NCBI GenBank assembly: GCA_020137815.1
Contig: CM035352.1
Coordinates: 992,001-1,056,000, forward strand
Direction of reading: 5' to 3'
DNA length: 64,000 nucleotides
Source: Hormiphora californensis
Taxonomy: Eukaryota > Animalia > Ctenophora
Part shown: positions 1 through 64,000 of the stretch, in pieces
Layout: every line of letters starts with the position of its first letter
How positions within the stretch are numbered: the stretch's first letter is position 1
Made by a program: the position numbers and the translations under genes
The notes under the pieces: model-generated
Database searches by the model: none
What the model was told of the DNA's origin: nothing
What the model saw: only the letters and a program-made list of their open reading frames with translations

Positions 1-2
1 CC

Positions 3-392
3 ATATTTAGTGGATCAATCGTCACCGTCAACTATGAGATAGACCCGAAGAAAGCCCCTATCACCCTGGCAGTCATCAATGGAGTTGGACAACTTTGTGG
101 GTTCATTGTTCCTCTTCTAAGGGCAGCTATAACTAATGTAGAGAAGCATCTCCCGCTGTATAAGGAGCGGTGGCAGCAGTTCTACTGTTTGACAGCCATC
201 ACTTCGACCCTAGCCATGATGGCCATACTACTTGGGATGCAGCTCCGACCGAACGAGTGGAAGAAACACCACTCACTTCTGGCGGAGGAGACGGTCAAGA
301 AGGAGGTGAAGGGATTCGTAAATCTCGCCATAGAGGCAGAACCAACACGGGGAGAATCAATTGTCATGGAGAACAAAGCTGCACTGTATTGA
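3..392 (+). CDS. SLC17/sialin-like MFS transporter, last exon (5' part outside window)
   Basis: Frame 3 is open: IFSGSIVTVNYEIDPKKAPITLAVINGVGQLCGFIVP...RWQQFYCLTA...AALY*. This resembles the SLC17 C-terminal NHLDIAP...GIxNTxG...P...W segment. Confidence 0.75.
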   Translation: MFSGSIVTVNYEIDPKKAPITLAVINGVGQLCGFIVPLLRAAITNVEKHLPLYKERWQQFYCLTAITSTLAMMAILLGMQLRPNEWKKHHSLLAEETVKKEVKGFVNLAIEAEPTRGESIVMENKAALY

Positions 393-555
393 GGACTGTT
401 AATGAACATGTATCACATCTATATAATATATATGCATGAATACAGAATTTGAAGTTTTTAGTTTTATTTTGAGACATCACTAGAATACAACCATGAAAGA
501 TTGGTTATAAAGGTAGCTAGATATAATAATAAGTATACCTAAATATCTTGTAGCT

Positions 556-2428
556 ATGATTTTGAATTGCTTAAAAGACCGGTTTCGCTATGTTGGATTT
601 ATGCTGACGATGATAACACTTTTCACAGATTTCTCTTCAAGGTACAGTTACAGTTACTGTAATAATAATACGTAAAATTACTAGTAATTTTACAAGTAAC
701 ACTGAATTGTATCTGATTATGATAGGGATCCCTAAAAAAGTTCAGTATTTACACAGAGTTTACACAGTCTTTACTCAGTCGTTACACCCAGAGCGCCCGC
801 GCCGCTCTGGGTGTAACGACTGCGTCTTTCGCACTCGATTTGCAGCGTTTTTGGAAACTTTCTTCGCCGCAGCGCTCAATTTTGTCAATTGTGCAGCACA
901 CAATCCAATATTTTCTTGGAAAAAGCCACTGTGCGCAGCACGCGCCGCTCTGGGTGTAACGACTGAGTAAAGACTGTGTAAACTCTGTGTAAATACTGAA
1001 CTTTTTTAGGGATCCCTATATGATGATGATGTTGCTCACTTTTCAGATCAGCCATTACATTGACCATGATCGGTGGGATGGTAAAGAAAGACTGTGACGA
1101 TCCATCTGACGAGGGAGAGTTCTGTTGGTCAGAGGAAACCAAGGCTGCCATGATAGGAGCTTACTACTACGGCTATGTCTTTCAGTTTATTCCTGCTACC
1201 ATCGGTCGAAAATACGGTAATTAAACCTGGCACTGATTGGTAGCAACAATCACAAGATTGTTTCTTTTCAGGTTTCAACATCATGCTAAGGATAAACCTG
1301 GCAATATCCGCTATCGTTCAATTTACATGTCCATGGTCTGCAGCCTTATCACCGGCCCTAGCTATTGTACTCCAGGTAATGAAGTGTCAAGTGATCTTTA
1401 GAACTCTCGACCCCCACCTTAATTTCAGACTCATTTATTCTCCTCAATAGGCTGTGAGAGGGTTTTCCGCAGGAATTATCATGCCAAACACTCTGGATTT
1501 TGCGAGAATTTGGGGAATTGGATCAGAGGGCTCGGCTGTCATTTCTTTTATGGGTAACATACAAATTACTTACAGTTTACTGAATAATTTCAAAGCGATC
1601 CGCGATAACACTTTCAACTTATTTTAGGTGCTGCTATTATTCTCGGTTTAAATATTGGTCCCACGATTGGCGGGCTACTAACTATAACATTTGGCTGGCG
1701 ATACTACTTTGTGATCAATGGTTTACAGTACCTGATATTGTTTATTTTCTTCACTACTCTCATTCCCAGCGAACCTACCGAAGCAAGGTAATTGCCAATT
1801 GTTATAGAAAGCATCAATACAATAGGGTTTTATAGGCGACAGAGTTATTCGTAATGAGGAGTCAGTTTGTTAATGTTTCACTGACCCCTCAATATATATT
1901 ATATTGATCTACATCATAATATCATGACGTCATTAATTTCAGGTTCATGTCAGAAAAAGAAAAGGAGTTGTTCAGAAAGAAACAGGTCATGTTGAAGGAG
2001 GTGGCGGCCAAGGAAGCTGAAAAACGAAAGTCAGAAAATAACCTCAAGGAGAGCTCCCTTAGGTTCGCCCTGACAAAAGGCTACCTATATTCCTTCTGCA
2101 TTTACATGCACGCTGCCAGTTTTACAACCAACGCCTCCTGTGTCATAATGCCCTTTTACATGAATGATGTGCAGGGTGCTAGTACTAAACTTCTATCTTA
2201 CCTCCAAATCGTGGTTGGTATAGTTGGTGCAGCGAGTGCGATCATTTTCAAACGGCTATTACCACTCATAGATAGAAGAGTTTCGTGGGAGGTGTGTCGG
2301 AGTGCTTTTCTTTACGGCCTACTAGTGGCAAGGTTTGCTATATTTCTCCTGTTAGTGTACACTGACCATCTGTACGTGACAGTGGTACTCCAGTGCCTTC
2401 AGTACCTTGGAACTGTGTCTACAATGCC
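556..2428 (+). CDS. SLC17/sialin-like MFS transporter, multi-exon, truncated by assembly gap
   Basis: Spliced protein MILNCLKDRFRYVGFMLTMITLFTDFSSR|SAITLTM...FCWSEETKAAMIGAYYYGY...IGRKYG|...|AVRGFSAG...|...FGWRYYF... with GT-AG introns. It runs into the N gap. Confidence 0.8.
725..1016. mobile_element. MITE with ~72-bp terminal inverted repeats, TA-flanked, in SLC17 intron 1
   Basis: GGGATCCCTAAAAAAGTTCAG...CCCAGAGCG is mirrored at the right end. TA lies at 723-724 and 1017-1018. Confidence 0.85.
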
Positions 2429-2528
2429 NNNNNNNNNNNNNNNNNNNNNNNNNNNNNNNNNNNNNNNNNNNNNNNNNNNNNNNNNNNNNNNNNNNNNNNN
2501 NNNNNNNNNNNNNNNNNNNNNNNNNNNN
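2429..2528. other. Assembly gap (100 N)
   Basis: Run of N. Confidence 1.
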
Positions 2529-3955
2529 GACCCCCGAGAAAAAAGGAAAAGAAAAGAAGAAAGGAGCGGAAGAGGCCCAAGGAAAGAAAGAAAAGTCGGG
2601 GGCACATGGCTGGAAAGAGGGGGGGTTTGGGAAAGAAAGAGGAAGAGAGGGAAAAAGGAAGGGAAAAGACTTTTTTTTGAGGATGTGTGAAGAAGGGGAA
2701 GATAAGAAAGAAAGGAAAAAATTAAAACAAACGAAATTATTAAAGGGAGATAAAAAATTTTTTTTTCCCTTCTTCCACATTTTTACTCCTTCCCCCCCTT
2801 TTTTTCCCCCTCCCCCCTTTTTACTTAAGGAGGAGAAGGGGTGGGAAAATAAAGAGAGTTGGAAAAACGAAAAGGAAAGTAAAACCCAAAACAAACCCAC
2901 CCCACAAAGACGTTCCAAGGACGAGAAAGAAAGAGGGGGGGGGAGAGAAAATGAGGGAGAATGGAAAGGAAATGAAAAGGAAAGGGGGAGGAAAGAGGAA
3001 GAAAAGGAGGAGGAGAAGAAAGGGGGAAAAGGGAGAAGAAGGGGAACAGGATGGCCCCGGGAAAAGAAAGGGATAGGAGCCCCCCTTTTTTTTTTTCCCC
3101 CCCCCCCCCTTATCCCTCTCTCTCTCCCTCTCCCCCTCCCTCTCTCTCCCCTCCCTTCCCCCCAAAGGTAATAAGCCTTTTCCCTGAGGGGGAAAATTTC
3201 TTTTTGGGTTTTTATTTTACTGTAATGTTTAAAAAAGAATTTTAAAAGGGAGAAATAAAATTTAAAAGAAAAAAAGAGGAAAAAAGAAGAAAAAATCACC
3301 GATCGCTCAGAAAGATAACTCATCGATTGAGTTAAGATCAGAGAACAATATTGGCAGGATATTGTCATCAAAAAGCCCCCTCTTTTTTGACATGATTTGC
3401 ACACATTTTGAAACCGTTATCTATCACCTGTAATATACACCTATCTCTATCTGCCTTAAAGGAATTCCCATACAAAAAACCCACATGAATGATTCTTTAT
3501 ATACTATATCTAAAAATTTTCCTCTCTCTCTTTCAGTTTTCCCAGTCTAGAGTAGAGGCAGTGTAGTGAAAAGAGACGGATTGCAAACAATTTCAAACGT
3601 GCAAAAACTTTCCCAGGGGAAAAAAATTAAAATTTGAAAAAAAAAAGGGGGGGGGGCCCCCCCACTCTCTCTTCTATCATTTTGTGTGCATGTGTGCTTG
3701 TTACAGCGGAACTAAAATACCATACACCATGGAAAATGAAGGGAATGATAGAATAGTTCTTTTTTTCCTTGTCTCCCTCTGTCTCTCAGCACATAATTCA
3801 AAAACTAAACTGATATAGTCCAACACGTATTTATTTAGACACAATTTGAGGTTGTAAATTTTAGTCGAAATTTCCCGAAACTTAGTTAAACCCATTTCCC
3901 GTACATTTTGACTTTCGTGCGTCACAGTTGTGAGTTGATGTACACTTTACCTGTT

Positions 3956-4145
<190 letters not shown>

Positions 4146-4652
4146 CCACACACACAATAATATGACACCACAAGCTATCACATGAGAAAGTGAGGCGTGT
4201 CATGTGGGAAATGTTTAAAAACAGGACAGGATTGGAATTCCTGCGTTGTGTGGCTCACACCGCATTTTATTTCTGTTCGGCAGATCAATTCCTTCCTTCC
4301 AGTTTTTATTTGCGGGTATCACATTCCCACTCACCGTCAATTTGATCAACACACATTACACACAGTTTCCATTCCCGTAGTGTGCTGCACAATGCATAGA
4401 GAGAGAGAGAGAGAGGAAATGTGTACATGTGCGGTTGAATTATGTTTCAGAGAGAGAATGAGGGATAGAGAGAGAAAAAGAGATAGAGCGATAGAGAGAG
4501 AGAGAAAAAGAGATAGAGAGAGAAAGTTGTGAAAGGAAGTGGTGACACCATGTACTAACTTCTTCACACACACTGCGTGTCTGTACTGTAGACACCTATA
4601 ACTCAGCACACTATGTTTACCACCCATTACCTAGTTATCTTCTCCCCACCAG

Positions 4653-5351
4653 GCTATTGAAAAGAACGCTCTGCTGGAGAACGAAGTTGAGGACAAGGCA
4701 AGTCTTCAAGTCATGGTACAGAGACTCAAGGATGAGTCAAGAGGTAACTTAACGTAGGGCGCGCGGGTTTCTTTCTTGTGCTAGCGTCACTTTCCAGTGC
4801 GCGCACAGATTCGCGCGTCGCTCTATCGCAACCCATCGATTGCATGCCCAATTTGCCCGCCCAAAATGACCCCATGTAACCCCCTCTCCCCTCCCCAGAT
4901 TTGCATACGGAGTTGTCCACGATACGCCGAAAGTCCTTCCACAAGAAGGCTAGTTCAGCGGCCGCAGTTGACCAGCCCTCAACCCCTGAAACACCGCCTC
5001 CCAATTTCGTTAATGGAATCCCTATCTCCAGTTCCGCCAAGATTTCAGCTCTCAATATTGTTGGAGATCTACTTCGCAAAGTCTCAGTTAGTACAGCTTC
5101 CATACTATCTGAATTAGCAGAAGAGTCACTGTCCCAAAAGTGATGTTTTACTAATCCTCTGAACCTCCCACCAGGCTCTCGAAACGAAACTGGCATCGTG
5201 TAGAAACATAGTACGAGAGCCGACCAGCAAAGGGCAACTCCGACGATCCTCAATGCTCGGGTCACCCAGAACTCACGCGAAACCACAGCAGACTACGAAC
5301 AATAATTCTGAACAATCGAGTGAACCGGGTGTCATTAAAATATCAGTGTGA
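4653..5351 (+). CDS. NDE1: NDE1/NDEL1 (NudE) 3' exons: 4653-4743, 4899-5086, ~5174-5351
   Basis: AIEKNALLENEVEDKASLQVMVQRLKDESR and SAKISALNIVGDLLRK|ALETKLASCR match NudE family motifs. The 5' exons probably lie in the garbled region 2529-3700. Confidence 0.9.
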
Positions 5352-5415
5352 ACCCTTTCTTTTTATGTTCCCCCTTTCTACATCATGATGATACACGACA
5401 CAATCCCACACACAC

Positions 5416-5416
<1 letters not shown>

Positions 5417-5494
<78 letters not shown>
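5417..5494. repeat. (AG)n microsatellite
   Basis: Direct reading. Confidence 0.95.
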
Positions 5495-5498
<4 letters not shown>

Positions 5499-6224
5499 AA
5501 AGAGTTAGGAGGGTGAGTGAGAGAGTCAAGGAGAGAGCGAGAGAGAAAGTGAGAGAAAGTTGTCTGTTTTTTCTCTTGTATTTGTTTCATAGACACATGA
5601 AAAGCACAAATTGTGTAACTCCGATTGGTAAATACTGTTTAGTAAAACTCCAAGTTTGTGTGTTTCAATTTTCAAATGGATAAATAACAATAAACGGGGT
5701 CAAAATAATGATAAATAGCTGATTTACAATTACTCTCTGCCTCTATAATACATAAACAAATATACAGATAGACAGGTCTACTGCTGCAGTTACATCAATA
5801 AAAACAACTGCCGCGATGGTCACACGAACGTTCAAACAGACAAAACACCCAGTGTATGTTGGTTTGTGTGTGTACATTTGCGCGCCGATCAGTCCATTCT
5901 CACGACATCGCGCGTTCCCTACATGATGCATCTCAACACAACAGGTCGCACTTCACAAATATGATGTTCACTTTGACTTTGAGGTGTGTGTTGTCAGACA
6001 CTGACTGTACACTTCGGCCCGGTGCGAAGAGGACGGTCTTATATGAGACAAGGTGTGAGGTATTGCTCTTGCAAAGCTAGACTGCCTTTCGCGAGCCCCG
6101 CATAAATGTAAAGGGAGGGTTTATTAGAACATAACAATATTGCTCTACAAAATGTACTTCATTATAAATGTACTTCATTCGTGAGATGTATAGCACTGGT
6201 ATTGTTCTTCAGTCTCTGTAAGAT

Positions 6225-16206
<9,982 letters not shown>

Positions 16207-16443
16207 ATTTAGCAGCTGTGGAAATATTTGTTAATTGAAACTTTTTATTCTGTTGCATTAAAAGAGTTTAACAAAACTTAAGAAAATAATGCCAGTTTGT
16301 TACAAAAAGGAATTAAAATTAATTCAAAACATTAAAACATCAAACACTGGTCACTGCATTTCAAAACAAATTTCAAAATACTCCCCAACTACTAAAACTT
16401 CATCATCAACAATTACTACTACTACTGCACACGTCATCTACAA

Positions 16444-17498
16444 CTACAACTTCATCTGCTTCAACTGCAAATTATTTACTAAGTCTATTCGGGAAGACTG
16501 AAGAGAATACAGTCCCTGTGCGACATAACACAGCACTTTCTACCCCTCACACTCTCTACCAAGTCACCCCCTTGTCTCTCCAACCTCTTCAATATCTCCA
16601 CACCTGACAGGAATTAACATTATTATTATTACCCTTATTTGGACATGAAACAATAAGACCATATATGGCAATATACCTGTAGATACAAAGAGAGCAGCGG
16701 TGTTCTTCCTTGCAACAAGATTATCCAGGAAATATGTAACACAGCAGGGGGGAAGGATGCCACAGTAACAAGACAGGACGGCATTCCTCAGCCCCTCCCT
16801 CAAACTCCTCCCCCTCCTAACACCCCTCACAGTCTCACATCCCATGAGCTGTCCAACAACCTCATCTACAACGTTACCAACCTTCCCCAGAATAGCATCA
16901 ACGATAAAGAACTGGTCCTCTAAGGGGAGGGTATCCAGTAGGGTAATAACATGTTCCACCAGCCTGAGACAGGCCTTACTGGCAGGTCCCTCCCATTCCC
17001 CCGCGGGACTACCCTCCATGGTTAGCTGAGAGGTGTTGATGAGGTGCAGACTGTACAGGTACAGGGCGGGGCCATCATCCGAGGTGTGGAGGATTAGTTC
17101 GGCAGTTTTAGTTAGCACACTCCATTGTTCCTCTCTCTGCTGCCGGGCGTGCAGTCGAACTGTCTTGTACTGGGGCACAATACCTGATGAAAGTGAAGGT
17201 TTTAGTGGGTTTTAGACTCTATCTAGTGGACTTTTAGTGGGGTTCTAGTTGGGGTTTAGATGCGAGTTTAGTGGAAACTGGAGCTCATTGGTGTGTGAGA
17301 GTTTATCACGCAATGTAACTTACGTAAAACAAATTGCCACAGTTGTGCCCTATTCTGAGCCTTGCTCCGAGATGACTCTAGTAGGCACGCCTCAATCCCC
17401 TTTAAGTCAATCTCCTCAGACTGTAGTTGCTCCTTCCGGTGGCGAGATACCCCCAAACTGTTGAGGTAGTTGGTCCTGAAATCCTTTTCTACCGTCAT
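16444..17498 (-). CDS. TBC1D7: TBC1 domain family member 7 (TSC complex subunit)
   Basis: MTVEKDFRTNYLNSLG...RAQLWQFVL|RIVPQYK...REEQW...CYCGILP...FVSTG|VEIL parallels the TBC1D7 motifs NFRSVYYEKVG...RALVWKVLLGILP...RKEQY...CFAGCLP...FVAVEIL. The last-exon boundary is less certain. Confidence 0.8.
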
Positions 17499-18010
17499 TA
17501 TTGTTGAGGCATTCTGAGGGAGGGAGGGCTGATTTCCCGGGTATGTTATCTGTTACCAAATGTACTCGGTTACTCCAATTGATTGTACTGTATACACGAA
17601 ACTTGCGTTTGTACACTGTAGCTAAGGGGTTGCTAAGTTGCTAAGTAACTTAGCAACTTAGCAATCCCTTAGCAACCCCTATATCAACTGTACACTGTAC
17701 AGTTGATAAGCTATTAGCTGTTAGATGAGACAAGAAAGAGAGTACTTCCATTTTACAGGGGAAAAAAGTATTACAACTTCCATATGGAATTTCAGGGGTA
17801 ATTTAATCAAACACAACTACCTACTATAATACATCATTTAGAAAATCTCCACACCAGCTAAAAAATTAAACCAAGTCTTCAAAAACAACTTCAAAAACAA
17901 CTTTACAGTCCTTACTTCACCATATATATGGGCATCACACAACACCATATATGGGCATCACACAACACCATATATGGGCATCACACAACACCAAATACGG
18001 TCATTTCTTT

Positions 18011-19690
18011 CTACAGTTCCAGGTTGTATTTCTTATGGCGGGAGGTTCTTTTGAAAATCGCGGGTTTGTGGTCCTTCAAATCAAATTCATCGTGGCCCTC
18101 CCTGTGTGGAGAAAGTTACTAGTCAACTGAATTGGTGCAGATGTGTTCCCTAATACTTGGGTTTCCTGGTACATAACTGATTGGCAGTAATGTCACACCC
18201 CACCTGATTGGTGACGCAGTCACCCCTACAGCACAGTGCGGCTAAACGTAATAGGGATGTCGTTACACACACCCCACCTGATTACATACCTGAAACACCG
18301 CTTGCAGTAGAGATCATTGTCACACTCCGCACACCGCACCTCTGCATCCCTGTTACACACACAGCACCAGGGTAACTCATCCTCCTCCTCCTTCCTTTCT
18401 TCCTCGCCCCCCTCTTTTATCGTCAGATCAGCACCTGATCAAGTAGCAATGAACGGGAATAATGCGATAGCAAACTAATTCAGGCCTGTCATTGTGTTGA
18501 TACAAAGTTACCCCTCCCTTGCCAGCGCGTGAAAGAAGGGTTATTTCGTAACCAAGCTATTATGTACCTGCTCTCATATCGAGTGCTGCTTCCTCAGCGG
18601 TTTTCCTTAACAGATACTCAACCTGCTCAGCTTCAGTCAGGTGGGAGATATCCCTGATACCTGTATTATTAGATAACCCTCGTGCTCCCCCTCCTCCTGC
18701 TGTAATGTGGGTTTAGAGTGGGTTTAGTGTGGGTTTAGAGGGGTTAAGAGTGGGTTTAGTGTGGGTTTAGAGGGGTTTAGTGTGGGTTTAGAGGGGTTAA
18801 GTGTGTGTTTTTAGTTTACGAAGTTACCCCTATTATGCTCGTTGCCAATTTTTTGTTAGATTGTTACCTATAAGGTGCGATGAGCCTTCCTTGAGTGCCC
18901 TCGCCCTTGCTTCTAGATCATCCAACTGGCCACCATCACCACCACCAGTACCATCACCACCAGTACCAGTACCTCCATTATCCAGTCTACATTCTTCATT
19001 CACTTGTTCAACTAGATCATCTACCTGCATTTAGCATTAGGTTGTTTTAAAACAAAAAATAGTTTCTTGCTTTACCCTATCTCACTGTGCCCCTAGTTTG
19101 AACAAAACAAAGAGTTCCCTACCCGATCAGTCATGGGTTTGACATCAACGTAAAGCTGAATAACAGGTTCTCTTGGTGGTGGAGGTCGTCCCATCATTTT
19201 GTTAAGTTTTGATTGGATCTCGTACTCAGATGGCCTCTTGGTAAGCGATCTCTTCTGACCTCCCCGAAGTGCTTTCAGTCTCGTTTCCAGTTCGTCATCG
19301 GTTACAGTTCGGTTTAGTGGCGGCTTTGATGGTCCCCCTCCAATCTCTGGGGAATAGAAGTTGTATTTAGTTACAGCCACTGAATACATTTAAATTGAAA
19401 TTTCTTCTATTTTCTAACTGAAGTAGTGTATCTACCTTCTTTTTGTAGAAATTTTGGTAGGCCAAGAGGGGTAGGATTGGGGTTTTGTGCAGCGGCTTTA
19501 CAGTCAGAGCATACATCGCTCACCAAACATTTTGAACAAACCGAGTGTTTGCATTTTGGACAACACAACTGAAAAAAGTGATCACAGTTTTAAAGTGAAT
19601 AAGCCAGGGTTACGTGTATAATATCCGTTACGGTACCTCACGCGTGAAGAGGCCGAATTTAGTAGAGCATACGAAACACCGGCCATCCAT
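18011..19690 (-). CDS. ZFYVE19: ZFYVE19 (ANCHR) FYVE/B-box zinc-finger protein, multi-exon
   Basis: N-terminus MDGRCFVCSTKFGLFTRE..CPKCKHSVCSKC; central LETRLKALR; C-terminus ELPWCCVCNRDAEVRCAECDNDLYCKRCF|REGHDEFDLKDH. Confidence 0.92.
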
Positions 19691-21020
19691 TGTGTCATTC
19701 TACACAAGAGAAACGTTGTTACAGTGCTACACAGTCTTAGATGCAGAGCTTAGCTGAGGAGATGACAGAAATTGTTTTGACATTCGAGTGCTAACACTCA
19801 AAACACCCAGATAGTAAATTTTAACATTTCCCGCAGAATCCCGTCAAAGCGGAAACAAAAAGAATCCCGGGCGCAATTATAATCTAGGTGCCTTGCAGCA
19901 TGTTTACAGGTGCGTGCTACACTTTGTAACGTGTAAGGGACCAGTTACAGATTTGGAACCGGGCGTCAGTTTCCTGATGGGAGAATTTTTGCACACTGCT
20001 GACAATGAATCCTGCTCAACTCCCCATTCATTATAGCTGTAAATTTAGTCGCGCATTGTAAATTATGACGGCTATAGCCACGCTACCACATGAATCGATA
20101 ACCCTAAAAAAGGCCGTAACCCGTCTCGACCGCCAAAATAGATGAATTGTTAGCAATGGAAGACAGTAGACACCCGTCACCCAGATTTTAAATTTTAAGT
20201 GTTAACTTTGCCCGTCAAAAACGGGCGCCGTTACGATCTGGGTGTTTGGAGGCCTGTTTACAGGTGCACGCTGCCAAAAAAGTTGATTCACTAAAATGGC
20301 TCTACCGCCAAACCACTCAACCGTTTTGGCTGATTCAAAGTTTATATGGTAGGGAATGTCAAGGCCTAACCCAAACCCCAACCCTAACCCTACTTTAGCC
20401 CTAACCCTAAAAAACCGTTTGTCAGCACTCCCAAAACAGCCAGATTTTAACGCTGGCCGTCAAAAACACGAAGAAGGGAAATTTTAAAATTTGCGACTTA
20501 ATTTTAACCGCCGCGCGGCGCACCTCTAATGGTATGGCTCCGCGCGGCGTACATAAGCATCGTTGTTTGATAAAATCGCGCGTTACTGTTATCGAAACAG
20601 ATGGGTCTGGCAAAGTCAAACCAGTCCACACTCGTGCCGAAAATGGGGTGTGGCAGAGCCAAACAAGTCCACTGTTGAAGCGGAATTATACAAGACCGGA
20701 TTGTCAAGTTGGGTGAAGCCGGCCATAACTTAGAAAGAGTTGGCATTTCCAGAAGTGTACACCGTTAGACAAGTTAAAACAACCAATTAACGAACAAAAT
20801 AAATGAATTAAGTCGACAATTAACAAACTAAAGCACTGAAAATTTGAGTCCATAATAACACATCCCCAAATTAATAACTCCTCCATGGCAGACGAGTCAC
20901 TCCAGGATTCATAGATCTTCTTAGACAAGTTTCAGAATTCCCTATCTCTCAGATATCCTGAAACAAGGGGGTTAGAAATTAGGAAACAAACTAAGCAGTC
21001 TACACTTAATTCTAAATAAA

Positions 21021-21119
21021 TTCAGAGTAACTATAACAAATGTTATTCCTCAGTAAGTTTAGCCGGATACAATAACTGTACCACAACCAAATAGGAACAG
21101 ATATAGGATATCATCAGAA
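21021..21119 (-). ncRNA. Box C/D snoRNA, snR63/SNORD46-like (25S Am2256), duplicate copy
   Basis: Boxes C and D present; guide complementary to AGUAACUA(U)GAC; D+5 = A2256. Confidence 0.8.
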
Positions 21120-21291
21120 AAGGTCAGATTGGAACTGAAATCCGATCAACTTACCAGATTGATTTGAGTAAGATGTGGAGAAGAAACCAGGGAACGAAAC
21201 CAATCCTGAGAACTCATTTGATACCTGTGAAATAAAGATTATTAGAAAGGGCCTCCTATCATACAGCATTTGAAATATTAAATTTGAAATG

Positions 21292-21355
21292 TCAGGTTAT
21301 GTAGCCAAAGAATTATCATCAGATGAAGTCTGATTCGTCATCTTGATATCATCAC
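21292..21355 (-). ncRNA. Box C/D snoRNA, snR75-like (25S Gm2288), duplicate copy
   Basis: C GTGATGA; guide AGATGACGA before D' CAGA; second element TTTGGCTAC; D CTGA. Confidence 0.8.
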
Positions 21356-21440
21356 ACTAAACGAACAGACTGACAAAAGGACAAACTAAAACCTACCAAT
21401 TAAGTTAGGAAAATAGAGTTGAGCTTCGCCGGTCGGGCAA

Positions 21441-22352
21441 ATGTGCAGAAAACTTTTTGTGCACGTTACATGTTACAAAGTGTTACAAAGTGTTACATAG
21501 TGTTACAAAGTGTTACATAGTGTTACAAAGTGTTACATAGTGTTACAAAGTGTTACAAAGTGTCACAAAGTGTTACATAGTGTCACAAAGTGTTACAAAT
21601 TGTTACAAAGTGTTACAAATTGTTACAAAAACACAAGGATTTGTAGCGAAGCAAATTTTCAATCTTTGACCAAAAAATTGATTTTGGAAAAATTTTATTT
21701 CTTTTTCCAACAGAAACGTTGTATATCATCTTATTAAGTACAAAGAATCGATTACCAATGAAAAAAGTCGATTGGGTCACAACTCACAGGTGACTCAGCA
21801 CATTGGGGGCCTCTGAGAGGCACAATACTTCTAATACCACTCTAAAAACTTTACCGTTGTCTAAAGTTCATATTTTTCTTTACCAAATGGACTATTTCAG
21901 CCCTGATTTCCACAGTCGATGACATCGGAGGCTCAAAACATCCGCAAATTAGTAAAAAAGTGTATGTTTTAACCCTAGAAATGATTTAAAACTTTTAGAT
22001 GTGTTCTAGAAAGACGCCAAAGTCGTTCAAATTACTTATTCACCAACCGTTGAAAATTTGCTTCGCTACAAATCCTTGTCTTTTGTAACAATTTGTAACA
22101 CTTTGTAACAATTTGTAACACTTTGTAACACTTTGTAACAATTTGTGACACTATGTAACACTATGTAACACTTTGTAACACTATGTAACACTTTGTAACA
22201 CTATGTAACACTTTGTAACACTATGTAACACTTTGTAACACTATGTAACACTTTGTAACACTATGTAACACTATGTAACACTTTGTAACACTATGTAACA
22301 CTTTGTAACATGTGCAGAAAACTTTTTGTGCACGTTACATGTTACAAAGTGT
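21441..22352. mobile_element. Foldback-like element with inverted arms of 10-bp repeats (TGTTACAWAG)
   Basis: Left arm 21466-21662 and right arm 22050-22310 are reverse complements, including a unique ~35-bp inner segment. Confidence 0.8.
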
Positions 22353-22520
22353 GAATATGAATATGAATATGAATATGAACTTCACAATTTATATCGAGTC
22401 AATATAAGAAAATATATGACTCTCCCGCTCTTACACTATACGTATAAAATATAGTTAAAAATTAAGTACATTAATATACGCTACCAGGCCGAGGCTAATA
22501 GCACAACAGCAGTTACCTAA
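22353..22520 (-). mobile_element. Possible 3' end of a non-LTR retroelement with (ATATTC)n tail
   Basis: (GAATAT)4 tail plus a GC stem-loop-like motif ~120 bp inside; no RT ORF seen. Confidence 0.3.
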
Positions 22521-23225
22521 AGCGGGACAAACACACACAGACGAACCAAAGAGACTGGTAACAATGAGCTGAGAGCTAAACGGACAGATAAATTTAACCA
22601 GATTTAATAAATTACTAAAATCGAATAGAAAAAGGCGAATAAGTTAGTTAAAAATACGGTAGTTACAAAACACCACCACATATACACACACACTCACACA
22701 CACACACTCACACACACACACACACACAACTCACACTCAGACTCACACTCACACTTATACCCCAACATCCAAAAAATAAAGACATACACAAAACACAAAT
22801 AAGTTAAGTTAAATAAGTTAATTAAAAAATGGTCATCACACAAGAGAACACAAAGGTGCACACACAAACGGACACAGCATACCTAGACTACTTGGAAACA
22901 GTAAACCATGTTTAGCACACATCGTTAACATAAAAATAGTAAGATTGTCATTGATAAATACGTACTCATCATCACTTTCGAAGTGTTCATTTACAGTCTG
23001 CAGAAATAACTGCACTTTCCGCCGTTTTCGTAACGGTACTCGTTTCTTGTAACTGTTTTCTCCTGGCCCATACTCGGCCAATTCTCTACTACCCTCAGAC
23101 TCTACCCCATATCTCGGTTGCCAAGATCCTACTAACCCATACACCCACCACACACAAACGAACAAGAATAATCACTCAAAAAACCCTAGCTCTGAACAAA
23201 TATGTGAAGGACATCTCTCCTAACT

Positions 23226-23900
23226 CAGGATGGTGGTGAAATAGGACGGATGATGGAGGATAGGAACAGGATGATGGAGGATAGGATGGATGGTGAAGGA
23301 TGGATAGTGGAGGATAGGAAAGATGGTGGGGGATTGGACGGATGATGGAGGATAGGACATATGGTGGAGCAGGGGCGGTGCGCGGCTTTCACCCGCTCTG
23401 GTCAAAATGCGGCCGAAACATTTTTAACTCGCGCGTTCCGTCGAAATACCCAATGCGGACGATCCGCATTGGCTATTTTGACGTAGCGCGCCGATCAAAA
23501 AATACTGCGACGGCAAAAAAACCTGTGTGGCGCGCGGATTTCACTAAAAATCTCATTTGAAACATCAAATTTGGAGAAAAATTGACCCTTTTCCTTGAAT
23601 TTTTTCTTTTTCTCTCCGTGATCCAAAGTAAAAATGCGGACGCGTCCGCATCGTCCGCATGGCAGAGCCGCCCCTGTGGTGGAGGATAGGACGGGTGGTG
23701 GAAAATGGGACGGATGATGGAGGATAGGACGGATGGTCGAGGATAGGACGAATGGTGGAGGATGGGACAGATGGTGGAGGATATTACAGATGGTGGATGA
23801 TAGGACGGATGATGGAGGAGGAGGATAGGACGGATGGTGGATGGGACGGATGGTGGAGGATAGGACGGATGGTGGAGGATAGGACGAATGGTGGTCGGTG
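23226..23900. repeat. Degenerate 19-bp minisatellite (GGATGGTGGAGGATAGGAC)
   Basis: Direct reading; interrupted by a MITE. Confidence 0.9.
23370..23676. mobile_element. hAT-type MITE
   Basis: TIR CAGGGGCGG...CCGCCCCTG; 8-bp TSD TGGTGGAG on both sides. Confidence 0.9.
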
Positions 23901-24657
23901 GAGGGTGTCACCCCCCCCCTTATAATCGCGCCCGTCAAAAACACGAGGAAGCGAAATTTTAAAGTGCGTTTCAAACGACTTGACCTGAGATTCCTGGAAA
24001 TTCAGGATTTCCCCTTTGTAAATACACGCGCAATGCGCCAAATTCCAAGAATTACGGGTCAAGTCGCTTGAAACGGACTTTAAAATTTGCGATTTATATT
24101 TATTTTTAACCGTCGCGCGGCGCACCTCTACTGGTATGGCTCCGCGCGACGTACAAAAGCATCGTTCTTTGATTAAATCGCGCGTTACTGTTATCGGAAC
24201 AAATGGGCCCGGTAATGTCAAACCAGTCCACTCGTTCCGAAAATCTGTCTCACGCCGCCGACCCAATCTGAGCGCACTGTCAATGGCCGCCGCCATACAG
24301 CCAAAAATGGGGTCTTGCGGAGCCAAACAAGTCCACACTTGGCATTTGAAGCCGAATTACACAAGACCGGACTGCCAAGTTGGGTGAATATTGCCAGAAC
24401 TGTACACCGGTAGACAAGTCAAAACAACCAATTAACGAACAAAATGAATAAAAGTCTGCAATTAACAAACTAAAGCACTGAAAATCTGAGTCCATAATAA
24501 TACATCCTCAAATGAATAACTCCTCTATGGCAGACGAGTTACTCCAGGATTCATCGATCTTTATCAGCAGGTTTCCAGAATCTTTTAGAACTCCTGAAAC
24601 AAGGGGGTTAGAAATTTAGGAAACAAATTATGTAGTCTGTGCTGAATTCTAGAAAAA

Positions 24658-24756
24658 TTCAGAGTAACTATAACAAATGTTATTCCTCAGTAAGTTTAGC
24701 CGGATACAATAACTGTATCACAACCAAATAGGAACAGATATAGGATATCATCAGAA
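24658..24756 (-). ncRNA. C/D snoRNA snR63/SNORD46-like (25S Am2256)
   Basis: + strand tcag-AGTAACTAtaac; D+5 = A2256. Confidence 0.85.
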
Positions 24757-24928
24757 TAGTCAGATCTGTTACTGAAAACAGATTCACTTACCAGATTGAT
24801 CCGAGTAAGATGTGGAGAAGAAATTAAGGAACGAAACCAATCCTGAGAACACATTTGATACCTGTGAGATAACGATTATTAGAAAGGGCCTATTGTAACA
24901 CAGCATTTGAAATATCAACTTTGAAATG

Positions 24929-24992
24929 TCAGGTTATGTAGCCAAAGAATTATCATCAGATGAAGTCTGATTCGTCATCTTGATATCATCAC
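24929..24992 (-). ncRNA. C/D snoRNA snR75-like (25S Gm2288)
   Basis: + strand TCGTCATCT and GTAGCCAAA match 28S helix 70/71. Confidence 0.85.
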
Positions 24993-25159
24993 ACTAACAA
25001 ACAGACTGACAGACAAACTAAAACCTACCAATTAAGTTAGGTAAATAGAGTTGAGCTTCGCCGGTCGGGCCATATTGGCAGTTACATCAGAACCTGAGTA
25101 AATAAATGTTAGAAAAGCCTTGTCGATCAAAAAATAACTTGATAAGGATCTAAATAATT

Positions 25160-25221
25160 TCAGATTGTAGCCATTAAGTTATCACCAGATTAAAGTCTGA
25201 TTCGTCATCTTGGATCATCAT
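25160..25221 (-). ncRNA. C/D snoRNA snR75-like paralogue
   Basis: Same guide TCTGATTCGTCATCT and GTAGCCA element. Confidence 0.8.
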
Positions 25222-25406
25222 TATAAACAAGTGATTCAGAAGGATAGAGACAATACTTGAACTCACATTTCAAGGCCAAGGGACAGTCAGGGGACAAGCT
25301 CATCCGGAAATACAATCCATCACCGTGATCAGTTGGGTAACCTGGAAAGAAGCCATATTTTAAACCGAGCTAATCAACAATGATAAAACTATTAATTGGT
25401 TTGTAA

Positions 25407-25475
25407 TCAGAAGGAAGGCAGCACCGTAATTCAGTCATCTTAGTTCAGTGTGACAATTTGGTGTTACTTCATCAG
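25407..25475 (-). ncRNA. C/D snoRNA snR52-like (18S Am420)
   Basis: tcag-AAGGAAGGCAGCA; D+5 = A420. Confidence 0.9.
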
Positions 25476-25624
25476 GTTAATAGAAAACCCCGGATATCAA
25501 AGAAATTAACTGACCTCCTGGATACTGAGTAGACAGAAACTCCTATGATGGATTCTATGGGAAATAGACAGGTGGTGAAAAGAGAGTTAGCAGGACCAGG
25601 TTGTGGTTATGTTGAAACGTTGTT

Positions 25625-25676
25625 TCAGAGAATTGTAGTTAACAAACATGGAAGATTCTTTACAATTTATCATCAG
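25625..25676 (-). ncRNA. C/D snoRNA candidate, target uncertain
   Basis: Boxes C and D present; guide region GAATTGTAGT may match 28S domain I. Confidence 0.55.
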
Positions 25677-25780
25677 GCTATTGGACAGTTGCCAACCAGT
25701 TGAGAACAAGACAAACCTGTGAGGAAACAAGGTGTTAGATTCTCTTTCGGAAAGAGAACGGTGTTACTGTTTCAATAAGA

Positions 25781-25848
25781 TCAGATTTAAAAAGCTCTTG
25801 TTAGGTCTCACCGCTGAAAGCTCAACAACAAATGGGGTTGATCATCAG
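25781..25848 (-). ncRNA. C/D snoRNA snR47/SNORD36A-like (18S Am619)
   Basis: tcag-atTTAAAAAGCTC; D+5 = A619. Confidence 0.88.
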
Positions 25849-26005
25849 AGTAAATAACGGTGGTAGGATGCGCCTGATAACGTACCTGATTGATAGAAGA
25901 GTATCCAGTGGAATTCCAGTCGATATATCGCAACTATCCTGAAGTGATGACAACGGTTAGGAAAGCAAAAAACAACAATCAGCTAAGATAGATAGATTAA
26001 ATATA

Positions 26006-26065
26006 TCAGGTTTAGGGATATGTTGTCTTCAACCAACAGTCCAAGAGAGCTGGGTGTGTCATCAC
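26006..26065 (-). ncRNA. C/D snoRNA targeting the 25S PTC (Am2946 or Cm2948; snR71/snR69-like)
   Basis: GAGCTGGGT next to box C; D' is ambiguous. Confidence 0.75.
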
Positions 26066-26221
26066 ATAAAATAACTAGCAACTGGCTGGATGGGGCAACT
26101 CACCAAGATCAAGAAGAGAGTTCGTCTGTGCCAAGTCTGCATGTTGGTATCTGAGGAAAGAAGACAAATGTTAGGGCTCCATTGTAATTGTTAAACGAGA
26201 AATTATTGTTAAGAATGTATT

Positions 26222-26286
26222 TCAGTCTTAGATGTTCTGGAAAGAGGTCTACAGTGTACATCAGAGTGGTGCATGTGTATCATCAT
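26222..26286 (-). ncRNA. Double-guide C/D snoRNA: D' guide snR40/SNORD32A-like (18S Gm1271), D guide 18S CUUAGAUGUUCUGG
   Basis: tcag-aGTGGTGCATG (D'+5 = G1271); tcag-tCTTAGATGTTCTGG. Confidence 0.9.
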
Positions 26287-26451
26287 TTTAGAAATTAGGG
26301 AACACAAGACTGACAGTTCGAACTTACCGATTAAAAGGAAGATGCAAGTGTTTCGAAACATCATTCCAAGCCAGCTGGTTATTTGAACACCTGAGGAGAA
26401 GGCTGGTTAGATATCGAAAACATCAGATAATAATAGGTAACAGGTAATCAA

Positions 26452-26646
26452 GGTTGTCATTTGCATGGTTTATCCCCGTGGTAACAGACACGTAGTATCA
26501 TCCACGAGACGCAAGGAATATGCAATGGAGACGTGAATCTCTTGGTGTGCAACAGTATGGAGGACAATACCATATATGGGTATAATCCAGACACCATCGG
26601 GCTGCCCTGATGGTGGCAAAACCTCCAGGGAACACCCAGTCGCAGT
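26452..26646 (-). ncRNA. SNORA73: U17/snR30 (SNORA73) H/ACA pre-rRNA processing snoRNA
   Basis: Minus strand TGCATATTCCT...AAACCATGCA...ACA+3 nt matches the conserved m1/m2 motifs in the 3' hairpin. The 5' part has CCCTGGAGGT similarity; length ~195 nt. Confidence 0.88.
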
Positions 26647-26809
26647 AATTAATTAACTAATTAGGATGCTTACCTTGCCAATTATCTGGTAGATCCTGTC
26701 AGTGAAGTCAGTTGAAGTGCTCAGTGTATCAAGCTGTTGAAGGGAAACAGTGTTAGAAATACAAAAGATTGAAGGCAAGACTGTATTAACACTGATAAAT
26801 AAAATCAAA

Positions 26810-26880
26810 TTCAGACATCCAAGGAAGTAAAACTTCATGAATTATCAGTGGAAACTGCGATGGAGGAAATTTCATCAGAA
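26810..26880 (-). ncRNA. SNORD14: U14 snoRNA (18S Cm414 guide plus domain A)
   Basis: Minus strand TGATGA...TCGCAGTTTCCAC (domain A)...CTTCCTTGGATGTCTGA (domain B and box D). Confidence 0.95.
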
Positions 26881-27341
26881 AAGGGGGGACAGAAGGTCAA
26901 GCTCTCTAGTGTAACTTACCAGGAAACAAAAAGATTTGCATCAGAATTAGAGTGCCAAGCTATACCTCCTGAGAATGCAAGAAAAGGCGTTAAAATTTAG
27001 TAAGTAAGCTCACAAAATAAAAATCAAAGCTTAGTAAGCGTTCATCTCTCATAATCTTCTCTCAGATACCCTCACGCTAGCCTTAAAGTTGGTATAAATA
27101 TTGATAGATAATTATAGGTTATATTGCCACCATACAAAAGCCCGAAGGCAAGAAAAAGAAATAAAATTCTACTATAGCAGTATATGACTAACGTGAGAGA
27201 TCGGCAGGTCAGTTTAAATCATTACGCTTGGTAAATTGGTAAGTTTCATACCGGGTTTTGGATCTTACCTGAAACTAAGGGACATATCGGTTAGAATGGG
27301 TCAAGAGTTAGGTTTTGTAATGCCAACAATATTAACACATT

Positions 27342-27406
27342 TCAGTCTTAGATGTTCTGGAAAGAGGTCTACAGTGTACATCAGAGTGGTGCATGTGTAT
27401 CATCAT
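27342..27406 (-). ncRNA. Identical copy of the 26222-26286 snoRNA (18S Gm1271)
   Basis: Sequence identity. Confidence 0.9.
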
Positions 27407-27588
27407 TTTAGAAATAGGGGCAGCCAGGGCAGGGGAGAGATTACACACCTTGAGAAGGATTGAAGTGATCCGATCAGGTTCAGGGGCTTAGTTTCGGATT
27501 CTCCTTTGCTGTAATCGTCTGAACGGGAGGTAAATTGGTTAGGCAAGTCGAAAACAATTGAAATTCACAGGTGATTTGTAGAAAAGTA

Positions 27589-27649
27589 TCAGCAAAGATT
27601 ATAAGTTGTCAACTCAGAAGGGTCAGACGGTAATTCCAATAAACATCAC
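27589..27649 (-). ncRNA. C/D snoRNA snR77/SNORD65-like (18S Um578)
   Basis: tcag-aCGGTAATTCCA (D'+5 = U578); extra CAAAGATTA element. Confidence 0.88.
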
Positions 27650-27835
27650 GTCAAAATAAAGAGAATGAGATATGCTAGCATCTTACCCAGTGGTAGTATT
27701 GCGGGTGAAGACTTCAGAAATGAAGAATAGTCCTCACAAGAGGTGGAAACAGTTCCTATTATAACCTGAAAACAAGGCACTGTTTAGCAACAAATAAATG
27801 GAAATGTGAGCAACTAGGCTTTTAATTGCTTTGGA

Positions 27836-27897
27836 TCAGCAAAGATTATATGTTGTCAACTCAGAATAAGTCAGACGGTAATTCCAATAAACATCAC
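27836..27897 (-). ncRNA. snR77-like paralogue (18S Um578)
   Basis: Near-identical to 27589-27649. Confidence 0.88.
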
Positions 27898-28060
27898 GTC
27901 AAATGTTGGGGGACCGGGTTAAATAGTTCAAGCTTTTTAATTACCTCGATACTGTTATCATCGTACTGTCGCATTGAGGAAGTGAGAGGGAACACCTGAA
28001 AAGGAGAAACAGTGTTATACAGAGTGTCACCTGTACACAAGACAACAGAACTATTAAAGT

Positions 28061-28125
28061 TCAGTCTAAAAGATGTTAAAATCACTGGCAGTCAGAAGTA
28101 GTGACAATGAGTATTTGATCATCAA
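28061..28125 (-). ncRNA. C/D snoRNA SNORD70-like (human 18S Am512)
   Basis: tcag-aaGTAGTGACAAT; D'+5 = A of GUAG. Confidence 0.82.
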
Positions 28126-28306
28126 AACAATAAGATATAGGATTAGAAAGAGCCATTACTTACCAGGAACATAGTGTTATAGAAATTCCAGGTCAGGCTC
28201 AATTTTCAACACCAACTTTAAACAAATCAATCATCGAACTGAAAAGGAAGGGAAATATTAGTACCCAAATTGATCCAGTTGTCACGGTGGCTTAGGACAT
28301 AATGAA

Positions 28307-28365
28307 TCAGAGGGTTATGTTGTGATCACTGACAGTCATGAGTTGTGTCAAAAGTTAAACATCAC
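28307..28365 (-). ncRNA. C/D snoRNA candidate, possibly 28S GUGUCAGAAAAGUUA region
   Basis: D, C', D' and C (GTGATGT) present at the standard intron position; imperfect guide. Confidence 0.55.
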
Positions 28366-28517
28366 ATTATAATTCTGGGATGAATTGGAGATGGAACTCA
28401 CCAAGAACGAGAAGAACAAGTCTATCCAATTGTATCCCAGCACCAACTGATCTGTAGTGAGAGGAAGTGTTACAAAGAGGAAACCTTGAACGAAATAGAG
28501 GAGTTGTTTAGCTTATT

Positions 28518-28599
28518 TCAGAAGGAACAATTATAGTAAACAGTTAGTGAGTGAATAAATTCATCCACCATTTATATAGGGCAAGTCATTTTTCATCAT
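28518..28599 (-). ncRNA. Double-guide C/D snoRNA: 18S Am541 (snR41/SNORD62-like) plus AGGGCAAGUC (human Gm601 region)
   Basis: tcag-aAGGAACAATT (D+5 = A541); AGGGCAAGTC beside box C. Confidence 0.87.
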
Positions 28600-28800
28600 A
28601 GTACAGGAAAGTAAAGGAGCAGTATATTAACCCTATAACTTACCAACACTTTGTCGAAAAGATTCCCTCGTGACATCATCCATCGGTAAATCGGGGTCCG
28701 GTAAATCTTCAGATCTTTACAAGATGGATACCTGTAAGGAAAGAACTTGGTTAATGACTAAGGTACAATTACACTAAAAGCTTGGCTGATGACCATCATT

Positions 28801-28882
28801 TCAGAAGGAACAATTATAGTAAACAGTTAGTGAGTGAATAAATCCACACACCATTTATATAGGGCAAGTCATTTTTCATCAT
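28801..28882 (-). ncRNA. Paralogue of 28518-28599
   Basis: Near identity. Confidence 0.87.
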
Positions 28883-29059
28883 AGTACAGGAAAGTGAAGG
28901 TTTGTGTTACTTAACGTACCAACTAATTCAGGAGGATGATGTTCCTTCGTTTAGTCCCAGAGAGAGAAAGAGAACTTGAGAGATATCACCTATTAAGGAT
29001 ACAACGTTAATATCAACCAGGACAGTAATTATACAGTTATTAGGAGGATGTTAAGGGGA

Positions 29060-29118
29060 TCAGTAAGGTTAAGGGTATCTTCACTTTGGGTCAGAAACAC
29101 GGACCTTAGTTTCATCAG
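29060..29118 (-). ncRNA. SNORD18: U18/snR18 (25S Am649)
   Basis: tcag-AAACACGGACC; D'+5 = A649. Confidence 0.92.
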
Positions 29119-29297
29119 GTTAAAACGCAGGTAAAAAGATGGAGAAGAAAAGCTCACCTTGTTTAGTAGTGAAAAGAGTAGAGATGGTCTTGTTGAAGAC
29201 AGATTGAACCAGTAACTGAACCAGAGCCCTGAAGGAAATAGCTGGTCAGAACAGTGTCACCTACTCAAATTAGGAAACAGGTCTAGTTGAACAGGTA

Positions 29298-29438
29298 TCA
29301 GAGGTAAAATTGACATCATATGGTGACGTGAGGGTTGAGGTGGACAAAGGTAGATTGGGATGGCAAAAAACTTGCCATCCTAATCAGGAGTCCAACCTCT
29401 CCTCCCGCCCCCTCAATCCAAATGCCAGATGTCATCAA
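29298..29438 (-). ncRNA. Long-hairpin C/D snoRNA, snR13/SNORD15-like (25S A2280/2281)
   Basis: Box C, guide GGCATTTGG, D' TTGA, ~90-nt internal stem-loop, C', D. Confidence 0.75.
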
Positions 29439-29612
29439 TTATAGGGCAAATCTTCTAACTAGCATGTCTGTCAACTTACCAGTAATGGAAGAGTGTTCAA
29501 GGAAAGGGGAGTCAAACTGTATCACATCTTTATCATGGAAACCTGGGAAAAAGGGAGGGGTGTCAGGAACCTGAATAATATGAAGACTAACAGAGAATGG
29601 TAGATTTAAATA

Positions 29613-29672
29613 TCAGGTTTAGGGATATGTTGTCTTCAACCAACAGTCCAAGAGAGCTGGGTGTGTCATCAC
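29613..29672 (-). ncRNA. Identical copy of the 26006-26065 snoRNA
   Basis: Sequence identity. Confidence 0.75.
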
Positions 29673-29829
29673 ATAAAATAACAAGCAACAGGATTGGATG
29701 GGGCAACTTACCGGTTAATTGGATTCCTCAACAATCAGATCTCCAGTTATCAACAATTAACCTGAAAATATTGGCATGATTAATTATCGTTGTTGGGGCG
29801 TTAATTAATTAAGATTTGTCAGTGAAGAG

Positions 29830-29893
29830 TCAGATACGAGGAATTCTATATGTCATCCTTGTGGGATCAGAACAGGTCTGTAGAAATCATCAC
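29830..29893 (-). ncRNA. Double-guide C/D snoRNA: 18S Gm1572 (snR57) plus Gm1428 (snR56/U25)
   Basis: tcag-atACGAGGAATTC and tcag-AACAGGTCTGT; both obey D+5. Confidence 0.92.
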
Positions 29894-30082
29894 GCTGCAA
29901 CACACCCCAATATTCGGGATATGGAATGTGTTCGAATGTGGTAGGGTTGCTTACCTTACACTAGGAAGATGTTGAGGCCTCTGCCAGTCATTGATCAAAC
30001 TTTCCAACACTACTACCTAGAATGAAGGAACATGTTAGTCCTGATTTCGTTATCAATAAACAATAAAATGTAGCAGTAAAGA

Positions 30083-30176
30083 TCAGATTCGGGAATTGTC
30101 TTCACTAGACCAGAGGGTGTTTTGTTGGGCTGGCAGGCCCCACCACACTGGTATACGACGCAAATTACGGCATCAT
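30083..30176 (-). ncRNA. SNORD16: U16/snR87 (18S Am436)
   Basis: Minus strand ATGATGCCGTAATTTGCGTC resembles the U16 5' end; internal hairpin. Confidence 0.88.
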
Positions 30177-30387
30177 GGTAAGGGGAAGAGGGCAGGTTTG
30201 AGAGAATGGTATAACTTACCAGGTATAGAAAACAGGGAGCCAGTTTGAAGAAATCCAACAATAACAATATCAGCTGATGTTGAGGACTGCCAGTTATTGA
30301 CCAACTTTCTAACACAACTACCTGGAATGGAGGAACATGTTAGGATGGGTTTCGTTAGCAACAAACTACAAATTGTAGTGGTAAATA

Positions 30388-30669
30388 TCAGACACGGCAA
30401 TGTGGCTGTCTTCACTAGACCAGAGGGTTGGTTGATGGGGCCTGCCAGCTAGGCCAGTTTCAACCCCCGTTAAGTATATCAAGCATAGAAATTCAGCGAA
30501 AATCAGGTTTCAAATGCGTACACAAGCAACTAAAAATTGGAAAGCTGTTTTCGTGTACATGGCCAGTGTACATTTCAGAATGTCGATGCTTGATATACTT
30601 TTCGGGGGTCGAAACTGGCCTAGCTGACAGGTCCCACCACACTGGTATAAGACGGAAATTTGGCATCAT
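30388..30669 (-). pseudogene. U16 paralogue interrupted by a MITE, with a mutated guide
   Basis: Colinear with 30083-30176 apart from a 169-bp insertion; guide GACGGAAATTT versus GACGCAAATTAC. Confidence 0.75.
30452..30620. mobile_element. TA-flanked MITE with ~35-bp TIRs
   Basis: GGCCAGTTTCAACCCCCG..AAGTATATCAAGCAT / ATGCTTGATATACTT..CGGGGGTCGAAACTGGCC. Confidence 0.85.
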
Positions 30670-30818
30670 AATAAGGGAGGCGTGAGAGAATGGTTTAACT
30701 TACCAGTTATCGAACAGGGAGCCAGTTTGAAGAAATCCAACAAAAACAACAGCTGAGGGGAAGATTTGTGTTAGTGAAATCCAGGATAGAAATAATCCTT
30801 GCATGTTTGGTTAGTGAC

Positions 30819-30885
30819 TCAGGATAGCTATATTTTGGTTTGTCGTTCAGCTTAGTCTTCTGAACAGGTCTGTTGTGTTCATCAT
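30819..30885 (-). ncRNA. C/D snoRNA U25/snR56-like (18S Gm1428)
   Basis: tctg-AACAGGTCTGT beside box C. Confidence 0.8.
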
Positions 30886-31046
30886 AGAAAGAAGAGAGTA
30901 GGAGTTTGTGTGTGCTAACTTACCAACAACATTAGAAGAAAGGAGAACTAGATTCAAGCAGACTTGTATATCTTGATCTGAAGTAAAGGTGAAATGTAAG
31001 ATCCAGCTATTGACTTGTAGCTAACTTGATCATGAGTTTGTTGATT

Positions 31047-31107
31047 TCAGAATCAGCGGAAAATGTGGAAATAATCATCGTCAGAGCTAAGTTGATTCGT
31101 TCATCAT
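31047..31107 (-). ncRNA. C/D snoRNA complementary to 28S AAUCAGCGG (near the snR190 site)
   Basis: All four boxes present; tcag-AATCAGCGG. Confidence 0.75.
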
Positions 31108-31306
31108 GTAAACGAGGTCAGAAGGGTCAAGGAGTTGTGTGATAACTTACCAAGTGTGTGTGTGCGGATTAGGAGAAGGTTCAGATGGGGGGACTAGCTC
31201 AAATGGACATAGACAATGGATAGCGGGAGAGCACGAGAATCCTGGAAGTAATTGTAAGTTAGACTGATGTCATGTGATATCGATTAATTGAATTCAATTT
31301 GTAAAT

Positions 31307-31364
31307 TCAGATTAGAATTGGCATCATTTCTGTCAGCCGAAAGATGGTTAAAATTGATCATCAG
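31307..31364 (-). ncRNA. C/D snoRNA snR39/snR59-like (25S Am807)
   Basis: tcag-CCGAAAGATGGT; D'+5 = A807. Confidence 0.9.
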
Positions 31365-31534
31365 AAGTTAGAAACACTATCAACTAGGAAACCGTGCTGC
31401 TTACCTAATTAACAGAGTCTTGATTCCAAATATCAAAGAAAGGAGAAATGACAACAGTTGAGTTCTGAAAGAAGGATGATGGTTAGATTCAGATTGAAGA
31501 ATGCGATCTGTAGTGTGATAATGAAGGTGTCCCT

Positions 31535-31598
31535 TCAGGTGAAGAAATTGTCATCAGAGCATGAAGCTCTAGCATTAATGTCATAGTGTGATCATCAC
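31535..31598 (-). ncRNA. C/D snoRNA snR47/SNORD36C-like (25S Am2220)
   Basis: tcag-GTGAAGAAATT; D+5 = A2220. Confidence 0.9.
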
Positions 31599-31761
31599 AA
31601 GGGTGTAACAACTCACAAGAGTGGGGATTATTTAGCGGCTAACTTACCAGGATCGAAGTAGAGCTGTGATGACGGGATATAGCAGTAGCAGAGCAACCTG
31701 AAGTAAAAACATTATTAGCGGGTGGACAATAGGATTCATTTGTGTAAGGTGTTGTATTGTA

Positions 31762-31811
31762 TCAGGAAAGAGTGTCATCATTTAAAATAAGACCCGAAAG
31801 ATGAACATCAT
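31762..31811 (-). ncRNA. C/D snoRNA snR39B/SNORD2-like (25S Gm805)
   Basis: taag-ACCCGAAAGATG; D'+5 = G805. Confidence 0.87.
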
Positions 31812-31979
31812 GTTAATAAAAACTATGAGAACTTAGTGAGCTGCTTACCTTTTGAAATTGAACGGAGACATAACTTCTCTGCACCGATGTGGATGTTGGT
31901 GATACAAAACTCGATACCTGATGGAGAAACTGTTAGAATTGAAATGAGATCATGTCATAGTTGTAGTTACAGTATAGGA

Positions 31980-32034
31980 TCAGATTACAGTCTCGATCAC
32001 GGTGATTCAGACAATGTAGGTGTAAAGTAATCAT
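31980..32034 (-). ncRNA. C/D snoRNA snR62/SNORD34-like (25S Um1888)
   Basis: tcag-ACAATGTAGGT; degenerate box C. Confidence 0.75.
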
Positions 32035-32201
32035 GTCTTTAGAGCTAGTCACTATCACTGCGGAAAATAATTACCTTATTGCCTTGCTGGGTCGAAGAAG
32101 AAGAGGATGATTAGAAACTGTCAACCAAACTTGAACCTGATAAAAGAAGCTTTGTTAATAAACAAGAAACAATCTTGTAACACACGGGTTATAAAATTAA
32201 A

Positions 32202-32272
32202 TTCAGACATCCAAGGAAGTAAAACTTCATGAATTATCAGTGGAAACTGCGATGGAGGAAATTTCATCAGAA
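32202..32272 (-). ncRNA. SNORD14: U14 snoRNA, second identical copy
   Basis: Identical to 26810-26880. Confidence 0.95.
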
Positions 32273-32435
32273 AAGAAGAGATTCAAATCAGGGGTGCTTT
32301 GCTTACCGTGACAATAGAAAATCCACAACATCAGTCTGAACTATCCTGGAACATTCTCGAATCAACATCTGCAAGAGGAGAGACTGGTTAGATAGTGTGA
32401 ATCACCAATTAAATGTTAATTATCCTATTGACACG

Positions 32436-32498
32436 TCAGTTTATGGGTGGTAGGAGGGTGAAAGTCCTCACAATCGAGTAGGCGTACTCTCTCATCAT
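32436..32498 (-). ncRNA. C/D snoRNA complementary to 18S UAUGGGUGGU (~1260 region)
   Basis: tcag-ttTATGGGTGGT; box C ATGATGA. Confidence 0.78.
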
Positions 32499-32649
32499 AC
32501 GAAATAATATTAAAATGAAAAGGGATCTGACTTACCATTTAAATGTTGAGATACAGTTGTCTGTTGTCAGCTTTCCTCTTCCTGTAAGGATTGAGTCTGG
32601 TTAGGGAACATTTCAGATAATTGAATTATCAAGAGATCAAGTGTTACTT

Positions 32650-32712
32650 TCAGCTGTTACCAAATGGGTATCCCCACGGTTTTGTAAGACAGGGATAACT
32701 TGTGTTCATCAT
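32650..32712 (-). ncRNA. C/D snoRNA snR38/SNORD1-like (25S Gm2815)
   Basis: taag-ACAGGGATAACT; D'+5 = G2815. Confidence 0.9.
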
Positions 32713-32886
32713 TTAAATTAAAGACACTTTTACTATCCTAACCCACGTACCAATTTTAGGAAGAGAGCTGAGAACGAACTTGCAATTTCAGGTCTACACG
32801 GGGGAGGCTGATAGAACCTGAAGGAAAGAAGAGACTGTTAGTAAGTGTGTATCTATTAACTTAATTTGGCAAGTCTTACTCAAGTA

Positions 32887-32948
32887 TCAGAAACGGCGGG
32901 AAATGAAAAGATTTCAGTGACCGAAGCCTCGTATATTTCATTCGTCAT
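32887..32948 (-). ncRNA. C/D snoRNA complementary to 28S AAACGGCGGGA (helix 68/69)
   Basis: tcag-AAACGGCGGGA; box C ATGACGA. Confidence 0.8.
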
Positions 32949-33108
32949 AAATTAAGAGGAATATTCAGGACAGGCAGATGGTGTAGACTTACATCGATTC
33001 GAAAGTCCAGCATTTAGTGAGACATCATGTGCAACTTGATCTGAGAAGAGAAGGAACGTGTTAGATTGCTATTTGAATGAGAAGCAATTTGTAGAAATAG
33101 GGATTATA

Positions 33109-33237
33109 AACTGTGCCTGATTGGATTGAAACCGAAGGATTGGAAACACCTTGATCACACTAAACCAGGTAGTGGTTGCTTTAGTTACGCTGACGGCCGA
33201 CATGCCATTGAGTAGCATGGCGGTGCTTCTGGCAACA
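33109..33237 (-). ncRNA. Box H/ACA snoRNA candidate
   Basis: Hairpin, hinge AAAGCA (ANANNA), hairpin CCTGGTT...AATCAGG, then ACA+3 nt. Confidence 0.6.
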
Positions 33238-33400
33238 AGGTAAGGATGACAAAGGAGAAAGTTACCTATTGAAGAGTAACAGATGTAGCTGAGGCAGGGA
33301 ACCAGAGTTTGTTGTGTAATCAATTGTATCACTGAAGGAAGAGCAGAATGTTAGACACATGATAGAAGCAAGAGTTTCAGAATCTATTAACTGATATATA

Positions 33401-33460
33401 TCAGACTCATTAAATCAGTTAATTTGCCTTCATGGTAAATAAGGATTAAGAGATCATCCT
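33401..33460 (-). ncRNA. C/D snoRNA snR51/SNORD57-like (18S Am100)
   Basis: tcag-aCTCATTAAATCAGTTA; D+5 = A100. Confidence 0.88.
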
Positions 33461-33609
33461 GTATTAGGGTATTCAATTAGAAAAGAAATTAAACTTACCA
33501 TAGCGCGAGGAGTTTTTGCTGAGTAGGCTGATTCTTGAGAACCTGAGAATAGGAATTTGTGTTATTAGGGCTATTAGGTGAACGTAGAAAGATGTCAATT
33601 TTGTTTGTA

Positions 33610-33676
33610 TCAGAACGTGTTGCTGGCATCAATAATATCAGACGGCAATTCCTATCAAAGATTTGTAACTCATCAC
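33610..33676 (-). ncRNA. C/D snoRNA, divergent snR77-like
   Basis: tcag-aCGGcAATTCC plus CAAAGATT element; four boxes. Confidence 0.7.
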
Positions 33677-33832
33677 CGAAATAGAGAATGGGACAGGCCA
33701 GGTGTTAACATACCTTGATCAGAGACAGGGGCGAGTTTTTGGTGGTTCCAGGAATTCCCTTCTCCTGTGAATAAAGATTTGGTTAGCAGTGTAATGGGAT
33801 TCAGTTGGCATTTAATTTGAAACTTAATGTGA

Positions 33833-33902
33833 TCAGATAGGAGCGAAAGAATTGCTTGAGTTCTACAGTGCATAGTATTCAGTTGAACTATGGTCTCATC
33901 AT
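33833..33902 (-). ncRNA. snR60/SNORD80-like double guide (25S Gm908 and Am817)
   Basis: tcag-ATAGGaGCGAAAGA and tcag-tTGAACTATG; both obey D+5. Confidence 0.93.
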
Positions 33903-34066
33903 AAAAATATTCCCACCATAATACAGAATTCAAATTCTTACCTTGTAGCAATTGAATTAGTAAAGGAGTAGTCAAAGAGAAGTAGAAACACAGGGTATAT
34001 TGCCTGAAAAGGGGAAGGGTATTAGCAACTGGTTAGCCATCTATCACGATTTAATTCAAATAAGAA

Positions 34067-34136
34067 TCAGATAGGAGCGAAAGAATTGCTTGAGTTCTAC
34101 AGTGCATAGTATTCAGTTGAACTATGGTCTCATCAG
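34067..34136 (-). ncRNA. snR60-like, second copy
   Basis: Identical core. Confidence 0.93.
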
Positions 34137-34533
34137 TGTAGAATTACTGAGAGCTAATTCAAAGAATTTCTCACCTGATATGAGCACCAACAGATCCAGT
34201 CAAGCTATCTCATCATCAACACCAGTGGTATATCTTCACCACCTGAGGGGGTTGAATTTGGAAGGGGTGCACGGGGCGTAATGACATGGGAGCCAGCACA
34301 CACGTTAAACAACACTACGTTACTGTTCCTACGCTTTGTTACTAAGGCAATGATAAACACTGCCCCGTCTTCGAGTGGCAGGGAGAGAAGCAAGGCTGGG
34401 TAACTTACCATGTTGAGACTGAGATTGATGGCATAGAGGTCGAAAAGGGAACCACGCACTGCAGAACTGAGGCGAAAGGACGGTTAGAAATCTAGTCAAT
34501 TTATGGCAAAATACTAGTTGAAGGTGTTAAATA

Positions 34534-34588
34534 TCAGAAAGATGTATCTCCACTAAGATTCAGATATATGCTTGTCTAGGTTCATCAT
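34534..34588 (-). ncRNA. U27/snR74-like (18S Am28)
   Basis: tcag-atATATGCTTGTCT; D'+5 = A28. Confidence 0.9.
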
Positions 34589-34774
34589 TTTAACAGGCAG
34601 GGGATTATAATAAGACTTAACTAGCTTACCTTCAAGAAGAAGTGAAGAAGAAAGGAAAGATCACCATATATATGTACAGTCGAACCACGATTCACCATAA
34701 GAGTACGCCTGGAGTTGGATAGTGGTTAGATTTGGGTATTCAAAAAGCTAGAAATAGCAAGATCTGGTATAACA

Positions 34775-34830
34775 TCAGAACAGGAATTAATCACAGGGAT
34801 TCATTACAGGTCTCCAAAAAGTATCATCAC
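34775..34830 (-). ncRNA. C/D snoRNA complementary to 28S CAGGUCUCCAA
   Basis: 11-nt match beside box C; four boxes. Confidence 0.8.
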
Positions 34831-35250
34831 TTGAAATATTAGCCGACTAGGGATCTAGACACTAAGAAACTTACATCAAATTGACAAAGAGATGATCCTC
34901 TACATAGCGGATAGTAGTAAATAGAGTTATTATCATATCACCTGATGGGAGGAAAGAAGGGTGTAGTGACCGTAATGACTGACTAACTAAATAGAGGCAG
35001 GCCAGTAAAGTGAAGGTCACGATAATCTCGCCCCATTTCTACACCGCAATGGCCTGGAAAATAGGGCCAAGGTAGCTCTAACTGGGGCATTACAGGGATT
35101 TATTTAGGAGTAGTACTTACCATCGTTTCAAGACGAAGTGGGACGGTTAGTAAACACAACTCTGTACAATTCGGATATCTCTGAAAGAAAGGGAGTGTGT
35201 TAGAAGGGGTCAAAAGCCAATGAGTATGGTACTTAATGCTGCTTAAGGGT

Positions 35251-35309
35251 TCAGAATAGCGTATATGGACGTAGACATGGTGGAATTACTTGCGACATTG
35301 TGTCCTCAT
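35251..35309 (-). ncRNA. U54-like (human 18S Gm644)
   Basis: tcag-AATAGCGTATAT; D+5 = G. Confidence 0.87.
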
Positions 35310-35441
35310 AACCCTTAACAATGTTGGAAGATAGGGGTTAGGTACTTACAGGGGCTGTAGGTGATCCAGAGGGTGAGGCATCACATCAGATAATTGATCC
35401 ATTCTCTTGTGTTGAGAACCAGCTCTGTAGAAGGGGAAAGG

Positions 35442-35575
35442 GGGTGTTAGGCTTTGCAGACGCTTACAAACTACAAAAAGCTAGCAAGTCTTAATGGGCC
35501 TATGATGTTCTATTCCACAAGTAAATAAGCACGGGAGACGCAACAGTCTGCACCGTGCACTCAACTATGTGGTAC
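35442..35575 (-). ncRNA. Box H/ACA snoRNA candidate in the first intron
   Basis: Hairpin CCACA...TGTGG, hinge AGAACA, hairpin TAGGC...GCCTA, then ACA; the ACA overlaps the branch-point region. Confidence 0.5.
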
Positions 35576-35769
35576 TAGCTAACTACTAAGTTAACCCTAT
35601 CTAAGTTATTTGGATTGAAATTATTATATTGACTTACCAATATCAAGCAAGAGTTTGGCGATACCAGGTGGTGTTTGGCAGACGATCAACAGATTTCAAG
35701 GAACAACGATGAGAACTGAATTGAGAGAGGGAGAGTGAGTTGGGATAGAGAGCGTGAGAGCTCACGCAG

Positions 35770-35970
35770 GGGAAATTGTGGACAACTTTTGAGCTGCGTG
35801 AGTGTGCTTTCCGAATGCTGCGTCGTTGTGGTTTACCAACTAGCGCGCGGGCACTGTGCTAGTCCTTTGTGCGCAGTTGTGGACAACTTTTGAGAGGGAA
35901 AATGTGGACAACTTTTGAAGTAGGGAAATTGTGGACAATATTTGAAGTAGGGAAATTGTGGACAATATTT
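35770..35970 (-). promoter_or_regulatory. Putative promoter of the snoRNA host with 5 copies of (GGAAAT)TGTGGACAA
   Basis: Repeats near 35771, 35876, 35898, 35923 and 35951, just upstream of the first exon. Confidence 0.5.
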
Positions 35971-36595
35971 GAGGATGGGTGGGAGATGGGGTGATGGTCG
36001 GGAAAATGGGAATATCAGGTTAATACGGTTAACTTACTTTAACGTTTAACTCTAGGTAGATAAATACACAGGATTTAGGAGGCGAATAGTTGGACAAGCT
36101 GGGGTATAGGTAGCTGGAAACTAACATTTACCAATTTAACCCATATAACGTTACCGGGTAGGATAGTTAGAATATTGTTAGAATTCGTCTGATCTGCTAA
36201 CTATAACTGAGAGAAGCTGGGTCTATCTGTTAATATTAAAGTGGTTAAGTTAAAATATATTGTCATCATTTAACAAAATCGTTATTTAATAAAGTTAAAT
36301 ACTTTATTTTATGGATTTATCTCAAATTAAAACAGCTAATTAAAATTGTTGTAAATTAAATATTGTGTACAGAAATAAAGTGTAAGTGATGACACAAGAA
36401 AATAGTTTTAAAACGCTGTTTTACAGTCTATAATAATACTTGCACACTCGCACACAGACAGACACACGGACAGCCTCTAGCTGTGGCAATTATTTAGTAA
36501 GATAGTGTTCAAATAAACGTAAATAACACACCGGGATATATTTTAAGGTGATATGAGAGGGAGGGTGGTAATCAATATCACCCACCTTGTCTTGT

Positions 36596-38438
36596 TTAGT
36601 ATGGTTTATAGTTTGCTGAACTTCTCGAGCTGTGAGATGAGCTATAGCTAGCTTTCTGTGCAGCGCCGTACGTGCTGGCTGATTGACCACCGTATTGTCC
36701 CGCCTGCTGCAGAGAGAGAGGTGTGATACAAAATACTTTTAGGGTTTAGGACAGCTGATACAAATAAAACTACAGAAGACAAATCAAAGCTCATTCTATT
36801 ATAGCTCAAGGACAAATCAAAACAATTATCTAACCTGTGGGTAGTGAGATGCGGGTGGGGGAGGGTAGGAAGCAGCTGGGGGAGGGTAACCAGGGTAGGC
36901 AGGATAGGATGGTGCTGCGGCGGCAGGTGGATATCCGGGGTAGCTAGGTGGATATCCGGGGTAACCAGGAGGCGCAGCTGCAGCTGCTCCACCAGTCGAA
37001 CCAGCGGCAGCAGGGGCAGTGGCGGGAGGAGCTGGGGAGGTAGTTATATAGTGGTTAGATGGGCAGTGAAATAGTAGCCAGTCAATGGAAGAGAAGCAGT
37101 CAAACTTGCCAGTTAACAGCACAAAACCTCAGAGCGATATTTGAGCCACACACAACACGAGACAATATCACAAGACTCTGATTTCAAAAGACACACTCAC
37201 CTCCGTATCCGGGGTAGTGAGGTGGATATCCAGGGGGCGGGTAGTGTGGAGGTCCGTATGCAGCAGGGGGTCCATATCCAGGATGGGGTGGATATCCACC
37301 TTGCTGAGGGTGCTGGTTGTACACACTCGGGTTGCCACTGTTGTTCTGGTGGTGGTTGTTGTTTTGTTTGTTGTTGCCAGAGTTGTTATCTGCGTTTGAG
37401 GCTTTCTTGCACTCTATCTTCTTGCCTTTAAACTCGATGTGCTGAGGGATGGGAAGAGATGGTTAGATTTGGGTTAGCACTGCCTCTAGTGTGGCCTCTC
37501 TGGCCCTTTTAATTAAAATGAAGGGTTTCTGAGAAGTATGCTTGCTCGAACCTCTCTTACTTCGTCCGAACATATCATCTCACCTTCAATATGATCAGCT
37601 TGTCCACAGAGTCATGATTCTCAAAGGTAACAAACCCGAACCCTCGACCCCTCCCCGTCGCCTGATCCCTCTTGAACTGGCACTGAGACACAGGACCGTA
37701 AGTCTCAAAGAATCTCTTGATCTCACCCTCATCAGTTTCTGGCAGACCCCCAACAAAGATCTTGGTACACTTGTCCTGGGACTGGTCCTTTGGTACTGCC
37801 CTCTTGACATCCACCTGGTTGAGGGGGAGGGGTGAGGAACATAAAGAAATGAAAAAGGGAATGATTGAGATAAAGGAAAGGGCGGGAGAAAGGGGGGATA
37901 GTGAGAAAGATGAAGGGGGCTATTCGGGATAGAAACAATTTCAGGTAGTTTCAGAGAAATGGGGATAAAACGATGAATCTTTGAATGTGAAATGATCTCA
38001 CTTACATCTTTTCCGTTGACATGGTGAGGTTTCTCTGCAATTGTTTTATCGACAGCTTCAGAGTCCTTGAAAGTTATGAAAGCGAACCCTTTGCTAATCT
38101 TGGTCTCCCTATTCCGAACATGTACCAACTCCTGAGAGATGGGGGGAGGGACATATTTAACAAAAACATGGACGGGGTTGGGTATTCGAAGGGGGAGGGA
38201 CATGACTTGCCTTGTTCGAACCTCTCGAATGGGTTTGAAAAAAAAACAAGACAGGACAGCAGCTACGCTCTAGCACATTGGATGATTCATGATACAGCTA
38301 TTAACATCTCCCCAGTTCTCTCACCTCTATCTCTCCGAACTGTGAGAAGTGATCTCTGAATTGTTCATCCTGTGTATCAGGTTTAACTCCACCAATAAAG
38401 ATCTTCCGCAGAATCAACTCTCTGTCCTGGTTAGCCAT
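36596..38438 (-). CDS. Two-RRM hnRNP A/B/D (DAZAP1/Musashi-related) protein with a Pro/Tyr/Gly-rich tail
   Basis: KIFIGG...SKGFAFITF; VDVKRAVP; KIFVGGL...GRGFGFVTF; C-terminus ANYKPY*. Confidence 0.9.
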
Positions 38439-38992
38439 GTTCTACACTACTGTTAGGGCATGAGTGTTTAGTGATAGGGGTATCATACATCATATTTCAA
38501 TCAGTCCAAAAACATAGTGACTCATTTTATTCGGTAGATCAAACAGGCAGCAGATATCTGACAGTCCACAAACAGACAGATTTACAAAGAGAGGACAGAA
38601 GAAAAGTGAATGGTTAGATCTCTCTAATTGGGGTGATTGGGAGGTCTGATTAGGTCACTAATTAGACAGGAAGTTATATAATTGCATGTCAACCAATGGG
38701 AGGGAGAAACACGAACTGAGAAACATGAAACCGACTACGATAACCTCAGACATGTGACAGAGATAAAACAGAAGAACAGTATTGACACCTGAATCTCCTT
38801 TTCGTTGGAAATCCAAGAAGGGTCAACTTCACACCAAAGGCGTGTCGGTATCATGGGGTGTGAACACTGAACACTGAACATAGAACATCACATTTGACGA
38901 CTACCGCACTAAACCGGAGTTAGGGGTACAAAATAAAACACGTTATATTTTTTTCAATAAGGTTAAAAAAGCTCAAAATGAATCATCCCTTC

Positions 38993-40191
38993 TTAAAACT
39001 GCATTTCATGGGGGAACTGTCCTTTCGTCAGTGTGAACCGGCTCCTCAGGTAGCTCTGGAGCATGTCGACTTTCTTAACGGCGGGCACCACAAGGGCATC
39101 AATTTCCTTCTGGAGAGCAACTTTCTCGGCAGAGATCTTGTAGCTCTGAGGAAGGAACAGGGTTAGGGAAATGAAGGGATAGAGAAACAGAGGGAGGAAC
39201 ACGGGTTAGTGATACAGAGGGGAACAGAAAAGGTTTTATAAACTAGGGGTAAACTGATGTTCAAAGAAACAGGTCAGGTTTATGGGAGGGAAGTTAACAA
39301 ACTGGGGGTAAACTGATGTTCCAAGGTATTGAAGGGAAGTTAACTCACGTTATCTCCGGCGTTGTCCACGAACATTTCTTTCTCGTTCTTTGTGGGTTTT
39401 CCCTTCCTCTTGAAGATCTCGTCTCCAATGGCGGGGAGGGCAGGCAGCTCCACCTTGGTAGAGGTGGCAATAACGTAGGTCTGGTCAACACGACGTAGGG
39501 GGACTCCGTTAATCTTGTAGGGTCCTAGGAGGGGTCTGTTATTAGAGGGGAGGTGTAGCGGTCACTTGCGGCCAATGTTGGATGGGAACCAACTCGCCAG
39601 ATAGGGGGTGAATAGTGGATAATGAAAGTGAATGAAAAGAAAAGAGTAACAGAATAACAGAGAACAACAAAGAGAATATCTTGCCTGTGACTAGGAGAAG
39701 ACCAGATGGGAGCTGTTTCAGAACGACAACCCTCTTGCCTCGGTGAGATCCAGCCAGCAGAATGACAACAGATCCGGGAACAATGGTAGTCCTCAGCTTG
39801 GTGGGCTTGATGACACGCCTATTCTTCAGGGGAGTCTTGCTATCCTCAGTAGGGTAGAATCGGGGCTGTGGGGAGAGAAGATGGGTCAGCTGTGATCTGG
39901 AGATCAATGTATCTTGGAGATCAAATATTATATTACAATGTTAGATATTTAATCTGTGATTGAGATGGAGATGTATAAATGTCAACTTACAGATTTCTGG
40001 ACGGCGACAACCCTGGTTCCTCCGTTCTTCTCTCCGGCAACAGTCTTGGTCTTGGTCAGAGCAGCCTCCTTGACAGCAGGGACAGTGGCGACCTTCTTCC
40101 TCTTGTAAAGAGCCCTCTTCTTGTAGACAGCGGATCGGCTGAGCTTGGGGACGCCACCGGGCAGGGTACTGTTTCGGGAAGTATGAGCCAT
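38993..40191 (-). CDS. RPL6: 60S ribosomal protein L6 (eL6), multi-exon
   Basis: [15 protein letters not shown]; PRFYPTED; [38 protein letters not shown]|[12 protein letters not shown]; GQFPHEMQF*. Confidence 0.97.
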
Positions 40192-40891
40192 TTCTAGTTG
40201 AAAGGGAGGTTTAAATATTCAGACATGTGAAAGTAAGAAGCACCCTGCTGTAAGAGGATCAGCAAGCAAGATGAAAGATAAGAAAGAAAAGGCGGACGGG
40301 GTGAAAACTAGGTAGATGGGATCGCGAAAACGACCTTTGATTGATATATTAAATTATACTGGATAAGAAACGAAGTTTGTAGGATTGTTCAACTCAGGAT
40401 GTACCCTTGGAACCGACAATCGTGATGTGACCCGCCACCCGTGAGCCTCTACCGCACGCGGGAGCGTGAACGTTTGGTTTAGAAAAAAGGTCAGACCTGG
40501 AAATTTTGGAATTTTGAAGCAGATTTCTCCCCGCGCGCAAATAGAAACACGAAATGCAGCGTTGTTTGTGATAATTTTCGCCGCGGCCGTAAAACTTTTA
40601 TTATTGCAGCGTAAAATGAATTATTTTCAGATGTTCTGATTTTTTGTCGCTCCGACTCGCAAATTTTTCCATCTCCGCGCCCGTTTTTTTAACGTCGTTC
40701 CGTGCTTTCCTATTTCTTGATTCTTCTTGCCCACTGTGGACGGCTCGACCTCAGTAGAGCTATGTTTAGGAGCTTGGTCGAACAAATCTCAACCTTCAGA
40801 CTGCTTCACAGTGATTTGATTAGATTCAAAGCAATTAGTAAGCTAGTAGCCATCTCCTAGGTTCACTAACTCCCCGTTAGAAGTAATGTAG

Positions 40892-43800
40892 ATGTCCGCT
40901 ACGGCTATGGGAAAGGATCACTTTGACGAGGACGAGGCGGAGTTTCAGAAACTTCATGAAACTTCAACTTGCTTTGTCATCATTGGCAAACCCGGCTCGG
41001 GAAAATCATCACTCGCCCGCAATCTTGCTCACTACTGGAAATCGAAACTTGTCACCCGTGAGTTGCTAGATCAACATTTATCATTGGTTTCTAACAAATG
41101 AAAATGAACATATTTATCTCACAGCGGAATCTGCAATTGAATGGATCTTAAAGCAAGACAATGAGTTATCTTCTGAAGTTCAAGAAAGGTTGGCTCACGG
41201 ACAAGCCATCTCAGAGTCACTAACTCTCAAAATAGTGAACCAGCGAGTGTCTGCTTTGGATATCAAACATCACGGTACACTATTTTACATCCAATAGTGA
41301 TAAGTGAACTGTTGATCATATTTTATTCTGACCTTGTTTTTATTCAGGTTATGTTTTGGACGGTCTACCCACTCTGGAGTCGGAATTCATGACCACTGAA
41401 GAGCAACTGAGTGTCATCAAAAACTTTGACCTTGCTCCTGAGTTTATCATCAATATCAAGATCAGTGACGCCGATTTGATTGAAAGGCGATCAAAGCAGC
41501 TCTTGTTCCCTCAGACAAACACCCTCCATGCCCCGGAGAACATCCAACCAGCTCCTGCAGATGACGAGGAAGAGGAAGGAGAGGAGGAGGAAGAAGAGGA
41601 AGAGGGTGAGGAAGGAGAAGATGTTGATCCTGATGCAATTCCTGAGATGATCTATGAGCTAGTGGACCCCCAAGTTCCAGCTGGAGCTCTGGATTTAATG
41701 ATCAGGCGCCCTGAAGATGAGCCTGACGCAGTCCAAACTGAGATCGATAGTTACATGCGTAATGTTCTGCCGTCCCTTGAGGATTACATAATTGGGCACG
41801 ATCGGCAGAAGGTTATCGAGTTGAATGGGTTATTGGGAAAGAAGGAACTACTCAATATGTTGATGAACAAGTTGGCCACATATTGTGCCTACTGTGCCAC
41901 CCAACCTATTCCCTTGTACCCTGAGGACGGAGAGGATGCTGACGACTTGGAGGCAGATGATCTCCTAAAGGCTCTTGTCAAGAGAGACACAGGTGGGGGC
42001 TCGATTCACCTGGAGGAAAAGCAGATGGGAGGCGAACGATCCTGTAGCAGTTACAACAAGGATCGATTACCCAGGGAAAGTTCCAGTTCTCGGTGAGCTA
42101 TCTTGGAAAAATCTACTGCATGTCGAGCGAGGAAAATCTACAAAAGTTCTTAGAAAATCCTCGACCATACCTGCTGCCACCGCAACCCCGGATTCCTGCC
42201 TAAGATTTGTGTCATTGGACCTCCATCTGCTGGTAGGTACCCAAATACACTTTCTCATAACCACTTGTTGTTCCTTGACCCTTGATTGGTTTTAACTAAC
42301 CCCCTTCTCTCTCTCCTCTAGGCAAGAGTTCTCTCTGCAAGATGTTGTGTGAGCATTACAGTGCTGCCCTTCTTGATATGAATGTGCTGGCTAGTGAGGT
42401 CAGGGAGACTGAACAGCAGAAGCACGTGGACCAAGTAAGGGATGATGCTAAGGTGACATTCCTCAACCAGATCAGGGAACAGATCCAGGGAGCTGCACAG
42501 GCTGTTATTGAGAGTAAGTTATGGAGGGACTACGACCTGTATACAGTTTAAATAAGGAACATTTGGTTATCAATTTAGTTATACACGGTATTCTTATCAG
42601 GTCGTGCTAGAAGAGCGATGCTGGCTGCTGAGCTTGCTGAGGAGAATGAGCTTGCAGAGGGGGAGGGAACACCGGCAGCTGAACCTCCTGCTGATAATGG
42701 TGATGAGGGGGAGTCTGAGAAGACCACCACGGATGCAGAGAAATCACAACTTGATACCGAGGAGCTGGAGAGGGAGAACGATTTGATTGAGAAGTTTGGG
42801 TTCACCTTTGATGATGAGGGTCAAATTATTGTACCTGAGGTAAATTGGAAATCATTGATCGCAAATCGAGGGACCTGTCTTTCTCTCTTTTTTCGCATCT
42901 TTCTCTCTCTACTTATGAATTCCAATGAACTCATCACTTCACTCCCTTTCTATCAGATCACTGAGGAGCACCCTCTGGTTCGGGAACAGGTTGAGAAAGT
43001 TACCCTGGAGGCCCGAAACCACGAGGTCGATATCAACCCTGAGATGTATTGTAGTGTCCTAGAAGAGGCTATCCGGGGTGTTGTCACCAGTCACCAGATG
43101 GAGGGAGTGCCCGAGTTTGGGGGATGGATCCTGGATAACTTCCCTCTGACTCGTGATCAGTGGACCATGATGACGGAGAGAGCTGATAAGCTGCTAACTC
43201 CGGACTCCTTTGTGATGCTGAATGATCCCAGTCCTGAGAATGGGGTACTCCTGAGAAGATGGGCCAGTCAACAGAAGCCCCCTGTAAGAACATGGATAGA
43301 TAAGAAGTAATATTTCAGCTTATTGTATCTCGTACAATTTGTTAAAACTAATTTCCCCTCCTAGATTTCCCTCACGGAAGCCCAAATTAAGGCAGTAGAG
43401 AAGAAGAAAGCCAAGCCTCCAGGCGAGGGTAAGAGCGGTGACGGGCTTGGTACGGTAGAAGAGGAGGAGCCTGAGGACAGCGAGGATAGCGTCCCTAAAT
43501 CTGTAGAGCAGCGGGTCATCAACAGGAAGAACTTCGACCGGGAGAAGCCTCAACTGGAAGCGATAATAAAACAGAGTGATGTTGAGTTCCTAACAATCAA
43601 CTGTGGGAGCTCAGATTTGGAGAGTATGAAGAGTGAGGCTGTTGTGAAGCTAGATGCTCTCTTCAGGTGAGATATAATGATAAATTTTTCAAAAAAACTC
43701 AATATTAAGTTGATTAAATTGTCAAATTAGTCAAACTGGGGCAAATTACAAATATGGTCCACTCTCTGGGGCAAAGTGGTCCACCCTGGGTAACTCATAT

Positions 43801-46800
43801 AAATCCGGATCATATTTTTCGATTAACATGATTCAATAACAAGACATGATATAACATGCTTTTTAACATGCTTCAATATCTTCAGGTACAAACCGGTCGA
43901 CTACTTCTCCTATGAAGAGGAAGAGCAGGAAGAGGAGGAGGAGGGAGACGAGGGTGAGGAGGAGGTGGATAAGAGAAATCTAGGAGAAACCCGACACTTC
44001 TGCCCAGTTACGCTCAAGGAGAAACAAGTTCTGTGGCCGGGTGATCAGGAAATTGGGGCCCGATACCGCGAAAAGATTTATCTGTTTAGCAGTGCGGAAA
44101 ACAAAACTAAGTTTATGGAAAATCCCGACTTGTATGCGCCTAGCCAGGCACCCATAACGGTAATAAGACATTTTGTGTTTCACATTTGTAGTTTTGATGT
44201 ATATAATGTGATTGTGTTAATATTAACCCTCTCCCCTTCAGCCTCCACCTATTCGGTTGTGTATCCTGGGTCCCAAGTCAAGTGGAAAGACAGTTCAAGG
44301 ACGGAAACTTGCCCAAAAACTTGGAGTTTTCCACATTTCCTTCCACAAGTTCCTTGAAGAGATCGTCATTCCTAAGGTATGTAGGATCATCTTCTTGCGA
44401 CCAACGAATTCCTCTTCTTTGCTGTTATACTGGTTAAAATTGTTTATGTATTGTGTGAACTGGTCCTGAGTTTTGTTACTAATGATACCTCACACTCAGG
44501 TGAAGATTCGAGCATGGGAGAGTGATCACGAAGAAGAGGAAGCTCCCAGTACGGACGAGAATGACGAAGAAGATGAAGAAACAAAGGAGATTCGACTTGC
44601 TAAAGAGGCTGCTGCAAGTTAGTTTTGTTGTTTTTTGTCCATCTATATTTCACGAGTTCGGACTTCCAAGATGCCCGTGTGTCTATATCAACTTTAGCTC
44701 ATTGTATCCCCCCCCTCCCCAGAGACCCGAGAAGTAGATCTGGATGACTCGCTCCTCCAGACTCCCTCTGGAAAGGAATACTTGGTGCAGGAATTCGTGG
44801 AACACACTGTGACACAGTTCGAGAAGGCCCTGGAGATCAGGAGAGCTCTTATTGCCAGGAGAATCGAGAAAGTGGTGGATGTTGACGAGGCTATGACTGA
44901 GGTAGGAGGTCACACTCTTTCTCTCAGTCTCCCCTCTTTATTCCCCTCCCCCTTACCTTCCTAGCCCTCTCTGATGCACCTCCCCCTCCTTACCCCCTCT
45001 ATCCCCCCACTCATCCTACTCCCTATCTCTCTTTCTCTTTCTGTAACTCTTTAACTCCCTTTCAGTTGGAGGATGCTGTTCACGCCAGTTTGGTTGAGGG
45101 AGACTCTCTTCCTCCAGAGATTTTAGAACAAGTCGTATTTGCGTGGTGGACTAAGGCTCCATTTGAGTAAGTGATGACAAATTATATATCACTTTTTGAA
45201 TAGGTGCCTCCACTCTTGGATCCATTGCAACCTATTTATGTATGTGAGATCGATCTCAGATGCCAATGTCACCAACCTCCACTCCTCTTAATTCACTATT
45301 CCATTATCCAGAGAGACAGGATTTGTACTGGAGGGTTTCCCGAGAACACCCCAAGAAGCCACCTTCATGACAGAGAGTGGACTCTTCCCCGATGCTTGTG
45401 TAGTTCTAGAGGTTGAAGATGAGAATGTCGCCAACCGACAGCTACCTAAAAAGTTGGAGAAATGGAAGGCAAAGATGTCTCGCAAGGCAGCGAGGAGACT
45501 GAGAAAGTTGGAGAGACGCCGGGTAAAGCGAGAGAAGGAGAAGAAGAAGAAAATCCAGGAGAAGTTTTCGGAACTGGTGTCAGAAAGGGAACAAAGGTTG
45601 GAGGAAAGGAGGAAGGAGAAGGAAGAGGCTACCAAATTTGGAGAGGTTCAGGAGAGTGATGGGGAAGAGAGCGAAGAGGAACCGGAAATTGATATCAAGG
45701 ATGTTACTATCTCAGGTATTTACACATACTCTCTCCATATCTCTTTCAGTCGTTTCATCCTCTTCTTCCAGCTCCATCTACTTATCTCCATCCCTCTATC
45801 CCCCTCGTTCTCTCTCTCCTTCCCTCTCGTCCTCTCCCTCTCTTCCACCCCTCTCTTCCTCCCTCCTATCACTTCCCCTCTTTCTCTGCTACCTATTCTC
45901 ATGCTAGAAACAAGACTATTCCTATTCTCACGCTAGAAACAAGACTATTCCTATTCTCACGTTAGAAACAAGACTTCCTATTCTCACGCTAGAAACAAGA
46001 CTATTCCTCAGATGAAGAAGACGAAGACGAGGACGATGATATGGGAGATGACGAAGACGAGACTGAGGAGGAGGCTGTTGATAGGATCCGGGGAGAGATA
46101 TCTGATAGATATGATAGTGATATGTCAATCGTGGGCACCCTAGTGGTAAGAGAATGTTATTATATGTTAGGGTAGACCGGGGTAATTTGGACGGTTTTGG
46201 CATTCAATTGGTATTTCAAGAGCCATTAATTTACTTAATCAATTAGTTAGCTACTCAATTTGTGCAACTGAACCTTTATCTTGAGCCTCAGAACAAATTT
46301 GAATCGAAAACATAACTTTTAGATAGCTAATTAACCTTGTTAATGAAGGTAAGTCGGAATATTTTTGATCGCGAGACACGGGGCAATTTGGACTAGTGGC
46401 TTCTACACCAATCACAATGCGCGCATTCAATCACGTGACCGCGACACACCACATTGCCCCAGCTGTAAATCTGCGATGTAAATCAGACCGAGGTTGGGGC
46501 TATTTGGACAAACTTAGATTGTAGCCACAGTTTTTGAGATATCGATTTCAAACTTTTCAGTCATCTAGTAATTTAGTATCCCGTGCTATTCCTTTTTTCA
46601 AAATTAGTTAGTTAAGTAGTAATTAGCCTAATTAACCAAAAAATTAAGTGTTCATCAGATCTATATCTATAGGGTGCATTTTCGAAAGCTCAGGATTAGC
46701 CTAGTCGATTAGAAAAAGATTTAATCTAATCCCAAATAGGGTTTTTGAGAAAATCGACATCAAAGATCAAAAAACCACAAATAAAGCTACGGTTTTCAAA

Positions 46801-49800
46801 GGAATGCTGTTTGTGTTTTCAGGTGCTTACAAGGCCAGAAATTACTATTATGGGGATCCAGTCTAATTAATCATGTTAGTGGCCGATTCCCACTCAATGC
46901 AATTCCCTGGGGTTACTATAGCAACGGAGTTTGTTACCATAGCAACCGGCAATGTACTATTTTCTTGCTCCAAATTCACCCATTACATCCGTATTATTAG
47001 ACTATCGATTATTTAAACATGATTGTGAGTAACAATGAGACATCAGACTACCTTCAGTTACCAGCCAGTCAGTGGCTTTGGTTATCAAATGTATGCCTAT
47101 TGCTCTAAGTTAGCCTGTAATTTATCCCTTTATTCAGTTATATCAGCTGCATATATATGGATGATTATCATGATAAAACACTACTTTTGGTCAACAAAGC
47201 ACCAGTCCTAGATATTCTAGAGCACCCTATGAAGTTGGTTTGTCGAATGCCACACCATGGATTGACTTGTTACCTTGGCATCCAGAGAATTGGTTGTAAA
47301 ATGCGCCTTTTTTTCCTATTTTTTTGGTCTATTTACTCAGTTTTAGCCATCTATATTGATTGAATAGGATAATTATGAAAGCAGGTTGTCTATGGTTACC
47401 ATAGAAACGAGTGTAATGGCGCCATGAGGCCAATTTGTTTTAACCAATTTGCCCCATGGGGCAATTTGGTCTAGTCCAAATTGCCCCATGGGGCAATCTG
47501 GATTATGACCGAATTGCCCCCGATTTTTTCGTCCGAATTGCCCCAAATTGTCCGAATTGCCCCGCTTCATTAAAATGCCAATTAGCTAATTAAATCGAAA
47601 GCTAATGTCATTTTGATGATGAAACTGAATAGAAAAGTATCATATTGTGAAATTCTGACCCTTAATTTAAATAATTATCATAATTAAGTTTACCGAATTA
47701 AAGTTTAACTTTAAAGTCGTCATTTTTCGTTATTTCACACTAAACACCACAATTTAAAAGTCCCATATAAATCACTAGTCCACATTGCCCCGTCCTGTGA
47801 CCACATTGCCCCACCGTCCAAATTACCCCGGTCTACCCTATTGCTATGTGAGAGTGTTAGCTTTTTGGAAGCTTTTTTTTCACAGATATCTGTGTCCTAA
47901 CCAGGAACCGACCGACACAAGTAAACAACCAATCAGAATTCGTTATTTAGGTCACGTGACTGGTTATTAGCCAATCATGGACCAGTAACTCCTGATTCGG
48001 TCGGTTTCTAGTCGTAACCCACCACCATTCCCCCTCCAGAACACCTTAGAGGACCTGAACATACCCAGAATAACAATCGATGCCTCCCGGAAACCAAAAG
48101 TGGTATCCTACTCCCTGACCCAACAACTTCGATCGATCACCGAGTTCCGAGAGAGTCTGTTCTCTCAGTGTCTAGCTGTGAAGGCAAGATCTGCCAATGA
48201 TATGCTAGCACGGGGTTACAAGCAAAGCAGCCGATTCGGACGGTGGGACCCGGTACTATTGAGCCAGGGTAAGGCGATCCAACCCTACCAGGCAGTCGGG
48301 CAGAGGACCTATCCGGTGGTTTACAGAGCTCATATCTACTTTATGAGCAATTTGGAGAACAGGCAAAAGTTCATGGATAATCCGTTGAACTATCTACGTC
48401 TCCCCTCACCTCCACCGAATGTACCGGTTAAGCTGGCTATTGTTGGACCGCCAAAGTCGGGGAAAACTATGCGTAAGTCCTGGGTTTAGTTGAACCTTTT
48501 GTTTATGTCTGGTCCCTGATAGTACTTGTTATGTTCTAACCCTCCTAATTTGCTTCATTTCTCCAGTTGCCCGACGTCTGGAGAGGGATCATGGTATAGT
48601 TTGTCTGAGTGCGGGTGAGGCAGTTCGACGATTTATGATCCAGTTCCCCACTAGTAGCCTTACAAAGGAAATGGAGGCACATCTGAGGGCTGGTGTCACC
48701 CTACCTGATGCGTTAGTGGTCGAGGCGATGGAGAAGATCATGTTGAGTCAGCAATGCCAAACACGAGGGTAAGGACAATTTATTGACGGTTACAGCTGCC
48801 GGTTTGGGTTAAAATATTTGCCAATTCATGGCCAAAAGGGGGACAATTCAGTTTTGCCGGTGAATGGAACGCGCCATGACGGGATACGACCGAAAGTACA
48901 CTTCGCGCGCGCAACGCGCACTGGCGTTACCATAGGTTACAGTGTTGACCAGAGGGCCGTGAGAAAATGTGGACACGGATTGTCTGATTATGTGCATTAG
49001 TTACATGTTTTCATCCCTCAGGTATGTCTTGGATGGTTTTCCAAATACTATAGAACAAGTGAAACTACTTACTGAGCTGAGTATCATTCCCGTTCAAATT
49101 ATAGAGTTGACCCTCTCCAACAAGGATGTTCACTGGCGAGGGACCTCCGATCGACATTCTCCAGACAAGTAAGGATCCAGACCAACTAAGTGTCTTCTAA
49201 ACACTCCCCTTAATTAGGCACTTCTGTTCACATGCCACTTCCTCTCTAGGACGCTACCACTACACGACTCAGCACCCATTTTGGATGTCAAGCTGAGCAG
49301 TTACAAACGGAATATTAACGTGGTCCGATCTCACTATGAGAAGGAGCACAGGAATTGGTCCACGCTCGAGGCAAATCGGTCTAAATGGTTGCTGAATGAG
49401 CAATGTGCTGACTATATTAACAAGCAACTTCTCATGGTGCAGACCTACCTTCAAAGACGAAGCACTGGTGAGTAGATTGTAACTGAACCATCCCAAATTA
49501 CCCCCCCCCCCCCCATCTCATCCCCACTTATTGAGTATTAATTGTTGAGTAATTAGTATTACTCCCAATTAACATTCCTATCCCCATTAATATTCACTCC
49601 AACCCCCAGGCATGGCGGCCTCTATATACGGACTCTGTGTAACTCCCAACGAGTGTTCATCACGACTTGGCGAATTCAGCCACTACTGCCCTGTTAGTCT
49701 GGCTACCCGTTACGAACTAATCGACTGCAGTGAGGAGAGCACCCTCAAGTTCACTGCGGAGTACCGGGCCCGATACTACAAAATGGCCGGGCAGGCTGAG

Positions 49801-51099
49801 CTAGATCTCTTCCTGGAGAGTGCGGAGAAGTTCGTAGCACCGACAGCACCTAACAGACTGCCGGAGAACTTGCCGCGTTGTGTTAGTAAAGCGGAAGTTA
49901 AACAGATGTTCCCGAAAGAGTTGTCATTCCGAGGATACTGTCCGGTCACATATGTGCTCGGGAACAAGAGGTATGTAGAACACGCTGGGAACTTATTCAT
50001 ATTGGCATTTTGCCGTATTATTTTTTCTGGCAGTGAGACTCTCACTGAGAACCCCAGCTCCGCAATTATAGTTTCCCTCTTTTTCTCCAGGTACCATTCC
50101 CACCTTTGTCACCATCTCCCCCCTTCCAGGTATGAAGCCCTCACACCGGGCTCCAAGGACCATGTAGCTCTGTTTGCTGACGAGCTGTTCTCTATGCGGG
50201 ATGAAACAGCCCTCGAAGTGTTCCTCAGACAGCCCTGGCGATTCAGTGAGATACCGCTCCCTGCCAAATTACCACCTGCTAAGATAGCTCAGGATGTTAA
50301 CACTCTTCCAATGCTCGGGTTAGTGATTTGTTGTTGTTTTTTAGTGTTCTTGCAATTATTTATGATTAAGGCGGATCGAGGCCCGCCACCGTGCCACGCA
50401 ATTCAGGCCGTGGTTTCCTTGTACATTCAGCCCGCCCTATGTGGTTCACGACCCGAAACCAGTCCTGCCGCACACAATGGCAGCATAAAATCACGAGCAA
50501 CGTGCTCGTCCTGCTTGTTAGGCTCATGAAACTACCGGTAATGCGCATAACCATGATAACGGTTCGTCTTTAAATATTCATTTGCCGTGGACTATTATTA
50601 TAGTCGATCTACGTTCTAAGCTGTTGTGATTTGTTACCCATATTTTTATCCCAGGTATATGGAACAGTCTGTTGCGAAGGCCCTAATCGAAGCTATGACA
50701 TCATGCTCAGACTTTAAACCAAAATACCCTTACGTGAACGCTCACAAGTCAGCCCTCCTATATGTAGCCTACCATTTGAAAGGTAACCGTTGTCTTTAAA
50801 AACAGCAAAAACTTGAACTATTTCTGAGATGTAGACTCGCTTTCAGCGATGTTCTCTGTACTATGAAACATAATCACACTCCCTCTCTCCCCTCAGCTCA
50901 CAACCCGAAGGCGACAGAATACTCGCGGGAAAAGTACAGGAAGAAGCTTGAAAAGTACAAGCAGCACTGCCAGCTAATCAAGTACCTTGGTGACAACATG
51001 AACCGCCGATATCGACCTGATTCAGACCGACCCATAGATTTTAACTACAAAATGGATGAATTTTTGGCACTGAAGAATCACCCTCTTCCATCAAGTTGA
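40892..51099 (+). CDS. AK9: Adenylate kinase 9 (multi-domain ciliary AK), >20 exons
   Basis: P-loops GKPGSGKS, GPPSAGKS, GPKSSGKT and GPPKSGKT; GYVLDGFP motifs; repeated YCPV/YHS-like modules; C-terminal KPKYPY...SALLYVAYHLKAHNP. One apparent frameshift near 41990. Confidence 0.92.
45903..46008. repeat. ~28-bp tandem repeat x4 at an AK9 intron 3' end
   Basis: GCTAGAAACAAGACTATTCCTATTCTCAC units. Confidence 0.85.
46170..47838. mobile_element. 1.67-kb non-autonomous TA-flanked DNA transposon in an AK9 intron
   Basis: TIR GGGTAGACCGGGGTAATTTGGACGG / CCGTCCAAATTACCCCGGTCTACCC; many internal GGGCAATTTGG subrepeats; no transposase ORF. Confidence 0.9.
47902..48010. mobile_element. 109-bp hAT-type MITE
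   Basis: TIR CAGGAACCGACCGA; 8-bp TSD GTCCTAAC/GTCGTAAC; second copy at 51117. Confidence 0.85.
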
Positions 51100-51116
51100 G
51101 GAGAATGAGTGTGTGT

Positions 51117-51225
51117 CAGGAACCGACCGACACTAGCAGACAACCAATCAGAACTCGTTATTTAGGTCACGTGACTGGTTATCAGCCAATCAGGGACCAG
51201 TATTTCCTAATTCGGTCGGTTCCTG
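51117..51225. mobile_element. 109-bp hAT-type MITE in the AK9 3' UTR
   Basis: TIR CAGGAACCGACCGA/TCGGTCGGTTCCTG; TSD GTGTGTGT. Confidence 0.88.
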
Positions 51226-51613
51226 GTGTGTGTGATGGACATTTTTTACACGTGGAACGTTTACCAACTCGAGTTGTGTTGGATGAGTGCCAGACTCTCA
51301 GTTATCTGTGTACAGTGTTTCTTTAGAATTGGGTGTACAATGTAAATAGAAAATAACTTTGCGGCCTGTAGGAAACAATGTTTTTATAACTTGTCACATA
51401 ATACTCCCTCACTCTCTTTTGACTTTCTTTCAGTAAAATCCTTCCCTTTTTTTAAAACAATTTCCAGGATAAAAGTTCGAACACGGGTCACGGCCACAAC
51501 TTATGGCACAAGGATATTATCACACTGTTTTGGCTTAGTTTGGTAAAGTAAAACATTGCCCAGCTAGACCCCTTTCGCCCACCCCGCACAAAACAGGTAC
51601 TGCACGGTAAAGT

Positions 51614-54000
51614 CTAGGAAATGTTACTTTTCATGTCCTTTATTTCTTCTTTGAAAGTGTCTGATATGATTCTCATCCTTCCGCCAGGTTTCTCGATCAC
51701 CTTCCCATTGTTGTGGACGATCTCGTTCTCCGTTGGTAGAGCCCTGGATAACAGATAGAGTCGTGATGACGTCATTAGAAATGGTGACGTCATAGAGAGT
51801 CATGGTGACGTAATGTGTGATGAATATGATGCCTGGTGTTATCTGGTGACAGCTTGGTTTTGAAGACAACTCATTGTGATCTGAAATGAACATGGTATGT
51901 GTCTCTCTAAATGAATATATATCAACGTGTCATGTCTGTCTGTCTAGACCTTGTTGAAAGTCTGTCATAGGACTGCCAAGATCTGTCATTGGTGAAAGGT
52001 CCTCCACTGACCTGTCCTGGTTGGCTGTGTTGGTTGGTTGGTTGGCTGTGTTGGTTCGCTGGTTGGCTGTGTTGGTTGGCTTGGGTAGGAAGTGTCGTAG
52101 GACCAGAGTGTAGGATACCAACCATACGGCTACCAATACATGGAACGCCCAGTAGAAACCATTATATAACTATAGAAAGAAGAGATCGATAGTTTATCAG
52201 TACTGCAGGGGTCAATTGAGCCTAGCTGATCAAAAGGGGTTGAGATATCATCTAGACCTGTCTGGCGTCGCTGATCCGATCTAAGCGCACTGCCGAGAAT
52301 CTAAACGGGGTCTGGAAGGGCCAGGCAGATCTTGACCGATTGTATATATCCCAGTTACTAACCTGGGCGGTCTCTCCCCACGATAAAAGAATGAACGGTT
52401 GAATGCCATACCCCAGAGCCAAAGCTCTTGCTAATCTATTGAATACATCACAGAACCTCTGAGCAGGCCAACTCCAGGAGTTATAAGTCCCGGTGTAGTA
52501 CCTCAGGAACCCAATGAACTGAAATCATATAATCAATAGTATCAGGTCAATTGAATACTCGACTCTGACCATTGTTTAGCGGCGCAGACCCGATCTGGGC
52601 TGTCAGACAATTCAAATATGACTCTGTTCTGTTACTCCAGTATTTAGTTTTACCTGTTTTTCCGCAGCGATAACGGGGATCTCGAAGAAAAATGCCATCC
52701 AGTATCCAGGGAGAACGCCGTGCCAGAGAATGATAAAGAGATAAGTGTAAACCATACTGGCCCACTTTCCCCAGCCTTTAGTTCGCTTGAACAGGTACCT
52801 AGTCGGGGAGGGAGGGGGCGGGAATAATAAGACTAAAAACATGCCAGAAATTATGAACTTTGAATGTTTTTCCGGGCAACAACATACACCTTGACATGCC
52901 GCACCGTCCGAACAGGCTTCACTGTCCCTCGTGCAGAAACCGCTGCGAGGGACAGTGTAGCTTGTCAGTATTGACAAACACCAGTCAAGTTCTCATTTAC
53001 CTAATGAACCAGTTCTTGGTGGTGAGATTGAAATGGTCAATAAAGTCCTTGTTAGAGTACCCTAGATACAGCTTCTTGATGTTTACACTCCTCATTGCTC
53101 CCCACTTGTTCTCCTCGTGGTTCGGATCGTAGGACAGCCCCAGCAACATGCACCCTCCCTCCTGTAACATACATGTTAGTTGGAACGGTGTGCGGACTCT
53201 AGTGCTAAAATCACGAAAAGCGAACTCGAGATTTCGGCCGTTAGGCCGGAAACGAGAGTTTGCTGTGCCTCTATACTCGTTTAGAAGTGTTAGGGCTGTT
53301 ATTTGGGTTCGAGGTTAGGGTTTAGTTTAATGGTTAGGGTTAGATATAGAGTCCTCCTTGGGTTTAGATATAGAGTCCGTTAGCACTAGAGTCCGCCCAC
53401 CAGTTGGAACATGTTAGTTGAACATGTGGGGGTTAGTCGAGACACGATAGTGTAGAGATGATGGTATAATAAATGGACAGGGGAATTCAACCTGGGAACT
53501 GTACTTCTAAGACATGACCTATTATAACAAGAGCCAAGAGGATTGGGAACATTATATATTGAGTTGCCTAGCTCGAGTCTGTTTCCCGTGCTCTAACATA
53601 TCAAATATTGAGGTGGTACATGACCTACAAAACACCTACCATGACTGTCCAACAACCGATATATTTAGTGAGGGCGAGCATCCCAAATCCAGTCATGTAG
53701 TACAAACGATACAACACAAACTGATCCTGTAGTTGAAATGGTGTTAGCTGTTTAGTGTGTTCTTCTAATAGGATGAGATGTAAGGGGTGGGTTCAGTACC
53801 CCGTCCTAGAGCACCACCTACTAGATGAGTGTTGCTGAACTCCCAAGGTAGATTATGCTATCTAGTTTTATTTCATGAATTCATGCTCTATCGTACGTAC
53901 ATTGAATGATTTAGCGATGAGTGTTTCTCTATTGAACAGTAGTCCACCCACTAGGTAGAGCGCCAGAAAAACACAACTGAACAGTATCAAGGCTAGGACA
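51614..54000 (-). CDS. MBOAT lysophospholipid acyltransferase (LPCAT3/MBOAT5-like), C-terminal half
   Basis: KYIGCWTVM|EGGCMLLGL...FNLTTKNWFI|RYLFKR...LWHGVLPGY (catalytic His); 5' exons not recognised. Confidence 0.82.
53187..53401. mobile_element. MULE-type MITE
   Basis: TIR GGTG.GCGGACTCTAGTGCTAA; 9-bp TSD AGTTGGAAC; internal GGTTAG repeats. Confidence 0.85.
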
Positions 54001-54316
54001 CGCAGAAAAAAGTTCAGTTATAGAATTGAAAGAAAAGCGTTCTAGAACATGTGAATCGTGAACCACTGTGAGTCACACGTGGACAAACTTGAACTAGTTA
54101 CATTAGACTTAGTGTACCTATTAGTTTCCTTTACTTTCGTTTCTCTATCTCCCCTCACGAGCTTGATCTCGCATGACATTGGCCCATTCAGATGCCATAT
54201 AGGTGACGTTGTACGCCCGTAGTAGTAAGAATCTTAACTGTGTGCTCTCGCTTCTCACTCATAAAGATATAATATGATGAGATGATATAAGCTTGTAAAA
54301 CCCGTCTGGGTTACCG

Positions 54317-54938
54317 GTAGACCAAAACAAACACATCTTATTATGGGGTCAGAACGGATAATTGTATCCTTACAATGCCACGTAACGACTATAGAAGAGG
54401 ATCTTAAACCTATCTACTCGACTACTCATTCTACCTAGTACTACGTAATATATATCTTACTAACCTGAGAGAAGGGGGAAGATCGGAGTGAAGCCTGTCC
54501 GACACTATCAATGTCAAGCATAGTTTCGGGCAGAGGTTCCAGGTAGAGATTCCATGTAGATCGAGTCAGGCTGGAGATGCAACGAAGGTTGGGCTGGTAA
54601 TCGAGAACTGACAACTCTGCTCCAGAGCTTCCTTAAGTACTTTTTCTGGCCGATGGTTTCCACAAGCGCATTCCGCCACGCTCCAGGTCGTGGTATGGAA
54701 TGTACCGGCGATATTTTTGGACGCGGCCGCGTCCAAACATCGTCGTTTTCTGTTTCTCCATTCTATTACATGTTTGGAACGACAAAATCATCGTCCTCAC
54801 GACCATATATTCATCGTCCTCACGACTCATATATTCTTCGTGCCCCTCCCCAAGCAAAAAATGTTATCCATGTAATAGACGAAGATTTAGACTTTTGTAA
54901 ACCAAGAAATAATCGTCGGTCGACGAAACAGACTCACG
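54317..54938. repeat. Direct repeat, copy 1 (copy 2 at 63410-64000)
   Basis: Colinear over ~600 bp. Confidence 0.9.
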
Positions 54939-56029
54939 CGATTGTAACCAAGGGAACGGGCAGGAATGATGAGATCATTCTCTGGAAAGGGAAGTGGCTA
55001 TTCCGGTTCCTCTGCACGCGTCCCCGCGTACACTCCCACACCTTAAGATCGAGTCTGGTGGTGAGAAGTGATGTGGTAGTCGTCCGGGTTCTCTGCACGC
55101 GGCACCGCGTACACTCCCGCACCTTAAGAAACACCTCATCATCTTAGTGAACTCCATTCCTCTTTATTCCATATCCATGTGAACTCCTCCCCTCGTTCAA
55201 TTTAGTGAAGACAGGTTGTTTCCTTATTCCACGTAGCGTTAAGAACTCCAGTTTTCAGTCCATGTGGACCTATTGGCTACTCAAAAAACTTACACGAATT
55301 AATATAATGCATTTATCTCACACTGTCTTTCACACTGTTTCTCTTATCTTTTTCTGTTTGATCCTCTGTTTCTTCGTCGTTCCACTGGCTTGAATTCCTC
55401 GGGGGTGAATTCCTCGGGGGTGATTTCCTCTGTTTGATCCTCTGCTTCTTCGTCGTTCCACTGGCTTGAATTCCTCGGGGGTGATTTCCTCTATTCCTAC
55501 ACACGGCCACGTGTACACTCCCACACCTTAATTAAGTTCGTAGTGGGCGTATTAGGGTTAATTTAGCCCTACAATTGTCCTTTTATCAACACATCGATTA
55601 ACACTTATATCATGCATATACATTTTTCTTCACTCGCTTAATTCAATAATGTTTCCGCATAACTGGGCAACTGTCATTTGGGACTTCTTTCCTCCCGAGT
55701 TCGGGTTTACTCCATCCCATCGAGTTGAACCCACTCACTAGATCCCATCTCATGATCTCATCTAGCGAGCTGTCATTTAGAAATCATTTCCACAAACTTA
55801 ATATACTTCTTTATCCAAATAATTTCAATTTGTCTTCACTTTCTATGATCTTCCCTTACAAAGACAGAATAAAAATGTTCTTCACACAAATTTTTTATGG
55901 AAAATGTTCATCCTCACGGTTATTTTAGACAACTTATCCTCATCTTATCAACTCACTGATTGTAATTGTCCTCGTATTTTCTTCCAATTCCTCGGAACTT
56001 CATCTCCTCCTCCCTCTGCTGGAAACGTT

Positions 56030-56390
56030 GTCACCTTCTCTCTTCGCCGGGAACGTTATCTTCTCCTTCCTATGCTGGAAACGTTATCTCCTCCTCGCTG
56101 GGAACTTTATTTCCTCCTCTCCTCGCTGGGACCGTTATCTCCTCCTCGCTGGGAACTTTATCTCCTCCTCTCCTCGCTTGGACCGTTATTTCCTCCTCTC
56201 CTCGCTTGGACCGTTATCTCTTCCTCTCCTCGCTTGTACCGTTATCTCCTCCTCTCCTCGCTTGGACCGTTATCTCCTCCTCTCCTCGCTGGGACCGTTA
56301 TCTCCTCCTCGCTGGGAACTATATTTCCTCCTCTCTTCACTGGGAACTTTCTCTCCTCCTCTCCTCGCTTGAAACTTTATCTCCTCCGGG
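56030..56390. repeat. Minisatellite (CTCCTCGCTTGGACCGTTATCTCCTCCT-like)
   Basis: Direct reading. Confidence 0.85.
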
Positions 56391-56919
56391 ACACCTACTC
56401 CTTAAACTTTGTCGTCTAATCCTTTTGACAGTAACTATCCAACTCATTTCTTTTTGGATCTGACCTGGATAAGGTAATGTATGCATATTCCTCTTTCTCC
56501 AGATTTTTCCCTTCATAATTCGCCAACTTGCTCTGTTGTGTCTATCTTTTATATCTGCATCAACCTGGCCGCTAACCCTTATCTCTTCTGATATGAGGTT
56601 GTCCTATGTTGAGAACAAGTAGTCAGCTTGTCTCGATCAGCATTCACAGTGACTAATTGCTTCTGCTGACTTGAACAGTTCCTCTAAATAACAAGTAGCT
56701 AACTTGTGGCAATATTGCTCTTCTATCCGGATATTAATACGCTGTGTGATTCAGTCACAGATTCTTTCCTTTTAGGGGGCTTTGTCCCTACATACCTAGG
56801 TCGCCTAGGTGAAACCACACACAGCCGTGACTCTTCTTCTGGGTTACGTCGTCCTTTCTTCGAAGTAGAACTATGCATTTCTGGAACAGGTACTGTTACC
56901 TCTCTAATCTGGAAGTGGA

Positions 56920-57150
56920 ATCGGTATCCTCACCTCACCTCTCTGGAATATGTATCCTCACCTCGCCTCTCTGGAACAGGTATCCTCACCAATCTGGAAC
57001 AGGTATCCTCACCTCTCTGGAACAGGTATCCTCGCCTTGCCTCTCTGGAACAGGTATCTTCACCTCGCCTCTCTGGAACAGGTGTCCTCACCTCGGCTCT
57101 CTGGAACAGGTGTCCTCGCTTTGCCTCTCTGGAACAGGTACCTCACCTCG
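56920..57150. repeat. Minisatellite (CCTCTCTGGAACAGGTATCCTCACCTCG-like)
   Basis: Direct reading. Confidence 0.85.
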
Positions 57151-57429
57151 CGGTACCTGTCCTCTCATACACACCTTATGTGTCATTAAAAATCATGTGC
57201 AATGATCCTTATCTCCATTTTCAATTAATTTTGTTCAAGGGGCTCCACTGATAAATCTAACTTTCTGTAGTTTCAGGGATGAATAACCCATCTCAAAAGC
57301 TGGTTAATGAAAATGGATGGTTTTAAACACTGCAAGAGCAAATCCTTCTGTCTCCTCTTTTATATATATTTTCTTATCTCGGGTTCTGAGTTGTCTTTTG
57401 GCCTTCTCTCCATCATTTTCTTCACTCTC

Positions 57430-57960
57430 CTTGGGGTCTCTAACATCTTCTGCCTTTTCCTCGGGGTCTCTAACATCTTTTGTCTTCTCCTCGGGGTCTC
57501 TAACATCTTTCGTCTTCTCCTCAGGGTCTCTAACATCTTCTGTCTTCTCCTCGGGGTCTCTAACATCTTCTGTCTTTCCATCGGGGTGTTTAACATCTTG
57601 TGTCTCCTCCTCGGGGTCTCTACCATCTTCTGTCTTCTCCTCGGGGTCTTTAACATCATCTGTCTTCTCCTCGGGGTCTCTAACATCCTCTGTCTTCTCC
57701 TCGGGGTCTCTAACATCTTCTGTCTTCTCCTCGGGGTCTCTAACATCTTCTGTCTTCTCCTCGGGGTCTCTAACATCTTCTGTCTCTGTCAGAGCATTGG
57801 CCTGACAGTTCTGTCTGCTCCTCGGGGTCTCCAACACTTTCCGTCCTCTCATCGGGGTCTTCAACAACTTGTGTTCTCTCCTCGGGGTCTTCAACATCTT
57901 CCGTCCTCTCATCGGGGTCTTCAACAACTTGTGTTCTCTCCTCGGGGTCTCCAACACTTT
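57430..57960. repeat. 30-bp minisatellite (TCGGGGTCTCTAACATCTTCTGTCTTCTCC)
   Basis: About 16 copies; open in several frames. Confidence 0.9.
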
Positions 57961-58166
57961 TTGTACTCTCTTTGGATCTTCAACATCTTCTTTCCTCTCC
58001 TCAGAATCGCTAACATCCTTATCCTTAGAACCAGGAATATCCTCTGCACAAAATAAACAGAGCAAGTGACAAAATATGTAGGCTATGTAAGTTGCAACGA
58101 ATACGAAGAAACAATAGACCACATATACAATAACCAAATCCGGACCACCTCTGATATTCAATCATT

Positions 58167-58492
58167 ATTTCAAAAGCCATGTCTTTACTCAATCAACTAG
58201 TTAGCTACTCAACCTGTGCAACCGAGCCTTTATTCTGAGCCTTAGGACTAATTCACATCGAAAACACAATCCCTAGTTAGCTAATCAACCCTATCAATGA
58301 AGGAACTCCGAATATTTTCGATCGCTTATACACTAATCACAAAACGTGCATTCAATCTCGTGATGGACAACCACATTGCCAGACCGGGCCGCCTGGTACA
58401 GCATGGATTAGCCTAATTAACCAAAAATCTCGCTCCAATCTCATCTATTACATCCATGTTATTAGACTATCGAATAATTAAACGTGATTGTG
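58167..58492. mobile_element. Internally deleted relic of the 46170-47838 transposon
   Basis: Aligns to 46213-46460, 46623-46642 and 46963-47027. Confidence 0.8.
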
Positions 58493-58579
58493 CAAAGATT
58501 GGATAATGATTTGGTTGTAGTTCAAACCTAGGTTCTTTCTGGGGTGATTTGGTAAGTTACTTAATCTTCTTGTCCTATT

Positions 58580-59104
58580 TTACTTGCTATTCTTTAACAT
58601 CCTTAATTTTAGTTTCTTTCTTTTCTCTCTCGTTTTTAGCGTTTTAACCTTAACTTTCAGATACTTCTTATCGGCTTGAAGAGTTTCACACTTTTCTTGT
58701 AGTCTTAAAATTAATCTTCCTGTTTTAACAAGCTCATGCTCTAGTACTTTTACCTTCTCTTCCAATTTAATTGTCGTCTGCTTTCCCATCTTGTTGTATT
58801 CTTCTGCTGAAACACCTGATAACTCAATAGTATCACTTAATTCTCCATCTTCCATTTCTTCATGCTTCGGTATAACTTCCTCTACATATTGTGACAATAC
58901 TTTACGAGAACTCACATACCATGTCGGGAATGGTAGGTTCTCATCCTCCTCCTCACGTAAAAGCTCTATCTCCTGCTCCTCCGTTAACATTAGTGAAGAG
59001 TAACTTCCTTCGCTTCCCGTGCTGGATGTCCTGTCCCTGTTACCTTGGCCACCCCTTTCCTTAGGTTCGTCTTGCAATTGCGTACTTAGTACTGAAATAT
59101 CCAT
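58580..59104 (-). CDS. Intronless 174-aa acidic/coiled-coil ORF, possibly a retroelement gag/ORF1 N-terminus
   Basis: ATG-initiated ORF with a heptad-rich C-terminal half; no family motif recognised. Confidence 0.35.
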   Translation of the reverse strand: MDISVLSTQLQDEPKERGGQGNRDRTSSTGSEGSYSSLMLTEEQEIELLREEEDENLPFPTWYVSSRKVLSQYVEEVIPKHEEMEDGELSDTIELSGVSAEEYNKMGKQTTIKLEEKVKVLEHELVKTGRLILRLQEKCETLQADKKYLKVKVKTLKTREKRKKLKLRMLKNSK

Positions 59105-59834
59105 TTCTTGCTAAGATAAGAGTGGTAATTAGAACAGACATTCGTAACTTATGACACTTCGGGTGGGCAAAAACTTCAGGATTTCAATGGGATTACTAGT
59201 AAAACTGAGGTTGAGGGATCTGCCTTTCTCTATTTTTTTTTCATCTTTTTCTCTCTAACTTCTCTCTATCTCGCTTTCTATCCTCCTCTTTCTCTTTTTC
59301 TCTCCCTCTTTCGCTTCATCAATCTTCACCTATCTCTTTTTCTCTTTGTGGTACGGGATTAGATCTCACACATGTGATTCGATCCTCCTACTGGGGGTAG
59401 TTATGGTGCGAGATCAGATCTCTCGCATGGCTCATGTGAACTGCTCCAAATTGTCTTTGTCTCTTTCGCTCCTTCTCTCTTCATCTGTTTCTCTTTCTCT
59501 CTATATCTCTTTCTGTCTATCTCTCTTACTCTCTTACTCTCTTTCTCTCTCTCTTGCTTTCTATGCTATGCTATCTTTTTCTTCTTCTCTTTCTCTCTTT
59601 TTCTCGTTATATCTCTCTCTTTCTTTCCTTCTCTCTTTCTAACTGTCTCTTTCTCTCGTCTCCTATCTTTCGTCTACTTCTGTGGGACTGAGGTCTGGGG
59701 GTAGTTGTGACGAAATCCGACCTACAAAAGGTGATCCGATAGACAGCTACAGTACACACAATACAATCCCTATCTCTCTCTCTCTCTCGGTTCTCTCTCC
59801 CTCTTTTTCTCTCTATCTCTCTCTCTCTCTTTTG

Positions 59835-59892
<58 letters not shown>

Positions 59893-62800
59893 GGTTCTCT
59901 CTCCAGTCTCTCTCCAGTCTCTCTCCAGTCTCTATCTGACTTTCTATTTCTCTCTTGCTCGGCGCTCCCTCTATATCTATCTTTCTTCCTCTAGCTCTCT
60001 CACTATCTATCTCTCCCTATCTGTCTCTTCATAGGATAGATGCAACCATTTAATTTCTGTCCAAACATATAACTACCTACCTGGCCAGCCGGTTCCAACT
60101 CTGCAAGCAGGGTATCCCCCACCATACTCAAGGCAAAACTCGTTAATTGACGTTTTCGATCAGGGCCTTTCGGTTCTTTGGACTAATGTTAATTCATTGC
60201 TCAGCTTCTTCCTCTCATTATCTCTCTTCCTCTCATCTATCTTGACCAAGCTCACTCTGGAACTCTGGCTACTATTACTAATTACTATCAATACGTCTTG
60301 GTATTTTGCTAGGGAACGCATCTTATCTCTCGGTCTCTCGACGAAACTGTCAATTTTAGTTGTCAACTCGGTCATTTCAGCTAAAAGCTGGAGTGAGCTT
60401 ACAGCCTTCTTCAAATGTATCAAAAAGAATTGGCGGAGCACCTCTTCTATTGAAAGAGGTTTTCTCTTCAACTCAGCCTGGTTACTGACACTTAAGTTTC
60501 TGACGACATGTAATGCCGCCCATATAGATTGTACTATGAATGAAATGAATGAATGAATGAATGACTAATTACCCGTCATTACCCGTCCCGGCGCTTTTTC
60601 TACTATCTACCTCTCTCTGCCTTTCTTTCAGTCGGGTCGGCAATAGAAACTTTATGGTAGACTTCAAAAGATGCACCTGACTTCAAATGGGGTCGGCGGT
60701 CGCGGCGCCAGAAAGTGAGTGGGTACTGATCCAAATGGACAATAATTATACTCAGTCTAGAGGCGCTGGTCAGGAATACGGGGCGTTATGCCTCATGACC
60801 CTAATACATGTATCAATGTTCAACTAACCGAACAACAAGAAGTATCATGAATAGGTTGAATTCTAAATGGGGTTCAATCTATCATAGCACCAACAATAAT
60901 CACAATCATATTTCCCGTTCATTCTTGAGAGGCGGATTAAACCAGAATATTTGCGTTATGTTTTCATAACACCACCAAACTATGTTTTAGATGTAGAATA
61001 GTATCTTAATTAATTTAAAAAATTCTTTCTAGGCGGTTAAGTTATACATTCATTCTTCGGGGTGGTTGCTTTATTACCTAATTTAGTTTAAAACATCTAT
61101 CAATCTTGCTACATAATTTTTAAGGCCCGTTACCCGGGTATCCAGATTCGATGGTCTGGCAATTTAAACCACAAGTTACGAGATCTCGCCCATTTGATCG
61201 TGGCTCCCGCCAAGCAAATAAATGTCAAATTTTACCTACGGTTTGGTTGATAGCTCAAGTTATGAATTTCATACTAATATTTACGCAAATTTTCTTTCCC
61301 TGACTTTCACCTACAATTTAGCTCGAGTCTCAGAGACGAAATGGGAATTTTGGGTTTTCACTATCAGAGTTATCAGACTTTCTATTTTAGGTACGAGGTC
61401 ACTCCTTTCGGGGGTAAATAGGGTGAAATTCAAGCAGATTTATAATTTATTTCATACTCACTCCACCTTTCTAGATATTATGCCATGTTATTTTCACGAG
61501 AAATTTCCTAATTTTTATTTTCAATTGCACTTAATTAATGCTCACCAGGGGCGGTTTTTGGTATCCGATTGCTCTAGTTTCTCTCGTATATTCGTGCCGT
61601 AAAGCCCAAAATAAGTCGTTTGTATTTGGATAACATTACATTATATTGTCTTACTGACTTCATGTTGCTATGGCAACAGTTTATACCGATCTTTATCATG
61701 CCTTTCCGCAAAAGGCATGAATCATGACCCTGTGAGATAAGCTATTTAAATGTAACAATTGGATCAACTAATTAGGTATCAGACACAGGAAATTAGTTCC
61801 GTGAGTAATTCATCAAGAAGAAGCATGGTACAGTCACATATGTATGAACCGATTAATTCGATAACCTCAAAATATACCTCGAAGATGATCAAACCACCTA
61901 TAATAGCCTCCTCTAAGGACATCGACCAGATCCATTCAATGCTACTGAGGACCATATTTATTCGTTTAGCCCCTCTGGTACATATCTTTTATCAAATTAT
62001 TTATCATATCCAGTATCCATCAATGAATCGTTCCATGAGGTCACAGCCAGTCTATTGACACACAACTAACTCGGTAGATTCCTATCCGGCTGGGGTTCAG
62101 TTGTAATAAATTCCGTCTTGAGTTGGCCCTCTTGTGAAGAGTTTCTGTCACGTCTAGCTGCTTGGTTTCTGCTTGTTGGGAACAATGGAATACGAACGAT
62201 TTCTTAGTCTGAAATGGTTTCCGTTTTGAAAACGAAAGATAGCTTCAAGGATATTATAATGTACCTAGCATTTATTTAGCAATATATATATAGAACAACA
62301 AATATAATTTCTTATCATGTTTTACCATCTCTTCTAATCACTTTGTAATGTTATACCTACCTATGCAATGATCTCAATTCTTTCTCTCTTCTATTCTTTC
62401 TCAACATCTCTCAATGGTTCTAATATGGAGGTCTCAAATCTCTTCAAGTTTTCAAAAGTAACTTGTGCTCCTCCCAGCTCTCTTACTACTTGTATCTACC
62501 TCTAATTAAATTTAGATCAACAACTACTCCTGACGATAGTCAATTATATTATGGGCACAAATAGATCTGGATCTTCGTGTTATCAGCACGATGGGAAGTA
62601 ATATTCCTGGCACATACGGGACAGAATAAAATATGTAATACCTCAGCTCTCTCAGCTCTCTACATATGCAGCTCCAAATTTATTTCTCTCCCTCTATCTC
62701 TCTCGATATTTTTCTCCCAATCTCCCAATGCAATCCTCTCTCTGTACTCTGCACCTGATCACGCTATTATACTATTCTGCATGTGTTTTTAAACTACATA

Positions 62801-63409
62801 ACCAACTTGGACAGCCAACCCAATCAATCAATTACAGTTAGGCCGATATATATGGAAGTTCTAAATCGGTAAGATTGAATTCCCTAATTCCAAAATCCAA
62901 ATATTATATGAGCCTTTATCTATGTCTCTTTTACTCTCTCTCCGCCTTAGCTCTCTGTATCTCTTTCTTTCTCTTTCTCTCTTCTCTGTACCTCTTCTAC
63001 CTCTTTTTCTCTGTCCCTAGTAGGGACTTCAATTCCTACCTCTCTGTATCGTTATTCTCCATCTCTCTTCAACCTCTCTCTGCCTGTGTTTCTCTAACCC
63101 CTCTTTTTCTCTATTTTGATGAACTTGGGGGCAACTTTGTTACTGAATACACTAGTCGGAGGGAGTGCAACTCAACAAACTACTCTGCACGTGCTCCAAC
63201 ACGTACGCCACCCCAATCAAAAAGGGTAACTTTATAATATACGTTTCTACTTAACTATACCCGTCAACAAGTCCGATTATGGGGCCTCCATGCTGTACGC
63301 AATATGAAGGTGTAGCTCCTAATAATACACACCCAACTGTCGTACCACTAGATAATAGCTCAGATATAATGCACTAACCAGGGTGACTAAGTGCAACCGT
63401 AGACCAAGA

Positions 63410-64000
63410 GTAGACCAAAACAAACACATCTATATTATGGGGTCAGAACGATAATGTATCACTTACAATGCCACGTAACGACTATCGGTTAAACATATCT
63501 ACTCGACTACTCATTCTACCTAGTACTACGTATATTATATATCTTACTAAACTGAGAGAAGGGGGAAGATCGAGTGAAGCCTGTCGACACTATCAATGTC
63601 AAGCATAGTTCGGGCAGAGGTTCCAGGTAGAGATTCCATGTAGATCAGAGCAAGGCTGGAGAGCAACGAAGGTTGGGCTGGTAATCTGAGAACTGACAAC
63701 TCTGCTCCAGAGCTTCCTTAAGTACTTTTTCTGGCCCATTGTTTCCACAAGCGCATTCCTCCACGCTCCAGGTCGTGGTATGTACCGCGATATTTTGGAC
63801 GCGGCCGCGTCCAAAACATCGTCGTTTCTCCATTCTATTACATGTTTGGGACGACAAAATCATCGTCCTCACGACCATATATTCATCGTCCTCACGACCA
63901 TATATTCTTCGTCCCCGCAATGTTATTCCATGATAATAAGACGAAGAATTTAGACTTTGTAAACCAAGAAATAATCGTCGGACGACGAAACAGACTCACG
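63410..64000. repeat. Direct repeat, copy 2 (runs off the window; many 1-bp indels)
   Basis: Colinear with 54317-54938. Confidence 0.9.

Follow-up and report, generated by a model that had tools for sequence, protein, structure and literature searches.

Many animal snoRNAs reside in ribosomal-protein and translation-factor genes; outside animals, tandem snoRNA clusters whose processing involves no splicing are common. Dedicated, non-protein-coding host genes are represented by the UHG/GAS5 type. The locus described here was found in a window of 64,000 nucleotides from the ctenophore Hormiphora californensis (contig CM035352.1, positions 992,001 to 1,056,000); the window denotes this entire stretch. 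On its minus strand lies what is very probably a dedicated snoRNA host of the UHG/GAS5 type, enlarged to 45 introns, whose exons would be disposable spacers (Table 1).

Table 1. Features of the host locus and its surroundings. Positions refer to the window; LSU numbering is composite; yeast equivalents follow the sign =.
Feature	Position	Strand	Details
Host gene model	24440..35720	-	~11.3 kb; 46 exon positions (2 zero-length), 45 introns
Promoter candidate	35770..35965	-	4 copies of TTGTCCACAATTTCCC upstream of exon 1, from sequence
Intron 1 (35425-35637), H/ACA	35442..35572	-	hairpin-AUAGAA hinge-hairpin-ACA + 3 nt; fold z -2.35
Intron 2, C/D, U54-like	35251..35309	-	7-8 bp terminal stem; 12-nt D guide to 18S G594; 27.3 bits, E 0.002
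Intron 3 (34942-35120), H/ACA	34959..35089	-	hinge AGAUUA, ACA tail
Intron 4, C/D	34775..34830	-	without firm target
Intron 5, C/D, SNORD27-like	34534..34588	-	12-nt D' guide to 18S A28
Intron 6, no class assignment	34243..34408	-	hinge-like ACAGUA, ACA box absent; z -0.01
Intron 7, C/D snR60/Z15	34067..34136	-	D to LSU G1081 (=25S G908), D' to LSU A990 (=A817); Rfam 39.7 bits
Intron 8, C/D snR60/Z15, second copy	33833..33902	-	100% identity over 70 nt; Rfam 44.6 bits, gathering score 41
Intron 9, C/D	33610..33676	-	weaker D' guide to 18S U577 (=U578)
Intron 10, C/D, SNORD57-like	33401..33460	-	17-nt D guide to 18S A99 (=A100); Rfam 46.2 bits, gathering score 47
Intron 11, H/ACA-like	33109..33232	-	hairpin-AAAGCA-hairpin-ACAGUU; ACA box ~71 nt from 3' splice site
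Intron 12, C/D	32887..32948	-	12-nt D guide to LSU G2451, non-yeast site
Intron 13, C/D, snoR38-like	32650..32712	-	D' box CUUA; 12-nt guide to LSU G3022 (=G2815)
Intron 14, C/D	32436..32498	-	D guide to 18S U1262
Intron 15, U14 (SNORD14)	32203..32270	-	13-nt D guide to 18S C414
Intron 16, C/D	31980..32034	-	11-nt D' guide to LSU U2092 (=U1888)
Intron 17, C/D, SNORD2-like	31762..31811	-	D' box CUUA; guide to LSU G978 (=G805)
Intron 18, C/D	31535..31598	-	11-nt D guide to LSU A2425 (=A2220)
Intron 19, C/D, Me28S-Am982-like	31307..31364	-	12-nt D' guide to LSU A980 (=A807)
Intron 20, C/D	31047..31107	-	D guide to LSU A2594, non-yeast site
Intron 21, C/D	30819..30885	-	D' box CAGA; 11-nt guide to 18S G1429
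Intron 22 (382 nt), paralogue of intron-23 C/D	30389..30669	-	split by inverted-repeat element ~30450-30622
Intron 23, 94-nt C/D	30083..30176	-	11-bp match, 18S A436 at D'+5; D' box degenerate, tentative
Intron 24, C/D	29830..29893	-	D' to 18S G1429 (=G1428); D to 18S G1575 (=G1572)
Intron 25, orphan C/D	29613..29672	-	paralogue of intron-39 snoRNA
Intron 26, long C/D (141 nt)	29298..29438	-	internal hairpin; weak target 18S G905
Intron 27, U18-like C/D	29060..29118	-	11-nt D' guide to LSU A817 (=A649)
Intron 28, C/D	28801..28882	-	D guide to 18S A540 (=A541)
Intron 29 (28452-28643), C/D	28518..28599	-	intron-28 paralogue; target also 18S A540 (=A541)
Intron 30, C/D	28307..28365	-	D' guide to LSU 3000-3003, probably G2791/G2793 pair; tentative
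Intron 31, C/D	28061..28125	-	13-nt D' guide to 18S A464, non-yeast site
Intron 32, C/D	27836..27897	-	D' guide to 18S U577 (=U578)
Intron 33, C/D	27589..27649	-	intron-32 paralogue; target also 18S U577 (=U578)
Intron 34 (27269-27448), C/D, Me18S-Gm1358-like	27342..27406	-	D' to 18S G1271; 15-nt D guide to 18S A1445
Zero-length exon 1 of 2	27268..27269	-	acceptor ...TTTCAG abuts donor GTAAGA
Intron 35 (26969-27268), RNA ~190 nt, no class assignment	27036..27231	-	6-bp terminal stem, C/D-like motifs
Intron 36, U14, second copy	26811..26878	-	98.8% identity to intron-15 U14
Intron 37 (26391-26673), U17/snR30 (SNORA73)	26452..26643	-	AUAUUCCU and AAACCAU elements, ACA box
Intron 38, C/D	26222..26286	-	copy of intron-34 snoRNA (G1271/A1445)
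Intron 39, orphan C/D	26006..26065	-	copy of intron-25 snoRNA
Intron 40 (25717-25885), C/D	25781..25848	-	D guide to 18S A618 (=A619)
Zero-length exon 2 of 2	25716..25717	-	...CTCACAG abuts GTTTGT
Intron 41 (25555-25716), C/D	25625..25676	-	11-nt D guide to LSU U144
Intron 42, C/D, snR52/U83-like	25407..25475	-	13-nt D guide to 18S A420
Intron 43, C/D, snR75-like	25160..25221	-	D' box CAGA; 9 bp put LSU G2493 (=G2288) at +5; manual pairing, composite LSU
Intron 44, second snR75-like C/D	24929..24992	-	intronic snoRNA
Intron 45, 96-nt C/D	24659..24754	-	12-nt D guide to LSU A2461 (=A2256)
Partial duplicate of host 3' end	20636..21438	-	introns 44 and 45 with snoRNAs, last exon, adjoining sequence

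All introns of the model are of the GT...AG type, with a median length of 171 nt (range 151-382 nt), while the internal exons other than the zero-length ones measure 39-102 nt. Donors read GTAAGT in 20 introns and GTAAGC in 6, the remainder being close variants. In 27 of 45 introns, CTAAC occurs no more than 45 nt from the 3' splice site, and the acceptor is YAG in all introns but one. This exception was set at 28452 instead of the initially chosen 28485, because the measured spacing from box D to the 3' splice site is 62-77 nt. Over 39 cassettes this distance has a median of 67 nt (interquartile range 66-69.5), and the median from donor to box C is 39 nt (34-61), a spacing that agrees with the position known to be required of C/D snoRNAs within introns (cited in PMC2780460). 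An automatic cassette detector returned 38 units in the 11.3-kb host region, compared with 6 on the entire 64-kb plus strand. Such regularity bears on an alternative in which the snoRNAs are not intronic but belong to a polycistronic cluster like those of plants, trypanosomes or budding yeast, from which they would be released endonucleolytically, with GT and AG being incidental. The tandem clusters found outside animals provide a precedent. However, in all 45 units the payload is preceded at constant spacing by a consensus donor and followed, again at constant spacing, by a branch-like motif, a pyrimidine tract and an acceptor, and neither the opposite strand nor the flanks show this periodicity. 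This makes a polycistronic cluster highly improbable.

We infer that the 45 introns form one transcription unit, since the chain of splice sites is unbroken; with the longest exon at 102 nt, there is therefore no room for internal promoters or terminators. In the one RNA run on record for the species, the locus is barely represented. Instead, the array might be a row of at least two adjacent shorter hosts of, for example, 10-15 introns each. At least two further multi-snoRNA hosts, with ~13 and ~12 cassettes, are present in the genome (contigs C1 and C6); their like design speaks for a host gene here as well, and their size for shorter units. Ctenophore mRNAs are often leader-trans-spliced (PMC8527503), and internal acceptors could in principle receive such a leader. 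However, none of the segments between the introns, two of which have no length at all, fits a terminator plus a promoter, and the array shows uniform splice-site quality and cassette geometry throughout. Furthermore, the repeated promoter-like motif occurs upstream of exon 1 only, TTGTCCACAATTTCCC having just single 1-mismatch matches elsewhere in the genome. We thus regard several shorter hosts as unlikely and favor a single unit. Its two zero-length exons, in which AG is directly followed by GT, resemble recursive splice sites and probably act as such, although they could also reflect single long introns with two snoRNAs, or weak alternative donors. A snoRNA host of fission yeast offers a precedent for such an exon.

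Each of the 45 introns holds a single payload: 39 are box C/D snoRNAs, one is U17/snR30, two are clear H/ACA RNAs (introns 1 and 3), one is H/ACA-like (intron 11) and two are without class assignment (introns 6 and 35). A preliminary description had proposed one snoRNA per intron and the same tally (39+1+2+3), and all of its elements were found where it had placed them on the minus strand. About 31 of the C/D snoRNAs are distinct, since 8 of the 39 are internal duplicates. The Rfam comparison suggested there yielded snoRNA-family matches in the region that are all on the minus strand, save one weak U8 match (E 1.4). The majority of scores are under the gathering thresholds; the single match above is snR60/Z15, and SNORD57 comes within 1 bit. 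U17 aligns over its full length, including the conserved 18S-binding motifs, with 46.5 bits (E 1.3e-10) at a gathering score of 74. The U14 of intron 15 has a domain-A-like element complementary to 18S around position 84. The H/ACA RNA of intron 1 matched SNORA52 only weakly (E 2.1). The 3' pocket of that in intron 3 shows 9+4 nt of complementarity around LSU U2416 (composite numbering). The RNA of intron 35 leaves ~67-74 nt between its 3' end and the 3' splice site and matches SNORD97 with 20 bits (E 0.31).

Complementarity to the genome's own rRNA is tied to the host strand, with 34 complementary 12-mers there, none on the opposite strand, 6 when the rRNA was reversed and 0-2 in flanks of equal length. 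Of the guides anchored on CTGA (box D/D'), 18 reach 12 nt or more; reversed rRNA and the opposite strand gave none, and flanks and other-box controls gave 0-1. At 11 nt or more there are 28, versus 0-5 in controls. The D+5 positions correspond to 20 firm and 2 tentative yeast Nm sites (site list in PMC5344495). This equivalence was set by coordinate offsets and family names, not by alignment to yeast rRNA, and part of the 28S was reconstructed from a fragmented rDNA assembly, leaving 10 nt as N. For ~10 C/D snoRNAs no convincing target was found in rRNA, U2, U5 or U6. The 21 target sites listed in the preliminary description are all matched by targets on the genome's own rRNA, 18S A436 through a degenerate D' box and 25S A817 through 9 bp plus an Rfam family call. 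Its claim that the locus carries a large part of the guide set is reasonable for 18S but less apt for 25S, because 10-11 of 18 yeast methylation sites are covered in the former and about 10-11 of 37 in the latter.

The spliced model (2878 nt) contains 137 stops over three frames, and none of its ORFs is above chance; the longest, at 89 aa from stop to stop, is below the mean of shuffled sequences (103 +/- 23). Hence the long conserved ORF named beforehand as contrary evidence is absent from the model, in line with the earlier view of the exons. Exon lengths show no phase bias. A partial duplicate of the host lies 3.6 kb downstream, with a second aligned piece extending to 20483. Here the snoRNA bodies are identical to the host at 159 of 160 positions, compared with 406 of 485 (84%) in exons and intron flanks (Fisher p 1e-9), and internal duplicates can be aligned only over the snoRNA itself. 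Judged from these alignments, selection is confined to the snoRNA bodies, which we count among the established points together with the boxes, the guides with their rRNA targets, the cassette geometry and the missing ORF. An RPL6-like exon and an RRM gene are located upstream of the host on the same strand. Both this neighborhood and the known residence of animal snoRNAs in ribosomal-protein and translation-factor genes would fit a protein-coding gene, or its untranslated region, with snoRNAs in its introns. However, there are 40-53 stops per frame, the three phases are evenly represented among the exon lengths, exons in the paralogous copy diverge as fast as intron flanks, and the closest upstream coding exon is ~1.9 kb off, beyond the promoter-like repeats. 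Of all readings, we consider a coding gene the least probable.

For the non-coding host, the sequence features suggest that RNA polymerase II would transcribe ~11.3 kb of the minus strand. Each intron would act as a stereotyped cassette of 5' splice site, ~39 nt, snoRNA, ~67 nt with CTAAC branch site and pyrimidine tract, and AG. Splicing would free the individual introns, the box C/D or H/ACA motifs would recruit the core snoRNP proteins, and exonucleases would trim the debranched intron to the protected snoRNA. At the zero-length exons, a recursive site would probably leave each neighboring snoRNA its own branch point and a correctly spaced 3' splice site. The predicted products that accumulate are 39 C/D guides for 2'-O-methylation of 18S and 28S rRNA, among them the ~31 distinct ones, U14 (two copies) and U17/snR30 for processing, 2-3 H/ACA guides and the two RNAs outside these classes. 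With many guides on one transcript, a single promoter would therefore co-express much of the rRNA guide set.

The preliminary description knew of no account of this host, and our literature search likewise found neither a prior description nor any ctenophore snoRNA literature. Taken together, the locus compares to the UHG/GAS5 class as a record-size variant of the same type; its different guides are about three times more numerous than those of any host that our literature search returned.

Within the predicted minus-strand snoRNA host gene of Hormiphora californensis on contig C3 (the C3 locus; the window spans C3:992,001-1,056,000), our final model places 45 GT..AG introns in an unbroken chain, each with one payload, two of them relying on exons of zero length. 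The chain was built from the minus-strand sequence between 23,000 and 36,000 and a listing of its donor and acceptor motifs, followed by two refinements. Donors read GTAAGT (n=20), GTAAGC (n=6) or near variants, and CTAAC lies no more than 45 nt from the acceptor in 27 of the 45 introns, most others having related branch-like motifs. Introns measure 151-382 nt (median 171) and non-zero internal exons 39-102 nt (median ~62), corresponding to 13-34 codons each that are full of stops.

The cassettes, each consisting of donor, payload, branch site and 3' splice site, are strikingly regular. In the 39 box C/D cassettes the distance from donor to box C has a median of 39 nt (range 34-61), and that from the end of box D to the 3' splice site a median of 67 nt (range 62-77, interquartile range 66-69.5). 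A fixed position relative to the 3' splice site is a known need of intron-encoded C/D snoRNAs (PMC2780460). The U17 RNA and the RNAs of introns 11 and 35 end 64-74 nt from their own 3' splice sites. For the clear H/ACA RNAs of introns 1 and 3 this distance is just ~20 nt, which brings branch motif and ACA box into overlap. This overlap is visible in intron 1 (35425-35450), where the ACA box shares the CTAAC motif (CUAACA); the spacing of ~20 nt, seen here and at 34942-34966, compares with 64-77 nt in all other payloads. By the rule of box D-to-3'-splice-site distance, an acceptor of intron 29 at 28485 was rejected and 28452 taken instead. The same rule split two apparent introns of 480 nt and 331 nt into two payload introns each, at points where acceptor and donor abut directly.

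At both of these AG/GT junctions the cassette distances are correct on either side. We infer that they are zero-length exons and, as such, candidate recursive splice sites. Recursive splicing at a zero-length exon is documented for the host intron of fission-yeast snoRNA61 (bioRxiv 10.1101/226894).

Coordinates of the zero-length exons and of the paralogous copy of the host 3' end
Feature	Position in window	Strand	Remark
Zero-length exon	27,269/27,268	-	TTTCAG/GTAAGA, acceptor directly abutting donor
Zero-length exon	25,717/25,716	-	CTCACAG/GTTTGT, acceptor directly abutting donor
Copy of host 3' end	20,636-21,438, second aligned piece to 20,483	-	3.6 kb downstream, partial tandem duplicate

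To what extent do the payloads resemble known snoRNA families? At Rfam gathering thresholds, a single family was obtained in the whole window, snR60/Z15 at 33,825-33,910. At E values up to 10, the region gave 55 matches, nearly all to snoRNA families on the minus strand, with few noise matches. They include SNORD57 (46.2 bits, threshold 47), SNORD27, SNORD18, SNORD2, U54, snoR38 and snR52/U83, as well as Me28S-Am982 and, twice each, snR60/Z15, SNORD14/U14, snR75-like and Me18S-Gm1358. The Rfam matches lie on the strand given in the preliminary description, though only snR60/Z15 exceeded its gathering threshold.

U17/snR30 (SNORA73, intron 37) scored 46.5 bits at E 1.3e-10 (E 8e-9 in the search of the whole region), below the gathering threshold of 74, and its alignment spans the whole model (positions 1-219). 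Its UGCAUAUUCCU and AAACCAUGCA...ACA elements were aligned to the model at high posterior probability; the conserved 18S-binding elements of the U17/snR30 3' hairpin are AUAUUCCUA and AAACCAU, accompanied by an ACA box. Both U14 (SNORD14) copies likewise remained below threshold (33.3 bits, gathering 64). U14 guides methylation of C414 and has a second domain that pairs near 18S position 80-95. Accordingly placed elements are present here: the D guide matches 13 nt to the genome's own 18S C414, and in both copies a second 18S-complementary element, a 10-nt perfect match at about 18S position 84, lies upstream of D'.

Introns 1 and 3 fold at minimum energy into hairpin, hinge (AUAGAA and AGAUUA, respectively), hairpin and then ACA followed by 3 nt; the 3' pocket of intron 3 gives a bipartite 9+4-nt match to 28S around a U. 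No Rfam family could be assigned to these two RNAs. The RNA of intron 11 comprises the same elements less cleanly and is best called H/ACA-like, and the payloads of introns 6 and 35 are unassigned. On small sub-windows of the H/ACA and unassigned introns, Rfam returned noise only (SNORA52 at E 2.1, SNORD97 at E 0.31). From one sequencing run with the same species label, which shares about zero words with the locus, a 140-nt contig of very high depth (625) resembles the unassigned intron-35 RNA over 33 nt (27201-27233), 2 of them mismatched. This was the only match, and a partial one, of the run to 24,300-30,299; the run, covering next to nothing of the locus, speaks neither for nor against it. 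The flanks of the contig differ, and it may derive from a repeat or from an abundant small RNA that is related.

Guides were compared with the genome's own rRNA, the rDNA of which is broken in the assembly. Contig C13 carries one 18S-5.8S unit and the 5' two-thirds of the 28S on its plus strand, whereas the 28S 3' part is assembled only once, as an inverted partial copy on the same contig (L005:3912-5896 of the C13 extract, minus strand; ~2,743,911-2,745,895). This 3' part contains an insertion of ~1,985 nt exactly at the classical R2 retrotransposon target site, between ...GTAACTATGAC and TAGCCAAATGCC, with 10 nt of the target missing. A fragment on C12 (extract L004, ~1500-1700) shows the same two junction flanks. 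We used a script-built composite 28S in which the 10 missing bases were kept as N. Its numbering is offset from that of yeast by +168 to +173 in the 5' half and +204 to +207 in the 3' half, as calibrated on sites with an Rfam-named snoRNA family. The 18S of this genome comprises 1,801 nt and that of yeast 1,800 nt; thus its numbering stays within 0-3 nt of yeast.

All 39 C/D units have a box C (RUGAUGA) with at most one mismatch and an exact CUGA box D; like many intronic snoRNAs, they have terminal stems of only 1-7 bp. Complementarity that tolerates G-U pairs, if not anchored to a box, lacked discrimination (179 matches against 169 for reversed rRNA) and was dropped as a criterion. Consequently, Watson-Crick k-mers and box-anchored guides were employed instead. 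The host strand contains 34 Watson-Crick 12-mers complementary to rRNA, compared with 0 on the opposite strand, 6 for reversed rRNA and 0-2 in flanks of equal length. A guide was considered anchored if it starts 1-3 nt upstream of a CTGA box, the target nucleotide being opposite position 5. With a minimum length of 12 nt there are 18 anchored guides, whereas reversed rRNA and the plus strand each give 0, and flanks and scrambled boxes each 0-1. With a minimum of 11 nt the count is 28, compared with 0-5 in controls.

In 18S, position +5 falls on A28, A99, C414, A420, A540, A618, G1271, G1429 and G1575, and on U577 with three snoRNAs. The yeast equivalents are Am28, Am100, Cm414, Am420, Am541, Um578, Am619, Gm1271, Gm1428 and Gm1572 (table in PMC5344495). 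In the composite 28S, position +5 falls on 817, 978, 980, 990, 1081, 2092, 2425, 2461, 2493 and 3022, equivalent to yeast 25S Am649, Gm805, Am807, Am817, Gm908, Um1888, Am2220, Am2256, Gm2288 and Gm2815 (same table). The list of 21 sites proposed earlier was fully recovered from guides on the genome's own rRNA, with 18S A436 only as a tentative target, its guide pairing over 11 bp but next to a degenerate D' box. The pair Gm2791/2793 is likewise a tentative target by complementarity. Further well-supported guides point to sites that are unmethylated in yeast, namely G594 (U54 family), A464, A1445 (15 nt) and U1262 in 18S, and 2451, 2594 and 144 in 28S. About ten C/D snoRNAs have no convincing target in the genome's own 18S and composite 28S, and these orphan guides gave no target above control in its U2, U5 and U6.

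The spliced exons appear to have no coding function. Joined, they measure 2,878 nt in the 45-intron model, in which the longest stop-to-stop frame has 89 aa (shuffles 103 +/- 23) and the longest ATG ORF 78 aa (shuffles 77 +/- 24). In the first model, with 43 introns, stops number 40, 44 and 53 in the three frames, and by length the internal exons are spread evenly over the phases (15/14/13). The absence of a credible ORF, as initially asserted, holds: no ORF of the spliced exons rises above chance level, and the exons are poorly conserved in a paralogue.

This paralogue is the copy of the host 3' end, which takes in introns 44 and 45 together with a portion of exon 44, the last exon and the ~360 nt that follow it. 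Its start lies within an exon and immediately follows a CTTTGTAACA minisatellite (21,470-21,640). Between host and copy, the two snoRNA bodies are identical at 64/64 and 95/96 positions (99.4%), compared with 85.5% for exons, 81.4% for the rest of the introns and 71% for downstream DNA (Fisher p 1e-9, snoRNA bodies against the other transcribed parts). Similarly, eight snoRNAs within the locus are duplicates with 94-100% identity, and the similarity ends at the snoRNA borders. Since strong conservation is confined to the snoRNA bodies, it is the snoRNAs that are under selection as the product, while the exons change in the manner of spacer DNA. Because both of its snoRNAs are intact, the 3'-end copy may itself be expressed, possibly by read-through or alternative 3' splicing. 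A separate kind of change is seen in intron 22, where an inverted-repeat element of ~170 nt (MITE-like, 30450-30622) lies inside the C/D snoRNA. On contigs C13, C10 and C4 the arms of this element are found again as inverted pairs with a spacing of ~380 nt, and an uninterrupted paralogue of this snoRNA, with a different guide, is found in intron 23.

Just upstream of exon 1 (35770-35965) there are four copies of a 16-nt motif, TTGTCCACAATTTCCC, which occurs nowhere else in the 110-Mb genome. It was thus rejected as a genome-wide promoter motif, being unique to the locus. A CTCTCCCTCTCTC run at ~35714-35726 might correspond to a 5'-terminal oligopyrimidine (5'TOP) start, a vertebrate feature of such hosts. 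Within the presumed first exon, a good acceptor-like motif, TCTCTCAATTCAG (~35,708), may serve as acceptor for a spliced leader. Beyond the repeats, the upstream DNA carries on this strand an RRM-domain exon (hnRNP-like, 37595-38203) and a KOW-motif exon that reads like ribosomal protein L6 (eL6, 39542-39907). On the other side of the host, a long tandem array (14000-15403) with a 66-bp period and ~99% identity forms a ladder in self-comparison, and a cassette-like match at 17,795 was dismissed as chance by its appearance.

The genome (110.7 Mb, 45 contigs) contains at least two further hosts of the same design, and the C3 locus is the largest of these three. The second, on C1 (~1,452,987-1,457,469, minus strand), has ~13 cassettes and includes a U18 paralogue as well as a second copy of U17 at 99% identity; its guides point to the equivalents of C663, A876 and C1437. 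The third, on C6 (~6,563,956-6,572,289, plus strand), has ~12 cassettes, whose guides point to 18S G1126 and to the counterparts of 25S U2729 and C2959.

As far as the literature was searched, the ~37 distinct RNAs of the C3 locus represent the first snoRNA set for the phylum Ctenophora, and their guides provide a predicted methylation map of ctenophore rRNA. Neither ctenophore snoRNAs nor a host of such size were found described in that literature, which included the Hormiphora genome paper (PMC8527503) and the topics of Trichoplax host genes, host size and one snoRNA per intron. An 11-kb gene of this type is left blank by protein-centred annotation. Much of the 18S guide set, among it U14 and U17, which are essential for processing, would be under the common control of a single promoter. 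The near-invariant 39/67-nt geometry of 39 cassettes, together with two zero-length exons, constitutes a natural experiment on how intron layout constrains snoRNA maturation. Ctenophores are the probable sister group to the rest of the animals. One might speculate, as a joint proposition about which we are rather doubtful, that in ctenophores most rRNA guide snoRNAs reside in a handful of giant dedicated non-coding genes made of near-identical cassettes (39 nt, snoRNA, 67 nt), that the C3 locus is the largest diverse snoRNA host gene of any organism known, and that AG/GT junctions at exons decayed to zero act as obligatory recursive splice sites, with splicing-coupled snoRNP assembly still serving one snoRNA per branch point. 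If this were true, splicing- and position-dependent snoRNA biogenesis would have been fully in place already at the base of the animal tree.

The evidence supports the C3 locus as a host of the ordinary UHG/GAS5 type in mechanism, predicted from its intron chain to yield one spliced transcript. Like GAS5, SNHG1/UHG and Drosophila Uhg, it has one snoRNA per intron, set back from the 3' splice site by a fixed distance, non-coding and poorly conserved exons, and canonical rRNA guides. Since this mechanism is textbook knowledge, the advance lies in scale, phylogenetic position and architecture and not in principle. Unusual features of the locus are its size, the regularity of its cassettes, the two exons of zero length and its place in the animal phylogeny. 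GAS5 and SNHG1 contain about 8-10 snoRNAs, and Neurospora snoRNA clusters are also small. Drosophila Uhg4 hosts seven (PMC9710044), and the fission-yeast host SPNCRNA.659 has five snoRNA introns (bioRxiv 10.1101/226894). With 45 payload introns and ~37 distinct RNAs, the C3 locus far exceeds GAS5, SNHG1 and Uhg and differs from them as well by including U14, U17 and two zero-length exons. The unusually large and diverse host of the preliminary description is hence substantiated, its single transcript being a prediction. Neurospora clusters I-V and fission-yeast SPNCRNA.659 and SPNCRNA.445 resemble it in being non-coding with short ORFs only, with intronic C/D snoRNAs at a similar distance from the 3' splice site (PMC2780460). 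However, these fungal hosts are not animal, and their guide set is less concentrated than at the C3 locus. Dozens of consecutive snoRNA introns in a long non-coding transcript are otherwise found in SNHG14 and other imprinted mammalian arrays, SNHG14 having 29 SNORD116 and 48 SNORD115 introns (PMC11608373). These are tandem repeats of two orphan snoRNAs without known rRNA targets, whereas the payloads of the C3 locus mostly differ from one another and most have canonical rRNA targets. As predicted here, a non-coding host can attain 45 introns even when its guides are canonical and mostly differ from one another, and the C3 locus bridges small diverse hosts such as GAS5 and Uhg and giant repetitive orphan arrays such as SNHG14.
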